Positions 1 to 64,000 of a DNA stretch of 64,000 nt are shown here, piece after piece. How positions within the stretch are numbered: the first letter of the stretch is position 1; each line of letters starts with the position of its first letter. The position numbers and the translations under genes are program-made. Under the pieces are notes generated by a model. It searched no databases. It saw only the letters and a list, made by a program, of their open reading frames with translations, and was not told the origin of the DNA. The DNA lies in contig CAMEJC010000001.1 in NCBI GenBank assembly GCA_945919295.1, positions 16,973-80,972 on the forward strand. Direction: 5' to 3'. This DNA comes from an uncultured Mycoplasmatota bacterium (GTDB lineage Bacteria > Bacillota_I > Bacilli_A > RF39 > UBA660).

Positions 1-60
1 AATCTCAAAAATTTGTTGTATATTTGCATTGTAGGAATGTTTTTATAATTAAATTAAAAA

Positions 61-288
61 TTGATCATTATGAAAAAACAAAGTTTCAAAGAATGGTTGC
101 ACGAACCAGATGAAGAAGGAGCAACAGGAGAAATGGTTGTTGGGTTTTCGTTTTTGATACCAATAGTCACTTTCATACTAGCCTGTATCGGGACAAGAAC
201 TATTGAGTTTTGCATACTCCCTATTGCTTTTGTGGTACAAGGTTTGTATGTTCTATTGTTTTATTTGTTTAATAGTAAATCCAAATGA
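61..288 (+). CDS. small hydrophobic hypothetical protein
   Basis: 75-aa ORF with hydrophobic stretches; follows a promoter-like element at the window start (1-40). Confidence 0.35.
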   Translation: MIIMKKQSFKEWLHEPDEEGATGEMVVGFSFLIPIVTFILACIGTRTIEFCILPIAFVVQGLYVLLFYLFNSKSK

Positions 289-1019
289 TAGAAATGAAAA
301 TATATAATGGAGATTGTTTAGAGGTAATGAAAAACATACCAGATAAATCAGTTGATTTGGTTTTATGTGATTTACCTTATGGAACTACAAATTGCTCATG
401 GGATGTAATTATACCATTTGATAAACTTTGGGAACAATATAACAGAATAGTTAAAAACAATGGTGCAATTGTTTTGTTTGAACAAGAACCATTTTCATCA
501 TTGTTAAGATGTTCTAATTTAAAAGATTATAGATATGATATTTACTGGGAAAAAGAACGCATAACCAATATAATGCAGGTTAAGAAACGTGTAGGTAAAA
601 CGGTTGAAACAATATCTGTATTCTATAAAAATCAACCAACATACAACCCACAAATGGTTAAATATGATGGTCCTAAACGCTCAAATAAAGTTAAGAATGG
701 CAAACTTGGAAAACTTATTGATGATGCAAATGATAAAAAAGTTACAGAATACAATGATACAGGATTAAGATATCCTACACAAGTATGGAAATTCAAACGT
801 GACATTTTGACATCTAATCTTCATCCAACTCAAAAACCTGTATTGTTGCTTGAAGAACTTATAAAAACATTCACAAACGAAGGTGATGTTGTTTTAGATA
901 ACTGCATGGGGTCAGGTAGTACAGGCGTTGCATGTAAAAATACAAATAGAAATTTCATTGGCATTGAATTAGATAAAACTTATTTTGATATAGCAAAAAA
1001 TAGAATTGAAAACAACTAA
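285..1019 (+). CDS. DNA methyltransferase, beta-class (N6-adenine/N4-cytosine)
   Basis: N-terminal DLPY (motif IV, DPPY variant); C-terminal HPTQKP and LDNCMGSGSTGVACKNTNRNFIGIE (motif I FxGxG). Confidence 0.75.
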   Translation: MIEMKIYNGDCLEVMKNIPDKSVDLVLCDLPYGTTNCSWDVIIPFDKLWEQYNRIVKNNGAIVLFEQEPFSSLLRCSNLKDYRYDIYWEKERITNIMQVKKRVGKTVETISVFYKNQPTYNPQMVKYDGPKRSNKVKNGKLGKLIDDANDKKVTEYNDTGLRYPTQVWKFKRDILTSNLHPTQKPVLLLEELIKTFTNEGDVVLDNCMGSGSTGVACKNTNRNFIGIELDKTYFDIAKNRIENN

Positions 1020-1056
1020 TAAATTATTTTTTATATATTTATATAAATGATTTTTT

Positions 1057-1878
1057 ATGCAAGAAAAATGTGAATTATATTTAGGTAATTGTGTTGATGT
1101 ATTATCAAAATTAATAAATGATGGAATACAAGTTGATTTAACTATAACATCACCGCCGTATGATAATATATTAACATATCAAGGTACTTGTACTTGGAAT
1201 TTTGACATATTTAAAGAAATTGCTAATAAATTATACCAAATAACAAAAGATGGTTGTGTTGTCGTGTGGGTTGTTGGTGATCAAATAATAAACGGTTCAA
1301 AATCACTTACATCTTTTAAGCAAGCATTATATTTTCAAGAAATAGGTTTCAAGTTTCATGATGATATTATATTTGAAAAAAATTCACCATCTTTTCCACC
1401 AAAAAGAACATCTAAACGTTATGGTAATATATATGAACATATGTTCGTTTTAGTAAAAGGTAGAAACATACGTAATGATATTACATTGATTGCTGATAAA
1501 CCAAATAAATATGCTGGCTTATCTTCTTGGGGCAATTGTAATCATTATGATAAAAATGGTAACATTATAAATGGTAAAAAAATTGAAAATATACCAGATT
1601 TTAGTTTAAGAAATAATATATGGAAATATACAGTTGGTTGTAATAAAGATAAAAAATTCGGAAAACACCCTGCTGTATTTCCTGAACAACTTGTTCTTGA
1701 CCATTTGTTATCTTGGTCTGTTGAAAATGATTTAGTTCTTGACCCTTTCATGGGAAGTGGAACGACTGGAAAAGTATCATTATTGAATAACAGAAAATTT
1801 ATAGGTATTGAATTATGTGATACTTATTTTAATCAAGCCAAAGAACGAATTAATTTTTATAAAAACACTTTTTTATAA
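1057..1878 (+). CDS. DNA methyltransferase (SPPY motif; N4-cytosine or N6-adenine, beta-class)
   Basis: TSPPYDN motif IV near N-term; C-terminal FPEQL and LDPFMGSGTTGK plus NRKFIGIEL motif I. Confidence 0.75.
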   Translation: MQEKCELYLGNCVDVLSKLINDGIQVDLTITSPPYDNILTYQGTCTWNFDIFKEIANKLYQITKDGCVVVWVVGDQIINGSKSLTSFKQALYFQEIGFKFHDDIIFEKNSPSFPPKRTSKRYGNIYEHMFVLVKGRNIRNDITLIADKPNKYAGLSSWGNCNHYDKNGNIINGKKIENIPDFSLRNNIWKYTVGCNKDKKFGKHPAVFPEQLVLDHLLSWSVENDLVLDPFMGSGTTGKVSLLNNRKFIGIELCDTYFNQAKERINFYKNTFL

Positions 1879-1925
1879 ACAAAATTAAGCCATATATTAA
1901 AAATTTGTTGTATCTTTGCAGTATG
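1871..1925 (+). promoter_or_regulatory. class-A conserved promoter/leader element
   Basis: TTTTATAAACAAAATTAAGCCATATATTAAAAATTTGTTGTATCTTTGCAGTATG; contains TATCTTTG (TAnnTTTG) and a TATATT -10-like box; more than 28 copies in the window. Confidence 0.6.
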
Positions 1926-1974
1926 AAATAAAAAAAATAGGAAAATTATATAATAACTAAAAAAAATAGAAATT

Positions 1975-3351
1975 ATGAAAACTTTATCTCAATCAAAACA
2001 CATGTCTCATGAGTACTGTTGTACTATTGTTAAAATTGGCGAGGTTAAACCTATTGACGGTTCTGACTTTTTAGGTCAAGTTCTTGTGGAAGGTAGAACT
2101 ATTGTTGTTAGAAAAGATGAAATTCACGAGGGTGATATTTTGTTTTATGTTCAAAATGAATCTCAAATTAATAGAGATTTTACTTTTGTTAATAATTTAT
2201 TTGATGATAAAACATTAAATTATGATACATCACAAAAAGGATATATCAATAAGAATTGCCGTATAAGAATGGTTAAATTAAGAGGTGTTTTATCTATGGG
2301 ATTCTTATTTAGCGTTTCTTGTATGAAAAAATGGTATCCTAATTTCGATGTCGATATCAGCCAACATATTGGTGAGGATTTTGATACTGTAAATGGTGAG
2401 TTATTTGTTAAAGCTTATGTCCCACCTGTTAAAGAGTCTAATGTTAATCGAAATAAAAGTAAAAACAATAACTTAAATAAAATAGATTGTCTTATTCCTG
2501 GTAAATTTCAATTACATTATGATACACAACAACTGAATCGTAATATGGATAAAATTCAACCTAATGATGTAGTTTCTATTTCAGTTAAAATGCACGGAAC
2601 TTCTATTGTTATTGGTAATGTTTTGACTAAATATCCTAAATTTAATGGCCTATATTTTAAATTATTCCCATATTTACCTAAATTTCTAAAGTTTTATAAA
2701 GAAAAATATACTGTTATTTATTCTTCTCGAACTGTCATAAAAAATAGAAATATTAACCCTAAAGTAAAAGATGGTTATTATAGTAAAGATGTTTGGGGTG
2801 AATATTATGAACTACTTAAAAATTATATACCTGAAAATATGACAATTTATGGTGAAATTGTTGGATATGTCGGTGGTACTAACACTATGATACAAAAAGG
2901 TTATGATTATGGATGCAAACCAGGTGAAAATAAATTAATGATATATCGTATATCCACTGAAGATGAAACAGGTAAAAAATATGAGTGGAATGTGTCTGAT
3001 GTTTATGATTTCACTTTATTATTGAAAGATAAAGTTGAACTAAAAGATAAAATACACCCTATTGATATATTATATCACGGTACATTAAAAAACCTATATG
3101 AAGACGTTTCTATTACTACACATTGGAGCGAAAATGTTTTAGAAAAATTGAAAAATGATATAACATTCGGAATGGAACAAGACGAACCTATGTGTAGAAA
3201 TAAAGTACCAAGAGAAGGATTTTGTCTTAGAATCGATAATGATATTATTGATGAATGTTTTAAATTAAAATGTTTAAAATTCTTAAATAGAGAAAGTAAA
3301 CTCATTGATGATGGTGTTATTGATGATTTTGAAATGCAAGAACGTTATTAA
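1975..3351 (+). CDS. RNA ligase, Rnl2/Rnl5-like (N-terminal extra domain plus nucleotidyltransferase)
   Basis: KMHGTS matches ligase motif I KxHGT of Rnl2-type enzymes; REGFCLRID (motif IV-like) and KLKCLK (motif V-like) follow; about 190-aa N-terminal extension. Confidence 0.55.
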   Translation: MKTLSQSKHMSHEYCCTIVKIGEVKPIDGSDFLGQVLVEGRTIVVRKDEIHEGDILFYVQNESQINRDFTFVNNLFDDKTLNYDTSQKGYINKNCRIRMVKLRGVLSMGFLFSVSCMKKWYPNFDVDISQHIGEDFDTVNGELFVKAYVPPVKESNVNRNKSKNNNLNKIDCLIPGKFQLHYDTQQLNRNMDKIQPNDVVSISVKMHGTSIVIGNVLTKYPKFNGLYFKLFPYLPKFLKFYKEKYTVIYSSRTVIKNRNINPKVKDGYYSKDVWGEYYELLKNYIPENMTIYGEIVGYVGGTNTMIQKGYDYGCKPGENKLMIYRISTEDETGKKYEWNVSDVYDFTLLLKDKVELKDKIHPIDILYHGTLKNLYEDVSITTHWSENVLEKLKNDITFGMEQDEPMCRNKVPREGFCLRIDNDIIDECFKLKCLKFLNRESKLIDDGVIDDFEMQERY

Positions 3352-3353
3352 TT

Positions 3354-3941
3354 ATGATGATTAGTAAAAGATTAAATGTTGATGATATGTGCAAAAATAA
3401 GAGATGGTATAAAAAAGTAAAAGACTTTTTTGTATACAGCATTGGTTTGAATGTAAGAGATTGGTGGAATAGTATAAAATGGTATTTTAGTAATTTGAAG
3501 CGTTTTCAACCAGTGATTAAATCGTGGCGTTACTGGGATTATCAATATCAAGTTGATTTGTTTGTTTTCGGACTCAAGCAATTGGCGGATGCAATCGATA
3601 GATATGGACATGAAGAAGATGTATCACGCAAAAAAAAGGTTGCTGCAATTAAATCACTTATTGCCGAAATTGAACGTGATTATCAAGATGATGTGGATAG
3701 CCGTAATGAAGATTCTTATGCAAAATATTATGAGAGATACTATGCCGCACTGAAGAGAACGCGTAAAGCACATTATGACAAGATATTCAAACTGATTATC
3801 GGTCAGGACGAATACAAACTACATCAGATGGTCAAAGCCAAGTACGAAGCGTTATCTGAAGAAGAAAAAGAAAAATTCGATTATTTTTCCTCGTATGTAG
3901 AATTGTTCGACGGTTCTGGAATAGAAGGATGGTGGGATTAA
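3354..3941 (+). CDS. hypothetical protein
   Basis: 195-aa ORF; no class-A promoter, so probably co-transcribed with the ligase; visibly higher G+C than its flanks. Confidence 0.45.
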   Translation: MMISKRLNVDDMCKNKRWYKKVKDFFVYSIGLNVRDWWNSIKWYFSNLKRFQPVIKSWRYWDYQYQVDLFVFGLKQLADAIDRYGHEEDVSRKKKVAAIKSLIAEIERDYQDDVDSRNEDSYAKYYERYYAALKRTRKAHYDKIFKLIIGQDEYKLHQMVKAKYEALSEEEKEKFDYFSSYVELFDGSGIEGWWD

Positions 3942-4023
3942 AAAAATGAAAAACTTGAAATGGTGGCTTCAAAAAATTGTTATTGTAGAATGTCGAACTA
4001 TTATAAATCACAACAATTAGGAT

Positions 4024-4734
4024 ATGAAGATATTTGCTTGGTCAGACGGACATGGTGAGTTTCCACATAAATGGGAAAAAGAAGAACATGTCGACGTAGT
4101 TATAATAGCAGGTGATATTGTCCCATTGCATATTCAACGGGATCCAGAATCATCTTTGAATTGGTTTGAGAGTGAGTTCTTTGATTATGTCAGAAAGGTA
4201 AACGCAGATAAAGTTATACTCGTTGCAGGTAATCATGATTTTATGTTTGAGTATTTCGATAAGAGTTTTATTCTTTCCGAAATAAAGATGCACTCGTTAG
4301 ATGACAAACTTATCTATCTACAGGATGATATGTATGAGTATGGTGGTGAAAAGTTCTATGGAACACCTTGGATTGCCGACCTTCGGAATTGGGCATTCTA
4401 TGCAGAAGACTTGTATGAGAAATTCAGTCATATTCAAACAGGCACAACAATCCTTATAACACATATGCCTCCACATGTGATGAGTGTAGGTTCAACTTAT
4501 CCGTTTGATGATTTTAAGGGTTATCCACAAGAACGCAACTACGGAAGTTTTGCGTTGGCAAACAGAATGACTGAACTTCCGAATCTGAAACTAAATTTCT
4601 GCGGCCATGTCCACACTGGAACACACGGTGGTGTAAAACACGGAAACTGCACTATATACAACGTATCTATCAAAAATGAAGATTATGACAATGTCTATAA
4701 TCAAACTTATGTGGATACGGAAGAATTGATTTAA
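4024..4734 (+). CDS. calcineurin-like metallophosphoesterase
   Basis: SDGHGE, IIAGDIV and LVAGNHDF motifs of the MPP superfamily. Confidence 0.65.
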   Translation: MKIFAWSDGHGEFPHKWEKEEHVDVVIIAGDIVPLHIQRDPESSLNWFESEFFDYVRKVNADKVILVAGNHDFMFEYFDKSFILSEIKMHSLDDKLIYLQDDMYEYGGEKFYGTPWIADLRNWAFYAEDLYEKFSHIQTGTTILITHMPPHVMSVGSTYPFDDFKGYPQERNYGSFALANRMTELPNLKLNFCGHVHTGTHGGVKHGNCTIYNVSIKNEDYDNVYNQTYVDTEELI

Positions 4735-4855
4735 AATATAAATTCAATAATAATTTTTTTTATTATGTATAGTGAATATAATTCAATATAATTTAATATA
4801 ATAACTCATCATAAATATAACAAAAACAACTTTACATTTATACTATATAAATTGA

Positions 4856-6136
4856 ATGAAAACAATTAAGCTTAAAATAATGAACTCAATTGATTTGGAT
4901 TATGAGTTGAGGACTTATAATTCTGTGGTTCATTTTGCTTATAATCGTTTTCATGATGATAGTTCTGTTAAAGAGAAAGATGTCAGGTCTCAAGTAAATC
5001 AACTATTCAAAGGCAAGTTGAACTCATGGTTATTACAATGTGCTATCAAAGATGGTAAGTCAATACAGGAAAGAAATGAAAGTAAAAAAGTTATTTTTGG
5101 AGGCAAGTCATTGTATAAAAGGTATTTAAGAAAACTTATAGACAAAGAAGAATTCAACAAACAAAGACAACTTCCAATATCAAGTCAAGGTGAAATGTTA
5201 CGAAAAGGCAATAGAATGTTTGACTTTCACTTTGATAATCAATCACTTGTCTTTAAAGTATCAAAAAAGAAACACGTAGATATTAAATTAGGCAATATTC
5301 ATAGAAATCTTCAGAAAGAACTTAATAAACTCAATGAGTTATGCTATGATAAAAAGGCAACCATTTCGATAAAATTGAATAATGACTATATTTGGATAAC
5401 TTATGATGAGAAATTACTATGTAATCCAGTGAAATTCAATGAGTTGAAAGATAATAGAATCCTTGGATTAGATCTAAATCCTAATTATATTGGTTTGTCT
5501 GTTATTGAATTTGACAAAGAAGACAATTTTCAAGTTTTATATAAGCAAGTCTTTGACTTAAAGAAAATTACAGATAAAAATGCGTCAAAGAATAAAAGAC
5601 AATATGAGATAATCAAGATATGTCATACAATAAATAGTCTTATAAATTACTGGAAATGTAAGAAACTCTCTATAGAAGATTTGAATATAAAATCAAGCGA
5701 TAAAGGACAAGGGAAAAACTTTAATAGACTGTGTAATAATGTATGGGACAGGACATTAGTGTCTAATAAACTATTGATATTGAGTAATATATATGGGTAT
5801 GGACTTGTTAAAGTGAATCCTGTATACTCAAGTTTCATAGGTAATTTAGTTTATTGTGATTCAGAAACACCAGATATGGTTGCCGCTTCAATAGAAATAG
5901 CAAGAAGATCATATAAAAAATACGAAAAGAATTGGTTTTATCCTATCTTTGACATAGATTGTTTAGATGAGCAATGGAAGCAAACACTGACAGGAGTTAA
6001 AGATTGGAAAAACGCATTCTTAAAAATTAAAAACTCTAAAGTGAAATATAGAGTTCTGCTTAATGACATCGTTCAAAATGCAGTTTTCAGTAAATTCAAT
6101 AGAAAAAGCAAAGTTATTGTATATTCATTTGCATAA
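4856..6136 (+). CDS. TnpB/Cas12-like RuvC nuclease lacking the zinc finger
   Basis: N-term KTIKLKI...LRTYNSVVHFAYNRF matches the TnpB WED/N-terminal signature; RuvC-I ILGLDLNPNYIGLSV; RuvC-II LSIEDLNIK; KVNPVYSSF then ETPDMVAASIEIARR (RuvC-III, cf. DxNAAxNI) with no CxxC pairs between. Confidence 0.6.
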   Translation: MKTIKLKIMNSIDLDYELRTYNSVVHFAYNRFHDDSSVKEKDVRSQVNQLFKGKLNSWLLQCAIKDGKSIQERNESKKVIFGGKSLYKRYLRKLIDKEEFNKQRQLPISSQGEMLRKGNRMFDFHFDNQSLVFKVSKKKHVDIKLGNIHRNLQKELNKLNELCYDKKATISIKLNNDYIWITYDEKLLCNPVKFNELKDNRILGLDLNPNYIGLSVIEFDKEDNFQVLYKQVFDLKKITDKNASKNKRQYEIIKICHTINSLINYWKCKKLSIEDLNIKSSDKGQGKNFNRLCNNVWDRTLVSNKLLILSNIYGYGLVKVNPVYSSFIGNLVYCDSETPDMVAASIEIARRSYKKYEKNWFYPIFDIDCLDEQWKQTLTGVKDWKNAFLKIKNSKVKYRVLLNDIVQNAVFSKFNRKSKVIVYSFA

Positions 6137-6162
6137 CTTTTTATTGAATTTATATTTTAAAA

Positions 6163-6593
6163 TGAAGTACTACAGATATTCGGAAGAAGACATACGTGAT
6201 ATTCTGAACGCCAAAGATAAAAGAGAACTGATGGGGGTGTGGAATAGAATAAATGAGAATGGTTTGATGATAACCTGCTCGGCATGTAAGAATGACTATC
6301 CGTATTTCGAGAGTCCTGTTTTGAAAGATGAAGTTTGGAAGAACGTCACCACATACTATAACTTGCATGATGGATGTATAATGCGTGCAGCATCTGTTCC
6401 GCAGGAAATCAACGCATCGAAAATATATAAGTTAAAGATGCTTATGAATGTGCGCACAAGCAATACAGAAGTATGTGTTTGCAGGAAATGTATGGAAAAA
6501 GCGCTTGGGCATCCTCTTCATGAAAGTGATTTGAATGCCGTTGTTCCAATGAACAAAAAGATTATTAATGAATTGAAGATGACTTCTGCTTAA
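6163..6593 (+). CDS. Cys-rich (zinc-ribbon-like) hypothetical protein
   Basis: Start moved to MKYYRYSEED just after the TnpB-like stop; contains CSACKND and CVCRKCMEKALGH cysteine clusters; coding-like, higher G+C. Confidence 0.4.
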
Positions 6594-6654
6594 TTTGTGG
6601 ATGTCATTTTGCAAATTATGCTATACAAAATGCACTTTTTTTGAATTTTTCTTC

Positions 6655-6702
6655 AAAAAAATTTGGTTGTTTAAAAAAATTGTAGTATCTTTGCAGTGTG
6701 AA
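6655..6702 (+). promoter_or_regulatory. class-A promoter (variant) upstream of the MmeI-like gene
   Basis: AAAAATTGTAGTATCTTTGCAGTGTG. Confidence 0.5.
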
Positions 6703-6742
6703 ATTGGATGTTAAAAACATAGATTATTAACAAGTTAATTTA

Positions 6743-9235
6743 TTGTTATTTATGAGTAAAAGCAAGTTTTTTGAAAAAATAAAAGAAGCTAAAATAGAGC
6801 GTACGGTAGAGGATGTTTATAATGAGGGAATCAACCTCTATTTTCCGACAGACAAAATCATTGAATACCCATTTTCTTGTGACGGATTCGTTGACACAAA
6901 AACCGATAATGGAAAAGTTTTGAAACTAATCATTGAATACAAGTTCAATGAAATAATGTCTAACAGAGTAGCTCGGGCGAAGGTGCTTGTTCAGGTTGTC
7001 TATTACATCAAGAGGTTCGAGCAGAACGGTATGATTCTTCCGAATGTGTGTATGGTAGGCGATAAGGATGAGTGTTTCGTTATGCACACAAACGAACTTC
7101 TCAAATATCTTGATGAGAGTGTTGATTGGTCAATTTCACCATCAAACGCTGCCGCTTCAAACCCTGATTTGGTTCTTAAGATGTCACAAGACGCAAATAT
7201 AAATCCGTTTATCTTTGAAGTCAATGAGGATTTCAGTTTCAAATCTGTTGCCGATAAAATCAAAGATTTGGCAGATAACATTCAAAGATATGTTCGAGTA
7301 ACAGAACATAACCTATCAAAGATTTTCGACTACTTCTGTAAGAATGTTTTGAAGGAAAAAACAAAATTGAGTGCTCATGACATGGTTGAAATCTTTATGG
7401 GTGTTATCGGTGATAAAATGAATTATTTTCAACACCCAAGCAACCCTAATGTTCTTGTTTGCAAAGGAAAGAACGTGAATATGGATGAAAATGCGTTCAA
7501 GTCTTTTTTCGGATATTTTGACCGAAACTATACACCACAAGAAACTATGCGTCTTAACGGGATTGCCGATAGACTTATAATAGAAGCCGACAGACGAAAA
7601 AGTGGTGATTTTTGGACACCTACAATATTCGTTGACTATGCTCACGATATGATTTCAAAAGCTCTCGGTGAAGATTGGAAAGAAAAGTATGTTGTGTGGG
7701 ACAACTGTTGCGCATCACTTAACCTTACGAGAGATTACAAGTTCGGTGAACTATACTGCTCAACCCTTTATCAAAGTGAACTAAACATCGGTGCTGAATA
7801 TAACCCAGAAGCAACAAAGTTTCAATTTGACTTCCTAAATGATGAGATTGTTGGTAAAAATTCTTTGCTCGGAGTGTATAATGATAAACTACCGAAAGGG
7901 CTGAAGGACGCACTTATCAATAACAAACCTATTGTGTTCTTTTTGAACCCTCCTTATGCTACAAGTGCAACATTTACTGCTACAAATCAAAAGACTGATG
8001 GCTGCTGTGACAATATGGTTGCTGAAATGATGCGTAATGACAAACTCGACCTTGCATGCCGTAATATGATAACTCAATTCCTTTATCGTATTATTAGAAT
8101 TAAAAATGAATTTAATTTAACTAATTGTCATATAGCACTTTTTACAAATCCAAACTTTATTTGTGCTAATAGTTTTACTATGTTCAGAAACCTTTTCTTT
8201 GAAAACTTCAAATATGATAATGGTATTTACTTTAATGCAAGCCACTTTGCTGATGTTAGCGACAAATGGGGTATTGCTTTTGAAATTTGGCACAATGGAA
8301 CACAAACTGATAGAGATAACTTTATTCATAAAGTTGTTGAAGTTGAAAATGGTGAAATTGTTGATAAATTTGACAAAGGTATTTACAACTGCGATAATGC
8401 AATTAATACAAGTGAATGGATTAGAGAGATTGATGTATCAAAAACGAAAATTGATTTACCAATACTTAAAAGTGGTATAAATCAATTTGAAAATCCAAAA
8501 AACAAAAAAATTGGTCATTTAACAGATGACGCTATCGGTTGCTATTATCACGTTGCAAGTGATGTTTATCATTCAGCAACTTATGTGGCATTATTTACTG
8601 CTAATTGCTCTCATCCAAGCGGTAAATGGGGTATCACTAAAAATAACTTCGATAGGATAATGGTAACATTTGCCGCTAGAAAATTGGTAAATGATTGTTG
8701 GTACAACGACAAAGATATTTTCATTGCTCCTAACACCGAACACCCTGCATACAATGAGTTTGTGAACGACAGTTTGATTTATAGTCTGTTTCATTCATCA
8801 TCAAACCAATCTTCACTCCGTAATGTTGATTACAAGGGAAAGAAGTGGGACATCAAAAATGAGTTCTTTTGGTTGTCAAATAAAGAGATTGAAAGTCTTG
8901 CTAACACAAATGGATTCACACAAACCTACAATGATGCAAGAACTTCAAAAGAAAGATATGTTTACAACAAACTACAAACCATAACATTATCACCTGAAGC
9001 ACAAGCAGTCTTGGACAAGGCAAATGAGATAGTTAGAAACACATTCAAATATCGTGAAATATTCGACCAAGAACACCCCGAATATCAGATTATGAATTTT
9101 GATTGTGGATGGTATCAAATCAAAGCTGTTGCAAAGCAATATGCCAAATCAGATTATGATGAGTTTGTCAAGTTATTCAAGGCGTTAGAAAACAAAATGC
9201 GTCCAATGGTCTATACGCTTGGTTTTTTGAGATAA
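6743..9235 (+). CDS. MmeI-like Type IIL/IIG restriction-modification fusion enzyme (PD-ExK nuclease plus gamma-class N6-adenine MTase)
   Basis: N-term GFVDTKTDNGKVLKLIIEYK (PD-(D/E)xK, cf. MmeI GFVD...IEMK); GDFWTPTIFVDYAHDMI (motif X); VWDNCCASLNL (degenerate motif I); FLNPPYATS (motif IV NPPY); long C-terminal TRD-like region; preceded by a class-A promoter. Confidence 0.5.
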   Translation: MLFMSKSKFFEKIKEAKIERTVEDVYNEGINLYFPTDKIIEYPFSCDGFVDTKTDNGKVLKLIIEYKFNEIMSNRVARAKVLVQVVYYIKRFEQNGMILPNVCMVGDKDECFVMHTNELLKYLDESVDWSISPSNAAASNPDLVLKMSQDANINPFIFEVNEDFSFKSVADKIKDLADNIQRYVRVTEHNLSKIFDYFCKNVLKEKTKLSAHDMVEIFMGVIGDKMNYFQHPSNPNVLVCKGKNVNMDENAFKSFFGYFDRNYTPQETMRLNGIADRLIIEADRRKSGDFWTPTIFVDYAHDMISKALGEDWKEKYVVWDNCCASLNLTRDYKFGELYCSTLYQSELNIGAEYNPEATKFQFDFLNDEIVGKNSLLGVYNDKLPKGLKDALINNKPIVFFLNPPYATSATFTATNQKTDGCCDNMVAEMMRNDKLDLACRNMITQFLYRIIRIKNEFNLTNCHIALFTNPNFICANSFTMFRNLFFENFKYDNGIYFNASHFADVSDKWGIAFEIWHNGTQTDRDNFIHKVVEVENGEIVDKFDKGIYNCDNAINTSEWIREIDVSKTKIDLPILKSGINQFENPKNKKIGHLTDDAIGCYYHVASDVYHSATYVALFTANCSHPSGKWGITKNNFDRIMVTFAARKLVNDCWYNDKDIFIAPNTEHPAYNEFVNDSLIYSLFHSSSNQSSLRNVDYKGKKWDIKNEFFWLSNKEIESLANTNGFTQTYNDARTSKERYVYNKLQTITLSPEAQAVLDKANEIVRNTFKYREIFDQEHPEYQIMNFDCGWYQIKAVAKQYAKSDYDEFVKLFKALENKMRPMVYTLGFLR

Positions 9236-9265
9236 AAAATTCAACAACTCTAAAATAAAATATAA

Positions 9266-9682
9266 TTGACAGGTAAAACACACATAACAAGCGGTATAGC
9301 ATTATCATTATTAATTTGCAATAATTTTGTTTCTTTTATATTGGTTTTAGTAGGATTAATATTACCTGATATCGACCATAATAATAGTACATTAGGAAAG
9401 ATAATATCTATTATTTCTAAAATTTTAAAACATAGAGGAATAATGCACTCTATTTGGTTACCTTTAATATTATTATTTATTAATAAGCCAATATTCTATG
9501 GATATTGTTTACATTTGATGCTCGATATATTAACTAAAAATGGCATTAAACCACTTAATCCTATATTTAATTTTTCTATAAAAATACCTTTAATAAAAAC
9601 AGGTGGTGTTTTTGAAAAAATGATTTTTTATTTAATAATTTTTTCAATTTTTATTATTTGTTTAACAAAATGTATTTTATAA
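9266..9682 (+). CDS. membrane protein (YdjM/DUF457-like metal-dependent hydrolase fold?)
   Basis: Multiple TM segments; ILPDIDHNNS motif. Confidence 0.4.
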   Translation: MTGKTHITSGIALSLLICNNFVSFILVLVGLILPDIDHNNSTLGKIISIISKILKHRGIMHSIWLPLILLFINKPIFYGYCLHLMLDILTKNGIKPLNPIFNFSIKIPLIKTGGVFEKMIFYLIIFSIFIICLTKCIL

Positions 9683-9728
9683 ACAAAATTAACCCATATA
9701 TTAAAATATTTTTGTACTTTTGCGGTGT
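9675..9728 (+). promoter_or_regulatory. class-A promoter
   Basis: TTTTATAAACAAAATTAACCCATATATTAAAATATTTTTGTACTTTTGCGGTG. Confidence 0.55.
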
Positions 9729-9805
9729 TAAATGACAACCTATGTATTTTGGTTATTAAAATAATTTTTGTATATTTGTAATGATAACAAATTAAATTTA
9801 GTATT

Positions 9806-10036
9806 ATGGCAAAATTAATTAATGTATATAAGGGAATGGTCCTTACTCCCGAAGAGGAGAGAGAGATGTTTGTTGAAACATTCAAGTATCTTGATAAGAA
9901 GTTAGAAAAATTTCTTTCAAGTAAGTATTTTGATAAACTCTATGAAGAAGATGAGTTTATTGGTGCCGCAGTAGAAGATGCAGCAACCAGAGTATCACAA
10001 ATGATTGATTATTGTGAAAGTGGTTTTTGGGATTAA
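9806..10036 (+). CDS. hypothetical protein
   Basis: 76-aa acidic ORF downstream of class-A promoter 9675-9728. Confidence 0.4.
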   Translation: MAKLINVYKGMVLTPEEEREMFVETFKYLDKKLEKFLSSKYFDKLYEEDEFIGAAVEDAATRVSQMIDYCESGFWD

Positions 10037-10041
10037 TAGTT

Positions 10042-10419
10042 ATGTCTATGGATACAAAAGTTAATGTGGGAAAAAGTAGTAGTTTCCTAAAAAGAGTATT
10101 TGGAGTTACGTCAATGGAGAAATCAGTTAACCATGTTTATACTACATTTAAAGGTGGTTATGGTTCATATAATCTTGGTATGACCTATTGGGATTATTTT
10201 TGTTTATGGGGGCATTTAAGGATTCGTTATGATGAAACAGATTTAATTGATGGATGGAAACATATTAGTATACATGGATATAGAAATGGATATACATACA
10301 CGCCTGTTAAAAAATTGTTGTGGACTTTTAAGCATCATATTGCGTTTAATAATAAATGGCCATTTATAAAAATTGGTTTCCATAGAATATGGCCGTTGTA
10401 TGATAAAGAAAAATTTTGA
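10042..10419 (+). CDS. hypothetical protein
   Basis: Start moved to MSMDTK to avoid overlapping the upstream stop. Confidence 0.4.
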   Translation: MSMDTKVNVGKSSSFLKRVFGVTSMEKSVNHVYTTFKGGYGSYNLGMTYWDYFCLWGHLRIRYDETDLIDGWKHISIHGYRNGYTYTPVKKLLWTFKHHIAFNNKWPFIKIGFHRIWPLYDKEKF

Positions 10420-10426
10420 TAAAATT

Positions 10427-11197
10427 ATGGATATGACAAAAGAGGAAAAAATAAATAATTCAAATGTAATTAAAAATATTTCTTATGATCAAAAAGAAAT
10501 ATTATTTAATGTGATGAAGTTATATAATAATGGTGAGCCTTTTGATTGTGATATAACAGCTTCATCATTAAAATTTTATGAACAAAAAAAGAATGATAAA
10601 TATTTTATACCTGAACCAAAATATTTATTTGATGTTTATCCACAATTTGATAAAATACAAAAAATAACACCTTTTAATAAAATACCATTAGAAGATGGTT
10701 CAATTAAATCAATTGTCGTTGATTTACCTTTCGTAATATGTCCTAAAACATGTGCTTCAATGAAAAGGGATAATAAAGAAAATAAAAAAAGTTGTATAAT
10801 AGCAAATAGATTTAGTTCTTGGTATCCATATATGGAAGGGTATGAAAATATGTATTGGTGGATGAATGAATGTAATCGTGTATTAGCTGATGGCGGTATA
10901 ATCTGTTGGAAAATGCAAGACACTATTAGTGCTAGTATATATCATAGTTTCATTGAATTTTGTAAAATTTGTGGACAAGATGTTGGTTTATATTTAATAG
11001 ATGAGTTCTTCTTGGAGGCTAAATCACGCTTAATAAGCGCACCAAAAATGAAACAACAACAACATAGTAGAAAATACACATCAAGTTTCATTGTTCTAAA
11101 AAAAGACATTAAAAACGGAAATAAATATTCACCATTAAAAATACTAGAACAATGTAAAAAAAATGTTTTTGAAGGTAAAACATACGAATTTAAATAA
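10427..11197 (+). CDS. hypothetical protein, possible degenerate DNA MTase (DLPF)
   Basis: Start at MDMTKEEK just after the upstream stop; IVVDLPF resembles MTase motif IV, but no clear FxGxG motif. Confidence 0.3.
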   Translation: MDMTKEEKINNSNVIKNISYDQKEILFNVMKLYNNGEPFDCDITASSLKFYEQKKNDKYFIPEPKYLFDVYPQFDKIQKITPFNKIPLEDGSIKSIVVDLPFVICPKTCASMKRDNKENKKSCIIANRFSSWYPYMEGYENMYWWMNECNRVLADGGIICWKMQDTISASIYHSFIEFCKICGQDVGLYLIDEFFLEAKSRLISAPKMKQQQHSRKYTSSFIVLKKDIKNGNKYSPLKILEQCKKNVFEGKTYEFK

Positions 11198-11203
11198 AAT
11201 TTT

Positions 11204-11892
11204 ATGGAAATAAAATTATATAAAGGTGATTGTTTTGATTTATTAAAACAAATAAAAAATAACACTATTGATTTAGTATTAATTGACCCACCTTACGAAG
11301 TTTCCAGAGATACTAACTTCGCAAAAGGAAAAATAAAAGGTACTGATGTAGATAGATTTAGAGTATCAATGAATTTTGGTGATTGGGATAATAACTTTAC
11401 TGGGTTAGACATTGTAATTAAAGAATGTTATAGAATATTAAAAAAAGGCGGAACATTAATATGTTTCTACGATTTATGGAAAATTACTGTTCTTAAAGAA
11501 TATTTTGAAACAGCAAAGTTTAATCAAATAAGGTTTATTGAATGGATAAAAACAAATCCTGTACCATTAAACAGTATAATAGCAGAGAAATTGCATTAGT
11601 TGGTGTAAAAGGTGGAAAACCAACATTTAATTCTGAATACGATAATGGTATATATAAGCATCCTATTTGCCATGATAAAGATAGGTTTCATCCAACACAA
11701 AAACCACTATCTTTGATTGAAGAGTTGGTGTTAAAACATTCAAATGAAGGTGATTTAGTCCTTGATTGTTTCATGGGAAGTGGTACAACAGGTGTTGCTT
11801 GTAAAAAATTAAATAGAAATTTCATAGGAATGGAAATTAATGAAACTTATTTCAATAAAGCAAAAGAACGAATTGTAAACAAAAATATGTAA
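11204..11892 (+). pseudogene. frameshifted beta-class DNA methyltransferase (paralog of 285-1019)
   Basis: N-part has IDPPYE; C-part has HPTQKP and LDCFMGSGTTGVACKKLNRNFIGMEI; the two parts are in different frames and overlap at 11542-11599; the alignment to 285-1019 is continuous across the shift. Confidence 0.6.
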
Positions 11893-11897
11893 ATAGT

Positions 11898-12158
11898 ATG
11901 ACAGCAAAGGAGTATATATTACAACAAGTCGATAAACTTACGACTATGTTTGACGGAATAGAGTTGCGCTATGCGTATGACCAAATGGCAAATTTTCATA
12001 TTATTGAAGTAACACCGGAATCCATTCGTAGAGGAAACGAAGACTTTGTTAATCAAGAGTATGAAATAGACAAAGAGTTTTCGGAATTATTCCCTGATGA
12101 AGATTTGTTGATAACGGAACCAACTGCATTGACAGTATCTGTGCCGACAGAATATTAA
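11898..12158 (+). CDS. hypothetical acidic protein
   Basis: 86-aa ORF. Confidence 0.4.
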   Translation: MTAKEYILQQVDKLTTMFDGIELRYAYDQMANFHIIEVTPESIRRGNEDFVNQEYEIDKEFSELFPDEDLLITEPTALTVSVPTEY

Positions 12159-12260
12159 AATATTTGGTTGTCATGAAGTACCATAAAAAAAACCTTCTTC
12201 GCATTAGCATATGCGAAAATTGGCTTGACTTTTTCAAAAGTTTTTCAAGAATGAACAAAC

Positions 12261-12318
12261 TTTTATTTTTTTTTATAAACAAATTTAACTCATATATTAA
12301 AAATTTGTTGTACTTTTG
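12261..12318 (+). promoter_or_regulatory. class-A promoter
   Basis: TTTTATAAACAAATTTAACTCATATATTAAAAATTTGTTGTACTTTTGTTGTATC. Confidence 0.55.
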
Positions 12319-12354
12319 TTGTATCAAAGTAAAACAATTAAAATTAAGTTCATT

Positions 12355-13563
12355 ATGCGTAGATATATTAAAAATTTTTTAAGATCAAGAGGTGTTGTTG
12401 AATATAGTGAACAAATGATATATATGGGTTCATTAAAACGTGATGTGCCTAATTTACGTCTAAACAATGACAGATTTATGGTTGCTGCTTTGAGAATGTT
12501 ATTTGATGGTGAACTATCTAATGATGAAGATAAACGCTCATTAAATGTAATTCTTAAACATATTAATAATTGTGGTCAGGTATATAATTATAACTATAAC
12601 CTTAATGGGTTAAAATTAAGTGAGTTGTCTAATAAATATATTGATGAAATAAAATTAAATTCAGAAAACGATAAGGAACGTAGTGCAAAAACAAAACGTT
12701 GTAATGGTAATGGTTATAAGATTATTCCAATTTACTCTTTTGAAGAAGCAAAACAATATAGTAAATATACTGAATGGTGTGTAACTAAAGAATTAGATGA
12801 TTTTAAAGATTACACTAAATGTGGTAATAAGCTTTATTTTTGTTTGAAAGATGGTTTTGAACAAGTTCAACGTAATGACGATGGAGCACCATTGAATGAA
12901 TATGGCTTATCGATGCTTGCTGTTTTAGTCGTTTATAATGGAGATTTGTCTATTATATCAACTAGATATAATCATGAACATAACGGTGAGAATAATGACA
13001 ACTTAATAACTGTTGAACAATTGGAAAATGTTCTTGATGTTAATTTTTATGATATATTTAAACCATATACTACTGAAGAAATGGATGAACTTGGCATTAT
13101 CTTAATTAACCAAGCTCAATCTCTACTTGATAGTGGTAAAGAACCAAGTGAGGTTTTTGAAACTTGTTATGAGTTTTCTGAAGGGTTTGCTGTTGTGTTC
13201 TTAAATAATAAAACTAATTATATTGATACGAATCATAAGTTATTATTACCTAATCAATGGCTTGATTTTTGCTGTAATTTTAAAGAAGGATTTGGACAAG
13301 TTGAAATTGATCATAAATGGAATTTTATTAATGCTAATGGAGAATTATTATCCCAAAATCAATGGTTTGATACTTGTTTTAGTTTTTCTGAAGGGTTTGC
13401 TGTTGTTAGGCTAAATAATAAATATAATTTCCTAAAAACTAATGGAGAATTATTATCACCGAATCAATGGTTTGATAAAATTCGTGATTTTGAAGAAGGT
13501 TTTGCTGAAGTTGAATTAAACAATAAAAGATATAAAATTAATACTAAAGGTGAATTGTTGTAA
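12355..13563 (+). CDS. WG-like beta-repeat protein (paralog A)
   Basis: Start at MRRYIKNF by paralogy with 13651; C-terminal 4 repeats of roughly EGFAxVxLNNKYNFIxxNGELLSPNQWFD (WG-repeat-like); class-A promoter 12261-12318. Confidence 0.55.
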   Translation: MRRYIKNFLRSRGVVEYSEQMIYMGSLKRDVPNLRLNNDRFMVAALRMLFDGELSNDEDKRSLNVILKHINNCGQVYNYNYNLNGLKLSELSNKYIDEIKLNSENDKERSAKTKRCNGNGYKIIPIYSFEEAKQYSKYTEWCVTKELDDFKDYTKCGNKLYFCLKDGFEQVQRNDDGAPLNEYGLSMLAVLVVYNGDLSIISTRYNHEHNGENNDNLITVEQLENVLDVNFYDIFKPYTTEEMDELGIILINQAQSLLDSGKEPSEVFETCYEFSEGFAVVFLNNKTNYIDTNHKLLLPNQWLDFCCNFKEGFGQVEIDHKWNFINANGELLSQNQWFDTCFSFSEGFAVVRLNNKYNFLKTNGELLSPNQWFDKIRDFEEGFAEVELNNKRYKINTKGELL

Positions 13564-13577
13564 TTTGAAAAAAATCA

Positions 13578-13626
13578 TTAACATAGAAATCGTTCATTTA
13601 GAAATTTTATTGTATCTTTGCAGAGT
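13578..13626 (+). promoter_or_regulatory. class-A promoter (variant)
   Basis: ATTTTATTGTATCTTTGCAGAGT. Confidence 0.5.
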
Positions 13627-13650
13627 AAAATTTAAACAATAGTTATCTAT

Positions 13651-15513
13651 ATGAGAAGATATGTAAAAAGATACTTAATGTCAAAAGGGATTTCTGATTA
13701 TAATGAACAAATGAAATACACTGGTTCATTACAACATGATATTCCTAATCTACACCTTGATAAATCAAAATTCCTACTTGCTGCCTTGAGATTGTATTTT
13801 GGGGGTGAGTTGAATAGTGAAGAAAATGTACGTTCATTAGATACGGTACTTAAGTACATCAATAAAGGTAATCATACAAATGAGTATGATTATAACCTTA
13901 ATGGGTTATCATTAATAGAACTATCTAATAAGTATAAGAACGATATACGTCAAGACTCTGAAAACGACAGAAAACGCAGTGAATTAGTTAAACGTAGCAA
14001 TAATGGTGGTTACAACATTATTCCTATTAATTCCTTTGAAGAAGCAAGTAAATATTCTAAATACACATCTTGGTGTGTGACACAGGATAAAAATGCGTTT
14101 GATAGTTATACAAGAGGTGGTAGTAGATTTTATTTTTGTTTAAAACAAGGTTTTGAAAGTGTTGAGCAAGATAATAACGGTGCTCCATTAAATGCTTATG
14201 GCTTATCAATGATAGCAGTGAATGTTGATATGAATGGTGATTTGACAAGAATTACTACAAGATACAATCATGAGTTTAATGGTGAGAATAATAATGGTTT
14301 ATGTACTGTTGAGCAATTGGAAGATGCACTTGATGTTAATTTTTATCAGGTATTTAAACCATATACGAGAGAGGTGTTACATTCTATGGGAATAGTGTTG
14401 TTTGATGAGGTTCAAGATTTGCTTGATAGTGGTAAAGACCCAAAAAAGTTATTTGATAGTGTCGATAAATTTTATGAGGGTTTTGCAATAGTTAAATTAA
14501 ATGATAAATATAATGATAAATATAATTTTATAGATACAAAAAGTAATTTATTATTACCAAATCAATGGTTTGACTGGTGTAGTGATTTTAAAGAAGGTTT
14601 TGCTATTGTTGAATTAAATGGTAAGTATAATTTTATAGATATAAATTGTGAAATATTATCATCAAATCAATGGTATGATTATTGTTTCAATTTCAGAGAA
14701 GGTTTTGCAATAGTTAAATTAAATGATAAATATAATTTTATAGATATAAATTGTGAAATATTATCATCAAATCAATGGTTTGACTCTGCTTGTGGTTTTA
14801 AAGATGGATTTGCACGAGTTAATTTAAAAGGTAAATTTAATTTTATAGATAGAAATGGTGAAATATTATCACCAAATCAGTGGTTTGATGATTGTGGAAA
14901 TTTTCATGAAGGTTTTGTAAGAGTTGGATTAAATGGTAAGTTTAATTTTATTGACACTAATGGTAAGTTATTATTACCAAATCAGTGGTTTACGAACGTA
15001 TATGATTTTCATGAAGGATTTGCACGAGTTAATTTAAAAGCTAAATTGAATTTTATAAATAAAAAAGGTGAGTTATTGTCCAAAAATCAGTGGTTTGATT
15101 ATTGTAGAAAATTTAATGATGGTTTTTCTGGCGTTTTTTTAAATGATAAATGGAATTTTATAGACACTAATGGTAAGTTATTATCACCTAATCAATGGTT
15201 TGATGAGGTTTATGATTTTGAAGATGATTATGCGAGAGTTAAATTAAATGATAAGTATAATTTTATTGACACAAAAGGTAAGATATTGTCACCTAATAAA
15301 TGGTTTGATTATGTTTTTAGTTTTGATGGTGGTTTTGCTGTTGTTAGGCTAAATAATAAATATAATTTCCTAAAAACTAATGGTGAATTATTATCACCAA
15401 ATCAATGGTTTGATAAGTGTAGTTCGTTTCGTAACGGATTTTCTGATATTAAAATAGACGATAAATTGTTTAAAATTAATAAAGATGGAGAAATATTATC
15501 TAATGAAAAATAA
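13651..15513 (+). CDS. WG-like beta-repeat protein (paralog B, about 12 repeats)
   Basis: N-terminal 270 aa homologous to 12355-13563; about 12 tandem roughly 30-aa repeats; class-A promoter 13578-13626. Confidence 0.6.
   Translation: MRRYVKRYLMSKGISDYNEQMKYTGSLQHDIPNLHLDKSKFLLAALRLYFGGELNSEENVRSLDTVLKYINKGNHTNEYDYNLNGLSLIELSNKYKNDIRQDSENDRKRSELVKRSNNGGYNIIPINSFEEASKYSKYTSWCVTQDKNAFDSYTRGGSRFYFCLKQGFESVEQDNNGAPLNAYGLSMIAVNVDMNGDLTRITTRYNHEFNGENNNGLCTVEQLEDALDVNFYQVFKPYTREVLHSMGIVLFDEVQDLLDSGKDPKKLFDSVDKFYEGFAIVKLNDKYNDKYNFIDTKSNLLLPNQWFDWCSDFKEGFAIVELNGKYNFIDINCEILSSNQWYDYCFNFREGFAIVKLNDKYNFIDINCEILSSNQWFDSACGFKDGFARVNLKGKFNFIDRNGEILSPNQWFDDCGNFHEGFVRVGLNGKFNFIDTNGKLLLPNQWFTNVYDFHEGFARVNLKAKLNFINKKGELLSKNQWFDYCRKFNDGFSGVFLNDKWNFIDTNGKLLSPNQWFDEVYDFEDDYARVKLNDKYNFIDTKGKILSPNKWFDYVFSFDGGFAVVRLNNKYNFLKTNGELLSPNQWFDKCSSFRNGFSDIKIDDKLFKINKDGEILSNEK
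14478..14779. repeat. exact internal DNA repeats inside the WG-repeat gene (about 39 bp and 49 bp exact copies)
   Basis: GAGGGTTTTGCAATAGTTAAATTAAATGATAAATATAAT at 14478 and 14700; TATAATTTTATAGATATAAATTGTGAAATATTATCATCAAATCAATGGT at 14626 and 14731. Confidence 0.75.
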
Positions 15514-15677
15514 TGATGATATAATGACATTAGCACTAAAGGCTGTTAGGAAGAAAAATAGGGAAGACGAAATTAAATATTTCGGAAAATCTATCTCATA
15601 TTGTACAGTCTTTAAAAATAAAAAAAAATATTGCAGAAAAATTAAACATAAAAATAATTAAACATTAAAATAATAAT

Positions 15678-16553
15678 ATGGAAAATATTAATCTATTTAA
15701 AAATAATGATTTAGATATTTTTATCTATAGTCATATACCTTTTAAACCTGTTACTAATGACCATACTTATAAGATTTTAACTAATTCAAAATGTAAATCA
15801 AGTGATTTCAATACTGACCTCGAAATTTTCAGAGATTATTATGGAGATAATATTTCTAATAACAATCTAATGTATAATGAATATTGTGGTTTATATTGGA
15901 TTTACAAAAATTATCCAATTAAAAAATATATTGGATTAAATCATTATAGAAGAATATACACTACTGATAATGGTGAAGTTTTAGAACACGATAAATTACC
16001 TTCTGTTGATAAAATATTTGAAAATCACGATATAATTCTAAATAAACCTCTACAACTTAGAATGTTTAATGGTATGGATAGAGGTGGTGAATTATTTAAT
16101 AATTATGATTGGTATAAATGTTGGCATAATATTGATGACCTAAATCTTTTGGGTGATATAATAAATGATTTATACCCTAATCTAATGGATGGATATCAAA
16201 GTATGTTAAATAAAACTTATTTATACCCTTCATCTATGTTCATTATGAAACGTGATGACTTCATAAAGTATTGTGATTTTATTTTCAATGTATTAAATGA
16301 ATTTAGAATCAGAAGATGTTTTTATAATACTAATGATTGCATAAAATATGTACAAGAACATAGCGATTTATATATAAAGAAAGAAAAAGGACACGATTAC
16401 TATGACGTGGAAAAACAATCAAGAATTATTGGATACATCGCAGAAAGAGCACTTGCAACTTACTTAATGCACGGTGGAGATAACTCAATTGAAAGTAAAG
16501 CAAAAATATTTAACTGGGCTTTAATACCTGAAAAATATTGGAAAATAAACTAA
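15678..16553 (+). CDS. hypothetical protein (DUF4422-like putative glycosyltransferase?)
   Basis: N-term DIFIYSHIPFKP resembles the DUF4422 start pattern; weak. Confidence 0.35.
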   Translation: MENINLFKNNDLDIFIYSHIPFKPVTNDHTYKILTNSKCKSSDFNTDLEIFRDYYGDNISNNNLMYNEYCGLYWIYKNYPIKKYIGLNHYRRIYTTDNGEVLEHDKLPSVDKIFENHDIILNKPLQLRMFNGMDRGGELFNNYDWYKCWHNIDDLNLLGDIINDLYPNLMDGYQSMLNKTYLYPSSMFIMKRDDFIKYCDFIFNVLNEFRIRRCFYNTNDCIKYVQEHSDLYIKKEKGHDYYDVEKQSRIIGYIAERALATYLMHGGDNSIESKAKIFNWALIPEKYWKIN

Positions 16554-16620
16554 TTATAATAATATTTTATTTTTAATGATCAAAATAATTTTGTATATTT
16601 AATAAAAAACTAATAGTGAT

Positions 16621-17196
16621 ATGAATCTTCCTGAAGACATTAAAATTTTCAACTTTAATAAGTTTAAAAAATTTCTTGAAAAACTTTTCGGACAAGAAAC
16701 TACTTGTCAATTATTAAATAATCTTGGTACACAAGATGATATCATTAATGCAAGTTTCGCAATTAAAAATGATAATGGACTCGCATATAATGGTTCTTTA
16801 CTTAATACTATTTTTGAATTAGCTGATTATGCTGATAAATTAAATGAACTTCTACCTGATAATGTTAAAATAGATAAATCAAAAATTTATAAGGTTTGCT
16901 TATTACAACATATCGGTAAAGTAAAAATGTATGAACCTAATGATAATTCATGGGAAGTTGAAAAAAGAGGATTATTATATAAATTTTCAAACTCAAATAA
17001 CACTCTAAAACTCGGAGAAATTTCATCATTAATTGCTCTTAATTCAGGAATTAAATTATCTGAAGATGAATTTGAAAGCATTAGAGTACTAGATAAAATT
17101 AAAGAAAACGACGATTCTATAAAATATTTCTTATCTCCTCTTTCTACTATTATTAAACAAGCTAATGAACTTATATATTTAATACATAAAAAATAA
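16621..17196 (+). CDS. hypothetical protein
   Basis: 191-aa ORF. Confidence 0.45.
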   Translation: MNLPEDIKIFNFNKFKKFLEKLFGQETTCQLLNNLGTQDDIINASFAIKNDNGLAYNGSLLNTIFELADYADKLNELLPDNVKIDKSKIYKVCLLQHIGKVKMYEPNDNSWEVEKRGLLYKFSNSNNTLKLGEISSLIALNSGIKLSEDEFESIRVLDKIKENDDSIKYFLSPLSTIIKQANELIYLIHKK

Positions 17197-17332
17197 TATA
17201 TATATACAAATACGGAAATAATGTCATATAATATTTTCAATAATATGTAATTTTGTCATATAATTATATGTGGCTTATAATTTGAAGTTATATCTTTATA
17301 TAAAAATAACTAATTTTTAAAATAAAAAAAAT

Positions 17333-18433
17333 ATGGATTTAAAAAAATTATCAAAAACTGAACTCGGAAAATTATTAACTATCATTAGTGATGAAATCGT
17401 TAAAGATGAAATTAGACAAGAATTATTAACTAGATCACTCGATGATAAACAAACAAAAAATGAAACTGTAAGTGATGATGACTTTGAAACTCATGAGAAC
17501 TCTGAAACTAAAGCAGATGTGGATACTGAAGTTGATGAGAAGACTGAAACACATGTAGAAAATAAAACAGATACAGAACCTGATGGTGATGTAGATTATG
17601 ATGCTTGTGAAAGCCTGATGTATAATGATTGTGAATTATATAAATATTTTTATAAAACAACAGTTGAGAATAATAGTACATTTGAGTTACCTTTAACATA
17701 TTTACATCTGTATAAATATAATACTAAAACTCATAAATATATTCACATTACTTCTGTATCTTATTCAAATAATGCTGTTAGAAAAACTTTTGAATCTGGA
17801 TATACAGTAAACTTAATAAAAGAAGTGAATGACCTAATTGAAATTACTGAAGAGGAATATAATAACTTATTGTATGAAAAAGATAAAGAAGAATCTAACA
17901 AAAAAGTTATTTATCCTAAAGGTACAACTTTAATCGCTGTTGAAAAATTATTTAGTGGTACTTATATTACAGTTGATATTGTAAAATTATTATCTGATGT
18001 ATATGATATTAATCAACATTGTAATTGCTCTGTATTAACTATTCAATTAGGAACTAAAAGTGATGGCACTATTGAATTTTTAACTCAAGCGGTTTCTAAA
18101 AACAAAAAGATTAAATTAGATGATTCTTATTTGAAAATCGACTCTAAGGCCTTTGACAAATCTTTTGATATTTGCCTTAATTGCTTAATCGATATTCTAA
18201 ATAATGCTAATGTAAAATTTAATGATAAAAAGAATAATATTAAAAAGTATCACGTATTTGACAAATATGATAAAAATATCGATAATCTAAATGATAATAC
18301 AAATAATGTATCTACAACACAAAATATCAATGTAACATATAAAAATAAAAACTTATTTGATGATATGTTTAATAACATTGATGTGTATATTAAATATTAT
18401 AACGAACTTTTCAAAAAACTTTCAAAATTTTAA
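17333..18433 (+). CDS. hypothetical protein (acidic N-terminus)
   Basis: 366-aa ORF. Confidence 0.45.
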   Translation: MDLKKLSKTELGKLLTIISDEIVKDEIRQELLTRSLDDKQTKNETVSDDDFETHENSETKADVDTEVDEKTETHVENKTDTEPDGDVDYDACESLMYNDCELYKYFYKTTVENNSTFELPLTYLHLYKYNTKTHKYIHITSVSYSNNAVRKTFESGYTVNLIKEVNDLIEITEEEYNNLLYEKDKEESNKKVIYPKGTTLIAVEKLFSGTYITVDIVKLLSDVYDINQHCNCSVLTIQLGTKSDGTIEFLTQAVSKNKKIKLDDSYLKIDSKAFDKSFDICLNCLIDILNNANVKFNDKKNNIKKYHVFDKYDKNIDNLNDNTNNVSTTQNINVTYKNKNLFDDMFNNIDVYIKYYNELFKKLSKF

Positions 18434-18504
18434 TACTGTTTCTATATGTATTGATTGGGAAAATTAAAAGAATTAATTTATAAATAAAAATAAAATATTG
18501 TGTT

Positions 18505-19497
18505 ATGAATAATTTAATGAATTGGGCGGAGAGAGAGTGCCGTCTTGCTTGTAAAAAAGAGAATCCAGATTATGATTTCGACAGTAACGTGTTCGACTAC
18601 GGATGCTCGTGTTATAAATCCGCACTTAAAGCATATAATTCCCTAATGGAAGATGGGCATAGTGGTAGCAGTTTCGGGTTTACAAAGAATATACTTATTA
18701 AGTTGATGGATAGGCAACCATTAACTCCTATTACTGATGATGATTTCTTTAGCGTAGAGAGAGGGACTGAAGCATATCCGTTGGAGTCGGACGAGTATCT
18801 TAAAGAGCGTGGTTTGAAGTCTCACTATCAATGTCCGAGAATGTCAAGTCTGTTCAGAGAGGAGACGTTGGATGGAAAGATTAGTTACCATGACATTGAT
18901 AGAGCATATTTTGTAAATATAGAGGATCCGTCTGATACGTATACTAGTTGGGATAGATTTCTCGATGATATGTTTCCTATAACAATGCCATATGTTCCTG
19001 AAAGAGGTAAGTATAAAATATATGCCCAAACGTTTCTTGCCGATAAGAATAATGGTGATTTTGACACAAAGGGAATCTTGTATTTAATAACTCCATCAGG
19101 AGAAAAGGTTGATATAGGAATATATCTAACAGAAAAGGACGGAAAGATGGTTAATATAACAAAAGATGAGTATGAGCAACTTCTTCTTAAACGTGTAGAT
19201 AAACTCAATGCGAAAATTGCTAATGAGTTAATATGGACTCTCATAAGTAATAGTACTTCTGATAAAGAAATAAGCCGACGCGAAAAGTTATATGATGCTC
19301 GTTCAAAAGAATTGAAGGAAAGAGATATTAAAGAACTCAGTAAGTTATGTGAGTTTTTCTGCAATCCTGATAATTACAAATATAACAATTTCGGTATGCA
19401 CCAATCATTGTGTAAGGGAGAAAAGGAGAAATATGAAAACGTTCCTGAACTTGTAGAAATAGCAGAATATTTGGATGGAATATTGAAATCTTTATGA
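18505..19497 (+). CDS. hypothetical protein
   Basis: 330-aa ORF followed by terminator 19589-19628. Confidence 0.45.
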   Translation: MNNLMNWAERECRLACKKENPDYDFDSNVFDYGCSCYKSALKAYNSLMEDGHSGSSFGFTKNILIKLMDRQPLTPITDDDFFSVERGTEAYPLESDEYLKERGLKSHYQCPRMSSLFREETLDGKISYHDIDRAYFVNIEDPSDTYTSWDRFLDDMFPITMPYVPERGKYKIYAQTFLADKNNGDFDTKGILYLITPSGEKVDIGIYLTEKDGKMVNITKDEYEQLLLKRVDKLNAKIANELIWTLISNSTSDKEISRREKLYDARSKELKERDIKELSKLCEFFCNPDNYKYNNFGMHQSLCKGEKEKYENVPELVEIAEYLDGILKSL

Positions 19498-19588
19498 TTA
19501 TGGAAACATGGTTTTGTTGGTGATATCATACATATTGATTGGGGAAAATAATTATTATATTTCCCCTTTTTTTGTATAGAATTATATA

Positions 19589-19628
19589 GGAGTTAGCAAC
19601 GAAATATGTGACTAACTCCTTATTTTTT
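19589..19628 (+). terminator. rho-independent terminator
   Basis: GGAGTTAGCAACGAAATATGTGACTAACTCC hairpin followed by TTATTTTTT. Confidence 0.6.
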
Positions 19629-19644
19629 GAAAAAGTTGATTAAA

Positions 19645-19688
19645 AAATTGTATATTTAAAATAAAAGTACTATCTTTGCAAATAGTTT
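19645..19688 (+). promoter_or_regulatory. class-A promoter (variant)
   Basis: AAAAGTACTATCTTTGCAAATAG. Confidence 0.45.
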
Positions 19689-19824
19689 ACATTTTTATAC
19701 ACAAACAATTACGAATATAAGTAAAAACGTATTTAAAATAATAAGAAAAGAACTAAAGAAGATAATAAAAGAGTCGTTAGAGAAAACACTTCATTCTGCC
19801 TCTAATAGAATACATCTTTTTGAA

Positions 19825-20304
19825 ATGGCAACAATCGGGGTACAAAAGTGTGGAAAAGATACTTACTCCATTCAAATACATGGTGCGTCTACCGCTGATA
19901 AACCCATACCACATATACATATCTATAAGTATAATGATAACACTAAAAAACAGTTTAATTTCGAAATATCATTAATTGATTTAGTTTCTAAAGACCAAAT
20001 CACTTTAATTCGTCAGTTAGATAGAGAAAAGAATATCAATCATAAGAATAGAGATAAATGTTCATGGCAAGGCTATAATGATATATATAATTGTTTGAGA
20101 AGTTATTTATTTGGTGAAGTTCAGTCGAGACTCTATAAAGGAATATGTGTCGATAACCTTGATGCCGCTATCTATGCTTGGAATCAAGAAACTGATATGC
20201 TCAAAACAAATGATGGTGGAAATCCAATGAAAGAATGGATTGATGCAAAGGGTATTCAAATATTACCTGAATATCAAAAATATTTTGAACAAAAAAGAAT
20301 TTAA
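19825..20304 (+). CDS. hypothetical protein (DUF4160-like?)
   Basis: PIPHIHIY resembles the DUF4160 HxPPHFH motif; followed by terminator 20311-20347. Confidence 0.4.
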   Translation: MATIGVQKCGKDTYSIQIHGASTADKPIPHIHIYKYNDNTKKQFNFEISLIDLVSKDQITLIRQLDREKNINHKNRDKCSWQGYNDIYNCLRSYLFGEVQSRLYKGICVDNLDAAIYAWNQETDMLKTNDGGNPMKEWIDAKGIQILPEYQKYFEQKRI

Positions 20305-20310
20305 AAAATG

Positions 20311-20347
20311 AAACCGCCAAATATCTTGACGGTTTTGTTTTATTTTT
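20311..20347 (+). terminator. rho-independent terminator
   Basis: AAACCG...CGGTTT stem followed by TGTTTTATTTTT. Confidence 0.5.
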
Positions 20348-20594
20348 AATCAATTTTATGTATATTTGTATTATTATTATGATATATTTTATTACTTTTT
20401 TAATTCATATATCGTGACTTTTTATTGGAATGAGTAATGAAAAGTTTTTTTTAGAAAACTTATTTATTGTTTTTAACCTGAATCACTCTTATAATAGAGA
20501 CTTTAACTCATTCTTAATATAAGAAATAATTATACGTTTTTATATCATTTTTTAGGCGTATATTAAAATAATCTTTCTTAACTTTTTTTATGTT

Positions 20595-21398
20595 ATGTAC
20601 AAATTAAAAAATATTGCTTATTATGATAACTTAAAAAAAACTTTTAATAAACACTATTCAATCATTACTCGAAAATATATTAATAGAAAAAATATTGGTA
20701 CTACTTCATTTCTATTCTATAAATATAACCCTTCTTCGATTAACGACTTCTTCATTAAATATATTAATGACCCTTCACCTTTTTTTAATAAAAATAATTC
20801 TACTGGACATTTATTCCACGGTAGAAATATTAAACAACTTAATGATATCGCTTTTAATTGTTGGAAAGAGATAAATAATAAAAACATAAGTCAAAATATG
20901 TGTCTTGACATTATTATTAACCACACTATTATTGAAACTTATGTAGGACTAAAAGCCGAACTTTTTATTAGAAATTTAATAATAAAACAAAATAAATTCA
21001 ATGTAAAAAATACTTATGGTTTCCTAGATGCTAATTGCGGTGTTGACCTTATTATTAATAATAAAAATAATGATATGCCTATTTTCTTCTTACAAATTAA
21101 ACCTAATACTTTCTTCGCTAATACTATATATAATACGCAACTATTGGAAGATAAATTAGCTCTATTTGATAAACAAAAAAATCTTAATCAATTCATTAAG
21201 GATAATAATATCATTACTAAATATAATGATACATTATTCCTTATTTATAACGCTTATCAGTTAAAATATAATAATAAACTTCTATGGCTTAACTTTAATG
21301 ATAATTTTAAATTTAATCTAAAACAACTTATTAATGATAAGGCTCAAACTATTATTGACATCAATAACATAAATAATTATAAACAAATTACTCTATAA
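20595..21398 (+). CDS. hypothetical protein (possible PD-(D/E)xK-like)
   Basis: 267-aa Asn-rich ORF; GVDLI...FLQIK pattern. Confidence 0.35.
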   Translation: MYKLKNIAYYDNLKKTFNKHYSIITRKYINRKNIGTTSFLFYKYNPSSINDFFIKYINDPSPFFNKNNSTGHLFHGRNIKQLNDIAFNCWKEINNKNISQNMCLDIIINHTIIETYVGLKAELFIRNLIIKQNKFNVKNTYGFLDANCGVDLIINNKNNDMPIFFLQIKPNTFFANTIYNTQLLEDKLALFDKQKNLNQFIKDNNIITKYNDTLFLIYNAYQLKYNNKLLWLNFNDNFKFNLKQLINDKAQTIIDINNINNYKQITL

Positions 21399-21850
21399 TA
21401 TTATTCATCTAATAGTAGTTTTTCGTTAAAAAATTTATTGACTCTTTATGAACTTTTATGGGTATGGGACTGCCCCTTGCATTAATTTTACCAATTTTTT
21501 TCAAAATTTTAAAAAAATAATTAAAACGCTATAATTACTTACAATTTGTAAGTTTACCCCTTGTGCATAACTTTCAATTTGTAAGTAAAACACCTCAAAA
21601 AGTTTTAATTTGTTAGAATTTTAACATTTAGCATATAATTACAACATAAAAATATTATTAAAGTTACATTTTTCAATTAAAATAGTCATTTTACTTTCAA
21701 TTTATAATTATACCACATGTATATAATTTACGATTTGTAATTAAAAGTGGTATAATTCTTATAAATTGTTATTTTAGTTAAGAAATAAAATCATAATATA
21801 ATGTTAATTTTTTTATTGTTATGACGTATTTATAGTAAAAAGTAATAATT

Positions 21851-24325
21851 ATGGAAAATTATATATATAAGAAAAAACGTAATAGTATCGATAAAATTTA
21901 TTCGAAAAGTGATGCTCAGACCTATAATATAGGTTTGTCATTAGAAGAAAAAATAAAAATGGGTGTAGTATTACCTGATTTTGAATTTAATCAAAAAAAG
22001 AAAATGCGATTTGGTAATATAGTATTAAAATATACCCCAACAACACCAATAAGAGTAGTTAAAAATGATGGTGTTTATTATGATGGTGCCTATTATGGAC
22101 ATAATACAGTTGAAAGATTATTTGAATGTACACATAATATAATTAGAGATATATATGGTTTTACTGATACAGGTGAGTTTGATGTTAATGTTGCTTCAGA
22201 AACAAGTGGTGAAAGTATTAGTGTAGAACCAAGAGTAGGACTTGTTGGTTATGCTTTTGACTTTTCAATAAACTATCAACAAATGGGTAATTATGGATTA
22301 GGTAATTTAGTAATAAAACCCTATAAATATTTTGTTATGTTAAAAAACCCACAAGATTTTCAATATGATTCACTATTTCTTCAATATTATGATGAAACAA
22401 CTAATACTTGGAATGATATTGAAAAGGAAGCACAAAGTTATTATATAAATAGTAGTAATGAAATATGTTTTTATATACCATTAAAAGCAAAGCGTAAATT
22501 ACGAATTGGTATTAGTGGATATTCAACTTATGATGCTGATTTTTTAGCATATATACGAAATGTGCGTAATAAATTAAAAGTATTTCAAAAATTTGAAATT
22601 GTTGGTATACTTAATCCTGATAGTTTTAATAAATATGCAGATAAATTCATTAATGGTAGAGGAGTATTTTTTAGCGAGAATAAAAATTGGTATTATATAA
22701 ATATAGACGATTTAGATAATATTAGAGTTAAAAAAGATAAATGGGTATATGATAATAATACAAGATACCATTATGGGTTAACAACAAAAAGCGGTATTAA
22801 AAATGGAGCTATATATTATAGAACTTGTAATCAAAATAATAATGAAATGCAGAATAGTACAGTATTTCCATTTTTAAATGATGGTAGTTATTATACATAT
22901 TGTAAAAGAAAGAATAATTTTAATTGGAAAAAGTTAAAATTTGATAAAGATTGTTTGATTGAACAATGTTTAACATTAACTTATAATTCTAATAAATATA
23001 CGTTTAACCATTCTTTAACAAAGAAAGCAAAAAATAAAAAAGTTGCATATATTTCATTTATTGGTACAGATATAATAGATGTTTTATATATAGATTTATT
23101 ACCAGATAGCATAGATGATGGTTTTACACCAACAGTTTATGATATGAATAATAATATTGTTACAGGTGTTATTCATATAACTTTTGATATTAAAAAATTA
23201 TTAAATTATTCAAGAGATATTTCTTCTTCAAGCAATAAAGTTAATTACATAGATGTTATTAAACCATATAATGGTAAATATGCTTATTTTAAGTATAATA
23301 TCATTTCAAGTAATACATATGGTTTGTATAATATTACTAAAAATTTTCAAAGATATTTAGATTATAAAGAAGTTCCTGAAAATTTAAATCATTTGAAAGG
23401 TTATAAGCCTCTTCCTGGTTTTAGAAAATTATTACCCCCCCCCCAAAGTAATGTGGTGGCTATCAGGCGTTTACTATTTAGGCAGGATGCGACAGTCAAT
23501 GGAATCAGTTATTCAAGTTTAAGCAGTAGTAAGTTATTACAATTAGATAAATTTGAATGTTTAAAAAACATTAATTCTGAATCTATTGTTTATAATGGTC
23601 AAAAATGTTATGTGTGGAGGAAAATAGAGGATTATGATAGAACTGAAACATATAACAATTATGAAAACGATAATGATGATAGAGAACATATATATACTCC
23701 TAATGGTGATGATAGTATTATTTTAACAAACACATTAGATATTACATTACCTTTTAATATAAATAGTGAAGAATTTGTTACATCTTTAGTTATTACAAAT
23801 TCAAATATTATTGGTGAATCATATGTTAGTGAAACATTAGTAAAACCTTGTATTGCTAAAATAGATGAGTATGCTGATGGTCATGAGATATTATATATGT
23901 TGAATTGCTATTGTCAAATTTTTAATAGACAACATACTGAAAGTTTAATTACAGAATTAGGCGAAGATAATAGAACACCTGTAGATTTTATTAATTATAC
24001 AGGAAATATTGTTGAATATAATGGACAAAAGTGTTTTGCTTGGAATAGATATGACCCAGGTGATTTTTTCTATAATGAAAAAATATTAACAAATACATTG
24101 TTTATAAATATGCCAATTGATGACTCGTCACCTGAACTTGTTGCACAAGTTATCATTGATGATATGTCAGAATCATGGCCAAGAACTTATTTTATTGATG
24201 GAGCTTTCAGACATATATTTGATTATGGCAATCCTGATAGTATTCAATATGATGAAACACAGTTATATAGTGATAAATTATTGAAATTTGTTAAAAATGA
24301 TGTTGGAGTATGGGTATTAGCGTAA
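21851..24325 (+). CDS. large hypothetical protein (candidate virion/host-interaction protein) with internal C10 tract
   Basis: 824-aa ORF with no class-A promoter; contains the C10 homopolymer 23435-23444 (encodes PPPQ). Confidence 0.5.
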   Translation: MENYIYKKKRNSIDKIYSKSDAQTYNIGLSLEEKIKMGVVLPDFEFNQKKKMRFGNIVLKYTPTTPIRVVKNDGVYYDGAYYGHNTVERLFECTHNIIRDIYGFTDTGEFDVNVASETSGESISVEPRVGLVGYAFDFSINYQQMGNYGLGNLVIKPYKYFVMLKNPQDFQYDSLFLQYYDETTNTWNDIEKEAQSYYINSSNEICFYIPLKAKRKLRIGISGYSTYDADFLAYIRNVRNKLKVFQKFEIVGILNPDSFNKYADKFINGRGVFFSENKNWYYINIDDLDNIRVKKDKWVYDNNTRYHYGLTTKSGIKNGAIYYRTCNQNNNEMQNSTVFPFLNDGSYYTYCKRKNNFNWKKLKFDKDCLIEQCLTLTYNSNKYTFNHSLTKKAKNKKVAYISFIGTDIIDVLYIDLLPDSIDDGFTPTVYDMNNNIVTGVIHITFDIKKLLNYSRDISSSSNKVNYIDVIKPYNGKYAYFKYNIISSNTYGLYNITKNFQRYLDYKEVPENLNHLKGYKPLPGFRKLLPPPQSNVVAIRRLLFRQDATVNGISYSSLSSSKLLQLDKFECLKNINSESIVYNGQKCYVWRKIEDYDRTETYNNYENDNDDREHIYTPNGDDSIILTNTLDITLPFNINSEEFVTSLVITNSNIIGESYVSETLVKPCIAKIDEYADGHEILYMLNCYCQIFNRQHTESLITELGEDNRTPVDFINYTGNIVEYNGQKCFAWNRYDPGDFFYNEKILTNTLFINMPIDDSSPELVAQVIIDDMSESWPRTYFIDGAFRHIFDYGNPDSIQYDETQLYSDKLLKFVKNDVGVWVLA
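23435..23444. repeat. C10 homopolymer inside CDS 21851-24325
   Basis: ATTACCCCCCCCCCAAAG. Confidence 0.9.
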
Positions 24326-24759
24326 AGAATGATATTATTAAGATACCTATAGGTAGTCAGGTATTTTTTTCTTGTTATGATGATTATGTTAGTCATGATA
24401 TGGATTATATTATATTTGAAAGTAATCCATCATTATTCAAATTATTTATGATTGCAAGAGGTAAAGGTAATGATTGCTTTCATTATAAAATGATGAGCAA
24501 GGAGGAATTTATTAAAATTGAATTAGAACATTGTAATAGTTTACATATGGTTGCAGGTAAATTCCTAATACCTGAACTATTAAATTATTTTAATATATCA
24601 TTAGAGGAAATTAAACAATTTGAATATTATTTCAAAAATATGGATGATAAACATAAATATGAGGAAATAATATATAACGCATATATAACAAATAATTCAT
24701 TCACATTAACAGATGAACAAAGACTATCTGCATATATGGAATATAAAAAGTATAGATAA
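24310..24759 (+). CDS. hypothetical protein
   Basis: 149-aa ORF overlapping the upstream gene by 16 nt. Confidence 0.4.
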   Translation: MGISVKNDIIKIPIGSQVFFSCYDDYVSHDMDYIIFESNPSLFKLFMIARGKGNDCFHYKMMSKEEFIKIELEHCNSLHMVAGKFLIPELLNYFNISLEEIKQFEYYFKNMDDKHKYEEIIYNAYITNNSFTLTDEQRLSAYMEYKKYR

Positions 24760-24792
24760 AAAAAAAGAGAGCTTAAATATATATCTTTAAGC
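24758..24792 (-). terminator. rho-independent terminator (minus strand; boundary between + and - blocks)
   Basis: GCTTAAA...TTTAAGC hairpin; the A9 run on + is a T9 run on the minus strand. Confidence 0.45.
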
Positions 24793-24888
24793 CAATGCTG
24801 ACTAAAACTTATATCTTTTACGCTCTCTCTTATCATCTCTGACAATAATAAATATAAATTAACTAATAAAAAGTTACAAAAAACAGGA

Positions 24889-24930
24889 AAAAAATTAAAA
24901 AAAAATAGTACCTATAATTTTTAGGTACTC
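24889..24930 (-). terminator. rho-independent terminator (minus strand)
   Basis: AGTACCTATAATTTTTAGGTACT hairpin with a T-run on the minus strand. Confidence 0.5.
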
Positions 24931-24962
24931 AAAAGAGTCTATAATATATAAAATGAGTAGAA

Positions 24963-25238
24963 TTATTGTTTATTTAATTTATCAATAATTTTATTCATTT
25001 TTTTTAATAGATTGTTAATAGAATAGGCGTAAACAAGTTTAGAATTATTGTTATTAGAGTTGATGTAAGTTTTAAGGGCGTTTTCACCAACAGTAGTAAT
25101 GTAATTATCATAATTTATCCATGTGTTATTATTATTTAAATTAAAAAACATTACAGAATAAATTTTTTTATGTTTACCTTTTTTTTGATTGAAATTGTTT
25201 ATGATTTCATCAGTTATAAAATTTTTTAGATTATTCAT
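24963..25238 (-). CDS. hypothetical protein
   Basis: 91-aa ORF. Confidence 0.4.
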   Translation of the reverse strand: MNNLKNFITDEIINNFNQKKGKHKKIYSVMFFNLNNNNTWINYDNYITTVGENALKTYINSNNNNSKLVYAYSINNLLKKMNKIIDKLNKQ

Positions 25239-25250
25239 AGAATTAAGATA

Positions 25251-25493
25251 TTAAAATTGTTCGAGTCCATATTTTTTAATAAACGAAATAGTTCTATTTT
25301 CAGCGATTTCGACAGCGGTTTTATATTTATAAAGGTTATTACCGTTATTATCGATCCAGTTTACTACTCCGATATGTTTATTGAAAGGTTTAGTCATAAT
25401 AATATTGAAGTCAATAGAGTTATTATTATTTCTAATCCATTTCATAATTATTTCTATTTCATTTTCAGCATAAAAGAATTTATAAATATCCAT
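25251..25493 (-). CDS. hypothetical protein
   Basis: 80-aa ORF. Confidence 0.4.
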   Translation of the reverse strand: MDIYKFFYAENEIEIIMKWIRNNNNSIDFNIIMTKPFNKHIGVVNWIDNNGNNLYKYKTAVEIAENRTISFIKKYGLEQF

Positions 25494-25496
25494 AAA

Positions 25497-26081
25497 TTAT
25501 TTAGTTTTAAGAGGTATTTGTATATTAATTCCAGCGCATGCGTTGAATCCCATTTTATTATTAAGTGAGAAGTCGAAGTTAAATCCAACATATTTAGAAA
25601 TAGGTAACATTATAGTAATAAATCCTCCATACATATTACCTGTGAAAATATCATTAGAAAATAATGCATTACTTTTAGTTTCGAGAGTTAATAGATTATA
25701 TTCTTTTTCTGAGACATTAGATTTACCAATCATAGGTCCAATAACGAAGTATTTTGATATCATTATACCTGCTCTAATATTCCATAGAGGTAAAGGTATA
25801 TTATATTTGTTACCGTTTTCTTTTAACACGAATCCTTTAGGAATATAATATCCATCAAAACCTGCTGTAAAACCGAGAATGCCATTACCATGATAATATA
25901 ATGATACGCCATAAGTAAAAGCGTCATAGTTAAATCCATAACCAAATCGAGTTGATAGGCCAACAGCACCATAGTTTTTACTTTTATTACGTTGATAACT
26001 ACTATCGATAGTATAAGTTTCAGCAATAGCTACATTAGTAGCAATTAAAAGAGTTAAAATAGGAATAATAAATTTTTTCAT
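25497..26081 (-). CDS. outer-membrane beta-barrel protein (OmpX/Ail/Lom- or OmpA-like)
   Basis: Signal peptide MKKFIIPILTLLIATNVAIA; alternating hydrophobic beta-strand pattern, aromatic girdles, about 194 aa. Confidence 0.5.
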   Translation of the reverse strand: MKKFIIPILTLLIATNVAIAETYTIDSSYQRNKSKNYGAVGLSTRFGYGFNYDAFTYGVSLYYHGNGILGFTAGFDGYYIPKGFVLKENGNKYNIPLPLWNIRAGIMISKYFVIGPMIGKSNVSEKEYNLLTLETKSNALFSNDIFTGNMYGGFITIMLPISKYVGFNFDFSLNNKMGFNACAGINIQIPLKTK

Positions 26082-26123
26082 AATAGTAAAATTTTAGATA
26101 ATTAACAAAATAATAATATATAC

Positions 26124-26333
26124 TTATTTTTTAGTATTTTTCTTTTGTTTTTTTATTGTTTTAGAACGTTTTTTACGTCTATTAGTAGCGTTCATAGCTC
26201 TATCTATATCGTGAAAATACCCAATAGGTTTATTGAGTTCATTTAACACAATATAAAAAACCTCACCCTGATTAGTTGTAATCTCTTGAAGAGATTTTGT
26301 GTTTTTTCGATAAATAATTCTTACATTGTTCAT
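26124..26333 (-). CDS. hypothetical protein with basic C-tail
   Basis: 69 aa; C-term RRKKRSKTIKKQKKNTKK; class-A promoter 26357-26412. Confidence 0.4.
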   Translation of the reverse strand: MNNVRIIYRKNTKSLQEITTNQGEVFYIVLNELNKPIGYFHDIDRAMNATNRRKKRSKTIKKQKKNTKK

Positions 26334-26356
26334 ATTATTAAATAATTATTTTTTTT

Positions 26357-26412
26357 AGTACTGCAAAATTAGTAAAAAGTTTTGATATGTAATCAAATTT
26401 TGTTTATAAAAA
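26357..26412 (-). promoter_or_regulatory. class-A promoter
   Basis: Reverse complement reads TTTTATAAACAAAATTTGATTACATATCAAAACTTTTTACTAATTTTGCAGTACTA. Confidence 0.5.
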
Positions 26413-26436
26413 AATTTAAGTCAAAATCAATATTGC

Positions 26437-26484
26437 CAAATAAAACAAAAAAGTTGAGATGTTATCTATATTTGTTTATAAAAA
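26437..26484. repeat. 47-bp direct repeat (copy 1) flanking the MTase gene
   Basis: CAAATAAAACAAAAAAGTTGAGATGTTATCTATATTTGTTTATAAAA; second copy at 28200-28246 with 2 mismatches. Confidence 0.7.
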
Positions 26485-26534
26485 AAGTCACCATATATTA
26501 TTATATATGATGACAATTTATTAAAGAGTAGTTA

Positions 26535-28124
26535 TTATTTTTGTTTTAAGTGAAAAATAATTTCAGAATAAGCCTTTTTATTTTTTTCAGTTCTATTAAG
26601 AACAGGTCTTTTGAATTGTTCTACAATTTTCATTCCTGCTTTTTCTGCTATAGTTGGATAAAGATTATATTTGTCGTTAGCTACTAAAAAGACATCATAA
26701 TCATCGGCCAGGTATTGTTTGCAATTATTAAGAACATCCGAAATACCTTCGATGTATGACAGTTGAGCTTCTAATTTTTGTCCTTTGAATAATGGTCCTA
26801 TTTCAAGTTCATCGTTACGCTTAAACCCAAACAAATCGTAGGCATAAGCATGTTGTTCATGATAATCTATTAAACCCACATAAGGTGGTGATGAAAAAAT
26901 GCCCTTTATTTTCTTTGATTTAACTAAGTCGGCAAAATCTTGGTTCGTTGATTTCAATTGATCAATAATGTTAATTGACCGACTATCTCCTGTTATACAA
27001 TATTGATAAGTGTTGGTTCTGAGTGCATCAAAAATCTGTAACCTTTTAATGGTATCCTTTGTATAAGTTTCCCACCATTTCAGAATAGAGAATAAAGGTT
27101 TGCACATTTTGCCATGTTTATGACAATAATATGTAGTTGTAACAGGTTCTAATAAAGTAGCCAAATCAGCATGTGTAGTAGCACGACAGCTACGAATTGT
27201 TCGACTTAATATAACGCTAATTATCTTTTTAGTTGAAGACTTTTGAATCTCTTTTATCTTCTCAAATACAAAATCAATCTCTGCTCTTACATTTGGGAAA
27301 TACCATTTGTCAAGAAATGTTTCGTTTTTATCTTGTCGAAGTTTTATTCCATATTTATTTACAATATCATTATAGGTATCAAGAAATTTTTTTTCATAGA
27401 CTACAGAATATTCTTTTTCGTTTATTTCTTTTTGTTGTAATCTGTACTTGTAATCGGGAACAGGGAAATATAAGTTGTTGAACTCATTAAGTTTTTGAGT
27501 TAGTTCATCATCAAAATCACGAATATGAGATTCAAAAACAAATTGTTTTAGTGCCTCTGTTATTCTTTTTGTTTCCTTAATAACATCTGAAATGTCATAT
27601 TTCATTACTTTACAATTGCCGATTAAGGCATTGAAAGCAGAAACATCTATGCCTATTGCATGAAGACCCATTTCACAAGCTTGAACCATTGTTGTTCCAC
27701 TTCCAGAAAAAGGGTCTAAAACTATATCACCTTTTTGAAAATAAACATCTTTTTTGAAGTTGTCAGTATGGTCGTCTAAAAAGTATTCTACCAACTGAGG
27801 GATATATTTTCCTTTATAAGGATGTAATCTATGTACGTGTTTGGTTGTGTCAGTTTCTTTTAGATTATCAAATGATAAAGCCCAATTCAAATCGTTTCCC
27901 AATTTTTCTTTCCATTCAACTTCTCTTTTTCCTTTAGCTGATTCATAATATGATACTAAATCTGCTTTACTAATCATTGTAGAGCCATTTTCTACATATT
28001 TTTTTACTTTTCCATATTGAACAAGGTACATAATATTGGATGTGGTAACATTTTTGCCTGTAAAATCAGTTGCAAATAAAGATGCTTCTTTGATTGTTAT
28101 TAAATCTTTTAAGTTATTTGTCAT
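26535..28124 (-). CDS. DNA methyltransferase (motif I before motif IV; N6A/N4C)
   Basis: VLDPFSGSGTT (motif I), then a long insert, then FSSPPY (motif IV); flanked by near-identical 47-bp direct repeats. Confidence 0.7.
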   Translation of the reverse strand: MTNNLKDLITIKEASLFATDFTGKNVTTSNIMYLVQYGKVKKYVENGSTMISKADLVSYYESAKGKREVEWKEKLGNDLNWALSFDNLKETDTTKHVHRLHPYKGKYIPQLVEYFLDDHTDNFKKDVYFQKGDIVLDPFSGSGTTMVQACEMGLHAIGIDVSAFNALIGNCKVMKYDISDVIKETKRITEALKQFVFESHIRDFDDELTQKLNEFNNLYFPVPDYKYRLQQKEINEKEYSVVYEKKFLDTYNDIVNKYGIKLRQDKNETFLDKWYFPNVRAEIDFVFEKIKEIQKSSTKKIISVILSRTIRSCRATTHADLATLLEPVTTTYYCHKHGKMCKPLFSILKWWETYTKDTIKRLQIFDALRTNTYQYCITGDSRSINIIDQLKSTNQDFADLVKSKKIKGIFSSPPYVGLIDYHEQHAYAYDLFGFKRNDELEIGPLFKGQKLEAQLSYIEGISDVLNNCKQYLADDYDVFLVANDKYNLYPTIAEKAGMKIVEQFKRPVLNRTEKNKKAYSEIIFHLKQK

Positions 28125-28199
28125 ATTATAAAATAGTTGGTTTATACTTTATAAATATATAATTTTTTTAGTGAAAAAATGAGTGAAGATTTATATCAT

Positions 28200-28246
28200 C
28201 AAATAAAACAAAAAAGTCGAGATATTATCTATATTTGTTTATAAAA
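28200..28246. repeat. 47-bp direct repeat (copy 2) flanking the MTase gene
   Basis: CAAATAAAACAAAAAAGTCGAGATATTATCTATATTTGTTTATAAAA. Confidence 0.7.
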
Positions 28247-28332
28247 TAAATAATAGTCATATTTATGAGTTTTTTTTATTAGTTAAAATCTATTTATTAT
28301 AGATAATAATCAATTTTAAATAATATGAAATA

Positions 28333-29490
28333 ATGAAAATAAATAGAAAAGAATTTTTTAACTTATTATCAGAAAGTGTAAGAGAAGTATGTTATAAACA
28401 TAATTTAATTAATGAATATGCTTTTGATTCGAATGAGAACGATGTTGTTCAAATTCCATTTAAGGAACAATTAGATGAATTTGAATTAACTGATAATGGT
28501 AATTTACCTCAAGATGGAGAATCACACACTCCTGAACAAATAGCAATTAGAATGGTATTAGCAGGAAAAGAATCATTAGAAAATGGTTCACGTCCATCAC
28601 CTGTAATAACTAATGTAGATAAATGGTGGTGGGGTGATTATGGCCAGGAAAACAGACCATCATTGCAATATGGTAAAATATCATTTAAGTTTGGTGATGA
28701 GATTGAAACAATTAATGTTAATGGTAGACTTTATGATTTAGATAATTTAATAAGTAGAGCAATAAAAGACGTAGAGAGAGCACCATTAGACGATATGCCA
28801 CATACAGATGAAGAGATATTCAATCACTTATCATTATGTGTAGATTCTGGAATAGGTTCATTTACAACTGATACTGAATATTGGTTTTTAGGTAAAAATA
28901 CGGATACTAAACCTGTTATTCCAACTGATTTAAGTAATGTAATCGTTTCTTTATATGTTTATGATGATACACATGAGGTTTATGTAGGAACATTGTCTCT
29001 TAACTTGGAATATCGTTCATTTAACGATTTACACGATTTAAGAATGAGAGGTCAAAAAATGTTAGAAAATGGTTTAGAAAATTATCAAAATGAAGAAGAT
29101 GAAGATTCTATAAAATTAGAATATAGAGGTGAAGTTTATGCAACATTCACTAAAGACGAAATTTCTTCATTAAAACCAAGAGAAGGACTTAAAAAAATGT
29201 CAGACTTTAATGGAGATAAATTAATTTCTGCAATAAAATTCATTAAAGAATTAGGAAACGGTGGTATAAATTCTTTAAGAAATAAATTCAAAGAAACTAT
29301 TAAAACTGAAGAACAAAAGAAAGAAGTTTATAAAGAATATGCTGATATTCTAAACTATATTACATTTGCTACTAAAGAAAAATATGGAAATAAATCTAAT
29401 GAATATGATAGAGTAAAAATCTTAATTAACAACATTAAAAATATTATTTCCGTTAACCTTAAACGATTAGACATTAATAACAATGAATAA
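28333..29490 (+). CDS. hypothetical protein
   Basis: 385-aa ORF; a lone + strand gene inside the - strand region; terminator 29503-29536. Confidence 0.45.
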   Translation: MKINRKEFFNLLSESVREVCYKHNLINEYAFDSNENDVVQIPFKEQLDEFELTDNGNLPQDGESHTPEQIAIRMVLAGKESLENGSRPSPVITNVDKWWWGDYGQENRPSLQYGKISFKFGDEIETINVNGRLYDLDNLISRAIKDVERAPLDDMPHTDEEIFNHLSLCVDSGIGSFTTDTEYWFLGKNTDTKPVIPTDLSNVIVSLYVYDDTHEVYVGTLSLNLEYRSFNDLHDLRMRGQKMLENGLENYQNEEDEDSIKLEYRGEVYATFTKDEISSLKPREGLKKMSDFNGDKLISAIKFIKELGNGGINSLRNKFKETIKTEEQKKEVYKEYADILNYITFATKEKYGNKSNEYDRVKILINNIKNIISVNLKRLDINNNE

Positions 29491-29502
29491 TATATAAAAA
29501 AA

Positions 29503-29536
29503 AATAGTCAACATTAATTTGCTGACTATTTTTTTA
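29503..29536 (+). terminator. rho-independent terminator
   Basis: ATAGTCAACATTAATTTGCTGACTAT hairpin plus TTTTTTT. Confidence 0.55.
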
Positions 29537-29539
29537 TTG

Positions 29540-29611
29540 TGTTCCTATTGGGATTCGAACCCAAATTTTAAGTTTAGAAGACTCATGTTCTATCCCTTGA
29601 ACTATAGGAAC
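29540..29611 (-). tRNA. tRNA-Arg(TCT)
   Basis: Hand-folded cloverleaf: acceptor GTTCCTA/TAGGAAC, D-arm GTTC/GAAC, anticodon arm TGAGT-CTTCTAA-ACTTA (anticodon TCT), T-arm GGGTTCGAATCCC. Confidence 0.8.
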
Positions 29612-29618
29612 AAAAATA

Positions 29619-29825
29619 TTATACTATATAATTAGCACAATGTTCAATAAATGAATCTATATATTTATCATCATAAAAACAATCAATATTATCTTTAAAT
29701 TGTACCATTCTTGCTACTCCGTAATATTTGTCTATATAATTAAATACAAACTGTCCATCACGCCAATCTTTAGGTTTATTTTTAAGAGCACCCATTACTT
29801 CTTCTTTAAGTTTACTTACTAACAT
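29619..29825 (-). CDS. hypothetical protein
   Basis: 68-aa ORF. Confidence 0.35.
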   Translation of the reverse strand: MLVSKLKEEVMGALKNKPKDWRDGQFVFNYIDKYYGVARMVQFKDNIDCFYDDKYIDSFIEHCANYIV

Positions 29826-29936
29826 ATTTAATCAATTTTTTTAAAATTTGTTCTTTCAAAAATAAAAATCTTATCATATATATTATAATAAAATATTCTA
29901 TATTTTCAAGGATTTAAGTTATTTATTTTTAATAAA

Positions 29937-30323
29937 TTATTCTAATACCTTGGTGAATTTTTTTATAGTCTTGTCACTACTATCTTTGTACATAAATGTT
30001 TCCTTACTAAGAAAAAGTATTCTGTGATATACTTTCTTGTCAGCTATTCTAATTATAATATAGAATTGCCCCAAGAGTGGTTTTTTCACCAACGTCCATT
30101 CGAACTTTTGTGCTTCGTCTTCGGTTACATCGTCGGCTGTGTCCCATGTAGTGTAGGTGTGGTCAGAGGAATAAGTTTCGTACAAAGTACCCAATTGCCA
30201 TTTGCCAATAATCAACGCCTCGTCTAAATTGTCGTCGTTTTTAGTACAACTGCTAAACAGGCACACTGCTAACAACAAACAGATATTTGAAAAGAAAAGT
30301 GTTTTTTTCATTGTTTTATTCAT
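29937..30323 (-). CDS. lipoprotein (Bacteroidota-type surface-export signal)
   Basis: Signal peptide ending LFSSC followed by TKNDDNLDE (Cys plus acidic LES-like motif). Confidence 0.5.
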   Translation of the reverse strand: MNKTMKKTLFFSNICLLLAVCLFSSCTKNDDNLDEALIIGKWQLGTLYETYSSDHTYTTWDTADDVTEDEAQKFEWTLVKKPLLGQFYIIIRIADKKVYHRILFLSKETFMYKDSSDKTIKKFTKVLE

Positions 30324-30751
30324 ACATATATGTTATATATTACTTTACATACATTATTTACATCACTCTTTGTAAACTTAGTAGTATTGTATTTACAATC
30401 AAAGTTCCAACCAACCTCTTCAGGTGCTCCTTTTAAGTCTATTAGGTTGTTCTCACTACAATCAAATCCTCCTCCTACCTTTTTCGGTGCACCTTTTAAT
30501 GTTTTTAAGTTATTTACGGAGCAATCAAAATCTCCTTTTACTTCTTTTGGTACCCCTTTAAGTGACGTAAGATTGTTATAATTACAACAGAAGTTACCAT
30601 TAACTACTCCAAATTTGATGTAATTAGGAAAATTAATAAGATTATTATTTACTAAAATCACATCTCCATCTACATCAACTTCTCCTTTGTCGTTGATTGT
30701 ATAATTTGTAATATTATATTGTTTCAACCAATTTTCAATTTGTGTCTTCAT
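30320..30751 (-). CDS. small LRR-repeat protein (family with 32870 and 43824)
   Basis: Start set at MKTQIENWLKQY by paralogy; NNLTSLKGxPKxVxGxFDCS repeats of about 22 aa; the ORF-track extension MQYQNKKQMFNLLKE is read from the promoter/leader. Confidence 0.5.
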   Translation of the reverse strand: MKTQIENWLKQYNITNYTINDKGEVDVDGDVILVNNNLINFPNYIKFGVVNGNFCCNYNNLTSLKGVPKEVKGDFDCSVNNLKTLKGAPKKVGGGFDCSENNLIDLKGAPEEVGWNFDCKYNTTKFTKSDVNNVCKVIYNIYV

Positions 30752-30789
30752 AATAAATTCCCTTTCTTTTAATAGGTTAAACATTTGTT

Positions 30790-30852
30790 TTTTGTTTTGG
30801 TACTGCAAAGGTACGACAAATATTTCATATCGTAGCTAATTTTGTTTATAAA
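30790..30852 (-). promoter_or_regulatory. class-A promoter plus conserved leader
   Basis: Reverse complement reads TTTTATAAACAAAATTAGCTACGATATGAAATATTTGTCGTACCTTTGCAGTACCAAAACAAAAAACAAATG. Confidence 0.6.
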
Positions 30853-31165
30853 AATAAAGCTAAAAAATATTCGATTTAAGGCATTTAATTTTGGTTAGAC
30901 AATAATTTTATCATCAGAATATAGAAAGTGCCTCAGAACTTAAAAGAAGTGGCAAAAAATCGATTTTTACAATCTTCTTACCACTTATTTTAAATAAAAA
31001 CAAAATATTTTGTATTCTGCCGTTGATTTTACTTCATCCTATTTATTGATTGAATCACAATACTTGCTTGCAATTACTTTTGCTTGTTCGTCGTTGTTAG
31101 CAAATATATATAAACATATATAATCGGATATCTGAACAGCATATCGTTTTTCTTTTTCCATAATT

Positions 31166-31663
31166 TTAGTTCATCAATATAATCAACACAAAAATAACAA
31201 AAAGTACAATCAAAATAAAATACCTTATGATACCCCATAGAATATTATTTGGGTAGAATTGTAACCCATCTGGATAAATCACATGTGTCCCATACTTATC
31301 AATGTCGGTCAGAGTTTCTCGCAACTTCATAAGTGTGTTTGTTTTCTCAAGAGTAGAAGTACTATCTGAAAGATTAAGCAACTCATTGCGAGATGCACAC
31401 AGATTATTATACCAATACTCAACATCCTCGTCAGGTGTATTATATAATACAGATGTATAACCAGATGTATAACCTTTTGCCTCTGCATACTGAATAGCGG
31501 CGTCCAACTCTTTGACTGCCAACTCAACAGTGTTTGCATTAGCAGCTCGTTCCAGACGCCCAGAACAATTCTGTCTAAAATCAATGCGCTTGTAAATAAC
31601 TGCACATGCTCCAACAAGCATTAACAATGTTAGAAAAATAACTGTAATTTGTTTCAAACTCAT
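31166..31663 (-). CDS. membrane protein (N- and C-terminal TM)
   Basis: 165 aa; TM helices at both ends; G+C higher than neighbours. Confidence 0.45.
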   Translation of the reverse strand: MSLKQITVIFLTLLMLVGACAVIYKRIDFRQNCSGRLERAANANTVELAVKELDAAIQYAEAKGYTSGYTSVLYNTPDEDVEYWYNNLCASRNELLNLSDSTSTLEKTNTLMKLRETLTDIDKYGTHVIYPDGLQFYPNNILWGIIRYFILIVLFVIFVLIILMN

Positions 31664-31684
31664 GTTTTATATTTTAAAAGTTAA

Positions 31685-32014
31685 TTAATTGTCCATTTCT
31701 TTCTGAAGTTTAATGATCTTCTCGACCCACTCTGCATATTCTTCTGCATAATTACGTACTTCGTGATAACCGTAAGAATGACCTACCTCCCACGCCTGAC
31801 TAACTACAATTTGAGCCTGTTCGTAACTCATTTTATACTCTCCTGAAATTTCTTTTGTAAGGTTATCAAGAAAAGTCTCTTTCTCTGACTGCGCACGACG
31901 ACGTTCCTCCTCGCGGATTTGTCGGGCTTCTTCATCAAATTTTTCTTTTTGTTTTAGAACTTGCACTTCCCAAGCTGTTCTACGAGACTCAAGTTCTTTC
32001 ATTCTTTCATTCAT
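31685..32014 (-). CDS. coiled-coil hypothetical protein
   Basis: 109 aa, rich in charged heptads. Confidence 0.4.
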   Translation of the reverse strand: MNERMKELESRRTAWEVQVLKQKEKFDEEARQIREEERRRAQSEKETFLDNLTKEISGEYKMSYEQAQIVVSQAWEVGHSYGYHEVRNYAEEYAEWVEKIIKLQKEMDN

Positions 32015-32045
32015 AATGTAATCTCCTTTTTATTGAATTTATATT

Positions 32046-32717
32046 TTATTCCCAATTTTTATAATATTCATTACAATCATTAGCTGTCCCTAAAAGATGT
32101 TCGTTTCCTTCATATGGAATACATTGTTTGCCCGAATTACCACCTAATACATGGAAAAAGTTGTCACTAAAAAATCCAAATATTGCTGCTTCCCAAATAC
32201 ATTTACTATCAAGTCTTACTAACACTTTACTCTCAAATGGTTTCAACGTGGTGATGTCGAATTTAGTTTTTTCTAAAGTTTTGGTTTTGGCATCCCAATG
32301 ATAATTATTTTCTTTAAGAATATCAAATAATTTTTGTTTTTCTTCTTCAGTTGCAAACCGTATTTCAGAAATATGTTCTTTATCACAAAGTGGTGAATCA
32401 TTTATATATATAGAAGTATCAAATGTGCAAATAGGAACTGCTACATATTTATAAATGTATCTCTTATTTTCATTTTCTTTGAAAATAAAGATCCAACTAT
32501 TAAGAGATGTAACAAACAATATATCACCATCTTTAAACTCGGACTCAATTAATTTATCCGAATTTTTTGGTTTTACTCGATAGTTGAAGTTTTTCCAATC
32601 CCATAAAGGTTCTATATTCATATCTGTCCATTTATTAGGAATAGCACCATAAATTTGAATTTGCTCACCTCTCTCGTAAGCTTGCATGATTTCAATTTTC
32701 TCTTTTGTTGTTGCCAT
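32046..32717 (-). CDS. hypothetical protein, family A (MQAYERGE...CIPYEGNEHLLGT)
   Basis: Shares N-term TKEKIEIMQAYERGE, internal IRFATEEEKQKLFD and C-term CIPYEGNEHLLGTxxDCxxYYKNWE with 33392, 35621 and 48077. Confidence 0.5.
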   Translation of the reverse strand: MATTKEKIEIMQAYERGEQIQIYGAIPNKWTDMNIEPLWDWKNFNYRVKPKNSDKLIESEFKDGDILFVTSLNSWIFIFKENENKRYIYKYVAVPICTFDTSIYINDSPLCDKEHISEIRFATEEEKQKLFDILKENNYHWDAKTKTLEKTKFDITTLKPFESKVLVRLDSKCIWEAAIFGFFSDNFFHVLGGNSGKQCIPYEGNEHLLGTANDCNEYYKNWE

Positions 32718-32761
32718 AATAGTTTTTCTTTATTTTAATAGATTAAACATTTGTTTTTTGA

Positions 32762-32818
32762 TTTCGAGTACAAAGGTACAACAAATGTTTCATATAGTAA
32801 CTAATTTTGTTTATAAAA
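32762..32818 (-). promoter_or_regulatory. class-A promoter
   Basis: Same consensus (…GTACCTTTGTACTCG). Confidence 0.55.
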
Positions 32819-32869
32819 TTGAGGATAAAAAAAGTTGAACCCATTATCAAGTAAATCATAATAGTGTTT

Positions 32870-33388
32870 TCACACAAGTATCTTATCTTTTACTTTACAC
32901 ACCTTCCTCACATCTTCCTCTGAGAAAATTGACAAATTAGTCCTATTATAGTTACAAACAAACATTCCTCGAACCACTTTCGGAGCACCTTCTAATGACG
33001 TGAGACGATTAAAACTACAATAAAAGTCTTCTCCGACATTTTTAGGTGATCCTTCAAGTGATGTGAGCTGATTACCACTACAGCTAAAAAATCCTTTAAC
33101 CTCTTTAGGAGCCTCTTCAAGAGATGTAAGCTGATTACCACTACAACTAAAATATCCTTTAACTTTTTTTGGTGCTCCTTTAAGAGAGGTGAGACCAATA
33201 TAAGAACAATCGAAGTACCCATTAACAGTACCAAACTGTATAAACGTAGGAAACCTCGTAAGATTACGACTACTTAAATCTACACTTCCGTTTACATCTA
33301 TCTCACAGTTGGTATTGATGGTATAGTTTTTTATACCATACTTCTTTAGCCATCTTTTGGCTAACCATTTTTTAATTAGAGTTTTCAT
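32870..33388 (-). CDS. small LRR-repeat protein
   Basis: MKTLIKKWLAKRWLKKYGIKNYTIN N-term; GNQLTSLEEAPKEVKGFFSCS repeats. Confidence 0.5.
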   Translation of the reverse strand: MKTLIKKWLAKRWLKKYGIKNYTINTNCEIDVNGSVDLSSRNLTRFPTFIQFGTVNGYFDCSYIGLTSLKGAPKKVKGYFSCSGNQLTSLEEAPKEVKGFFSCSGNQLTSLEGSPKNVGEDFYCSFNRLTSLEGAPKVVRGMFVCNYNRTNLSIFSEEDVRKVCKVKDKILV

Positions 33389-33391
33389 ATC

Positions 33392-34219
33392 TTATTCCCA
33401 ATTTTTATAAAATTTATCACAATCGTCTCTTGTACCCAAGAGATGTTCATTTCCTTCATAAGGAATACATTGTCTCAAGCAAGTGCCTCCTACTATACAA
33501 TATGGTGTAAGATTATTTTTTATATAATATCCAAATATAGCAGGTTTCCAAGGATAACCATAATTATGTCTTACTAACACTTTAGTCTCAAATGGTATCA
33601 AATCATTAGTGTCAAATTTGTTAGGAATCAATTCATAATTATCTTGTTCTTTAATATCAATCATTTTTCCTATTATTTCATTTATTCCATCTAGATTGTA
33701 TACTCCACCACCACATACGTTTGATAAAAAGGATGATACTTTATAAGTATTCCCATTTAATTTATGTCTAATCCTATCACCAGCCTTAAACTTTGGCTTA
33801 ATTAAAATTTCTAAAGTTTTAGTTTCGTCATTCCAATGAAAACCATTTGCTTTAATGCAATCAAATAGTTTTTGTTTTTCTTCTTCAGTAGCAAAACGAA
33901 TTTTAGAAACTTTAAAACCAAGTGGTGAATCAGTTATAAATACCGAAGAATCAGTTGTGCAAGCAGAAACTGCTACATATTGATATATGTATTCCTTATT
34001 TTCATTTTCTTTGTAGATAAAAATCCAACTATGAGTATCTTCAAGAAACAATATATCTCCATCATGAAACTTTGATTTTACTCGATAGTCGGTATTTAAC
34101 CAATCCCACGTCGGAATAAACGCGTCAATCCATTTTCCGCCATTTCGTTTGAGCTCTATCTTCTCGCCTCTTTCGTAGGCTTGCATGATTTCGATTTTCT
34201 CTTTTGTTGTTTTTGCCAT
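33392..34219 (-). CDS. hypothetical protein, family A
   Basis: MAKTTKEKIEIMQAYERGE ... CIPYEGNEHLLGTRDDCDKFYKNWE. Confidence 0.5.
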   Translation of the reverse strand: MAKTTKEKIEIMQAYERGEKIELKRNGGKWIDAFIPTWDWLNTDYRVKSKFHDGDILFLEDTHSWIFIYKENENKEYIYQYVAVSACTTDSSVFITDSPLGFKVSKIRFATEEEKQKLFDCIKANGFHWNDETKTLEILIKPKFKAGDRIRHKLNGNTYKVSSFLSNVCGGGVYNLDGINEIIGKMIDIKEQDNYELIPNKFDTNDLIPFETKVLVRHNYGYPWKPAIFGYYIKNNLTPYCIVGGTCLRQCIPYEGNEHLLGTRDDCDKFYKNWE

Positions 34220-34260
34220 AATAGTTTTTATTTATTACTATGATTATTTTATCTTTATTC

Positions 34261-34542
34261 TTATTTTCCTCTATTAAACATTTTTTTAATAGAATTTTTA
34301 ATTAAACACCATAAAGTTGGTATAAACGCTTCACATGGTTTCTGTAAAGGAACATTACGACTATTAAATATATAATCTTTTGCGATGCAATGATATCTTG
34401 GATAACGTGTATTAGAACTTGGCGATAAATAAGTCTCGCCTGGAAAATGGCTCAAATTACTACAGTTTTTACAATTTAATGAGTAATCTTCATAATTTTG
34501 ACTTTTCATAATAATTTCCATTTCTTTTAATAGGTTAAACAT
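34261..34542 (-). CDS. Cys-rich hypothetical protein
   Basis: 93 aa; N-term MFNLLKEMEIIM comes from the conserved leader, so MKSQNY is an alternative start; no full promoter upstream. Confidence 0.4.
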   Translation of the reverse strand: MFNLLKEMEIIMKSQNYEDYSLNCKNCSNLSHFPGETYLSPSSNTRYPRYHCIAKDYIFNSRNVPLQKPCEAFIPTLWCLIKNSIKKMFNRGK

Positions 34543-34874
34543 TTTTTAATTTCAAGTTTTCCTTCATCAATTGTTTCAATAGTTAATTCTATTCTATTTT
34601 TACATCCTCCACAAAGTCCTATAATACACCCATCAAGAAGTGTCTCTGATATATTACATGCAGGTAGTCTTAATTTATATACATCTTTATCACAAGATGG
34701 TTTCCCCCAAAGACCTGTTTTCCAAAAATAATCTCTACTATTTTTTATTTGCTTTAAAAAGCGTTCATTTACTTCACAATAATCATACGAAGAAAAAACA
34801 ATTTCTTTTGCGTCAGTATTAAAATTTCTGGTGATTGTTCTTGTTAATACAAATAATTGTTTATTGCTTTGCAT
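34527..34874 (-). CDS. hypothetical protein (LRLPAC motif)
   Basis: 115 aa; shares the YxLRLPAC motif with 34879-35079. Confidence 0.4.
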   Translation of the reverse strand: MQSNKQLFVLTRTITRNFNTDAKEIVFSSYDYCEVNERFLKQIKNSRDYFWKTGLWGKPSCDKDVYKLRLPACNISETLLDGCIIGLCGGCKNRIELTIETIDEGKLEIKKCLTY

Positions 34875-34878
34875 ATTC

Positions 34879-35079
34879 TTATTCTCCTTTATCTAAAATT
34901 ATATCTGATATACTACATGCACATGCTGGTAGCCTTAATGGATATACAAATTCAGCATCTATTGTATGAGCGCTAAATTCAACTCTATTCCGAGGGACAT
35001 CAATATTTACTATTCTACCTTTTATTGAGCCATCTTCATTTTGTACCCAATCTCCTATCTTTAACTCATTCACTTTCAT
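34879..35079 (-). CDS. hypothetical protein (LRLPAC motif)
   Basis: 66-aa ORF. Confidence 0.4.
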   Translation of the reverse strand: MKVNELKIGDWVQNEDGSIKGRIVNIDVPRNRVEFSAHTIDAEFVYPLRLPACACSISDIILDKGE

Positions 35080-35083
35080 ATTT

Positions 35084-35533
35084 TTATTCTCCTTTCTCTA
35101 AAATCTTTTCAAGTGCTTTATTGATACCAGCTTCTTGAGCTTCTTCATAAGTAATATAAGATATTGGACTACCTAACCAAAATTTATCTCCATGTAATAA
35201 AATATTATATATATAAGCACTCATATCTGAATTAGGAGATATCTCAATATGGGTATTTTTTACCTCTCTCAACCATCTTTGTGCTACATCGAGAGTTGGT
35301 GTTGAAACAAAATTAGTAGTCTTTTTTTGATTTATGAAAGCATAAAATAAATTATCACTACCTCCTTTTTCAAAATCTTTTCTTGGCATGTTCCAATTAA
35401 AATACTTGTCATACTTATAAATTTTTTTTGATTTCCCAATATAACAAGTTTCACTTTCCCAATCAAAACCTGCTTTTTTTAATATTTTTGCTACTTCAAG
35501 CGATACATAGCATTCATGATTTACTGTTTCCAT
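35084..35533 (-). CDS. hypothetical protein, family B (METVNHECYVSLEVAK...ILEKGE)
   Basis: Paralog of 36115 and 49478; conserved APTLDVAQRWLREV and YEEAQEAGI(N/K)KALExILEKGE. Confidence 0.5.
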   Translation of the reverse strand: METVNHECYVSLEVAKILKKAGFDWESETCYIGKSKKIYKYDKYFNWNMPRKDFEKGGSDNLFYAFINQKKTTNFVSTPTLDVAQRWLREVKNTHIEISPNSDMSAYIYNILLHGDKFWLGSPISYITYEEAQEAGINKALEKILEKGE

Positions 35534-35620
35534 AATAAAAATACTTTATTTTAATAGGTTAAATATTTGTCTTAATTTCTAATCTAAAGATACGATTTTT
35601 TGATATAACTTAAAAACTGA

Positions 35621-36037
35621 TTATTTTTCAGTCAAAATTTGTTTCCCACATGGTGTGTTATCAAGAAACACATAATCATCAAACATTTTACATACATGAT
35701 TTAATTCATCACGAATGCCATTCATTACCAAAAGAACTCTTCCTTGTGAATCTACGAATGCACAACATACTACTCCAGTGTTTGTACTCTTAACTTCAAC
35801 TCCATGTTCTTTTTGTGCCTCCAAAAACTCATACGGAGTATCAAACGGAATATACTTTGGTTTTGGTTTTACACGATAATCTGCATATCCCCAATTCCAC
35901 ATTGGATTCTCGCATAATGTCCACTCGCCATGGTTGTAATTTTCTATCAGCTCACCTCTCTCGTAGGCTTGCATAATTTCAATTTTTTCTCTTATAGTTT
36001 TCATAATAGTTTTCATTTCTTTTAATAGGTTAAACAT
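35621..36037 (-). CDS. hypothetical protein, family A (short)
   Basis: IREKIEIMQAYERGE after the leader-derived MFNLLKEMKTIM; the true start may be M8 or M12. Confidence 0.45.
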   Translation of the reverse strand: MFNLLKEMKTIMKTIREKIEIMQAYERGELIENYNHGEWTLCENPMWNWGYADYRVKPKPKYIPFDTPYEFLEAQKEHGVEVKSTNTGVVCCAFVDSQGRVLLVMNGIRDELNHVCKMFDDYVFLDNTPCGKQILTEK

Positions 36038-36049
36038 CCGTTTTTTGAT

Positions 36050-36105
36050 TTCAAGTACAAAGGTACAACAAATAGTTCATATAGTAACTAATTTTGTTTA
36101 TAAAT
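36050..36105 (-). promoter_or_regulatory. class-A promoter
   Basis: Same consensus. Confidence 0.55.
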
Positions 36106-36114
36106 CTATCATTT

Positions 36115-36519
36115 TTATTCTCCTTTCTCTAAAATTAGTTCCAATGCTTTCTTGATACCAATTTCTTGAGCTTCTTCATAAGTATAGAAATCTTCTTCAT
36201 AAACACCATCTTCTAAACTTTGATGTTGTTTAGTAATTCTAAACATCCAAGACTCTTGTGATGATGAAAAGATTGTTATATGTAAATGATGTACTTCCCT
36301 CAACCATCTTTGTGCAACATCGAGAGTTGGTGCAGAATATTGTTCCATATACGATGGTGCAGAACTTTGATTCATAACAACAAGGTGTTCTCTGTAAACT
36401 GAATATGGATAGAAAACTCCATGTTGATAATATGCTGTTCCTTCCCAATCAAATCCTGCTTCTTTTAATAGTTTCGCTACTTCTAAAGATACGTAGTATT
36501 CGTGATTTGTTGTTTTCAT
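36115..36519 (-). CDS. hypothetical protein, family B
   Basis: MKTTNHEYYVSLEVAKLLKEAGFDWE ... ILEKGE. Confidence 0.5.
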   Translation of the reverse strand: MKTTNHEYYVSLEVAKLLKEAGFDWEGTAYYQHGVFYPYSVYREHLVVMNQSSAPSYMEQYSAPTLDVAQRWLREVHHLHITIFSSSQESWMFRITKQHQSLEDGVYEEDFYTYEEAQEIGIKKALELILEKGE

Positions 36520-37064
36520 TATTGTTCCATTTGTTTAGTGAATTGAAATAAATTCATTTTACATGTCACTTCACCCGTTCTCGGATGAATATAAGTAGCA
36601 TATTCTTGAAATAATTTCCAAGCTCGTTGAAGGTCTATCGCATGTTGATCTTGTACAGCTACCTTGCAAATTTGTAATAATCGTTCTCTATCTTGTGAAT
36701 CGTTAGCATATTGATCTATAATAGATTCTATCCTATCTTTTATTTTCTTATCATAAGAGGTTTGAAAAAGATCTTCTATATAAAGACAATGCACTCGACA
36801 CCAACGTATAAGCTTTTTCAAGGACATCTCTGTGTATCCCCCATTACCAAAATAAACCCTTAGATGAGTCCAACAACGACTGAAATGTGAAGAAAAAGCC
36901 TGATAATAATTTATACCAAATCTTTGCACATCGGAAAAGTATATACCCTGATGATAGGAACTCTGAATATATGCTTTCAGAACCTCAATCATTCTTTTGT
37001 CTTTGGTAGTTGTGCTGATAATATGATTAATTATCTGTGTGGATTTATACTCTTTTGTTTTCAT
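36519..37064 (-). CDS. hypothetical protein
   Basis: 181 aa; noticeably higher G+C. Confidence 0.45.
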   Translation of the reverse strand: MKTKEYKSTQIINHIISTTTKDKRMIEVLKAYIQSSYHQGIYFSDVQRFGINYYQAFSSHFSRCWTHLRVYFGNGGYTEMSLKKLIRWCRVHCLYIEDLFQTSYDKKIKDRIESIIDQYANDSQDRERLLQICKVAVQDQHAIDLQRAWKLFQEYATYIHPRTGEVTCKMNLFQFTKQMEQ

Positions 37065-37091
37065 AACTAATATTTTATAAGTTAATTATTT

Positions 37092-37334
37092 CTAATTACA
37101 AGTCATTAACACTTCTATAGTATCTCCTACATTGTATAACACATATTCTGATTCTGTAGCAGGACACGATATTTTTTCACCATCACTGCATTGTAAAATG
37201 AAGTAATACTTATTACTTGAAATTGTGTGATAAATACACTTTTTATCTAATATCACACAATTATCTTTTACACATGCAGTTAAAAGAAATACTAATAGTA
37301 AGCATAATAGAATAGTTATAAATTTATTTTTCAT
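37092..37334 (-). CDS. small lipoprotein
   Basis: Signal peptide LLCLLLVFLLTAC followed by VKDN. Confidence 0.45.
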   Translation of the reverse strand: MKNKFITILLCLLLVFLLTACVKDNCVILDKKCIYHTISSNKYYFILQCSDGEKISCPATESEYVLYNVGDTIEVLMTCN

Positions 37335-37510
37335 ATAATTAAAGTCTTTTAATCATGATACATATTAATTACTTTACTTGTAATTGCCATTCTTCTTCAA
37401 AATCTTTTGGAACAATACCTAATTGCGATAATGTTCCTGCGAGTGTAAAATCTAATGATTCTTTATTATAAAGCTCTCTTATATTTACAACTCTTAAGTT
37501 TGTTTTCAAA

Positions 37511-37954
37511 TCATTTATTAAAATTATACATTCCTTCAGGTGCTTCAATTGCGAGTCCTTTTTCAATAAGACCTCTGTAATCAAAATGTCGCTTATTTAA
37601 GTAGTCAAGTAAAAACGCCATATCATCAATAGAGATACTATTCCCTAAATGAATATCGTCTATTAAATTAAATTTTCCTGAATAAATTCTTGTAAAATCG
37701 TATGGTAAATGCTCCTGTAAAAATCCAAATTCTTCATCTGTCATACTTTTCATTGGACGAAGATACGGTTGACAGTCTGTTAATTTTACTTCAATAGGGT
37801 ATCCTCCTGCTCCTAGAACATAAATTTTTTCACTTTGGTGCATTACAAACAATTTCCAAGGATCATCTTCGTATTTTACTTTCAACTTTACATAATATGG
37901 AAACCTTCCACAAAGGTCTTTCCTTAATAAATTATGTTTTTCGTCTTCTGTCAT
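37511..37954 (-). CDS. hypothetical protein, family C (MTxEEK...HFDYRGLIEKGLA)
   Basis: Five-member family (also 38384, 47441, 50433, 53859) with conserved PYGV, KPYLRPM.SMT.EE and HFDYRGLIEKGLA motifs. Confidence 0.5.
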   Translation of the reverse strand: MTEDEKHNLLRKDLCGRFPYYVKLKVKYEDDPWKLFVMHQSEKIYVLGAGGYPIEVKLTDCQPYLRPMKSMTDEEFGFLQEHLPYDFTRIYSGKFNLIDDIHLGNSISIDDMAFLLDYLNKRHFDYRGLIEKGLAIEAPEGMYNFNK

Positions 37955-37971
37955 AGTTTAATATGAATTTA

Positions 37972-38379
37972 TTATAAGTCATAATTATTTTTAATATAAC
38001 TTAACAAGATGTTCAAATCATCTTGTTTCATATCTTCAATAAAGCTTTCAAAAGGGTTTATTACTTTTAACGCCTTTCGTCTAACATCAGAATTTACCAC
38101 AGCATCAGTTACTTCTTCTACTGCCTCATCTACTGTATTATAGGAATCAGTATAATCAACATCAACAAAATCATAGTCTTCATATCCATATTCCTTACCT
38201 TTAATGGTCATACTAACAATAGATAACGGAACTTCTAATTTATTATTATATACATAATATTGCATATTAAAAGTAGTTCCATTATATATCAATAATATCT
38301 CTGAATCTCCTAATATATCAATATCAATTCCAAGACTATTACATCTAGTTTTCAATTTATCCAAAAATTCTTTTTCCAT
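37972..38379 (-). CDS. hypothetical protein
   Basis: 135-aa ORF. Confidence 0.45.
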   Translation of the reverse strand: MEKEFLDKLKTRCNSLGIDIDILGDSEILLIYNGTTFNMQYYVYNNKLEVPLSIVSMTIKGKEYGYEDYDFVDVDYTDSYNTVDEAVEEVTDAVVNSDVRRKALKVINPFESFIEDMKQDDLNILLSYIKNNYDL

Positions 38380-38383
38380 AAGC

Positions 38384-38845
38384 CTAATAAATATTTAATT
38401 CTGTTGCATCAATTGCGAGTTCTTTTTCAATAAGGCCACGATAGTCGAAATGATGAGCATTAAGCCAATCGACTATAACAGATGATGCTATATATTCAAG
38501 AACTTCGCCTTCATTTATATTCGATGATAAAGACTCTTGTATATTCGATGATAAAGACTCTTGAAGTTGTTTATCTAAAGCTTTACCAAAATATTCTTCA
38601 CTTATATGTTCTAATTCTCTCTTCTCTTCTTCTGTCATACTAATCATTGGACGAAGATAAGGTTTAAATTCTTCAATTCTAACTGAAGTACCAGCATGTA
38701 CTTCTTTTCTTAAATCCAATCCATATAGATTTTCAGGACCCCAATCTTTTTCTTCTAAGAAAGGATATTCTACGCGTATTTTGACCCCATACGGCAATCT
38801 TGAACTGAGATCTTTAATCAATAATTCTTTTTCTTCTTGTGTCAT
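38384..38845 (-). CDS. hypothetical protein, family C
   Basis: Contains an internal 21-bp tandem duplication encoding LQESLSSNIQESLSSNI. Confidence 0.5.
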   Translation of the reverse strand: MTQEEKELLIKDLSSRLPYGVKIRVEYPFLEEKDWGPENLYGLDLRKEVHAGTSVRIEEFKPYLRPMISMTEEEKRELEHISEEYFGKALDKQLQESLSSNIQESLSSNINEGEVLEYIASSVIVDWLNAHHFDYRGLIEKELAIDATELNIY

Positions 38846-38853
38846 AGTTAAAT

Positions 38854-39132
38854 CTACTTTTTCATTTCTTTTTTTAAATCTTCATACATATCATCAAACC
38901 ATTGTTCAAATTCGCAAGTCATATAGTAATCGTGTATATTATTTTTTAGCCACTCGCAAACATTGTCAATGAGTTTTTCTTTCTCTTGTACGAATTGTTT
39001 ATCTTTCCATTTTGCCATGTCCATTGCAGAATCATAACATTCTTCTTCTGAATATTTATGGCTTGCACCACCTTCACCATAAAATTCTCTATTAAATCTT
39101 GCAATTTCATATGCTTTTTCTTCGTTTGTCAT
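38854..39132 (-). CDS. hypothetical protein, family D
   Basis: MAKWKDKQFVQEKEKLIDNVCEW is paralogous to 51553-51816. Confidence 0.45.
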   Translation of the reverse strand: MTNEEKAYEIARFNREFYGEGGASHKYSEEECYDSAMDMAKWKDKQFVQEKEKLIDNVCEWLKNNIHDYYMTCEFEQWFDDMYEDLKKEMKK

Positions 39133-39157
39133 AATATTAATTTTTTAAGTTAATTAG

Positions 39158-39244
39158 TACCACCAGTGGGATTCGAACCCACACGGACATTACTGCCCAA
39201 CGGATTTTAAGTCCGTCTTGTCTGCCTAGTTCCAACATGGTGGC
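39158..39244 (-). tRNA. tRNA-Leu(TAA)
   Basis: 87 nt; acceptor GCCACCA/TGGTGGT; anticodon arm ACGGA-CTTAAAA-TCCGT (anticodon TAA); long variable arm; T-arm GTGGGTTCGAATCCCAC. Confidence 0.85.
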
Positions 39245-39257
39245 TTATTCATTTTAT

Positions 39258-39533
39258 TTATTTTCTATCACCTATATATTCAACCAATGACTTCATATCA
39301 CGAACTAATTCATCTTTTACCCATGCCTTATCAGCATCGCCACTTAAAGCCATTACTACATCCCGATAACTCAAAATACGACGTTCAGGGTCAGGATGAA
39401 TAGACATTAAAAATGGGTCATCTAATTTATGGCTCAATAGGTCTTTAAAAACTAATTCCATTATCGAAAGTAATACTGAATCATATTCACTACTATTCTC
39501 TTTTTTCCAAATAATAAAATCTTCGTTACTCAT
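39258..39533 (-). CDS. hypothetical protein
   Basis: 91-aa ORF. Confidence 0.4.
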   Translation of the reverse strand: MSNEDFIIWKKENSSEYDSVLLSIMELVFKDLLSHKLDDPFLMSIHPDPERRILSYRDVVMALSGDADKAWVKDELVRDMKSLVEYIGDRK

Positions 39534-39565
39534 ATTATAACTTTTTTTCTATTTCAACAAAATAA

Positions 39566-40174
39566 TTATAAAATTCGTTTACCAATTTTTATTTTCTTTG
39601 CTACAACTTTAGAATCAAATTCATGCCTTTCATCAGAAACTCCTTCAAGCTCAACCTCATGAACAACTATTTCTTTTCCTAAATCTCCATAATAGTAGCT
39701 AAATACATCAGTTAGACTTAAACAAGCGTGAAAACCTTGTTTACATAATAGAGGTTTACCTTTAATTTTATAAGTCTTACCTTCTTCATATTGAAAACCA
39801 CGACAAGTCATATTTGAATTAAATACTTTATATGCTTTGCATTTACCTTCAACTACTTCTTGTGTTTCATAGGTTGTATTACCAATAATTACACTTTTTA
39901 AATTGTTACAAATATCGAAAGCAAATCCTTCAATACTCGTTACTGAATTTGGAATTGTAATAGAAGTAAGATTTAAACAGTCTTTAAACGCACAACGTCC
40001 AATTTCCGTTATTGAGTTAGGTAGAGTAATAGAAGTAAGTAAGGTGCAACCACAGAATGCATAATATCCGATGCTTGTATATCCATCAATCATATCAGAA
40101 GTAATAACTTCTAATTTATCTAATCCAAGTTTTTCTATAAGTACTCTTGTTAATACTTTTTCTTCATTTTCCAT
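39566..40174 (-). CDS. BspA-type leucine-rich repeat protein
   Basis: YAFCGCTLLTSITLPNSITEIGRCAF... matches LRR_5/BspA repeats; C-terminal domain shared with 44270-45016. Confidence 0.55.
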   Translation of the reverse strand: MENEEKVLTRVLIEKLGLDKLEVITSDMIDGYTSIGYYAFCGCTLLTSITLPNSITEIGRCAFKDCLNLTSITIPNSVTSIEGFAFDICNNLKSVIIGNTTYETQEVVEGKCKAYKVFNSNMTCRGFQYEEGKTYKIKGKPLLCKQGFHACLSLTDVFSYYYGDLGKEIVVHEVELEGVSDERHEFDSKVVAKKIKIGKRIL

Positions 40175-40245
40175 AATAACTAAATTTATTCTAAAAGTTT
40201 TTTACATGATAAATTAATGGAGTTCCGTCATCATATTTATAGTTG

Positions 40246-40330
40246 CGGAGGCTGTAGGATTCGAACCTACGGTACCTATTGGTACGGCGATTTTCAAGAC
40301 CGCTGGATTAAACCACTCTCCCAAACCTCC
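40246..40330 (-). tRNA. tRNA-Ser(TGA)
   Basis: 85 nt; anticodon arm GCGGT-CTTGAAA-ATCGC (anticodon TGA); long variable arm; T-arm GTAGGTTCGAATCCTAC. Confidence 0.85.
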
Positions 40331-40419
40331 ATATTATGGCTACTTTTATTTTCACACTGCAAAGATAATATATTTTTTTGAGATATAAAACAATTTTGTT
40401 TATAAAAATAGATTATCTT

Positions 40420-40776
40420 TTATTTTATTCTTTTTCCGAGTTTAATAGTAAATACCAATTTGTCTGGCGGTGCTCCCCATTCAGGTTTTCCTTTTCCTAT
40501 CAGAACACTTTTAAATTCAAACATCATTGTTCTCTTGGTGTATCCGTAAGAGAACTTGACAGCATCGTACTTATAGAAATTATATAGTTTTGTTTGTATG
40601 CAATTTTCACAGCAGTTATTTATACAATCAATAAACATATCTCCACTTACCCAATTATCACACAACCGTTTTATCCAATACGGTTTAATCTCTCGGTACT
40701 CTTCGGGTTTTTCGCCACTTTCTATCATTTCGTACCATTTCTTTTTGAGTGGTAAGTATAATATTTTCATTTCCAT
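40420..40776 (-). CDS. hypothetical protein (ASCH/PUA-like N-term?)
   Basis: LPLKKKWYEMIESGEKPEEYREIK resembles the ASCH domain start; Cys-rich middle. Confidence 0.35.
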   Translation of the reverse strand: MEMKILYLPLKKKWYEMIESGEKPEEYREIKPYWIKRLCDNWVSGDMFIDCINNCCENCIQTKLYNFYKYDAVKFSYGYTKRTMMFEFKSVLIGKGKPEWGAPPDKLVFTIKLGKRIK

Positions 40777-40778
40777 AT

Positions 40779-41081
40779 TTAAAATAATGTTTGTTGTTGT
40801 AATGTTACTTTGTATCTATTTGGTCGTTGTGTACCAAGATAAATGATATACGGACAATCATTTTGTTGTGTTGCTTCGTAAGACTTCTGCCGTATAGTGT
40901 TGTTACCTTGACCAATATATTGTGTTAAAATATCTTCTTGAATTTTGCAACGTATCTTTGTATAAGTGTCGTTCTTTGCATTGTATCGACAGCCTTTTAC
41001 GCAGTTGTCGCAGTTCATATTCATCCAAGCACCAAATTCAGAACCATTGCTGAAACAAGGTTTATTGCAGTCCTTTTTCAT
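40779..41081 (-). CDS. Cys-rich hypothetical protein
   Basis: Start set at MKKDCNKPCF; the upstream extension is non-coding-like. Confidence 0.4.
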   Translation of the reverse strand: MKKDCNKPCFSNGSEFGAWMNMNCDNCVKGCRYNAKNDTYTKIRCKIQEDILTQYIGQGNNTIRQKSYEATQQNDCPYIIYLGTQRPNRYKVTLQQQTLF

Positions 41082-41296
41082 TTTTCTATCTCCTTGAAAA
41101 TTACTTCCTTTCTGTCTATTCGTAAGTAACAACTACATTCACCTGTTATTTTATGTTTTTCATAACAGTCAACATTAATATCCTTCAAATAGCAACCTTT
41201 ACAAACCCTTGCAATATCTTTATTCTCAATAGATTGCTCAACAACTTCAAGAGTTGTACCGTTGTAGTCAAATCTTTCTCCAATTTTTCGTTCCAT
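41078..41296 (-). CDS. hypothetical protein
   Basis: Start at MERKIGERFDYNGTTLEV, adjacent to the upstream stop; CKGCY motif. Confidence 0.4.
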   Translation of the reverse strand: MERKIGERFDYNGTTLEVVEQSIENKDIARVCKGCYLKDINVDCYEKHKITGECSCYLRIDRKEVIFKEIEK

Positions 41297-41297
41297 A

Positions 41298-41531
41298 TCA
41301 AAAAAGTTTAGTTTGTGTATCATTGGGGTTTGGCTCTTGCAATATTTCTGCAAATTTATCTTCTGGTATATCAGCTTCTGTTCTGCAACCATGCTCAATA
41401 CCATCATTAACCATTCGTCTGACCTGTGCATCAGTCATAGGCTTTCCGTTGTAAGTGAAGTATCCATACAAGTTCTTACTCCAACAGTTTCTTTTAAAAC
41501 CTTTTAGATTTGTTTTCAAAGTTACTTCCAT
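41298..41531 (-). CDS. hypothetical protein
   Basis: 77-aa ORF. Confidence 0.4.
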   Translation of the reverse strand: MEVTLKTNLKGFKRNCWSKNLYGYFTYNGKPMTDAQVRRMVNDGIEHGCRTEADIPEDKFAEILQEPNPNDTQTKLF

Positions 41532-41573
41532 AAGCTTATAAGTTAAGATTTGTTTGTCAAAATTTTAAATTTT

Positions 41574-42167
41574 TTATTCACACACAGGACGTACTGACAA
41601 TCCAGTGTATCTAGGAGTCATATAGATTTCAATTATTGATTTATTGAAATCAAACGATTCTGAATAATCAGGTTCATAATATGCTTTATTTATCCAATAA
41701 CTGCCATATTTATCTTTATATTGCACACAATCGTATTGTTTCGAGCCTGAAAATGGTAAAAATATTTTATTACCATTTATTTTACTTGTAACATTATAAC
41801 CTGAAACACCATTAATTGTTTCAACTTCAAACGTACATTTAGTTGTTAGTTCAAACCATTCATTATATTTTGGTATGCGCCATGAACCACCCCATTTAAC
41901 GTGCGCAGCATCGTCTTCAGATTCAAGTATCATTTTATTGTCTTTATCATTGTATTTGTCAATAATAAACCGCTTTGTTTCATTATTTAATTGATACCAT
42001 TTATATGTTTCAAAATTATATATATCCTTTGGCTCTGTTTCGCCCCAAGCAAAATAATCGCCATACTCCTCGGGCGAGGAAGCACCCACGTTGCAAGTAG
42101 CCCATTTTACACTCAAGCCTAAATCAACGTATTCGTGGTTATTTTCAATATTCTGTTTCATTATCAT
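41574..42167 (-). CDS. Fibrobacter-succinogenes-major-paralogous-domain (TIGR02145/FISUMP)-like protein
   Basis: VDLGLSVKWATCNVGA...YFAWGE...WRIPKYNEWFEL...GLSVRPV pattern typical of TIGR02145/DUF1566-type domains. Confidence 0.5.
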   Translation of the reverse strand: MIMKQNIENNHEYVDLGLSVKWATCNVGASSPEEYGDYFAWGETEPKDIYNFETYKWYQLNNETKRFIIDKYNDKDNKMILESEDDAAHVKWGGSWRIPKYNEWFELTTKCTFEVETINGVSGYNVTSKINGNKIFLPFSGSKQYDCVQYKDKYGSYWINKAYYEPDYSESFDFNKSIIEIYMTPRYTGLSVRPVCE

Positions 42168-42180
42168 AAACTCCTATAAA

Positions 42181-42513
42181 TTATAAATTCATAATTCTTT
42201 TCTCTATTTCTTTGTCAAGCATCTTTGCTGTTATCGACTTGATATAATCAGGAATAACGTCTTCATTACAATCAAAACATATTGAAGAATCACTTATTAC
42301 AGCAACGTCAATAACGTAATCAACAGGTTGGCTACATTGAAAATCAACGTCGTAATAGTATTCGTGATGCCCTTCAGTATGGAGTGTGTTTCCATAACCA
42401 ATAAAAACATCATCAACTTCCAATTCAACGTCGATTACTTGATCTTTTTCAAATACATCTACTTGTTCAATGTATTTGTCGATTATTTTTTCGATGATTT
42501 CTTCTATTCCCAT
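42181..42513 (-). CDS. acidic hypothetical protein
   Basis: 110 aa; leader AAAAAAGGAGACAATTATG; N-term MGIEE shared with small ORF 54878-55054. Confidence 0.45.
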   Translation of the reverse strand: MGIEEIIEKIIDKYIEQVDVFEKDQVIDVELEVDDVFIGYGNTLHTEGHHEYYYDVDFQCSQPVDYVIDVAVISDSSICFDCNEDVIPDYIKSITAKMLDKEIEKRIMNL

Positions 42514-42547
42514 AATTGTCTCCTTTTTTAGTTAATACTTGTTTTTG

Positions 42548-42606
42548 TTTTGGTACTGCAAAGGTACAACAAATTTATAATATACTACATAATTTTGTTT
42601 ATAAAA
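42548..42606 (-). promoter_or_regulatory. class-A promoter
   Basis: Same consensus, followed by the SD-type leader. Confidence 0.55.
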
Positions 42607-42753
42607 TTTTCTAACCTAAAATTGCCAACAATACCTATATCTTCAAATAAAACAAAAAAAATGATATAATAATGATTTTTGTTTATAAAAAAAATCTATA
42701 AACAAAAACCAAACATATATCTCTATGTAATATAGAAAAATGGTAAAAGTACG

Positions 42754-43152
42754 TCAATCAACCTTTTCCAATTTTATAGGTTCACCACTATCCTCGCAAG
42801 TTAAGGTTTCACCGAGATAAACATTCCATCCAATATCCTCATTCTTTGATCTATTAAGAATTACTTGATGATATATTTCACGATATAGATAATATGTTTC
42901 AGCAATGAATTTCCTTTGATTATCATTTGGACATGGACTTCCACTCCAACCATAACTTCCTCCACGTCCAAGGTCAGGAGCAATAAGAGGTTGAAGTTTT
43001 TCCAATTCTTCAATAATTTTTCTATACTCTTTGAGACAAACTGTTGAATTTGATAATTCTGTTTGACCTGCAATGAAACGACAACAATCCTCAACACATC
43101 TCGCAAGGAGCATTAACTGATGCTCTGTCAGTTCTATTCGCCATTTATTCAT
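42754..43152 (-). CDS. hypothetical protein
   Basis: 132 aa; higher G+C. Confidence 0.45.
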   Translation of the reverse strand: MNKWRIELTEHQLMLLARCVEDCCRFIAGQTELSNSTVCLKEYRKIIEELEKLQPLIAPDLGRGGSYGWSGSPCPNDNQRKFIAETYYLYREIYHQVILNRSKNEDIGWNVYLGETLTCEDSGEPIKLEKVD

Positions 43153-43168
43153 AATTCATGCATAGTTT

Positions 43169-43831
43169 TTATTGTTCAAAATCTTCTTCATAAAAATCAT
43201 TTTCTGTTAAATGTCGTGAATCAATTTTTATATTACCCCAATGTTCTAACACTGTTTTTACATTACTAGTAGGACTACATCCCAAAGCAATAGTAGTACA
43301 AAAGCGTTCTTTTTCTATATTAGTTTTATAAAAGTTATTTCGCTCTTTTAGAACTTCAAATACTTTATTGACAGCATCTTCTCCTATTTTATCTTTAAGA
43401 GGCATCTCTTTTTTGTAATCTCTATAACCAGGATGGAATCCATATTCGTCTGTATAAGATTTTTTATAATCATCTACAAAATATTCGTTGCTAATATCAT
43501 CTATGATTAAATCAAGATATTCCTGTCTATTATCTTTAATTTTATATGCTTCAAGATATTTATTTAAGATATAATGAAACTCCTCTTCTGATAAATAATA
43601 CCATTGATAAAATGGCTTATTAGTTCCTTTATACAATTCCATAAGTTTATTAAAGTCAGCAGAAGGCTGTGCTTTAGCATACATTTCCGTAAGACATTCT
43701 AATATAGCTTGTTCTATTACAGATGATCTATCAATTTTAAAATTTTTCTTTGACATATAATATAAAGTTAAAAAGTATCTACTTAATAAGTCGTTATTGT
43801 TAATATAGGCTCTAATAGTATATTCAGACAT
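43169..43831 (-). CDS. hypothetical protein
   Basis: 220-aa ORF. Confidence 0.45.
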   Translation of the reverse strand: MSEYTIRAYINNNDLLSRYFLTLYYMSKKNFKIDRSSVIEQAILECLTEMYAKAQPSADFNKLMELYKGTNKPFYQWYYLSEEEFHYILNKYLEAYKIKDNRQEYLDLIIDDISNEYFVDDYKKSYTDEYGFHPGYRDYKKEMPLKDKIGEDAVNKVFEVLKERNNFYKTNIEKERFCTTIALGCSPTSNVKTVLEHWGNIKIDSRHLTENDFYEEDFEQ

Positions 43832-44267
43832 ATATGTTATCTATCACTTTACATACTTTATTTACATCACTCATTGTAAACTTAGTGTTATTATAACTAC
43901 AATAAAAATTTATAACCAATTCAGGTGCGCCTTCTAATGATGTCAGTTTGTTGTTATTACAATAAAAATTTCCTATAATCTCTCTCGGTGATTCTTCTAG
44001 TGTCGTAAGTTTGTTATAGGCACAAATAAAGCTCCCTTCAACCTTTTTTGGACAACCTCTTAATGATGTCAGCTTATTGAAGCCACAATAAAAGTCTCCT
44101 TTAACAGTTCCGAACTGAATGTAAGAAGGAAACTCTGTAAGATCACAATCACTTAAACTAACGTCTCCATACACATCTATTGTATAATCATCATTGATAG
44201 TATAGTTTGTAATCTCATACTTCTTCAACCAACTTTTAATTAACCATTTTTTAATCAGTGTTTTCAT
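43824..44267 (-). CDS. small LRR-repeat protein
   Basis: MKTLIKKWLIKSWLKKYEITNYTIN; NKLTSLRGCPKKVEGSFIC repeats. Confidence 0.5.
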   Translation of the reverse strand: MKTLIKKWLIKSWLKKYEITNYTINDDYTIDVYGDVSLSDCDLTEFPSYIQFGTVKGDFYCGFNKLTSLRGCPKKVEGSFICAYNKLTTLEESPREIIGNFYCNNNKLTSLEGAPELVINFYCSYNNTKFTMSDVNKVCKVIDNIYV

Positions 44268-44269
44268 AA

Positions 44270-45016
44270 TTATAAAATTCGTTTACCAATAGTTATTTTC
44301 TTTGCTACAACTTTAGAATTATCTTCATCCCTTTCATCAGAAACTCCTTCAAGTTCTACCTCGTGAATAACAATATCTTTTCCAATTTCACCATAATAAT
44401 AGTCAAACACATCCAAAAGGTTCAAACAAGCGTGAAAACCTCTATTACACAATTTAGGTTCACAGTCAATCTCATAAGTCTTACCTTCTTCATATTGAAA
44501 ATCACAACAAGTTAAATCAGCCTTAAATGCTTTATATGCTTTACATTTACCATTTGTTACTTTTTGTATTTCATAGGTTTTATCTCCAATAACTATACTT
44601 TTTAATTTATAGCATCTGTAAAAAACACACTCTCCAATGCTTGTTACGGAGTTGCCGATGGTTACCGAAGTCAGGCCGAAGCAACCAGAGAACGCACCAT
44701 CTCCGATGCTCGTTACGCTGTTAGGAATCGTTACCGAAGTCAGGCCGCTACAACGGGAGAACGCACCATATCCGATGCTCGTTACGCTGTTCGGTATCGT
44801 TACTGATGTCAGACCGCTGCAATCATTGAACGCAGAACCTCCGATGCTCGTTACGCTGTTCGGTATCGTTATCGAAGTCAGGCCGCTGCAACCAGAGAAC
44901 GCATAAATTCCGATGCTTGTATATCTATCAAGCATATCAGAAGTAATAACTTCTAATTTATTTAAACCAAGTTTCTCTACAAGTTCAAATGTTAGTATTT
45001 TTTCCTCATTTTCCAT
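44270..45016 (-). CDS. BspA-type LRR protein with recently expanded 23-aa repeats
   Basis: Start MENEEKILT by paralogy with 39566; four near-identical 69-bp units at 44634-44909 encode SGLTSVTIPNSVTSIGxGAFSxC repeats; C-terminal domain shared with 39566. Confidence 0.55.
   Translation of the reverse strand: MENEEKILTFELVEKLGLNKLEVITSDMLDRYTSIGIYAFSGCSGLTSITIPNSVTSIGGSAFNDCSGLTSVTIPNSVTSIGYGAFSRCSGLTSVTIPNSVTSIGDGAFSGCFGLTSVTIGNSVTSIGECVFYRCYKLKSIVIGDKTYEIQKVTNGKCKAYKAFKADLTCCDFQYEEGKTYEIDCEPKLCNRGFHACLNLLDVFDYYYGEIGKDIVIHEVELEGVSDERDEDNSKVVAKKITIGKRIL
44634..44909. repeat. four tandem 69-bp near-identical repeats (LRR-coding), G+C-rich relative to the genome
   Basis: Anchors CCGATG/CCAATG at 44634, 44703, 44772, 44841 and 44910; period exactly 69. 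Confidence 0.8.
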
Positions 45017-45656
45017 TGTAACTAAATTTAATTTTTTTATTATTAAAATATTCAATAATTTCTTCAAGAGACCATAATTGTTTTTGTCCATCCCAACCAA
45101 CATCTAATCGTAAGTCATGACAATTTTCATTTATTTCATCAATCCTACCATGACAATGACCATGTAGCATTATAGAACCATGTTCCATTGACCACCAATC
45201 CAACATTGGAAAATGACAAAGGAATAGACGTTGTGTTTCATTAAGAAATTCAAATCTACTTTTTTTGCAATCTAAAAGATACATTTGTTTACAAGTAACC
45301 CAACCATGAATAGATTCTCCTGAACTATCGTGATTACCTTTAATTAAATGTTTCTTTCCATGCAGCTTATGGAAAATCTTTTGCGTCTCCTCTACGCCAT
45401 AAAAAGAGAAATCACCTAAGATATATACTTCATCTTTCTTATCAATTATACTATTCCATTTGTTAATAATAAAGCAATCCATTCGTTTAATTGCCTCATC
45501 CTCGCTAATTTCAGTATTAGTTGATAAGTCAGTATAAACCCATTTATCTTCTACCTTATCACATTTAACACCTATATCTGCACAACGCTTTGGTGTATAA
45601 TGTAATATATTTTTATGGCCAAAGTGGGTATCACTTGTAAAATATAATTTATTCAT
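45006..45656 (-). CDS. metallophosphoesterase (PP-lambda/calcineurin-like)
   Basis: SDTHFGH, YILGDFSFYG, KGNHD and HGHCHG motifs. Confidence 0.6.
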   Translation of the reverse strand: MNKLYFTSDTHFGHKNILHYTPKRCADIGVKCDKVEDKWVYTDLSTNTEISEDEAIKRMDCFIINKWNSIIDKKDEVYILGDFSFYGVEETQKIFHKLHGKKHLIKGNHDSSGESIHGWVTCKQMYLLDCKKSRFEFLNETQRLFLCHFPMLDWWSMEHGSIMLHGHCHGRIDEINENCHDLRLDVGWDGQKQLWSLEEIIEYFNNKKIKFSYNGK

Positions 45657-45661
45657 AATAA

Positions 45662-45865
45662 TTATTTTATAACTTCTAACTCCAATATTTCATATTTTTT
45701 TGGAGTATAATTATAGGGGTTCTTACGTATTTCTTCCATTAATCTTACTGCTTCTTGCTCTGCTATTTCTTTAGTTGAATATAGCTTTTTTATATACTCT
45801 CCAGCATAATAAAATTTATCACTTGCTTCTGGTCCGTAAATAATATGTATTTGATAGTACTTCAT
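45662..45865 (-). CDS. hypothetical protein
   Basis: 67 aa behind class-A promoter 45901-45958. Confidence 0.4.
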   Translation of the reverse strand: MKYYQIHIIYGPEASDKFYYAGEYIKKLYSTKEIAEQEAVRLMEEIRKNPYNYTPKKYEILELEVIK

Positions 45866-45900
45866 ATTTTTTTATTTTTAGTTAATACTTGTTTTTGTTT

Positions 45901-45958
45901 TGGTACTGCAAAGATACGACAAATATTTCATATATATGGAAACTTTGTTTATAAAAAA
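45901..45958 (-). promoter_or_regulatory. class-A promoter
   Basis: Same consensus. Confidence 0.55.
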
Positions 45959-46009
45959 AAATAAGGTTCAAACTAAAAACCTTAAAAATAAATTTTAATA
46001 ATTAAAAAA

Positions 46010-46100
46010 AGAGAACCTAACAGCGTGGTCGTTGCCTTGCACAATCACTGTTGCCCTTAATTTACTAAGGTCTCAGGGTTACTGGTTTGTTCTCTCCTAC
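46010..46100 (-). ncRNA. candidate structured RNA or extended terminator
   Basis: G+C-rich segment with long-range inverted repeat AGAGAAC...GTTCTCT and internal GTTGCC repeats; on the minus strand it is followed by T7. Confidence 0.25.
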
Positions 46101-46236
46101 TATTAACCCTTTTTCGGACAATAAATAAGCATACTCTATAAATCCTTAACATCAGGCAAACTAAACGAGTATGCACTATCAATATCATTTTCCATATATT
46201 AGATAGTAAGTTTATTTCAAAATATTATACGTTTAT

Positions 46237-47127
46237 CTATGATTCGCTTTTTTTCATTTCTGATTCTAATTCATCTAATCTAAATATTATATTAGCTTTA
46301 TCATTATTTAAATCTTTATGGCCAACCCAAAAAAGGTCATTAGGTAATGGTAATACGTTAGTATAAAGTTTAAATTTTCCCTTTATCCAATATGACTCAC
46401 CATTTTCATTATGTCCTTTATTGATTAAACTGAATCCTAAATTAACTAGTTCATTTGGTGTAATGTATTTTGACATCTCATCATTAGACCATTCTGTATG
46501 TGGATATAAATAATAATATGCTTTATTCAGATAACTTGGTTCTGTTAGCATATTCCAAGTAAATGAAGTATCAACAGTAATAACTTCAGTATTACCTTCA
46601 AATTTTCGAGTTTCTTTATTATATTCTCGACTTGATAATCTTACTTCAAGTTTGATTTTTTTATCAGGATCATTATCATCAAAGTAAGCTTTAAAATTAT
46701 ATGGACGTTTATCCCTTATTGTAGTTAAATTAATTTCTTCATGTTCAATTAATTTAATCACAAATAATCTAGATTCGATTGGAGTTACATAACATATATA
46801 ACCATCATACCAACCAATTGATGGGTTAAATTCAGGCAGTACTAAAAATTTAGGTATCTCTTTTAGTGAACCATCAACACAACCCTCATCATCACCATAA
46901 TCTTGAAGTATTTGAAGTTTAGTTTTAAGTTCACCTCCTGTTAATTCTATATTATTATAATAACCATTAACTTCCTCATCATACTCTTTTAATGGATATA
47001 CAAATGTTTTATCTAAAAAATTAGTTTGTATACCTTTCATTGGTATTTCTTGCTCAATTGTATTTTTATTAAATTCCATCACAACGATAGAATTAATATT
47101 CATTAAATCTTTTATTATATAATACAT
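46237..47127 (-). CDS. hypothetical protein
   Basis: 296-aa ORF. Confidence 0.45.
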   Translation of the reverse strand: MYYIIKDLMNINSIVVMEFNKNTIEQEIPMKGIQTNFLDKTFVYPLKEYDEEVNGYYNNIELTGGELKTKLQILQDYGDDEGCVDGSLKEIPKFLVLPEFNPSIGWYDGYICYVTPIESRLFVIKLIEHEEINLTTIRDKRPYNFKAYFDDNDPDKKIKLEVRLSSREYNKETRKFEGNTEVITVDTSFTWNMLTEPSYLNKAYYYLYPHTEWSNDEMSKYITPNELVNLGFSLINKGHNENGESYWIKGKFKLYTNVLPLPNDLFWVGHKDLNNDKANIIFRLDELESEMKKSES

Positions 47128-47143
47128 ATTAATTATTATTTAT

Positions 47144-47422
47144 TTAATTATTATTTAAATTATGTATAACCTCAATATCAATTGCTTTATTGTATTCTAC
47201 ACTAATTTCAGTTACTTTGTAACCGATGTTTCCGTTTTCAAAATCTAATAACGTATATTTTTCTACATCACTTATTATAAAAAATAGCGCAAAACATTCA
47301 ATAATGAATACCATAAAAATACTCACAAGAAATTGATATGCTTCCATTTTATTATAATAAACTCCTATATAAAAGACTGAAATGAGTCCTAATAGGCCAA
47401 GTGTTAATCCGATATGAATCAT
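47144..47422 (-). CDS. small membrane protein
   Basis: Two TM helices; paralog of 52769-53035. Confidence 0.45.
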   Translation of the reverse strand: MIHIGLTLGLLGLISVFYIGVYYNKMEAYQFLVSIFMVFIIECFALFFIISDVEKYTLLDFENGNIGYKVTEISVEYNKAIDIEVIHNLNNN

Positions 47423-47440
47423 AATTATTATTTGTTTAAA

Positions 47441-47845
47441 TTAAAAATTATACATTCCTTCAGGTGCTTCAACGGCTAACCCTTTTTCAATAAGACCTCT
47501 ATAATCAAAATGACGAGAATTAAGCCAATCAATGAATGACTCTGCATCACATGTATCTATTAAAGTATAATTAATGAAATCATTAAGTGTATCCCACTCC
47601 GAATAACCCCACTTGTATTTGATGTACTTCTTTTCTTCAGGAGTCATCGAAGATAATGGACGGAGATAAGGTCTTACTTGAGAAATAGTGTATAAATCGT
47701 TAGAGCCGTCATCAACGCTGACTTCCTCATACCAATTTACAGATTCCATCATTACCTTATGGTTTTCATCAACATTTACAATAACACCATAAGGTATTCT
47801 GCAAGAAAGGTCTTTAAGTAATAATTGTTTTTCTTTTTGTGTCAT
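47441..47845 (-). CDS. hypothetical protein, family C
   Basis: MTQKEKQLLLKDLSCRIPYGV...HFDYRGLIEKGLAVEAPEGMYNF. Confidence 0.5.
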   Translation of the reverse strand: MTQKEKQLLLKDLSCRIPYGVIVNVDENHKVMMESVNWYEEVSVDDGSNDLYTISQVRPYLRPLSSMTPEEKKYIKYKWGYSEWDTLNDFINYTLIDTCDAESFIDWLNSRHFDYRGLIEKGLAVEAPEGMYNF

Positions 47846-48076
47846 TTTTAACTTAATTTAAGTTCAACTTCTTCTTTTAGTTTGATACCGCAAAGGTACA
47901 ATAAGTTTTTCATATACTACATAATTTTGTTTATAAAAAAGACACACAAAACCTGTATAGGTGGCAATAGTAGTAAAAGATGTTCCTTCTCTAAAAATTT
48001 TACTTGGCTACTTATCCTTTACACTTATCAAGTAAATCACAATAAAATTGGAAAATCAGGACTTTGAATTTTGTTA

Positions 48077-48997
48077 TTACCAATTTTTATAAAAGTCATC
48101 ACAATCATTAGTTGTCCCTAATAGATGTTTATTTTCTTCGTAAGGGATACATTGTACATATACATGATTACCAGTAGCGTAATAATATCCTTCTTTTTGA
48201 AATCCAAAAAAATCTGCTACCCATTTCAATTCATCATCTTGACGCACAAGTACCTTATCAAAAGGTTTCAACGTGGTTATATCGAATTTGTTTGGAACTA
48301 ATTCCCAATCATTATCTTCATCAAAATAAATCTTGCCTATTTCATTGGCTATTTCTGTTTTATATAGGTAACACCCACATTCATGTACAACCTCCGTTAT
48401 CTTAACCTTATTACCTTCTTTATCTTGTACAACATCACCGACTTTGAATTTAAGCTTTCCCAGTATACCAACAACTCTCAAAGTCTTTGTATCAGCGTCC
48501 CAACGATAACCATTATCTTGAATTGCTTTGAATAGTTCCTGTTTTTCTTCTTCGGTAGCAAATTTTATTTCTTCATCTTTCAATGCGATACAACAGTTTT
48601 TACAAAACCCAACACGTATATATAGTACAAAATGAGATTTAACAAGTGTCGTATTTATTCTATTTTTATATATAAAGATAACTAAATTCCCGTTTACTTT
48701 ACCTGTACACACATCTCCATCCTTAAATGGTCGATGAAAGCCCTCCCAAGTGGTTTTACCTTTTGGGAAGATAACACATTTATGATATTGTGATTTATAA
48801 GTTTGTCCATATTTTGTTAATGTATTGGTAAAAATCATATTATTGTGTGTGATTGAAATTTTAATTGGATACATATTACTTTTAGTAATTTCCTCAAATT
48901 TTACTACTCCATTATAATTAGGACTATCCAACTCCATACCATTAGGACAATCTTTTAGAATCTCTGCTATATTTATTTTCTCTTCCATAATTATCAT
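48077..48997 (-). CDS. hypothetical protein, family A (long form)
   Basis: IKFATEEEKQELFKAIQDNGYRWDADTKTL and C-term CIPYEENKHLLGTTNDCDDFYKNW. Confidence 0.5.
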   Translation of the reverse strand: MIIMEEKINIAEILKDCPNGMELDSPNYNGVVKFEEITKSNMYPIKISITHNNMIFTNTLTKYGQTYKSQYHKCVIFPKGKTTWEGFHRPFKDGDVCTGKVNGNLVIFIYKNRINTTLVKSHFVLYIRVGFCKNCCIALKDEEIKFATEEEKQELFKAIQDNGYRWDADTKTLRVVGILGKLKFKVGDVVQDKEGNKVKITEVVHECGCYLYKTEIANEIGKIYFDEDNDWELVPNKFDITTLKPFDKVLVRQDDELKWVADFFGFQKEGYYYATGNHVYVQCIPYEENKHLLGTTNDCDDFYKNW

Positions 48998-49473
48998 ATA
49001 ATTTCATTAACTTTATCAAAATTAGGTTTAATATATTCAAGATGTGTGATAATGAAATGACACAAATCAGGAACTTCTACACCACTTGTTAAAATAAATA
49101 TTAGGTCATCATCACTTTCATAAGGATTACAAATAAGATAAATTTTGATAAGCTGTCCTACCGTCCAACAAGGAATATCAGTTTTTTTCAGTTTATCCTT
49201 AACTCCGCTCAAATCAATTCTTTCTCCATTTTCAATTGTATACGTTCCTGAAGGGTTAGTATGTCTTAACAGGGGTTCATCAAGATAATACGTTCCTTCT
49301 TTTGGACATTCATCTAATCCAGTATATGCTCCTGCACAAACATCTTTATATTGTAGTTTGTAGTACATATCTGCACTTTCTTTAGGTAATCCTAAATCTA
49401 TCAAATGCTTACTTTGTTCAATAGTTGTGTAATTTGGATCTTTAATAAGATCCAATGCTTGTAGTAAATTCAT
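48994..49473 (-). CDS. hypothetical protein
   Basis: 159 aa; ATGA overlap with the downstream gene. Confidence 0.45.
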   Translation of the reverse strand: MNLLQALDLIKDPNYTTIEQSKHLIDLGLPKESADMYYKLQYKDVCAGAYTGLDECPKEGTYYLDEPLLRHTNPSGTYTIENGERIDLSGVKDKLKKTDIPCWTVGQLIKIYLICNPYESDDDLIFILTSGVEVPDLCHFIITHLEYIKPNFDKVNEII

Positions 49474-49477
49474 TATA

Positions 49478-49873
49478 TTATTCTCCTTTCTCTAAAATCA
49501 TTTCAAGTGCTTTCTTGATACCAGCTTCTTGGGCTTCTTCGTAAAACCTGTATATATCAGTAGAATATCCAGATATATTAGTTTCTACACGTGCAATATA
49601 TTCTTTATCTGTAAGAAATTTTACAACAACAAAAACCTCATAGTTCTTTACTTCTCTCAACCATCTTTGTGCTACATCGAGAGTTGGTGCAAGCAAGCAA
49701 TAATCAAGTTTTAATATACTTTTTGCTTTTTTGTCATTATCTTCTAAATTCCACATATAATCATCTTCAACATAGCAAAAATGAATCATTTCACATTCCC
49801 AATCAAAACCTGCTTTTTTTAATAGTTTTGCTACTTCAAGCGATACGTAGCATTCGTGATTTACCGTTTCCAT
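49478..49873 (-). CDS. hypothetical protein, family B
   Basis: METVNHECYVSLEVAKLLKKAGFDWE ... ILEKGE. Confidence 0.5.
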   Translation of the reverse strand: METVNHECYVSLEVAKLLKKAGFDWECEMIHFCYVEDDYMWNLEDNDKKAKSILKLDYCLLAPTLDVAQRWLREVKNYEVFVVVKFLTDKEYIARVETNISGYSTDIYRFYEEAQEAGIKKALEMILEKGE

Positions 49874-49883
49874 AATTATTTTT

Positions 49884-50081
49884 TTATTGTTTCATTTTAT
49901 GATAAGGATGCCAACGATATGATGTATTGAAATCGGAACTATCCTCAATATATCCACAATGTGGGCACTTATAATACACTCTATTATGATATGCTGGCCA
50001 TGATTTACAATTATCAAATGACTTCAAGCATTTTGGACAAACTAATGGTGGTATATGTTCATATTCTTTCGTCATAATCAT
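49884..50081 (-). CDS. zinc-ribbon protein
   Basis: CPKC ... CPHC pairs. Confidence 0.45.
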   Translation of the reverse strand: MIMTKEYEHIPPLVCPKCLKSFDNCKSWPAYHNRVYYKCPHCGYIEDSSDFNTSYRWHPYHKMKQ

Positions 50082-50269
50082 TCTCTGTCAGTAGTAGATA
50101 TTCTATCTTTATTGAACCAATCTCCAACAATACATAAAGATGCTTTAGCAGTTTCTATAGGGGTGCCGTGTACCCAATATTCTATAATTATTTCGTATGC
50201 AACATTTGCTCCTATAACAAACCTGAAATAACCTTTACTTACTTCTGTCCAATTTTTTAATTCTTTCAT
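50078..50269 (-). CDS. hypothetical protein
   Basis: 63-aa ORF. Confidence 0.35.
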   Translation of the reverse strand: MKELKNWTEVSKGYFRFVIGANVAYEIIIEYWVHGTPIETAKASLCIVGDWFNKDRISTTDRE

Positions 50270-50432
50270 TTTAAAAATTATTATTATTTAATGTCAATAA
50301 CTTTTATTTCACCACATTTATGACAAATATAAATGTAATGATAATGTGAACCAAAATTATCTTCTTTCACAAGTTTCCATTCATGAAAACAAGCTTTCTT
50401 TAATAGTATTTTTTTAATTGCTTCCCACATAA

Positions 50433-50792
50433 TTAGTATATATTTAATCCTGTTGCATCAATTGCAAGTCCTTTTTCAATAAGTCCTCTATAATCGAAAT
50501 GGTTTTTGTTATAAAAATCTATTAGATTTGACTCATATCCAGGAATGTAATATTTACATATCTCATATTCTTCTTGCTCTTGTTCTTTGCTCATACTTGA
50601 CAAAGGAAATAAGTAAGGTTTTACATCAGAAATCGTATATACCTCGGTAGATACAATACCAACTTCAACTTCATAATACCAATTTACAGATTCCAGCACG
50701 TTATTATAGGTTCCATTAATATTTACAATAACACCATAAGGTATTCTGCAAGAAAGATCCTTTATTAAAAGCTCTTTATTTTCTTGTGTCAT
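50433..50792 (-). CDS. hypothetical protein, family C
   Basis: MTQENKELLIKDLSCRIPYGV ... HFDYRGLIEKGLAIDATGLNIY. Confidence 0.5.
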   Translation of the reverse strand: MTQENKELLIKDLSCRIPYGVIVNINGTYNNVLESVNWYYEVEVGIVSTEVYTISDVKPYLFPLSSMSKEQEQEEYEICKYYIPGYESNLIDFYNKNHFDYRGLIEKGLAIDATGLNIY

Positions 50793-50794
50793 AG

Positions 50795-51241
50795 TTATTT
50801 CTTATTAAAAAATTTATTAACTTTATAGTTTGCAAGTTTATAAGAATTGCCAAAACGTGTAGGAGCAACAAATCCAAGCTTGTACAATTTACGAGAATAA
50901 ACAGGAGGCATTAATGGTAATTTAGTACATTCAAAAGCAAAGAAATGTCTAATAGTGTATAATAAACATTCATTATAAGTAAGGTTATGCACGGTCATAC
51001 CTATAATAATGTTTTCATTCCAATCTTGTAATCTAATAGGTTTTGTAATTCCTTTTTTAACCAATTCATCTATATATGTTAATGCTATAGATATTGGATT
51101 ATTACAAGGTAGATAATCATCAAGAGTTAAGATTTTCTGTGCTTCTGTAATAATATTCATCTTGTTGTCAATAGGTTGATACCAATTCTTACACCAAAGA
51201 ATGAAGTTATTTAATTGTACTTCATTTTCCATAATCATCAT
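50795..51241 (-). CDS. hypothetical protein
   Basis: 148-aa ORF. Confidence 0.45.
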   Translation of the reverse strand: MMIMENEVQLNNFILWCKNWYQPIDNKMNIITEAQKILTLDDYLPCNNPISIALTYIDELVKKGITKPIRLQDWNENIIIGMTVHNLTYNECLLYTIRHFFAFECTKLPLMPPVYSRKLYKLGFVAPTRFGNSYKLANYKVNKFFNKK

Positions 51242-51287
51242 TTTTTAATATCAATGTGATGTTTGTAACACCAATTAACAAATTAAA

Positions 51288-51497
51288 TTAAGTGTGCCTG
51301 TAATAACCGCCCAAACATTTTTCATAACCAATTGCACAATAACACGGGTTCTTTCCGTTATTTAAATATTTAGCCATTAAAAATTCTTTTCCATCATCAG
51401 TAAATGTGCCAAATATTGTGTATTCCGTTCTACCAATTTTTATTTTGCTACCTGGGGTTAGCTTAATGTTGTTAAGATTTGTTAAATTCTTTTCCAT
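51288..51497 (-). CDS. hypothetical protein
   Basis: 69-aa ORF. Confidence 0.35.
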   Translation of the reverse strand: MEKNLTNLNNIKLTPGSKIKIGRTEYTIFGTFTDDGKEFLMAKYLNNGKNPCYCAIGYEKCLGGYYRHT

Positions 51498-51552
51498 ATT
51501 CCATGATTTTGGTTAAATTAAAACTTATACATTTTTTCAGGCAATTCAATGG

Positions 51553-51816
51553 CTAAATCTTCTTCAATGCTTTCTCGAAATCTTTGATTAATTCACCACT
51601 GCAATTGTAACCCACTAAATCTTTGAAATAAGGGGTCACCCATTCGCAAGCTTTGTCTATCAGTGCTTGCTTCTCTTTGGCAAACTGCTCGTCTTTCCAT
51701 TCTGCCATTTCCATTAATAATTTTTTAATAGTAACACGACTGCTCTCTGTGTAGATGATACCTAAGATGATACCTAATTCATCAACTAATGATTCTACTT
51801 TTTCTTCTTGTGTCAT
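51553..51816 (-). CDS. hypothetical protein, family D
   Basis: MAEWKDEQFAKEKQALIDKACEW. Confidence 0.45.
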   Translation of the reverse strand: MTQEEKVESLVDELGIILGIIYTESSRVTIKKLLMEMAEWKDEQFAKEKQALIDKACEWVTPYFKDLVGYNCSGELIKDFEKALKKI

Positions 51817-51915
51817 AGTTTAATTAATTTAAGTTCAACTTCTTCTTTTAGTTTGACACAGCAAAGGTACAAGAAAATTCTAATATACTACATAATTTTG
51901 TTTATAAAAAAATAG

Positions 51916-52593
51916 TACCACCAGTGGGATTCGAACCCACACGGACATTTCTGTCCAACTGTTTTTCATACCACGCTACGATACCATACACAAACAATCT
52001 TGTATTATTTTCTACTATGTTTTATATACACCTACAATTATATTCTCAGTGCGTTTATTCATAGCCCCAATTTCGGCTATTATTGTTGTGATATGTTACC
52101 ATAGTTACCTTGAATATGTGCATCAAAAAAAACATCCTTTCGGAATAGGCACCTCCCATCAAAACATCAAGGTGTTGTGGTATTTGGCTGTCTTTACCAT
52201 ATTGAAATTCTTCGAAGTAATAAAGAATCATGAATAACATTGGTTTTAATAAGGTTTTCCGTACCTTGATTCTTTATAATATCAACGTAGGTATCTCCCA
52301 TTCAGCCTGTACACAATTAAAGTAGAAGTTCACTTCATTATACCATTATAGAACTTTAATTGCTCGATGTAGTCCTTGCACATTATTGATTAGTGTCAGT
52401 AAATTATTGAAATTATTGTCTCCGCAGTGCGAATTAAGTCAAAATTAGGATTTCGATTACCGATTTCCATTTATTAACCCAATAATCTCTTAAAGGATTT
52501 CCACCGAAATTAGGAGATTATAACAAGGGTTGTTCACGCCTTGCCACTCAAATTCATTGAGTCAGTCTTGTCTTCCGTTTCCAACATGGTGGT
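51916..52593 (-). tRNA. split tRNA (Leu-like, long variable arm) interrupted in the anticodon loop by about 590 nt (candidate group I intron)
   Basis: 5' part 52559-52593 (ACCACCATGTTGG...GACTGACTC) and 3' part 51916-51966 (AAAACAGTTGGACAGAAATGTCCGTGTGGGTTCGAATCCCACTGGTGGTA) align to the intact tRNA-Leu copies; anticodon reconstructs as CAA if spliced after C34. Confidence 0.45.
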
Positions 52594-52682
52594 TTATTTC
52601 AATATTTCAAAGATTAGGTACTCATTTGAGTACTTTTAGTTTCACATTTCTGACTTTTACATATTAATAATTTAATTGTTAG

Positions 52683-52756
52683 TGCGCCCAACAGGACTTG
52701 AACCTGTAGCCTGCTGATTATGAGTCAGCTGCTCTAACCTATTGAGCTATAGGCGC
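52683..52756 (-). tRNA. tRNA-Met(CAT) (elongator, or Ile-lysidine type)
   Basis: 74 nt; acceptor GCGCCTA/TGGGCGC; anticodon arm GCTGA-CTCATAA-TCAGC; T-arm ACAGGTTCAAGTCCTGT. Confidence 0.8.
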
Positions 52757-52768
52757 TAGAAAATATTA

Positions 52769-53035
52769 CTATTTGTTTATTACTATAATATCTGTCGTCT
52801 TATTATTCTCGACATCGACATTTTTTACTTTATAGCTGATATCACCATTGTCATAGAATATCAGAGTTTCTTTCTCTGCTCCCTCATAAAATAACAATAT
52901 TCCGAAGGAAGCTGAAAGTACTAAAAGAACAAAACTAATGTATGAAGCTAAGCCATTCCATTTATTAATTAAAAACCCTACAGCAAGTGCTGCAACTATC
53001 GAGACAAAAATCATTATAAAACCAAAAATTAGCAT
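52769..53035 (-). CDS. small membrane protein (paralog of 47144)
   Basis: Two TM helices; C-term GDISYKVKNVDVENNKTTDIIVINK vs GNIGYKVTEISVEYNKAIDIEVIH. Confidence 0.45.
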   Translation of the reverse strand: MLIFGFIMIFVSIVAALAVGFLINKWNGLASYISFVLLVLSASFGILLFYEGAEKETLIFYDNGDISYKVKNVDVENNKTTDIIVINK

Positions 53036-53048
53036 AGATAGAATTGTT

Positions 53049-53417
53049 TTATTCCGTTAAACATGTAAAATCAAAATCACCACTTTCTACTTGTAAACGC
53101 TTTATCGTTTCTATGTCTTCTTTATAGAACTCGAAATTTGGTTCATACCGAAAATTTGGTGTTACACAAAGACCTGCATCAGTATCATCTTTTTGAACAC
53201 TCTTTGTAGCATCGCAAATTGACGATAAAATGCTTTCAAGTAGTCTTACTGCATCATCTTTCTTGGTCGCATCTCTTTCAAGTTCGTTAATTCTACTAAC
53301 TAACTTTTCAATAAGACGATTTACACTGGAAACACTATAAAAATGATCGTACTCCCTTCCGATTGGGCTGTTTCGATGGACTACCATCAACTCTTTCTTT
53401 GCGTCTTCTACTGTCAT
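53049..53417 (-). CDS. hypothetical protein
   Basis: 122-aa ORF. Confidence 0.45.
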   Translation of the reverse strand: MTVEDAKKELMVVHRNSPIGREYDHFYSVSSVNRLIEKLVSRINELERDATKKDDAVRLLESILSSICDATKSVQKDDTDAGLCVTPNFRYEPNFEFYKEDIETIKRLQVESGDFDFTCLTE

Positions 53418-53437
53418 AATACTTGATATTAAAATAA

Positions 53438-53839
53438 TTATTTTAGTTTTTTAAGTTCGTGTTCAATACACTCTCCTAACCAAGTACAACCATTATAAAA
53501 TTCAATAACATAATCGTATGTACCATCATTATTATCTTTCAAGAATGATATATCTTCAACTTCTATATCTTCAATAGTTTCGTAAATATTTCCCTTTATA
53601 TCATAGAACTTATTATCCATACCAAACTCATGACAAGTATCAAAAAATAGATATTCCCATGGTCCCATATTTCTACGAAATATAGATGTTTTTGATTGGA
53701 AATAAGCATCTTTAATGTCCTCTTCGCTTAACTTTGTAAACTTACGATATTGTTCTTCAAAAAACTTTTCAGTATTATTATCGTATTTTGACAAATCTAC
53801 TTTCTTAAATTTACCAATATGTTTTTCAAATTCACTCAT
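53438..53839 (-). CDS. hypothetical protein
   Basis: 133-aa ORF. Confidence 0.45.
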   Translation of the reverse strand: MSEFEKHIGKFKKVDLSKYDNNTEKFFEEQYRKFTKLSEEDIKDAYFQSKTSIFRRNMGPWEYLFFDTCHEFGMDNKFYDIKGNIYETIEDIEVEDISFLKDNNDGTYDYVIEFYNGCTWLGECIEHELKKLK

Positions 53840-53858
53840 AAATAATCTATTTTGTAGT

Positions 53859-54239
53859 TTAGTTATACATTTCTTCAGGTGCTTCGAGGGCTAATCCCTT
53901 TTCAATAAGTCCTCTGTAATCAAAATGACGAGAATTAAGCCAATCAAACATATCATACTTAAACCTTATATCAGCACCAGTAGTGTACTCTGACTGCAAT
54001 TCTAAAAACTCTTCAAACTTTTCACTTTCTTGCTCTGTCATACTAGACATTGGACGAAGATATGGTTTGCAATCCAACACTTTCAATCTATGATGTAGCA
54101 TATCATCAATCTCAACTTTTTCATCAGCTGTGTATTCACTATAAGGTTCAAAAGTTTTTCGTTTATATTGTACGATTAATCCGTAAGGCAACCTTGCACT
54201 GATTTCTTTAAGCAATAATTCGTTTTCTTCTTGTGTCAT
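53859..54239 (-). CDS. hypothetical protein, family C
   Basis: MTQEENELLLKEISARLPYGL ... HFDYRGLIEKGLALEAPEEMYN. Confidence 0.5.
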   Translation of the reverse strand: MTQEENELLLKEISARLPYGLIVQYKRKTFEPYSEYTADEKVEIDDMLHHRLKVLDCKPYLRPMSSMTEQESEKFEEFLELQSEYTTGADIRFKYDMFDWLNSRHFDYRGLIEKGLALEAPEEMYN

Positions 54240-54271
54240 AGTTCAATTATTAATTTTAGTTTAATAAATTG

Positions 54272-54358
54272 TACCACCAGTGGGATTTGAACCCACACGG
54301 ACATTACTGCCCAACGGATTTTAAGTCCGTCTTGTCTACCTAGTTCCAACATGGTGGC
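54272..54358 (-). tRNA. tRNA-Leu(TAA), second copy
   Basis: Near-identical to 39158-39244 with a few substitutions. Confidence 0.85.
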
Positions 54359-54464
54359 ATATTTCAAAGATTAGATACTCATTTGAGTACTTTTATTTTC
54401 ACACTGCAAAGATAATATTTTCTTTTGAGATATATAACAATTTTGTTTATAAAATTTATAGTTG

Positions 54465-54549
54465 CGGAGGCTGTAGGATTCGAACCTACGGTACCTATTG
54501 GTACGGCGATTTTCAAGACCGCTGGATTAAACCACTCTCCCAAACCTCC
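54465..54549 (-). tRNA. tRNA-Ser(TGA), second copy
   Basis: Identical or near-identical to 40246-40330. Confidence 0.85.
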
Positions 54550-54575
54550 ATATTAGAAACTCTTTTCTAATTTTG

Positions 54576-54648
54576 AGCCTCTTGTTGGACTCGAACCAAC
54601 GACCACGAGATTACAAATCAAGTGCTCTACCTACTGAGCTAAAAAGGC
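54576..54648 (-). tRNA. tRNA, probable Thr(TGT); anticodon stem imperfect
   Basis: 73 nt; acceptor GCCTTTT/AAGAGGC; D-arm AGCTCAGTAGGTAGAGC (Thr-like); loop TTTGTAA gives TGT; T-arm GTTGGTTCGAGTCCAAC; two mismatches in the anticodon stem. Confidence 0.5.
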
Positions 54649-54877
54649 TAATAATATCTTCAAGTATAAAAGATTCCCACATCTCCTCTATACTATTATC
54701 AAAGCATGTAATAGTGGTTTGCTACATGAATAGATTAATTACTTCTATTTTTTCTTTGAGAAGATATAATTTTTAAGTGTTTATTCACTATAATTAGAGG
54801 TTTTTATAGTTGTTTTCCTTCAACTATTTTCGCACTGCAAAGATAATCTATTTTTTTGATATAAACAACTATTTTTT

Positions 54878-55054
54878 TTAATAACACATATTCATTTCTT
54901 GAATCTTTTGAAATGATTCCCACTCAAAAGCCGCATCTATGATTTCTTGTTCATCGTCGATGTTTGCACACCCCATTTCATCATAGATTACATTTGCTTG
55001 GAACTCTGTAAATCCTTCGTTCATTATTATTTCTAATTTTTCTTCTATTCCCAT
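54878..55054 (-). CDS. small acidic hypothetical protein (58 aa, below the ORF-track threshold)
   Basis: MGIEEKLEIIMNEGFTEFQANVIYDEMGCANIDDEQEIIDAAFEWESFQKIQEMNMCY after leader AAAAAAAAGAGACAATTATG; N-term resembles 42181-42513. Confidence 0.35.
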   Translation of the reverse strand: MGIEEKLEIIMNEGFTEFQANVIYDEMGCANIDDEQEIIDAAFEWESFQKIQEMNMCY

Positions 55055-55325
55055 AATTGTCTCTTTTTTTTAGTCAATTATACATGCTCCTATAAAATCG
55101 CAATATTCAAGATTATTTTGTGGAATATTATCCGCAATTTTCTTCGCTTGATCCATTGCGTCTTCCTCATTTTCGGCCTTTACCGATACTTGCGCACAAA
55201 AGTCATAATGCACATTTACAACATATTCCTTGACTTCTCCTTTTTTAATAGGAAATACTTTTTTTGTTTTGGTGCTGCATATTTCATAAGCCCTCCTTTT
55301 TTAGTTAATCATAATTTGTTTGTTT

Positions 55326-55380
55326 TGGTACTGCAAAGGTACAACAAATATTTCATATAGTACTAATTTTGTTTATAAAA
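55326..55380 (-). promoter_or_regulatory. class-A promoter
   Basis: Same consensus. Confidence 0.55.
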
Positions 55381-55536
55381 TTTTTTCACATAAAGCCAAA
55401 TACTATATTATCAAATAAAACAAAAAAATAAACATACTAAATATTTTTGTTTATGAAAATATAAAATCTAAAATAAGGCACTTTTTAAGCGATTTAAGGA
55501 ACTTTCATTTGTAGATATATAATTTATCAAATAAAC

Positions 55537-55568
55537 AAAAAAAACACCATATAATTGATATATGGTGG
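55537..55568 (-). terminator. rho-independent terminator (minus strand)
   Basis: CACCATATAATTGATATATGGTG hairpin plus T8 on the minus strand. Confidence 0.6.
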
Positions 55569-55598
55569 TATTATTTATAATTATATATTGTTGTTCTA

Positions 55599-55838
55599 TT
55601 AAACTATGCAAAATACTGCACGTTTTTTACCCTCTTCTAATAGAGCCTTTAAGGCTTGTTTATAGGTATAAAATTTATTATATCCGTACTCATCACCATC
55701 TTGCAATCTATCTATTGCGAGTGAGTTCGTAGTTGTGAAAAAGTAATCTTTATTCCTATAAGTTATTTTCACTCTAAAATGGCCATAACTCTCAATACCC
55801 ATAAATTTCACTTTTTCTTGTAATTTTTTTGTGTTCAT
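55599..55838 (-). CDS. hypothetical protein
   Basis: 79-aa ORF followed by terminator 55537-55568. Confidence 0.4.
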   Translation of the reverse strand: MNTKKLQEKVKFMGIESYGHFRVKITYRNKDYFFTTTNSLAIDRLQDGDEYGYNKFYTYKQALKALLEEGKKRAVFCIV

Positions 55839-55894
55839 ATTACCTCCTTTTTAAGTAAAAAACTTATTTGTTTTTTGATTTTTATGCAAAGATA

Positions 55895-56161
55895 CTACAT
55901 TTTTTTTTCAAAACCTTTCTCTCGACTTTCCATATAGCCCATAGCTATTTTCTTCGTATCAAAAGAAGTTTCATATACACCATTGTGATATATGTCATAC
56001 ACTTTGATAAATGCACCTTTTCTTGTGTAGTAATTGTGGGTAACTGCGGACATTCCGTGTACACCATAACTACAAGACCATCGGCCATTAAAGTTAGTCG
56101 CAGGAACACAACCACGCTTTGACAAATCTACTCGATGTTTTTCCATTTCTAATGCTTGCAT
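55895..56161 (-). CDS. hypothetical protein
   Basis: Start set at MQALEMEK; the longer ORF-track form is read through the promoter. Confidence 0.4.
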   Translation of the reverse strand: MQALEMEKHRVDLSKRGCVPATNFNGRWSCSYGVHGMSAVTHNYYTRKGAFIKVYDIYHNGVYETSFDTKKIAMGYMESREKGFEKKM

Positions 56162-56374
56162 AGTTTTAGTTGTTTTAGTTGTTAGCAAATATTTGTTTTT
56201 TGATTTCGAGTACAAAGGTACGACAAAATTCTAACATACTACATAATTTCGTTTATAAAAAATCTATAAACAAAACCACACATAATATCAAAAAAATTTT
56301 TTTATTTGATAATATAGCCGAAAATAAAAAATAAAAAAACACTAACTTATTGTTAGTGTTTCATTTTACGAAAA

Positions 56375-56698
56375 TTATAGTGTTTTCAATTTATCCTTTA
56401 CATACGAAATAAATTCATCACCTACAATATATGACTTTGCACCAACATGCCAATTAATTGTTGTGTCGTTACTAAATCCACTATACTCTTTCCAATCGTA
56501 TATTGTTACTGAAAAGACCTCGTCAAATTCGTAAAGTTCAACAGCAAAATGCCATTCAAATTTGACTTTGTCATCGTTATAACTATTTGTTGGTTCACCA
56601 AATAACTCAATTATTTGGTTTTTAGTTGCAGGAAATTCACCAACATAAAATGTACCTACAATCTCTACATTAGAATCTTTTTCAACTCTTTTTATCAT
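56375..56698 (-). CDS. hypothetical protein
   Basis: Start set at MIKRVEKDS after leader AAAAAAGGAGGCATTATG. Confidence 0.4.
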   Translation of the reverse strand: MIKRVEKDSNVEIVGTFYVGEFPATKNQIIELFGEPTNSYNDDKVKFEWHFAVELYEFDEVFSVTIYDWKEYSGFSNDTTINWHVGAKSYIVGDEFISYVKDKLKTL

Positions 56699-56837
56699 AA
56701 TGCCTCCTTTTTTAGTTAATACTTGTTTTTGTTTTGATACTGCAAAGGTACAAAAAGGCTTTAACATACAGCATTATTTTGTTTATAAAAAAAGGCACAC
56801 AAATTGTGTACCTTTTAATTTTATATCACCGATTTGG

Positions 56838-57284
56838 TTAAAATTCGACTTTTTGTCGTTCAATCAAGAACTCGATGAAATTCATCAACATTTGTTGTTT
56901 TGATAGAATTTTATCTACCACATCATCGAGTTCTAAAATTTCCTCGATTTCCTCTTGTTCATCGCCGCAACCTACAATAACATAGTAGTTATTGCTATCT
57001 TTTTCTGAAAAGAGGTAATAGTCTTTCAACTTTTCAATTTCAAGTGAAACCGACAGGTTGTTGTCAATTCCGACCTCCACGAGTTTGCCAACGTTTTCGC
57101 GTGAATAGTCCATGAATTTGGTCGTTTTTGGCCAAAATTCAAATTTGTGCATAAAGGCGTTAATTTCGTCAGCAGACCACGCCAAAATTTCGTCTTTCAC
57201 AAGCGGTTTTACAACCGATTTTACGAGATTTGTGAGTTCGTTGTTGTTGAACATTGCCGAAATTACAAAATTTTTCATTTCCAT
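56838..57284 (-). CDS. hypothetical protein, family E
   Basis: MEMKNFVISAMF ... VKSVVKPLVKDEILAW is paralogous to 62246-62581. Confidence 0.45.
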   Translation of the reverse strand: MEMKNFVISAMFNNNELTNLVKSVVKPLVKDEILAWSADEINAFMHKFEFWPKTTKFMDYSRENVGKLVEVGIDNNLSVSLEIEKLKDYYLFSEKDSNNYYVIVGCGDEQEEIEEILELDDVVDKILSKQQMLMNFIEFLIERQKVEF

Positions 57285-57376
57285 AAGCCCTCCTTTTTTA
57301 AGTTGTTAATAAAATTGTTTGTTTATTTTGATACTGCAAAGGTACAATAAAATTCTAATATACTACATAATTTTGT

Positions 57377-57565
57377 TTATAAAAAACCTCCAATAGAAAG
57401 TAGGTCGTCCCAATTGTTTACTATAAAATAGTAAGCATCGTTTGATATTTCGCCATTAGCATTTAATGACCTCATATCGGACAAAATATCCTCACAATCA
57501 TCGTGTTGCTCACAAGAATTGTAAAACATTTTTACTTCCTTTGAATACTTTCTCAAACCTTTCAT
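57377..57565 (-). CDS. small hypothetical protein
   Basis: Start set at MKGLRKY after leader AAAAAGGGAGGTAATTATG. Confidence 0.35.
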   Translation of the reverse strand: MKGLRKYSKEVKMFYNSCEQHDDCEDILSDMRSLNANGEISNDAYYFIVNNWDDLLSIGGFL

Positions 57566-57602
57566 AATTACCTCCCTTTTTAAATTTATTTGTTTATTTT
57601 GA

Positions 57603-57660
57603 TACTGCAAAGGTACAATAAAATTCTAATATACTACATAATTTTGTTTATAAAAAAATC
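57603..57660 (-). promoter_or_regulatory. class-A promoter
   Basis: Same consensus. Confidence 0.55.
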
Positions 57661-57725
57661 CATAAACAAAACCACACATAATATCAAAAAAATTTTTTTA
57701 TTTGATGATATAGGCTATAAAATAA

Positions 57726-57757
57726 CAAAAAAATGGTCTTGTTTCACAACAAGACCA
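57726..57757 (-). terminator. rho-independent terminator (minus strand)
   Basis: GGTCTTGTTTCACAACAAGACC hairpin plus T-run. Confidence 0.6.
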
Positions 57758-57797
57758 CCCTAACAAAAATGAAAACTAAAAAAACATGGCAATATAA

Positions 57798-58406
57798 TCA
57801 TTCATCTTCTTCAAATTCATCTTCATCCCATTCAATGTCTTCATCAATTTCATAAATTACTTCTCCGTTTTCGCAAGAAATACCTTGATGAAAACCACAC
57901 CCATACTCATACCCATCCAATTCAAAAGACAATTTTGGATTTTCTTTGGCAATAGTAGTTACCCACATAAGTGGTGCGCACCACGCAGTGTCAAACACAC
58001 CTTTAACACAAAGAACACCATCGTCCTCATCCATGGATACACAATAATCAAACACTTTTGCGTCCCATTTGACACCTAATGTTTTTAAGTTGTAGGCATA
58101 CCAACCTACTGCACCATAAGTTTCTTTTTGGTGTTCAACAGCGGTATCATACCCCTTTGAGTATTTTTCATACTCATCATCGGTGTTGAAATAGTTTCTG
58201 TTCAATTTTCTATTTGTTGTATCATAATCAACAAACGTTTGTGGCATTGGCAACCAAGAACGCATTGTGATTTTGTCTTTATTGTTTTCAATGAACTCTA
58301 AAAGGCTTTCTTGGGTTTCTCCTTTGAAACCAACTTTTTTGAAGAAATCAAATATATCTTCCTTTTTCCCTTTAATTTGGATTGTGTCTTCACAATAATT
58401 CGGCAT
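57798..58406 (-). CDS. acidic hypothetical protein
   Basis: 202 aa; leader AAAAAAGGAGGGCTTATG. Confidence 0.45.
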   Translation of the reverse strand: MPNYCEDTIQIKGKKEDIFDFFKKVGFKGETQESLLEFIENNKDKITMRSWLPMPQTFVDYDTTNRKLNRNYFNTDDEYEKYSKGYDTAVEHQKETYGAVGWYAYNLKTLGVKWDAKVFDYCVSMDEDDGVLCVKGVFDTAWCAPLMWVTTIAKENPKLSFELDGYEYGCGFHQGISCENGEVIYEIDEDIEWDEDEFEEDE

Positions 58407-58502
58407 AAGCCCTCCTTTTTTAAGTTGTTAATAAAATTGTTTGTTTGTTTTGGTACTGCAAAGGTACAACAAGTTTTTCATATATATGGAAACTTTGTTT
58501 AT

Positions 58503-58532
58503 AAAAAAAAATAAGGGAATAAAATCCCCTTA
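58503..58532 (-). terminator. rho-independent terminator (minus strand)
   Basis: AAGGGAATAAAATCCCCTT hairpin plus T9. Confidence 0.55.
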
Positions 58533-58536
58533 TCTA

Positions 58537-58884
58537 TTATTCATAATGTTTATCCAAAACATCTATTATATCTATGCCAATTCCTATTATATCATAGAAA
58601 TCACTAATCTCTAATTCATAGACCTCCGCATAAGGCTCTGGCATAAACATTATTGTTAAATAGCCGTCTTCTATTCGTAATTCGACTATCTTTCCCTCTA
58701 CTACATTGTCAAATGCAATAGATGTAGCGTATATTATTTCATCATCATCCAATTTGATGTTGATGTTATTTATTTCTTTACAAATAACATTTATTAGTTT
58801 TCGCTCTTTATTGAGCAACTTATTGTAGTCTTTATTAAGACCTTTAATCTTTTCGATATTTTTTTTCATTTCAGTCGTTTTCAT
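58537..58884 (-). CDS. hypothetical protein
   Basis: 115-aa ORF. Confidence 0.45.
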   Translation of the reverse strand: MKTTEMKKNIEKIKGLNKDYNKLLNKERKLINVICKEINNINIKLDDDEIIYATSIAFDNVVEGKIVELRIEDGYLTIMFMPEPYAEVYELEISDFYDIIGIGIDIIDVLDKHYE

Positions 58885-59059
58885 ATTGCCTCCTTTTTTA
58901 ATAGTTAATACTTGTTTTTGTTTTGGTATTGCAAAGGTACAACAAGTTTATAATATACTACATAATTTTGTTTATAAAAATTTTTCACCTAAAATTGCCA
59001 ACAATACCTATATCTTCAAATAAAACAAAAAAATTGACATATAACTGAATTATGTTTAT

Positions 59060-59094
59060 AAAAAAATTGCTACCCAAATAATATTGAGTAGCAA
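59060..59094 (-). terminator. rho-independent terminator (minus strand)
   Basis: TTGCTACCCAAATAATATTGAGTAGCAA hairpin plus T7. Confidence 0.55.
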
Positions 59095-59129
59095 TCACCA
59101 AACATGTGTACAAATAAAAAAGGAGTAGT

Positions 59130-59987
59130 TTAATTCGCTTTTAAATATTCATTACATTTCAATGTATCAAATATCTGTGTAATTGTTTTACCATTATTTA
59201 ATTCATTGATGATATATGTCATATCTATTTTTATTTCATTTTTACCATCTCTACTATAATCTTGTACATATTTCATAAAGGTATTAAAGCCTTTTTTGAT
59301 TATTGTACTATCTTTATAGATAATAGTATTACTATCAAGTGTACAATCTTTTAATGATATTTTTTTACGACCCTTTTCTTTTGCTTTTTCAAGAAGTTTA
59401 GTAACCTCTTTATATGCTCTATTTTGGTCGCCCTCTGCTCCATACATTATTCGGTCTAAATTTGAGCCACTAATTACATCATCTTTTAATAAAGACGATA
59501 GTTTAGGGTCTAATTCCAAATATCCCAAATATCGAGATATTACACTTTGATTTTTACCCAATTTCTTGGCAACTTCACTTTGGGTTAAACCACATCTATC
59601 CATCAGTTTTTTTGCCAATACGCCCCATTCATAAGCATTAAACGGTTTGCCCTCATTTCTTAACGCTTGTTGAAGTAACAACTCCTCTTCGCTTGTACTT
59701 TTAGACAATAGTAAACTTGGAATACGTGCTATCTCAACACCTTCGTTTATGAGTTTCATTACCGCTCTATATCGACGTTCTCCATCGACTAATTTATATT
59801 TCTCAAACCCATCTTCATCAACGAAAGGTATTGTTGAGATTGGATTTAAAACTCCCTGCTCTTTAATTTGAGCCGCAAGTTCATCTATATCACCAAAGTT
59901 AGTTCGACTATTAAAGTCTTTAACTACCACGATGTTACGTGGGTCTATTTTAAATATTTCTCCTTTGATTGTCTTATTGTTTTCCAT
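59130..59987 (-). CDS. ParB-like nuclease/partition-family protein
   Basis: KLVDGERRYRAV ParB box plus HTH-like LTQSEVAKKLGKNQSVISRYL. Confidence 0.6.
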   Translation of the reverse strand: MENNKTIKGEIFKIDPRNIVVVKDFNSRTNFGDIDELAAQIKEQGVLNPISTIPFVDEDGFEKYKLVDGERRYRAVMKLINEGVEIARIPSLLLSKSTSEEELLLQQALRNEGKPFNAYEWGVLAKKLMDRCGLTQSEVAKKLGKNQSVISRYLGYLELDPKLSSLLKDDVISGSNLDRIMYGAEGDQNRAYKEVTKLLEKAKEKGRKKISLKDCTLDSNTIIYKDSTIIKKGFNTFMKYVQDYSRDGKNEIKIDMTYIINELNNGKTITQIFDTLKCNEYLKAN

Positions 59988-60063
59988 ATTTTTTTATTTT
60001 AATTTTAACACTGCAAAGATAATACTTTTTTTTTACCTATTTGATATTTTTGTTTATGAAAAA

Positions 60064-61005
60064 TTATATAACATCTTTTTGCTTAAAATATTGTTGCAAT
60101 TTTTGTATAGCAGTAAGTTTTATTCTATATATCATCTGTGTTGAACAATTAAATATTGTTGCAAGTTCCTCTGCACTTAATATCTTATTACCATTTAAAC
60201 CATAAAGATGTTCTATTATATACTTTTCCTTATAGCAAGTCGGTATAACACCATTTTTTAATCCTGATTTTTTTCCCTTAAAACGATTAATCTCTTGCTC
60301 ATAGTATTGATTTATCTCTTCAAGATAAACATTTTTATCCATTGAATAATCAATACATTCATCAATCATATCCTCATTCTCGTTTATTTGATACTCTATC
60401 TTGTCCCTCATACAAACTGAATCATCAACTTCATTAAAGCCATCTAATGACACAAAGGTGCTATTACTATGTTCTATACGTTGAATTTCATAACGTTTAA
60501 CATCAGGAAACTCATCTTCTATCATTTGCTCACTCGGATAATAACCATTTTCAACGTAAAATTTGTCTATAAACCTTTTAATTTGATAATTCAACGGCTT
60601 ACCATTCAATGATATTACACTACCATCAGAATTTCTCATCGTATAAGTCAAGATACATTTTATTGCATAAGAGAGAAAATTTATCGTTTGATTTTCAGTG
60701 TCATAAGTCTCTATCGCTTTAATTAAACCAAAATTTGCTTCTGACATAAAGTCAAAAAAATAATAATTATTGCAATACTTCTTGGCTAACATAAAGCATA
60801 ATGATTGAAATGATATTATCAATTTCTCTAACGATTTGTCTGATTTATCATTCTTCTCTTGAACATCCTTAATTAAAGGAATACATTCTGTTTGAGACAA
60901 TCTGTATTTCTTATTAAGGATTTTATTCAAGTATCTACCAAAATTTTCATTGCAAGATAAATTTAAATATTTACCTTGTACCTCATTAAAGTCTAAAAAT
61001 TTCAT
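60064..61005 (-). CDS. RNA polymerase sigma factor (sigma-70 family, phage-encoded)
   Basis: Region-2-like FMSEANFGLIKAIETYD; region-4 HTH LSAEELATIFNCSTQMIYRIKLTAIQKLQ. Confidence 0.55.
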   Translation of the reverse strand: MKFLDFNEVQGKYLNLSCNENFGRYLNKILNKKYRLSQTECIPLIKDVQEKNDKSDKSLEKLIISFQSLCFMLAKKYCNNYYFFDFMSEANFGLIKAIETYDTENQTINFLSYAIKCILTYTMRNSDGSVISLNGKPLNYQIKRFIDKFYVENGYYPSEQMIEDEFPDVKRYEIQRIEHSNSTFVSLDGFNEVDDSVCMRDKIEYQINENEDMIDECIDYSMDKNVYLEEINQYYEQEINRFKGKKSGLKNGVIPTCYKEKYIIEHLYGLNGNKILSAEELATIFNCSTQMIYRIKLTAIQKLQQYFKQKDVI

Positions 61006-61009
61006 AATA

Positions 61010-61309
61010 TTATATTTTCATTGTAAAACACAATCCATTGTCATCAACACTACCAACACTATCAACAACACTATAAACTTTCTTATTAAAGGCTGACCAT
61101 TCTAACTCTAAACCATTATCATATAATATTGTACAATAGTATAGATACTTATTCTTCATTTGGACTTTTATTTTGTCCAAACTTTCTTCGTCAAATAAAT
61201 AGACAGGTTCATCACTAGTCTCATACCATCTATCATCTATGTATGATAAATAACGAGATGATTTCTCGTTTTTTATTTTGCTTTTTGATAATTGTATTGC
61301 TATCTTCAT
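61010..61309 (-). CDS. hypothetical protein
   Basis: 99-aa ORF. Confidence 0.4.
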   Translation of the reverse strand: MKIAIQLSKSKIKNEKSSRYLSYIDDRWYETSDEPVYLFDEESLDKIKVQMKNKYLYYCTILYDNGLELEWSAFNKKVYSVVDSVGSVDDNGLCFTMKI

Positions 61310-61354
61310 ATTCTTAATATTTTTAGGTACTCGTTTGAGTATAATTTTTTTATT

Positions 61355-61651
61355 TCACTCTTTTACCTTATTTACTAATATTTTTAGTATCTTTAATAAA
61401 AGACTAGTGTCTTCTACTTTATCAATACTAACATAATAACCATCAATGAATACCTCACAAGTTGAATTGTAAGTTTTAACACCACTAATAGTAGTATTAA
61501 TTACTAACGTGTTAAATATCTTCAAATCACCTTCTTCTATTTCTTGTGTAGAAAGTAATTTGGATACTCCATGTATTGTATCTCTAATCTTTCGATTAAG
61601 ATAAAATACTTCTTTTTCAATTGTATTAATTTCTTTTTCTAATTCATTCAT
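61355..61651 (-). CDS. hypothetical protein
   Basis: 98 aa; leader AAAAAAGGAGGATTTATG. Confidence 0.4.
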   Translation of the reverse strand: MNELEKEINTIEKEVFYLNRKIRDTIHGVSKLLSTQEIEEGDLKIFNTLVINTTISGVKTYNSTCEVFIDGYYVSIDKVEDTSLLLKILKILVNKVKE

Positions 61652-61756
61652 AAATCCTCCTTTTTTAGTAACTAAACTTGTTTGTTTTGGTATTGCAAAG
61701 ATACAATAAGTTTTTCACTTATAATAAATTTTTGTTTATTAAATAATATCTCAATA

Positions 61757-61849
61757 TTAAGAAAATATTAATATTGATATTGCTGTACAAACTACTGGTA
61801 TTGACACAAATATGATACCATAAACAACATTGATTACTTTTTCATTCAT
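61757..61849 (-). CDS. 30-aa hydrophobic peptide
   Basis: MNEKVINVVYGIIFVSIPVVCTAISILIFS directly after leader AAAAAAGGAGGCAATTATG; the longer ORF-track version is promoter read-through. Confidence 0.3.
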   Translation of the reverse strand: MNEKVINVVYGIIFVSIPVVCTAISILIFS

Positions 61850-62245
61850 AATTGCCTCCTTTTTTAGTGTTAATAAATTTGTTTTGTTTTGATGCTGCAA
61901 AGGTACAATAACATTTTTATATACAGCATTATTTTGTTTATAAAAACATAAAACACAAAATAAGGCACTTTTAATGCGTTTTAAGGCACTTTGTTTTTTT
62001 ATGTATGTTTTATTGATTACATAAAAACAATGCAATACAAGTGAAATATGATAGTAATTTTAACGATATTAAAAAACAACATAATAAACATGGGTTTGTT
62101 TAAGTAAAAAATATCCACACAATTTTTTAGTGTTAAATACCTATATCTCCAAATAAAACAAAAAAATCAATATACAACTGATTTATGTTTATAAAAAAAA
62201 AGGCACACAAATTGTGTACCTTTTAATTTTAGATTAACGATTTGA

Positions 62246-62581
62246 TTAAAAATCGGATTTTTTTCTTTCAATCAAGATTTCAATGAATTTTACCAACATT
62301 TGTTGGTCATTTACTATCTTATCGGCCACTTTGTCAGTTTTAAGCGACCACACGTCGCGACCATAATCAATGAATTGAGACATTTCGTCCCAATAGTCCG
62401 CCATGAGGTCTTTTACCTCGTCTGGCGTCCACTCTGCCAATTCTTCTTTTATCATCGGTTTTACAACCGATTTCACAACATTAATGAGTTTGTTGCTGCC
62501 GAACATTTCAGCAATCATTTTCTCAATCTCTTTTTCGCTTTGAGCGAACATTGCAGCCATTACAAAATTTTTCATTTCCAT
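62246..62581 (-). CDS. hypothetical protein, family E
   Basis: Start set at MEMKNFVMAAMF by paralogy; the upstream MQYQNKKQMFNLLKKGVL is derived from promoter and leader. Confidence 0.45.
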   Translation of the reverse strand: MEMKNFVMAAMFAQSEKEIEKMIAEMFGSNKLINVVKSVVKPMIKEELAEWTPDEVKDLMADYWDEMSQFIDYGRDVWSLKTDKVADKIVNDQQMLVKFIEILIERKKSDF

Positions 62582-62624
62582 AAGTACTCCTTTTTTTAAT
62601 AGGTTAAACATTTGTTTTTTGTTT

Positions 62625-62680
62625 TGGTACTGCAAAGGTACAACAAGTTTTTCATATATATGGAAACTTTGTTTATAAAA
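62625..62680 (-). promoter_or_regulatory. class-A promoter
   Basis: Same consensus. Confidence 0.55.
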
Positions 62681-62711
62681 AAATCAACACACTATATAAT
62701 ATACCCCATCA

Positions 62712-62830
62712 AGTACCCCATCAAGTACCCCATCAAGACCCTCCCTATGTATCACCTCCCAATACCCTCCCTATGTATCCCCTACATATACCCTCCCCAT
62801 GTAACCCCCCCTATGTTTACCCTCCCACTT
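62712..62830. repeat. C-rich tandem/degenerate repeats (TACCCCATCAAG x3, then CCCTCCCTATGTATC-like units)
   Basis: Direct reading of the sequence; the complementary strand carries many GGGG/GGG tracts. Confidence 0.8.
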
Positions 62831-62983
62831 AGCCTGTTGTATATATGGGGGGCTACTCTTTCCATTAATTTTTTCAGAAAAAATCAGATGAATAAATAAG
62901 GGGGTACCCCCTAAAATCAAAAATAGGAAAGTTAAAAAAATTTTCCCAGAAAATTTTTGTGAAAAATCAAAAATGATATTAAG

Positions 62984-63016
62984 AAAAAAAAATAAGGTAG
63001 ATATAAATATCTACCA
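62984..63016 (-). terminator. rho-independent terminator downstream of thyX
   Basis: GGTAGATATAAATATCTACC hairpin plus T9 on the minus strand. Confidence 0.55.
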
Positions 63017-63228
63017 AATAATAAGATTATAATTTTAATGTTGTTATATATTTTTTTAGTGAAATAATTTTAATATAGATCCACCTATTAAATATTAAAA
63101 ATTTGTGATTAAAATATAGTTTATTAACAAAAAAATAAATAACGTTATAAAAACTAAAAATTATGAAAAATAAAGTGACGATAAAATAGTGCAATATTTT
63201 TTTGATTATTATCATAATAAATAGAATT

Positions 63229-64000
63229 TCAAATAAGTCCTCTATTCTGAAATTCATTCATTAGAGGCATAGCGAGTTCTTTAGCTTGCGGATGTGGAGC
63301 GCCAGTAGTGCCAATAGCTCTAAGGTTAAAGAAGTGTATCCAGTCTTTAACGAACATAGTTACGATAAGAGGCGAGTTAATAGCGCACGGCAAAATAGTT
63401 CTTGCTTGTTGTGGTTTCCAGTTAAAATTAGAAATTAGTTTATTATAAGCCCATTCACAAGTTTTAAGTGTAAAAAGCCATACATCGATTTCGTTCCAAT
63501 TATCGTTTATATTAAATTGTAGTTGATTACAAAGTTTAAGATAATAATCATCATTAAAGTTATCAATAACATTTTGTTGAATATTAAGCCAAGGTGGTAA
63601 AATAAATTTAATAGAGCCATTACCATTTTTTTCTTTAGTATAATTAATATACCTAGTAGATTCTCTATTAAAAGATCCTTTACGATGTCTTAAAAATTCT
63701 TCGCCAGTAAATCTATCAATAGTAAATTTTACGGTTATTCTTTTTTCGTGTTGAGATTTAGGTTCTGAAAGGAATCTAATATCTTCCATCCAATTATTTT
63801 CGAATAATACTCTAAAATTAGTAGTTATAAACACTTCATGAATTGAATTATTATTATCATTTCTATAAATACTATTTACGTGAGAATATTCATTATTTCT
63901 ATATTTAGAAGCGATAAAAGATACAACATCACCCCAATTATAATAGTCTGTAAAATCTTCAATAATATAATCAGAATGTTTACTAGAATTAAAATTATCT
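63229..64000 (-). CDS. thyX: flavin-dependent thymidylate synthase ThyX (5' end runs off the window)
   Basis: ThyX signature EEFLRHRKGSFNRESTRY (RHRxxxxxxxS); the frame stays open to the window edge; terminator hairpin 62984-63016 downstream. Confidence 0.6.
   Translation of the reverse strand, partial: DNFNSSKHSDYIIEDFTDYYNWGDVVSFIASKYRNNEYSHVNSIYRNDNNNSIHEVFITTNFRVLFENNWMEDIRFLSEPKSQHEKRITVKFTIDRFTGEEFLRHRKGSFNRESTRYINYTKEKNGNGSIKFILPPWLNIQQNVIDNFNDDYYLKLCNQLQFNINDNWNEIDVWLFTLKTCEWAYNKLISNFNWKPQQARTILPCAINSPLIVTMFVKDWIHFFNLRAIGTTGAPHPQAKELAMPLMNEFQNRGLI

Follow-up and report, generated by a model that had tools for sequence, protein, structure and literature searches.

What is the long sequence that divides a tRNA gene in this DNA, and can the divided gene still give rise to a functional tRNA? 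We found that the 592-nt insert, which separates C34 from A35 in a phage-encoded gene for tRNA-Leu(CAA), is very probably a group I intron, as judged from the sequence and its relatives. That the copy in the window (the whole 64,000-nucleotide stretch analyzed) has both the fold and the ancestry of a group I intron is close to certain; that it yields a mature tRNA in vivo is a more guarded judgment from the analysis, and one that we on balance favor. The window has a G+C content of 29%, many small ORFs and seven other tRNA genes, and PHROG matches point to an RNA ligase, a DNA methyltransferase and a sigma factor; we take it to belong to a phage-like genome. Searches against GenBank phages, with the region in blastn and a large ORF in tblastn, returned no match, and IMG/VR contained neither an exact match to the exon/junction patterns nor a neighboring protein. 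The 87-aa protein encoded next to the split gene is present in contigs from pig and other gut metagenomes, including one NCBI MAG contig that is identical to the window over the 1,600 bases compared.

The split gene went unseen in the window by both standard ARAGORN and the Rfam tRNA model. With introns allowed, ARAGORN reported c[51915,52593], a tRNA-Leu(caa) with a 592-nt intron, and thus confirmed the suggestion, made earlier from the letters of the DNA (hereafter the sequence-only reading), that a tRNA gene is split in its anticodon loop by roughly 590 bp. The 5' exon supplies the 5' strand of the acceptor stem, the D arm, the 5' strand of the anticodon stem, and C32 U33 C34; the 3' exon supplies A35 and A36 (loop AAAAA), the stem sequence CAGU, a long variable arm, the T arm, and the 3' strand of the acceptor stem. 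Joined, they fold into an 87-nt tRNA-Leu(CAA) cloverleaf with a long variable arm and a single A31·A39 mismatch. Of all the junctions tried, only that after position 34, with the 3' junction after G 51967, gave a normal 7-nt anticodon loop. The predicted ligated junction is GACTGACTC↓AAAAACAGTT, i.e. ...GACUGACUC-AAAAACAGU..., and no base is lost or duplicated at the point of insertion between positions 34 and 35. The expectation that splicing after C34 would give tRNA-Leu(CAA), with C at position -1, fits both the ARAGORN call and the fold of the joined exons. The host anticodon is accordingly CAA, not UAA as in the lineage of introns at position 34/35 of tRNA-Leu(UAA).

Both halves align with the two tRNA-Leu(UAA) genes that are intact in the window (39157-39244 and 54271-54358) and carry about ten private substitutions. 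In the anticodon stem, the G29:C41 pair of the intact genes is replaced by U29:A41, a compensatory change. Because the split gene has substitutions of its own, this compensated pair among them, it is a separate tRNA species rather than a broken duplicate, as the sequence-only reading had also held. Scans of JGI metagenomes turned up no intron-less allele (AAGACTGACTYAAAAACAGTTGGACAG) that would confirm the junction as an empty site, and no instance of the lineage-specific P2. The one ORF of note inside the intron, of 61 aa, has no match in Pfam and so is not recognizable as an endonuclease remnant; the intron contains no homing endonuclease ORF. The coordinates of the exons and of the intron's structural elements are collected in Table 1.

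Table 1. Exons of the split tRNA-Leu(CAA) gene and elements of its intron, in the order of transcription (window coordinates; an arrow marks the splice site).
Feature	Position	Strand	Sequence and pairing	Basis
5' exon, tRNA-Leu(CAA)	52593-52559	-	ACCACCATGTTGGAAACGGAAGACAAGACTGACTC	alignment to intact tRNA-Leu genes; ARAGORN intron mode
P1	52562-52546	-	ACUC↓A (52562-52558) pairs with UGAGU, the internal guide sequence (52550-52546)	sequence
Intron	52558-51967	-	592 nt, between C34 and A35	ARAGORN i(36,592)
P2	52544-52523	-	GCAAGG/CCUUGU, 10-nt loop; 100% paired, 4 of 6 pairs changed on both sides	
P3, 5' strand	52518-52513	-	AUCUCC; pairs with GGAGAU 52298-52293; 98.6% paired, nearly invariant	
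J3/4	52512-52508	-	UAAUU	
P4, 5' strand	52507-52502	-	UCGGUG, followed by J4/5 GAAA; pairs with CAUCGA 52369-52364	
P5	52497-52373	-	UCCUU (52497-52493) with AAGGA (52377-52373), enclosing a variable extension	
Conserved hairpin inside P5 extension	52395-52379	-	CAC-UAAUCAAUAAU-GUG; 3 bp, 11-nt loop	
P4, 3' strand	52369-52364	-	CAUCGA, preceded by J5/4 CUA	
P6 hairpin	52362-52314	-	CAAUUAAAG/CUUUAAUUG; 4 pairs changed on both sides	
P7, 5' strand	52309-52303	-	C-A(bulge)-GGCUG; J6/7 UGUA before, J7/3 AAU after	
P3, 3' strand	52298-52293	-	GGAGAU; P3 crosses P7, a pseudoknot	
P8	52292-52196	-	ACC-UACG-UUGAUAUU (52292-52278) with AAUUUCAA-UAU-GGU (52209-52196); 68-nt apical insert	
J8/7 and P7, 3' strand	52195-52186	-	AAAGA, two bases shorter than in the family, then CAGCC	
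P9.0	52181-51970	-	ACCAC (52181-52177) with GUGGU (51974-51970), enclosing an enlarged, partly duplicated P9 domain	
P9-domain hairpin	52104-52091	-	CUAUG-GUAA-CAUAU; degenerate second copy at 51988-51976	
Terminal G (omega G)	51967	-	three bases beyond P9.0 GUGGU	
3' exon	51966-51915	-	AAAAACAGTTGG...TGGTGGTAC	alignment to intact tRNA-Leu; ARAGORN intron mode; fold

In the window intron the core from P2 to P9 is complete and canonically ordered, the P3/P7 pseudoknot, P9.0 and the terminal G included; the folded precursor has a z of -4.0. The sequence-only reading was right about P1, which it had given as exon ACTC with intron GAGT; the pair at the splice site is C34-G in place of U·G. It was wrong about P7, for which it had weakly proposed GACTAC with ATAGTAG. 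GACUAC comprises the end of the P5 3' strand, J5/4 and the start of the P4 3' strand, and ATAGTAG is located in a variable peripheral insert that is missing from the relative L014; the two form no G-C binding pair. The real P7 joins GGCUG (52307-52303) to CAGCC (52190-52186). This block matches the block GUGUAGAGACUU of the compact intron L076, which the Rfam alignment sets on the consensus GUUCAaAGACUAAA. The motif (C-A(bulge)-GGCUG with CAGCC in the window, G-A-GACUG with CAGUCC in the family) is presumed from its sequence to contain the guanosine-binding G-C pair beside the bulged base.

Does this fold recur elsewhere? Copies of the split gene were collected through contigs that share the neighboring 87-aa protein, and two motifs conserved among them were scanned in IMG/VR, yielding 16 and 48 loci. 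An nhmmer profile search then located 31 related copies in 27 of the IMG/VR loci, sometimes two per locus, on contigs of about 2-410 kb. In all, there are about 30 distinct homologous introns on viral and gut/rumen contigs, nearly all in tRNA anticodon loops. ARAGORN in intron mode, combined with trial junctions, places them at 34/35 in Leu(UAA) and Ser(UGA), at 36/37 in Met-type CAU tRNAs, and in Arg(UCU) at 36/37 or, in two cases, 34/35; the copies in L055 and L021 are outside tRNAs. Judged by sequence homology, this is a family of introns with enlarged peripheries that occupies many tRNA genes of large gut/rumen phage-like contigs and is related to compact introns of the Ruminococcus type.

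The members of the family share one order of elements. The guide and P1 are followed by P2, P3 (AUCUCC), J3/4 (UAAAUU), P4, J4/5 (AAA), P5, P4' and P6; then come J6/7, P7 (G-A-GACUG), J7/3, P3', P8, J8/7 and P7' (CAGUCC); and the intron closes with P9.0 (ACCAC), P9, a GUAA-capped hairpin, P9.0 (GUGGU), two bases and the terminal G. The 3' junction is near-invariant (...GGCUAUGGUAACAUAG-N-GUGGUA-N-G), with the copies in anticodon loops always ending in ...GUGGUANG and all family members in ...GUGGUA(A/U/G)G. Further, the guide follows the exon end from host to host: UGAGU accompanies ACUU, UGGAU accompanies UCU↓A, UGUGU accompanies CAU↓A, and GGAGU accompanies CUU↓C, with a G opposite the last exon base in each combination (P1 was judged apart from the alignment count given below). 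The helices also vary without loss of pairing. P4 has U-A to A-U changes in L027 and L015Arg and reads UCGGUA/UACCGA in L010; P7 occurs as GACUG/CAGUC, GGCCA/UGGUC and GAGUAU/GUAUUC; P9.0 is ACUAC/GUAGU rather than ACCAC/GUGGU in two members; and the P6 pairs of the window are unlike those of the family, yet the pairing is kept. With regard to a possible placement in subgroup IC3, the architecture of which has GNRA tetraloops in L2 and L9 docking into receptors in P8 and P5 and lacks P7.1/P7.2, the family has CCUAAG/UAUGG in P8, its P9 domain contains a GUAA loop, and P7.1/P7.2 are absent. The P8 internal loop CCUAAG/UAUGG of the family is a GAAA-tetraloop receptor sequence, for which the window has CCUACG. 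L027 carries an ORF for a NUMOD4-HNH_3-NUMOD1 endonuclease between the P7 3' strand and P9.0; homing enzymes of this type are characteristic of mobile group I introns in phages. L010 holds just the 5' two-thirds of a related element, lacking the tRNA 5' half and preceded by an exon remnant that ends in U, and then a terminator-like hairpin and an intact tRNA-Leu. We read it as the remnant of a related intron.

Covariation was counted in an alignment (A4) of 23 distinct sequences, realigned with MAFFT after removal of the peripheral inserts. In A4, whose own sequences also furnished the structure being counted, 93.1% of cells are paired, compared with 35-42% once the 3' partners have been shifted by 1-3 columns. 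Both sides change in 28 of the 69 pairs, against 14.2 +/- 2.1 in shuffled alignments, none of which (0 of 500) reached 28; the covariation score is 0.238 versus 0.103. The double changes are found mostly in P2, P7, P9 and P6, with both partners altered in five of the six P7 pairs. As P3 and the base of P8 do not vary, they are uninformative, and the P7 figures are conservative, since MAFFT shifts the P7 3' strand of the window lineage by two columns on account of its shorter J8/7. An nhmmer HMM built from 19 family members, with the window lineage excluded, was also run against the 64-kb window. It matched four collinear pieces, all of them within the intron and none elsewhere (E-values of 5.9e-16, 2.4e-9, 2.5e-6 and 1.1).

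The covariance search that the sequence-only reading had proposed over 51967-52558 was negative for the window intron: Rfam RF00028 (Intron_gpI) had no match on 51800-52700 even at E<=10, and none at the gathering score anywhere in the window. The same model found nothing at E<=10 on L010, L011 and L014 or on nine IMG/VR loci, and the Rfam group II models likewise had no match at E<=10 on any of these regions. The link to known group I introns came instead from the 3' block, which, when scanned against species-representative genomes, identified 12 contigs, all from gut or rumen MAGs. Five of the 12 bear tRNA-Leu(UAA) genes with introns of 228-242 nt at 34/35 and U at position -1. Over the full length of RF00028, L076 scored 39.3 bits (E of 9e-7 in 37 kb and 9e-9 in 361 nt), and L079 was matched end to end at 30 bits (E of 6e-4); both are under the gathering score of 50. 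The structure line of RF00028 agrees with our assignments of P3, P4, P5, P6 and P8.

These compact introns (L075-L079 and L082, from Ruminococcus/Clostridia MAGs) occupy the same 34/35 site as the window intron, and in an alignment of the two kinds (A5) their core blocks are homologous. The shared blocks are J3/4-P4 (AAAUUCGGUGGAA), P4' (ACCGAGCGA), GUGUAGAGACU, UAUGG...AGUCCAGAC(U/C)ACAAC, and, at the 3' junction, GGCUAUGGUAACAUAG(U)GUGGUAAG. They differ from the window intron in length (228-242 nt versus 592 nt), in having U and not C at -1, and in their significant RF00028 E-values. One compact copy is on a 204-kb Ruminococcus MAG contig, adjoining an integrase gene, a setting in keeping with a chromosomal tRNA gene. 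RF00028 most likely misses the phage copies on account of their inserts of 40-200 nt in P5, P6, P8 and P9; the model is known to miss divergent bacterial tRNA introns (PMC13011429). With a full covarying core, a guide pairing, a terminal G, and homology to compact introns that do match Intron_gpI, the tentative call of a group I intron is now well founded.

How does the window intron compare with systems already described? Its insertion point agrees with the classical cyanobacterial/plastid tRNA-Leu site named by the sequence-only reading, as both ARAGORN and the trial junctions show, and position 34/35 of tRNA-Leu is a common bacterial intron site (PMC13011429). By description, the classical bacterial and plastid introns share with it the type of host gene, the insertion point, a guide directly 5' of P2, exons held by the anticodon stem, and a terminal G; they differ in that the window intron has the anticodon CAA, C before the splice site, and a phage-like host. 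Compact forms are roughly 230-250 nt, whereas the window intron reaches 592 nt through large inserts in P5, P8 and P9. The Azoarcus tRNA-Ile intron and other bacterial tRNA introns of the IC3 type probably have a near-identical J6/7-P7 block (GUGUAGAGACU), the P8 tetraloop receptor CCUAAG/UAUGG, J3/4 AAAUU followed by P4 CGG, and a small P9.0. Compared with introns of the Azoarcus/IC3 type, the family has extra peripheral domains and, in the P5 extension, the hairpin with the 11-nt loop (UAAUCAAUAAU). The HNH-bearing phage introns (e.g. the I-HmuI type of Bacillus phage SPO1) are likewise phage-borne, and L027 encodes its NUMOD4-HNH_3-NUMOD1 endonuclease. Classical phage introns, however, interrupt protein-coding genes, whereas the window copy is in a tRNA gene and has no endonuclease gene. 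A 2014 review placed every phage intron known at the time in a protein-coding gene, although phages have many tRNA genes (PMC3984707).

If the window intron splices as its fold predicts, the precursor would be co-transcribed with the neighboring tRNA-Met, and the intron would fold into P1-P9 with the exon end ACUC held on the guide UGAGU. Free guanosine, bound by the P7 G-C pair, would attack after C34. P9.0 (ACCAC/GUGGU) would then bring the terminal G (51967) into this site, and C34, with its 3'-OH now free, would attack after this G, joining exons that are already held together by the anticodon stem. The product would be the 87-nt tRNA-Leu(CAA), reading UUG. The delicate point is the splice site itself: in the Tetrahymena ribozyme, changing the U·G there to C-G strongly slows the first step. 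Because of the C-G pair and of decay in close relatives, we infer, rather than assert, catalysis in the window copy and the efficiency of splicing at its C-G site.

These same observations underlie the chief alternative, namely that the sequence is group I by descent but now splices barely or not at all, a change of U34 to C having made the C-G pair and left tRNA-Leu(CAA) a decaying pseudogene. C stands at -1 in the window and in every close relative, versus U, and hence a U·G at the 5' splice site, in nearly all tRNA-hosted members outside this lineage. The most economical history would be that a tRNA-Leu(UAA) gene already bearing the intron changed from U34 to C, since the nearest intron relatives, L022 (in tRNA-Leu(UAA)) and L010 (the exon remnant), have U there. 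Some lineage copies do look impaired: the terminal G is U in L011 and L012, and A37 is U in the exon of L004-L006. The window copy itself departs from the family at invariant bases in J2/3 and J3/4, in the receptor (CCUACG), and in J8/7, which has lost two bases; its outer P7 pair is C·A, where L014 has U-A. Further, the spliced tRNA would contain the A31·A39 mismatch, the phage possesses two unbroken tRNA-Leu(UAA) genes in any case, and L010 shows that a truncated remnant of this intron type can persist. The pattern of conservation points the other way. All of the core helices are intact in the window. Its closest relatives (L004-L006, L088 and L089) are about 99% identical to it; L014 and L011/L012 are 77-81% identical overall, with almost identical cores and different blocks in two peripheral regions. 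The core changes among nine lineage copies consist of two fully compensated pairs (U-A to C-G in P5 and A-U to C-G in the P5 hairpin), a G·U to G-C change in P4, one mismatch restored to a pair, and one single-base deletion in P6. The changes in P5 and P5b between sub-lineages are thus compensatory, and no core helix is broken, even as the peripheral domains differ wholesale; this argues, from the sequences, that the fold was under selection while the copies diverged. In 10 related contigs the 5' exon is 100% identical, despite large indels in their peripheral intron domains. UUG codons are common, accounting for 16.6% of leucine codons in the long ORFs of the window. In addition, a second lineage (L016, L025 and L029) may have C at -1 paired to G; in these three, the family-type 3' site leaves a 3-nt loop, and the ARAGORN alternative gives Thr(CGU). 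We consider the loss of splicing unlikely, if well short of negligible, and prefer an intron that still splices.

Two readings would dispense with a group I intron altogether, and both are far less probable. One holds that the tRNA gene was simply broken by an insertion sequence, a MITE or a recombination scar. The failure of Rfam to match an intron in the window and the lack of an internal ORF with a recognized domain would suit such an event. The junctions of the insert, however, have no terminal inverted repeats and no target-site duplication, which led us to reject the transposon/MITE version; the insert is placed exactly at 34/35, with every host base present once; and its homologs sit at precise anticodon-loop sites of many tRNAs, with matching guides and a covarying fold. 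We regard a chance breakage as very improbable. More improbable still is that the intron is of another class, whether protein-spliced with a bulge-helix-bulge, group II, or akin to the tRNA introns of Lak phages. The Lak megaphage study of 2019 gives this idea its precedent, as it described phage tRNA introns, previously unreported and called "enigmatic," that have no Rfam classification (PMC6784885). They too are in the anticodon loops of phage tRNAs, come from gut samples that include pig, and lack an Rfam match. But the Lak introns are 80-115 nt long and inserted after position 37, and their description includes no group I character (PMC6784885), so that, by their published description, they are unrelated in length and position to a 592-nt insert at 34/35 with a group I core. 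For group II, in addition to the absence of an Rfam match at E<=10, the ends of the insert are unlike GUGYG...AY. Junctions in the family follow U (C in the window) and a terminal G, in the style of group I. The group I reading thus stands.

The mechanism proposed for this intron is ordinary group I biology; the advance is one of distribution and detection and introduces no new principle. Open-access full texts yielded no account of a phage tRNA gene carrying a group I intron, although an earlier one may exist. The interest lies in the phage tRNA host setting and the family, both unreported in the literature that we found, in the blind spot of Rfam, and in a natural C-G splice site. A broader proposition can be put forward tentatively, with slightly less than even confidence: that these introns form an undescribed and widespread clade that has spread, in large gut/rumen phages, through many tRNA genes (for Leu, Ser, Arg, Met and others, with insertion at 34/35 and 36/37), probably derived from a chromosomal tRNA-Leu intron of Ruminococcaceae, sometimes mobilized by HNH enzymes, and undetected by RF00028, in which the window lineage splices with C-G. 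If this is true, the rule that phage group I introns occupy protein-coding genes alone would fall, and the window lineage would be a natural intron that splices with C-G instead of the conserved U·G wobble.

For phage biology, the consequence is practical. Because standard tRNA finders and Rfam miss both this gene and its relatives, the tRNA inventories of large phages are undercounted, and the undercount would extend to the suppressor and rare-codon tRNAs that are used for inferring recoding. With about 30 or more members sitting in the tRNA genes of phage contigs, this family of group I introns also alters the picture given by the 2014 review and the 2019 study, and it links the tRNA introns of phages with those of their hosts, the Ruminococcaceae. 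Finally, the C-G pair at the splice site of the window lineage would offer a natural test of how strictly the U·G wobble is needed.

The P5-extension hairpin of these enlarged group I introns has a nearly invariant 11-nt loop, UAAUCAAUAAU, on a stem that covaries (CAC/GUG, CCC/GGG); it possibly makes a tertiary contact. A second lineage is known from three loci (L016, L025 and L029). There, P1 would be formed by ACUC|A and AGAGU, and two positions compete for the 3' junction: the site typical of the family would leave an anticodon loop of 3 nt, and the one given by ARAGORN, 4 bases upstream, yields a tRNA-Thr(CGU) whose exon then includes part of P9.0. The two members that lack flanking tRNA halves may reside in protein-coding or other genes.

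Features of the intron family and its tRNA surroundings
Feature	Position	Remark
tRNA-Met(CAU), slot upstream of split tRNA-Leu	window 52682-52756	likewise in L088
Unrelated tRNA-Ile(UAU), same slot	L004:2054-2126	common to L004-L006
tRNA with abnormal 6-nt anticodon loop, same slot	L014:281-353; L011:2032-2104	
P5-extension hairpin, 3 bp	window 52379-52395	in all family members
Truncated intron copy	L010:1879-2320	P1 to P7'
NUMOD4-HNH_3-NUMOD1 (I-HmuI-like) endonuclease ORF	L027:4275-4790	171 aa
Second lineage	L016:1203-1740; L025:4923-5510; L029:2962-3549	C precedes presumed 5' splice site
Introns without flanking tRNA halves (n=2)	L055:~4290-4785; L021:~9393-9910	
Intron-containing tRNA-Leu(UAA), tyrosine-integrase gene immediately after	L082:4672-6364	204-kb Ruminococcus MAG contig

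The truncated copy in L010 has a U.G pair where the splice site would be, and the 5' half of a tRNA is absent upstream of it. Its 3' end is a terminator-like hairpin, CCUCUG...CAGAGGCAUUUUU, and an intact tRNA-Leu(UAA) follows directly. Such an arrangement may represent a free-standing ribozyme-like RNA located 5' of a tRNA; probably, however, the copy is a remnant left behind by recombination.

The tRNA slot directly upstream of the split tRNA-Leu(CAA) varies between close relatives, while the split gene itself is conserved. Elsewhere in the window, a pair of genes for tRNA-Leu(UAA) and tRNA-Ser(UGA) occurs twice (39157-40330 and 54271-54549), the two pairs being near-identical in sequence and ~15 kb apart. 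The window that holds the tRNA cluster also encodes an RNA ligase of 458 aa (1975-3351; match to PHROG 968, E 5e-52). In T4-like phages, such ligases mend tRNAs damaged by anticodon nuclease.

Many tRNA genes in four large viral contigs (L046, L034, L081 and L045) have predicted inserts of 10-190 nt in the intron mode of ARAGORN. These short inserts resemble the “enigmatic” tRNA introns of Lak phages, but this mode is permissive, and many of them may be artefacts of it.

The compact-intron tRNA-Leu(UAA) gene of the Ruminococcus MAG is apparently the attachment site of an integrative element. In L027, the endonuclease ORF lies between P7' and P9.0 of a family intron, itself within a tRNA-Leu(UAA) gene. 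That this intron encodes an HNH endonuclease suggests that the family is, or once was, mobile by homing.

Follow-up and report, generated by a model that had tools for sequence, protein, structure and literature searches.

A strain-variable minisatellite of sense-strand G-tracts between two transcription units of an AT-rich phage

Clusters of G-tracts confined to one strand lie near a promoter or at the end of a transcription unit in human c-MYC NHE III1 and mitochondrial CSBII, where they are expected to fold, either as DNA extruded by negative supercoiling or within the transcript while it is being made. Tandem direct repeats in a non-coding gap with an AT-rich neighbour are found at lambda ori, P1 oriR, the lactococcal phage ori/'per' loci and the palindromic ParB/KorB sites. 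In Neisseria, the pilE G-quadruplex motif lies beside a cassette-variable locus and initiates recombination, and Rho utilisation (rut) sites, as delimited by criteria of the RhoTermPredict type, combine C-runs at intervals of ~11–13 nt, within a C>G bubble of 78 nt or more, with pause hairpins downstream. The terminal repeat of phage T7 is also adjoined by short tandem repeats and G/C palindromes, and these occur as well in the injection-stop region of T5. Among viruses in general, repeat regions are enriched in putative G-quadruplex sites, and in phages of Bacteroidetes such sites are rare (0.41 per kb at a threshold of 1.2; PMC8036883). G-quadruplex-prone non-coding tandem repeats in viral intergenic regions are already known; what is new in the array described here is its size, its position and its Bacteroidota-phage setting.

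The array lies within a 64-kb stretch of DNA, referred to below as the window, whose G+C content was measured at 28.6%, in agreement with the ~28% given by an earlier, sequence-only reading. All genes from ~29.9 kb to the end of the window are encoded on the minus strand, so that the G-rich strand of the array is the sense strand. Read along this strand, the locus consists of thyX, an AT-rich spacer, a first terminator (T1), ~85 nt of A/T-rich palindromes and repeats, a second terminator (T2), a C6 run, the array and a promoter-leader cassette. The sequence-only reading had placed the repeats between the terminator of thyX and the next promoter, and both were found there on the minus strand. 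It had also described a non-coding gap of ~550 bp; the gap is indeed non-coding, but measures 647 bp from the stop codon of thyX to the next start codon at 62581.

The 3′ part of thyX, encoding a flavin-dependent thymidylate synthase (Pfam Thy1, 8.5e-18), occupies positions 63229–64000 on the minus strand, with its stop codon at 63229–63231. It is followed by 213 bp of AT-rich spacer (63016–63228, minus strand; ~15% G+C), in which some haplotypes differ by a 110-bp indel, and by T1 (62984–63015, minus strand), which a terminator scan and folding identified as the intrinsic terminator of thyX. T1 has the form GGTAGATAT-TT-ATATCTACC followed by TTATTTTTTTTT, and is strong, its hairpin (63015–62996) being accompanied by a U-run. 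A conserved A/T block without assigned strand (62913–62974) comes next. It contains the repeats of AAAATCAAAAAT that had been noted earlier, present as two copies (62913–62924 and 62963–62974), as well as an A/T palindrome, AAAATTTTCTGGGAAAATTTT, at ~62937–62957.

The perfect 12-bp palindrome GGGGGTACCCCC reported from the sequence alone is real, but lies at 62900–62911 and not at 62909–62920, a displacement of 9 nt, and extends to a perfect 14-mer, AGGGGGTACCCCCT, at 62899–62912. On the minus strand it is followed by TTATTTATT, and it is invariant in all haplotypes. The terminator scan matched this element at 62913–62897 with the tail TTTATTCATC, its U-tract being weaker than that of T1. It thus possesses what characterises a Rho-independent terminator, i.e., a GC-rich hairpin and a U-rich tract downstream of a gene. 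Other terminators of this genome have similar G/C-run stems, and in one haplotype (L167), which carries an additional 155-aa gene upstream, the palindrome is the sole GC hairpin downstream of that gene. The palindrome therefore reads best, and most simply, as a second intrinsic terminator (T2, minus strand) with a GC stem. Only one other perfect GC-rich 14-bp palindrome was found in the window (57971–57984), and the two are mutually unlike.

The array itself consists of two parts, both assigned to the minus strand. Part A (62702–62737) comprises the three exact copies noted earlier, each reading TACCCCATCAAG on the plus strand and CTTGATGGGGTA on the minus strand. Part B (62738–62826) is built of GGGAGGG- and GGGG-containing units with a period of 13/26 bp, whose sequence and copy number differ among haplotypes; the several ACCCTCCCTATGTA-like units of the earlier description correspond to four such units on the plus strand at 62738–62817, and CCCCCCCTATG is located at 62805–62815. 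The three unit types (12-mer, GGGAGGG units and G7 unit) have only G-tracts in common. In ViennaRNA folds, base pairing is possible between a plus-strand G6 run (62847–62852) and the C7 run within the array (62805–62811), which predicts an alternative long hairpin on either strand.

The number of G-tracts on the complementary strand had been put at six or more, which holds as a minimum; the actual count is 14 tracts of G3 or longer, corresponding to 14 runs of at least three C within ~125 nt of the plus strand (62702–62826). Expressed per 140 nt, the array contains 14 C3+ runs compared with a maximum of 4 in the rest of the window and of 6 in 200 first-order Markov simulations, which bears out the description of the region as a striking compositional island. 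The composition of the array is likewise extreme, with 43% C and 6% G on the plus strand, and its 12-mer and 26-mer motifs occur at this one locus only within the 64 kb. Overall, we conclude with high confidence that the array is a non-coding, strain-variable minisatellite of sense-strand G-tracts between two transcription units of an uncultured gut phage.

Downstream, the array is followed at a distance of ~60–200 bp by the promoter of a cassette (62587–62681, minus strand) delimited by cassette alignment. The cassette consists of a T-run with TTTATAAACAAA (62668–62679), a gap of ~27 nt, TTGTACCTTTGCA (62631–62643) and a conserved leader with an AAAGGAG Shine-Dalgarno motif (GGAG core at 62587–62590) ahead of the ATG at 62581. 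TTGTACCTTTGCA includes a box of the TAnnTTTG type, the −7 consensus of Bacteroidota promoters. In the window this motif is found 25 times, whereas 2.1 copies would be expected, nearly always in gene orientation, and in the other cassettes a GC-stem terminator with its T-run usually abuts TTTATAAACAAA directly. As the G-tract array precedes only 1 of the ~25 promoter copies, it is not a general part of the promoter. The first gene served by the cassette (62246–62581, minus strand) encodes a protein of 111 aa with no family match and has a G+C content of 42%; its absence from haplotype L001 marks it as a cassette gene. In L001, a 30-aa gene follows the promoter at the place taken by the 111-aa gene in the window.

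The promoter type is one of several indications that the phage probably infects a member of the Bacteroidota. Shine-Dalgarno motifs are rare (5 of 55 ORFs), with GGAGG found almost only behind cassette promoters, and two proteins point the same way: the best GenBank match of a ParB-like protein is Bacteroides phage Versailles (45%), and ThyX is 43% identical to its counterparts in Bacteroides crAss-like phages. An identity as a crAss-like phage was considered on the basis of the latter value and rejected as not demonstrable: thyX relatives at 57% identity adjoin sheath and tube genes, and no crAss hallmark gene was found. Most proteins of the window remained without family assignment.

Gut-metagenome contigs of related phages (ENA, Logan and NCBI) were reached via homologues of thyX, which in a large protein collection were 98, 80, 73, 70, 68 and 57% identical; the 98%-identical homologues are full-length (326 aa). 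Phages with 95–97% nucleotide identity yielded five complete versions of the array, namely that of the window (identical to L007 and L120), L001, L110–L114, L119 and L167, and one partial version (L168 and L169). None of the recovered haplotypes has lost the array, the palindrome or the C6 run. Complete haplotypes carry 14–19 G3+ tracts, and the length of the array including short flanks varies between 143 and 180 nt. One additional 26-bp unit is present in L119, an 11-nt deletion has left L167 with one 12-bp unit fewer, and a single nucleotide is inserted in L001. Some dozen substitutions resemble conversion of one unit to another (e.g., TATATGTAGGGG vs. TATTGGGAGGGG), and single G-tracts are polymorphic (GGG/AGG, GGGG/GGTG). 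Gain and loss of units, the 1-nt indel and the conversions between haplotypes identify the array as a non-coding minisatellite. Two small overlapping ORFs (62612–62899 on the plus strand and 62771–62920 on the minus strand) were considered as coding candidates and rejected because the 1-, 26- and 11-nt indels of L001, L119 and L167 break both frames, which again shows that the array is non-coding. That the 150 bp preceding the array are under particular constraint was also dismissed; this stretch is almost invariant, yet matches the background of ~2 variable sites per 50 bp.

In haplotype L167, the 155-aa gene replaces T1 and the AT-rich spacer, and homology resumes at TTTTCTGGGAAAA (~62957), indicating that the palindrome and the array travel with the downstream promoter. 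The retention of the array is no proof of selection, as the haplotypes differ by only 3–5%.

The sequence-only reading had made the presence of the block in close relatives a touchstone. This holds among all phages at 95–97% identity and fails beyond them: relatives at ≤80% thyX identity (57–80%) have no G-rich array and no synteny downstream of thyX. Analogous arrays were sought in MT835477, Bacteroides phage Versailles and the relatives L003–L006 and L102–L106, and none was found. The region had no match by megablast or blastn among 50,697 GenBank phages; scans of IMG/VR for the exact array, the palindrome or patterns of neighbouring proteins gave no match; and Rfam returned nothing beyond a chance-level match on a terminator. 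Looser searches were uninformative. A generic scan of IMG/VR for three copies of GGGAGGGT recovered 93 arrays, all unrelated, from giant viruses and a mixture of phages, a 17-mer scan of GTDB gave 43 single matches in GC-rich bacteria, about the number expected by chance, and a 24-mer scan of JGI metagenomes matched only the Pro/Ser/Thr-linker repeat of a gene that we read as Fic-like from our own translation, judged to be a coincidence of the 12-nt unit. This gene is located on contigs of higher G+C content that are possibly derived from Bacteroidales. The element is without homologue in the collections searched, and its distribution is limited to a single species-level phage lineage.

Such a narrow distribution could signify that the array is a functionless minisatellite, grown from a G-rich seed through slippage during replication and unequal exchange; its intergenic spacer would tolerate it, and only the youth of the lineage would account for its persistence. 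The array has more variable sites than its flanks, in addition to the indels and unit-to-unit conversions described above, and long non-coding spacers are common between the cassettes of this genome, all of which fits such an origin. The extreme strand-asymmetric composition does not, as a genome with 28.6% G+C implies mutation pressure towards A/T. Several distinct unit types all have G-tracts, six out of six haplotypes keep the array, and its linkage to the promoter survives replacement of the upstream sequence. Taking both sides together, we regard a lack of function as rather unlikely.

The G-rich strand had been called G-quadruplex-prone, and a G4Hunter analysis confirmed this with a peak score of 2.08. 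At an absolute score of ≥1.2, the array is the only long stretch in the 64 kb, and in 25-nt windows the score stays at ≥0.88 throughout positions 62695–62833, i.e., over ~135 nt. Motif definitions specify at least four G3+ runs on one strand, loops of 1–7 nt (≤12 in their extended form) and G4Hunter scores above 1.2–1.5; the array contains 14 such runs in the window and 14–19 across haplotypes, with loops of 1–9 nt, and the versions in L001, L110 and L119 score equal to that of the window. When G-quadruplexes are allowed in RNAfold, the predicted free energy of the array decreases from −19.6 to −39.8 kcal/mol and two G-quadruplexes are placed, which is a thermodynamic prediction. The array thereby resembles the high-scoring sites in repeat regions of double-stranded DNA viruses found in the survey of viral genomes, although a score above 2.0 over ~135 nt is exceptional for a Bacteroidetes-type phage (PMC8036883).

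Based on these features, our leading, still tentative interpretation, to which we assign a probability of roughly 0.3, is that the array may act as a structure-based (G-quadruplex/R-loop) boundary or promoter modulator that is not sequence-specific. The 14–19 tracts of G3–7 would fold into several tandem G-quadruplexes in the G-rich, non-template DNA strand, and the same folds in read-through RNA would stabilise an R-loop. Transcription starting at the promoter 60–200 bp downstream could open the duplex through the negative supercoiling that trails RNA polymerase, or polymerases escaping T1 and T2 could do so. The array would then separate the thyX unit, as a barrier or insulator, from the cluster of genes behind cassette promoters, and/or tune the first promoter. 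A structure-based role is favoured because the three unit types share only G-tracts, because many tracts persist despite drift in loops and copy number, because the strand asymmetry is complete, and because the element stays with a promoter where terminator and promoter meet. On the other hand, with T1 and T2 upstream, little RNA should enter the array, and both the absence of the array at ≤80% thyX identity and the polymorphism of its G-tracts count against a structural role. Modified guanines in phage DNA, if present, would preclude G-quadruplexes. What the sequences show is the anatomy, the asymmetry between strands, the propensity for G-quadruplexes, the lack of coding and the persistence of the array with changing copy number; that it actually folds, and that folding affects transcription, is what we infer. 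Like c-MYC NHE III1 and CSBII, the array is a one-strand G-tract cluster near a promoter and the end of a transcription unit, for which the same two routes to folding are expected; it differs from them in belonging to an AT-rich phage, in carrying its 14–19 tracts as a variable minisatellite, in sharing no sequence homology with them and in that its folding is only predicted. The comparison with Neisseria pilE extends to a G-quadruplex motif beside a cassette-variable locus, whereas no small-RNA promoter was identified here and, unlike at pilE, the cassette indels are bounded by ~100-bp promoter-leader repeats and are thus explained without a G-quadruplex. Both the recombination hotspot and the regulatory G-quadruplex proposed in the sequence-only reading are therefore conjectural.

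The same repeats might instead be recognised by a protein. In that case, the 12-bp and 26-bp units, perhaps together with the palindrome, would be binding sites (iterons) for a phage DNA-binding protein, and the array would serve the neighbouring promoter as operator or activator site, load ParB, or act as an origin of the iteron type. Candidate proteins are a ParB/KorB-like helix-turn-helix (HTH) protein (59130–59987), a sigma-like protein (60064–61005), or another regulator or initiator. The tandem 12-mers are exact and the 26-mers near-exact, they lie just upstream of a promoter, and they are restricted to a single locus in 64 kb. The perfect GC-rich 14-bp palindrome lies ~75 bp off, the DNA 2.7 kb downstream of the array codes in the same orientation for ParB_N, HTH_ParB and KorB domains, and the AT-rich stretch (15% G+C) adjoins in the window. 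In its tandem direct repeats, non-coding gap and AT-rich neighbour the locus recalls iteron origins and ParB sites, here also with a perfect palindrome nearby and a ParB-family gene downstream. In contrast to those systems, the units are heterogeneous, no initiator is adjacent, the AT-rich flank is unlinked and the palindrome is terminator-like. Apart from their G-tracts the units differ, and their sequence and number drift among strains; the 12- and 13-bp periods do not match the helical repeat; and the palindrome, present in one copy 2.9 kb from the ParB-like gene, is by eye unlike the parS or KorB operator consensus. Centromere or operator sites of this family are palindromes of 13–16 bp that follow the family consensus, usually in several copies or next to parB. 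On balance, binding sites are a possible but doubtful explanation of the array.

As to replication, the sequence-only reading had listed an origin among the candidate roles. Iteron arrays hold at least three near-identical direct repeats, and here the 12-bp unit occurs three times and the 26-bp unit two to four times, two unrelated unit types being atypical. Such origins also have an AT-rich unwinding element linked to the repeats and an initiator or replication gene nearby. The ORFs scanned here, which took in the neighbours of the array on both sides, yielded no recognisable initiator, helicase or primase, and the AT-rich spacer is not linked to the array, as L167 has exchanged it for a gene and kept the array. 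The GC skew in L119 has the same sign and size on both sides of the array, a weak test given that skew follows transcription here. An origin role is not supported, and these observations also weigh against iteron-type protein binding.

A packaging (pac/cos) site, another of the roles put forward at the outset, fared no better. We consider it very improbable that the region is a packaging signal or that the genome physically ends here, whether at a pac site, a cos site or the border of a terminal repeat. The short contigs L002 and L115 do stop just before the palindrome and just before the C6 run, respectively, and the resemblance to the repeats and palindromes around the T7 terminal repeat and in T5 was counted in favour of a terminus. 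However, the array is more than 30 kb from either end of its 87.2-kb contig and is also internal in contigs of 14.4, 13.8 and 11.9 kb. The contig ends are scattered over different positions, those of L112–L114 lying in the repeated promoter and those of L168 and L169 (Logan contigs) inside the repeat array, which we interpret as assembly breaks induced by repeats. The scanned ORFs of the window included none recognisable as a terminase gene.

The opposite strand offers a further reading, in which the C-rich plus strand acts as RNA. The array coincides with the most extreme C>G stretch of 78 nt in the window (38 C and 3 G on the plus strand). It has the sequence attributes of a Rho utilisation site, with a C-rich, G-poor, predicted largely unstructured stretch of ~80 nt, C-runs spaced ~11–13 nt apart (12, 12, 11...) in much of the array, and potential pause hairpins within 150 nt downstream. 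On one version of this reading, a rut site would end antisense transcription that runs out of the cassette genes in the direction of thyX; on the other, the CCUCC motifs of a C-rich small RNA would pair with the GGAGG Shine-Dalgarno sequences of neighbouring cassette leaders, in keeping with five to eight CCTCC motifs in the array and with the near-restriction of GGAGG to sites behind cassette promoters. However, the nearest phage-promoter motif on the plus strand is ~21 kb away, a sigma-70-like TTTATA-17-TATAAT (62672–62700) is at chance level in AT-rich DNA, and Rfam offered nothing. Natural rut sites, moreover, are not usually exact tandem repeats, and transcription of the plus strand is only hypothetical here. 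An active plus-strand RNA is accordingly improbable. An RNA of a type III toxin-antitoxin system, or a phage mimic of one (pseudo-ToxI), was rejected, the units being 12 and 26 nt instead of ~34–40 nt, and being followed by a promoter and the 111-aa gene without family match (the 30-aa gene in L001) where a terminator and a gene for a ToxN-like toxin would be expected.

More ambitiously, the array might be a purpose-built nucleic-acid-structure device, i.e., a multi-G-quadruplex/R-loop insulator or replication primer, or an anti-Shine-Dalgarno RNA, an idea that we deem a long shot. As the former, it could insulate the thyX unit from the genes behind cassette promoters or prime replication from read-through transcripts. 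As the latter, a C-rich plus-strand transcript with its five to eight CCUCC motifs could shut off neighbouring genes, whose strong GGAGG Shine-Dalgarno leaders are unusual in a Bacteroidota setting.

At present, the array stands as a clean oddity that lends itself to testing, not as proof of a new mechanism. If inert, it would still be a strain marker and a cause of assembly breaks in this phage lineage. If it folds and acts, the phage would possess a tunable G-quadruplex minisatellite that controls or insulates transcription, in the almost unexplored field of gene regulation in Bacteroidota phages, and its ~135 nt would provide a compact and easily mutated test system.

A conserved promoter-leader cassette recurs at about 25 sites across the window and consists of a T-run followed by TTTATAAACAAA, a stretch of ~27 nt, TTGTACCTTTGCA, GTACCAAAACAAA and finally AAAAAGGAGG and the ATG. 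The core motif, which includes a TAnnTTTG box of the Bacteroidota type, was observed 25 times in the window vs. 2.1 expected, and almost all copies have the orientation of the genes (e.g., 62631-62643, 61896-61908, 58930-58942, and 57335-57347 on the minus strand; 1908-1920 and 13610-13622 on the plus strand). Among the window ORFs of at least 120 aa whose starts were examined (for example those at 62581, 58406, 57284, 49473, and 42167), just 5 of 55 carry a GGAGG/AGGAG Shine-Dalgarno sequence. Three of these five stand directly behind the promoter-leader cassette, as do several smaller genes. Shine-Dalgarno sequences are hardly used in the host group of this phage, and a gene subset with strong Shine-Dalgarno sequences is unusual for a phage of such hosts.

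A second perfect GC-rich palindrome of 14 bp, GTGGTGCGCACCAC, was noted 1.15 kb downstream of the ParB-like gene, at 57971-57984 within the ORF that spans 57798-58406. It is kept in the closely related phage contig L119 (16408-16421) and might be a site for ParB or a regulator. The single copy of ATATCCACA at 62111-62119, in the spacer past the terminator of the 111-aa gene, matches the DnaA box at eight of nine positions, a match that could be due to chance.

Repeats also occur inside ORFs. The longest G/C run of the window is a C10 homopolymer at 23435-23444, within an 824-aa ORF (21851-24325, plus strand), which could be a site of slippage or phase variation or, alternatively, a weak point of the sequencing. 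A GC-rich 69-bp repeat is present in 4.2 copies at 44626-44917 (ORF 44270-45103, minus strand), and 105-bp repeats matching the WG_beta_rep family extend over 13240-15414 in two plus-strand ORFs (12316-13563 and 13651-15513). The tandem form of the 12-mer from the G-tract array next to thyX, (CTTGATGGGGTA)n, was also found in JGI metagenome contigs of higher G+C content, possibly from Bacteroidales (L107 207-290, L108 1500-1570, and L109 165-235), where the opposite strand codes for the Pro/Ser/Thr linker of a putative Fic-like gene assigned from its translation. Since the flanks of these repeats are unrelated, their likeness to the array is probably a coincidence.

Seven tRNA genes were identified in the window, among them two pairs of tRNA-Leu(UAA) and tRNA-Ser(UGA) genes ~15 kb apart (39157-40330 and 54271-54549), an arrangement that suggests a segmental duplication. 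In the more distant relative L003 (thyX 80% identical), thyX is followed by ~2 kb without a called gene (1750-3840), which on inspection by eye appears to hold several tRNA-like sequences and the recurring motif ATAGTTGAAGGAAAACAAC and might represent a set of small RNAs.

Small genes at the cassette boundaries are present or absent from strain to strain. The 111-aa gene (62246-62581, 42% G+C) is missing in the close relative L001 (2400-2520), a 155-aa gene (4332-4799) is inserted after thyX in L167, and the AT-rich spacer downstream of thyX shows a 110-bp indel. Some relatives (L005 1339-2433, L006 895-1989, and L167 1-910) carry a gene of the TnpB/Cas12f-like type, with the Pfam families Cas12f1-like_TNB and OrfB_IS605, upstream of thyX at a distance of a few genes. 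This gene is absent from the corresponding position in L119 and L120, the most window-like relatives, for which the same flank is available. This distribution suggests that an IS605-type element is mobile within the phage group.
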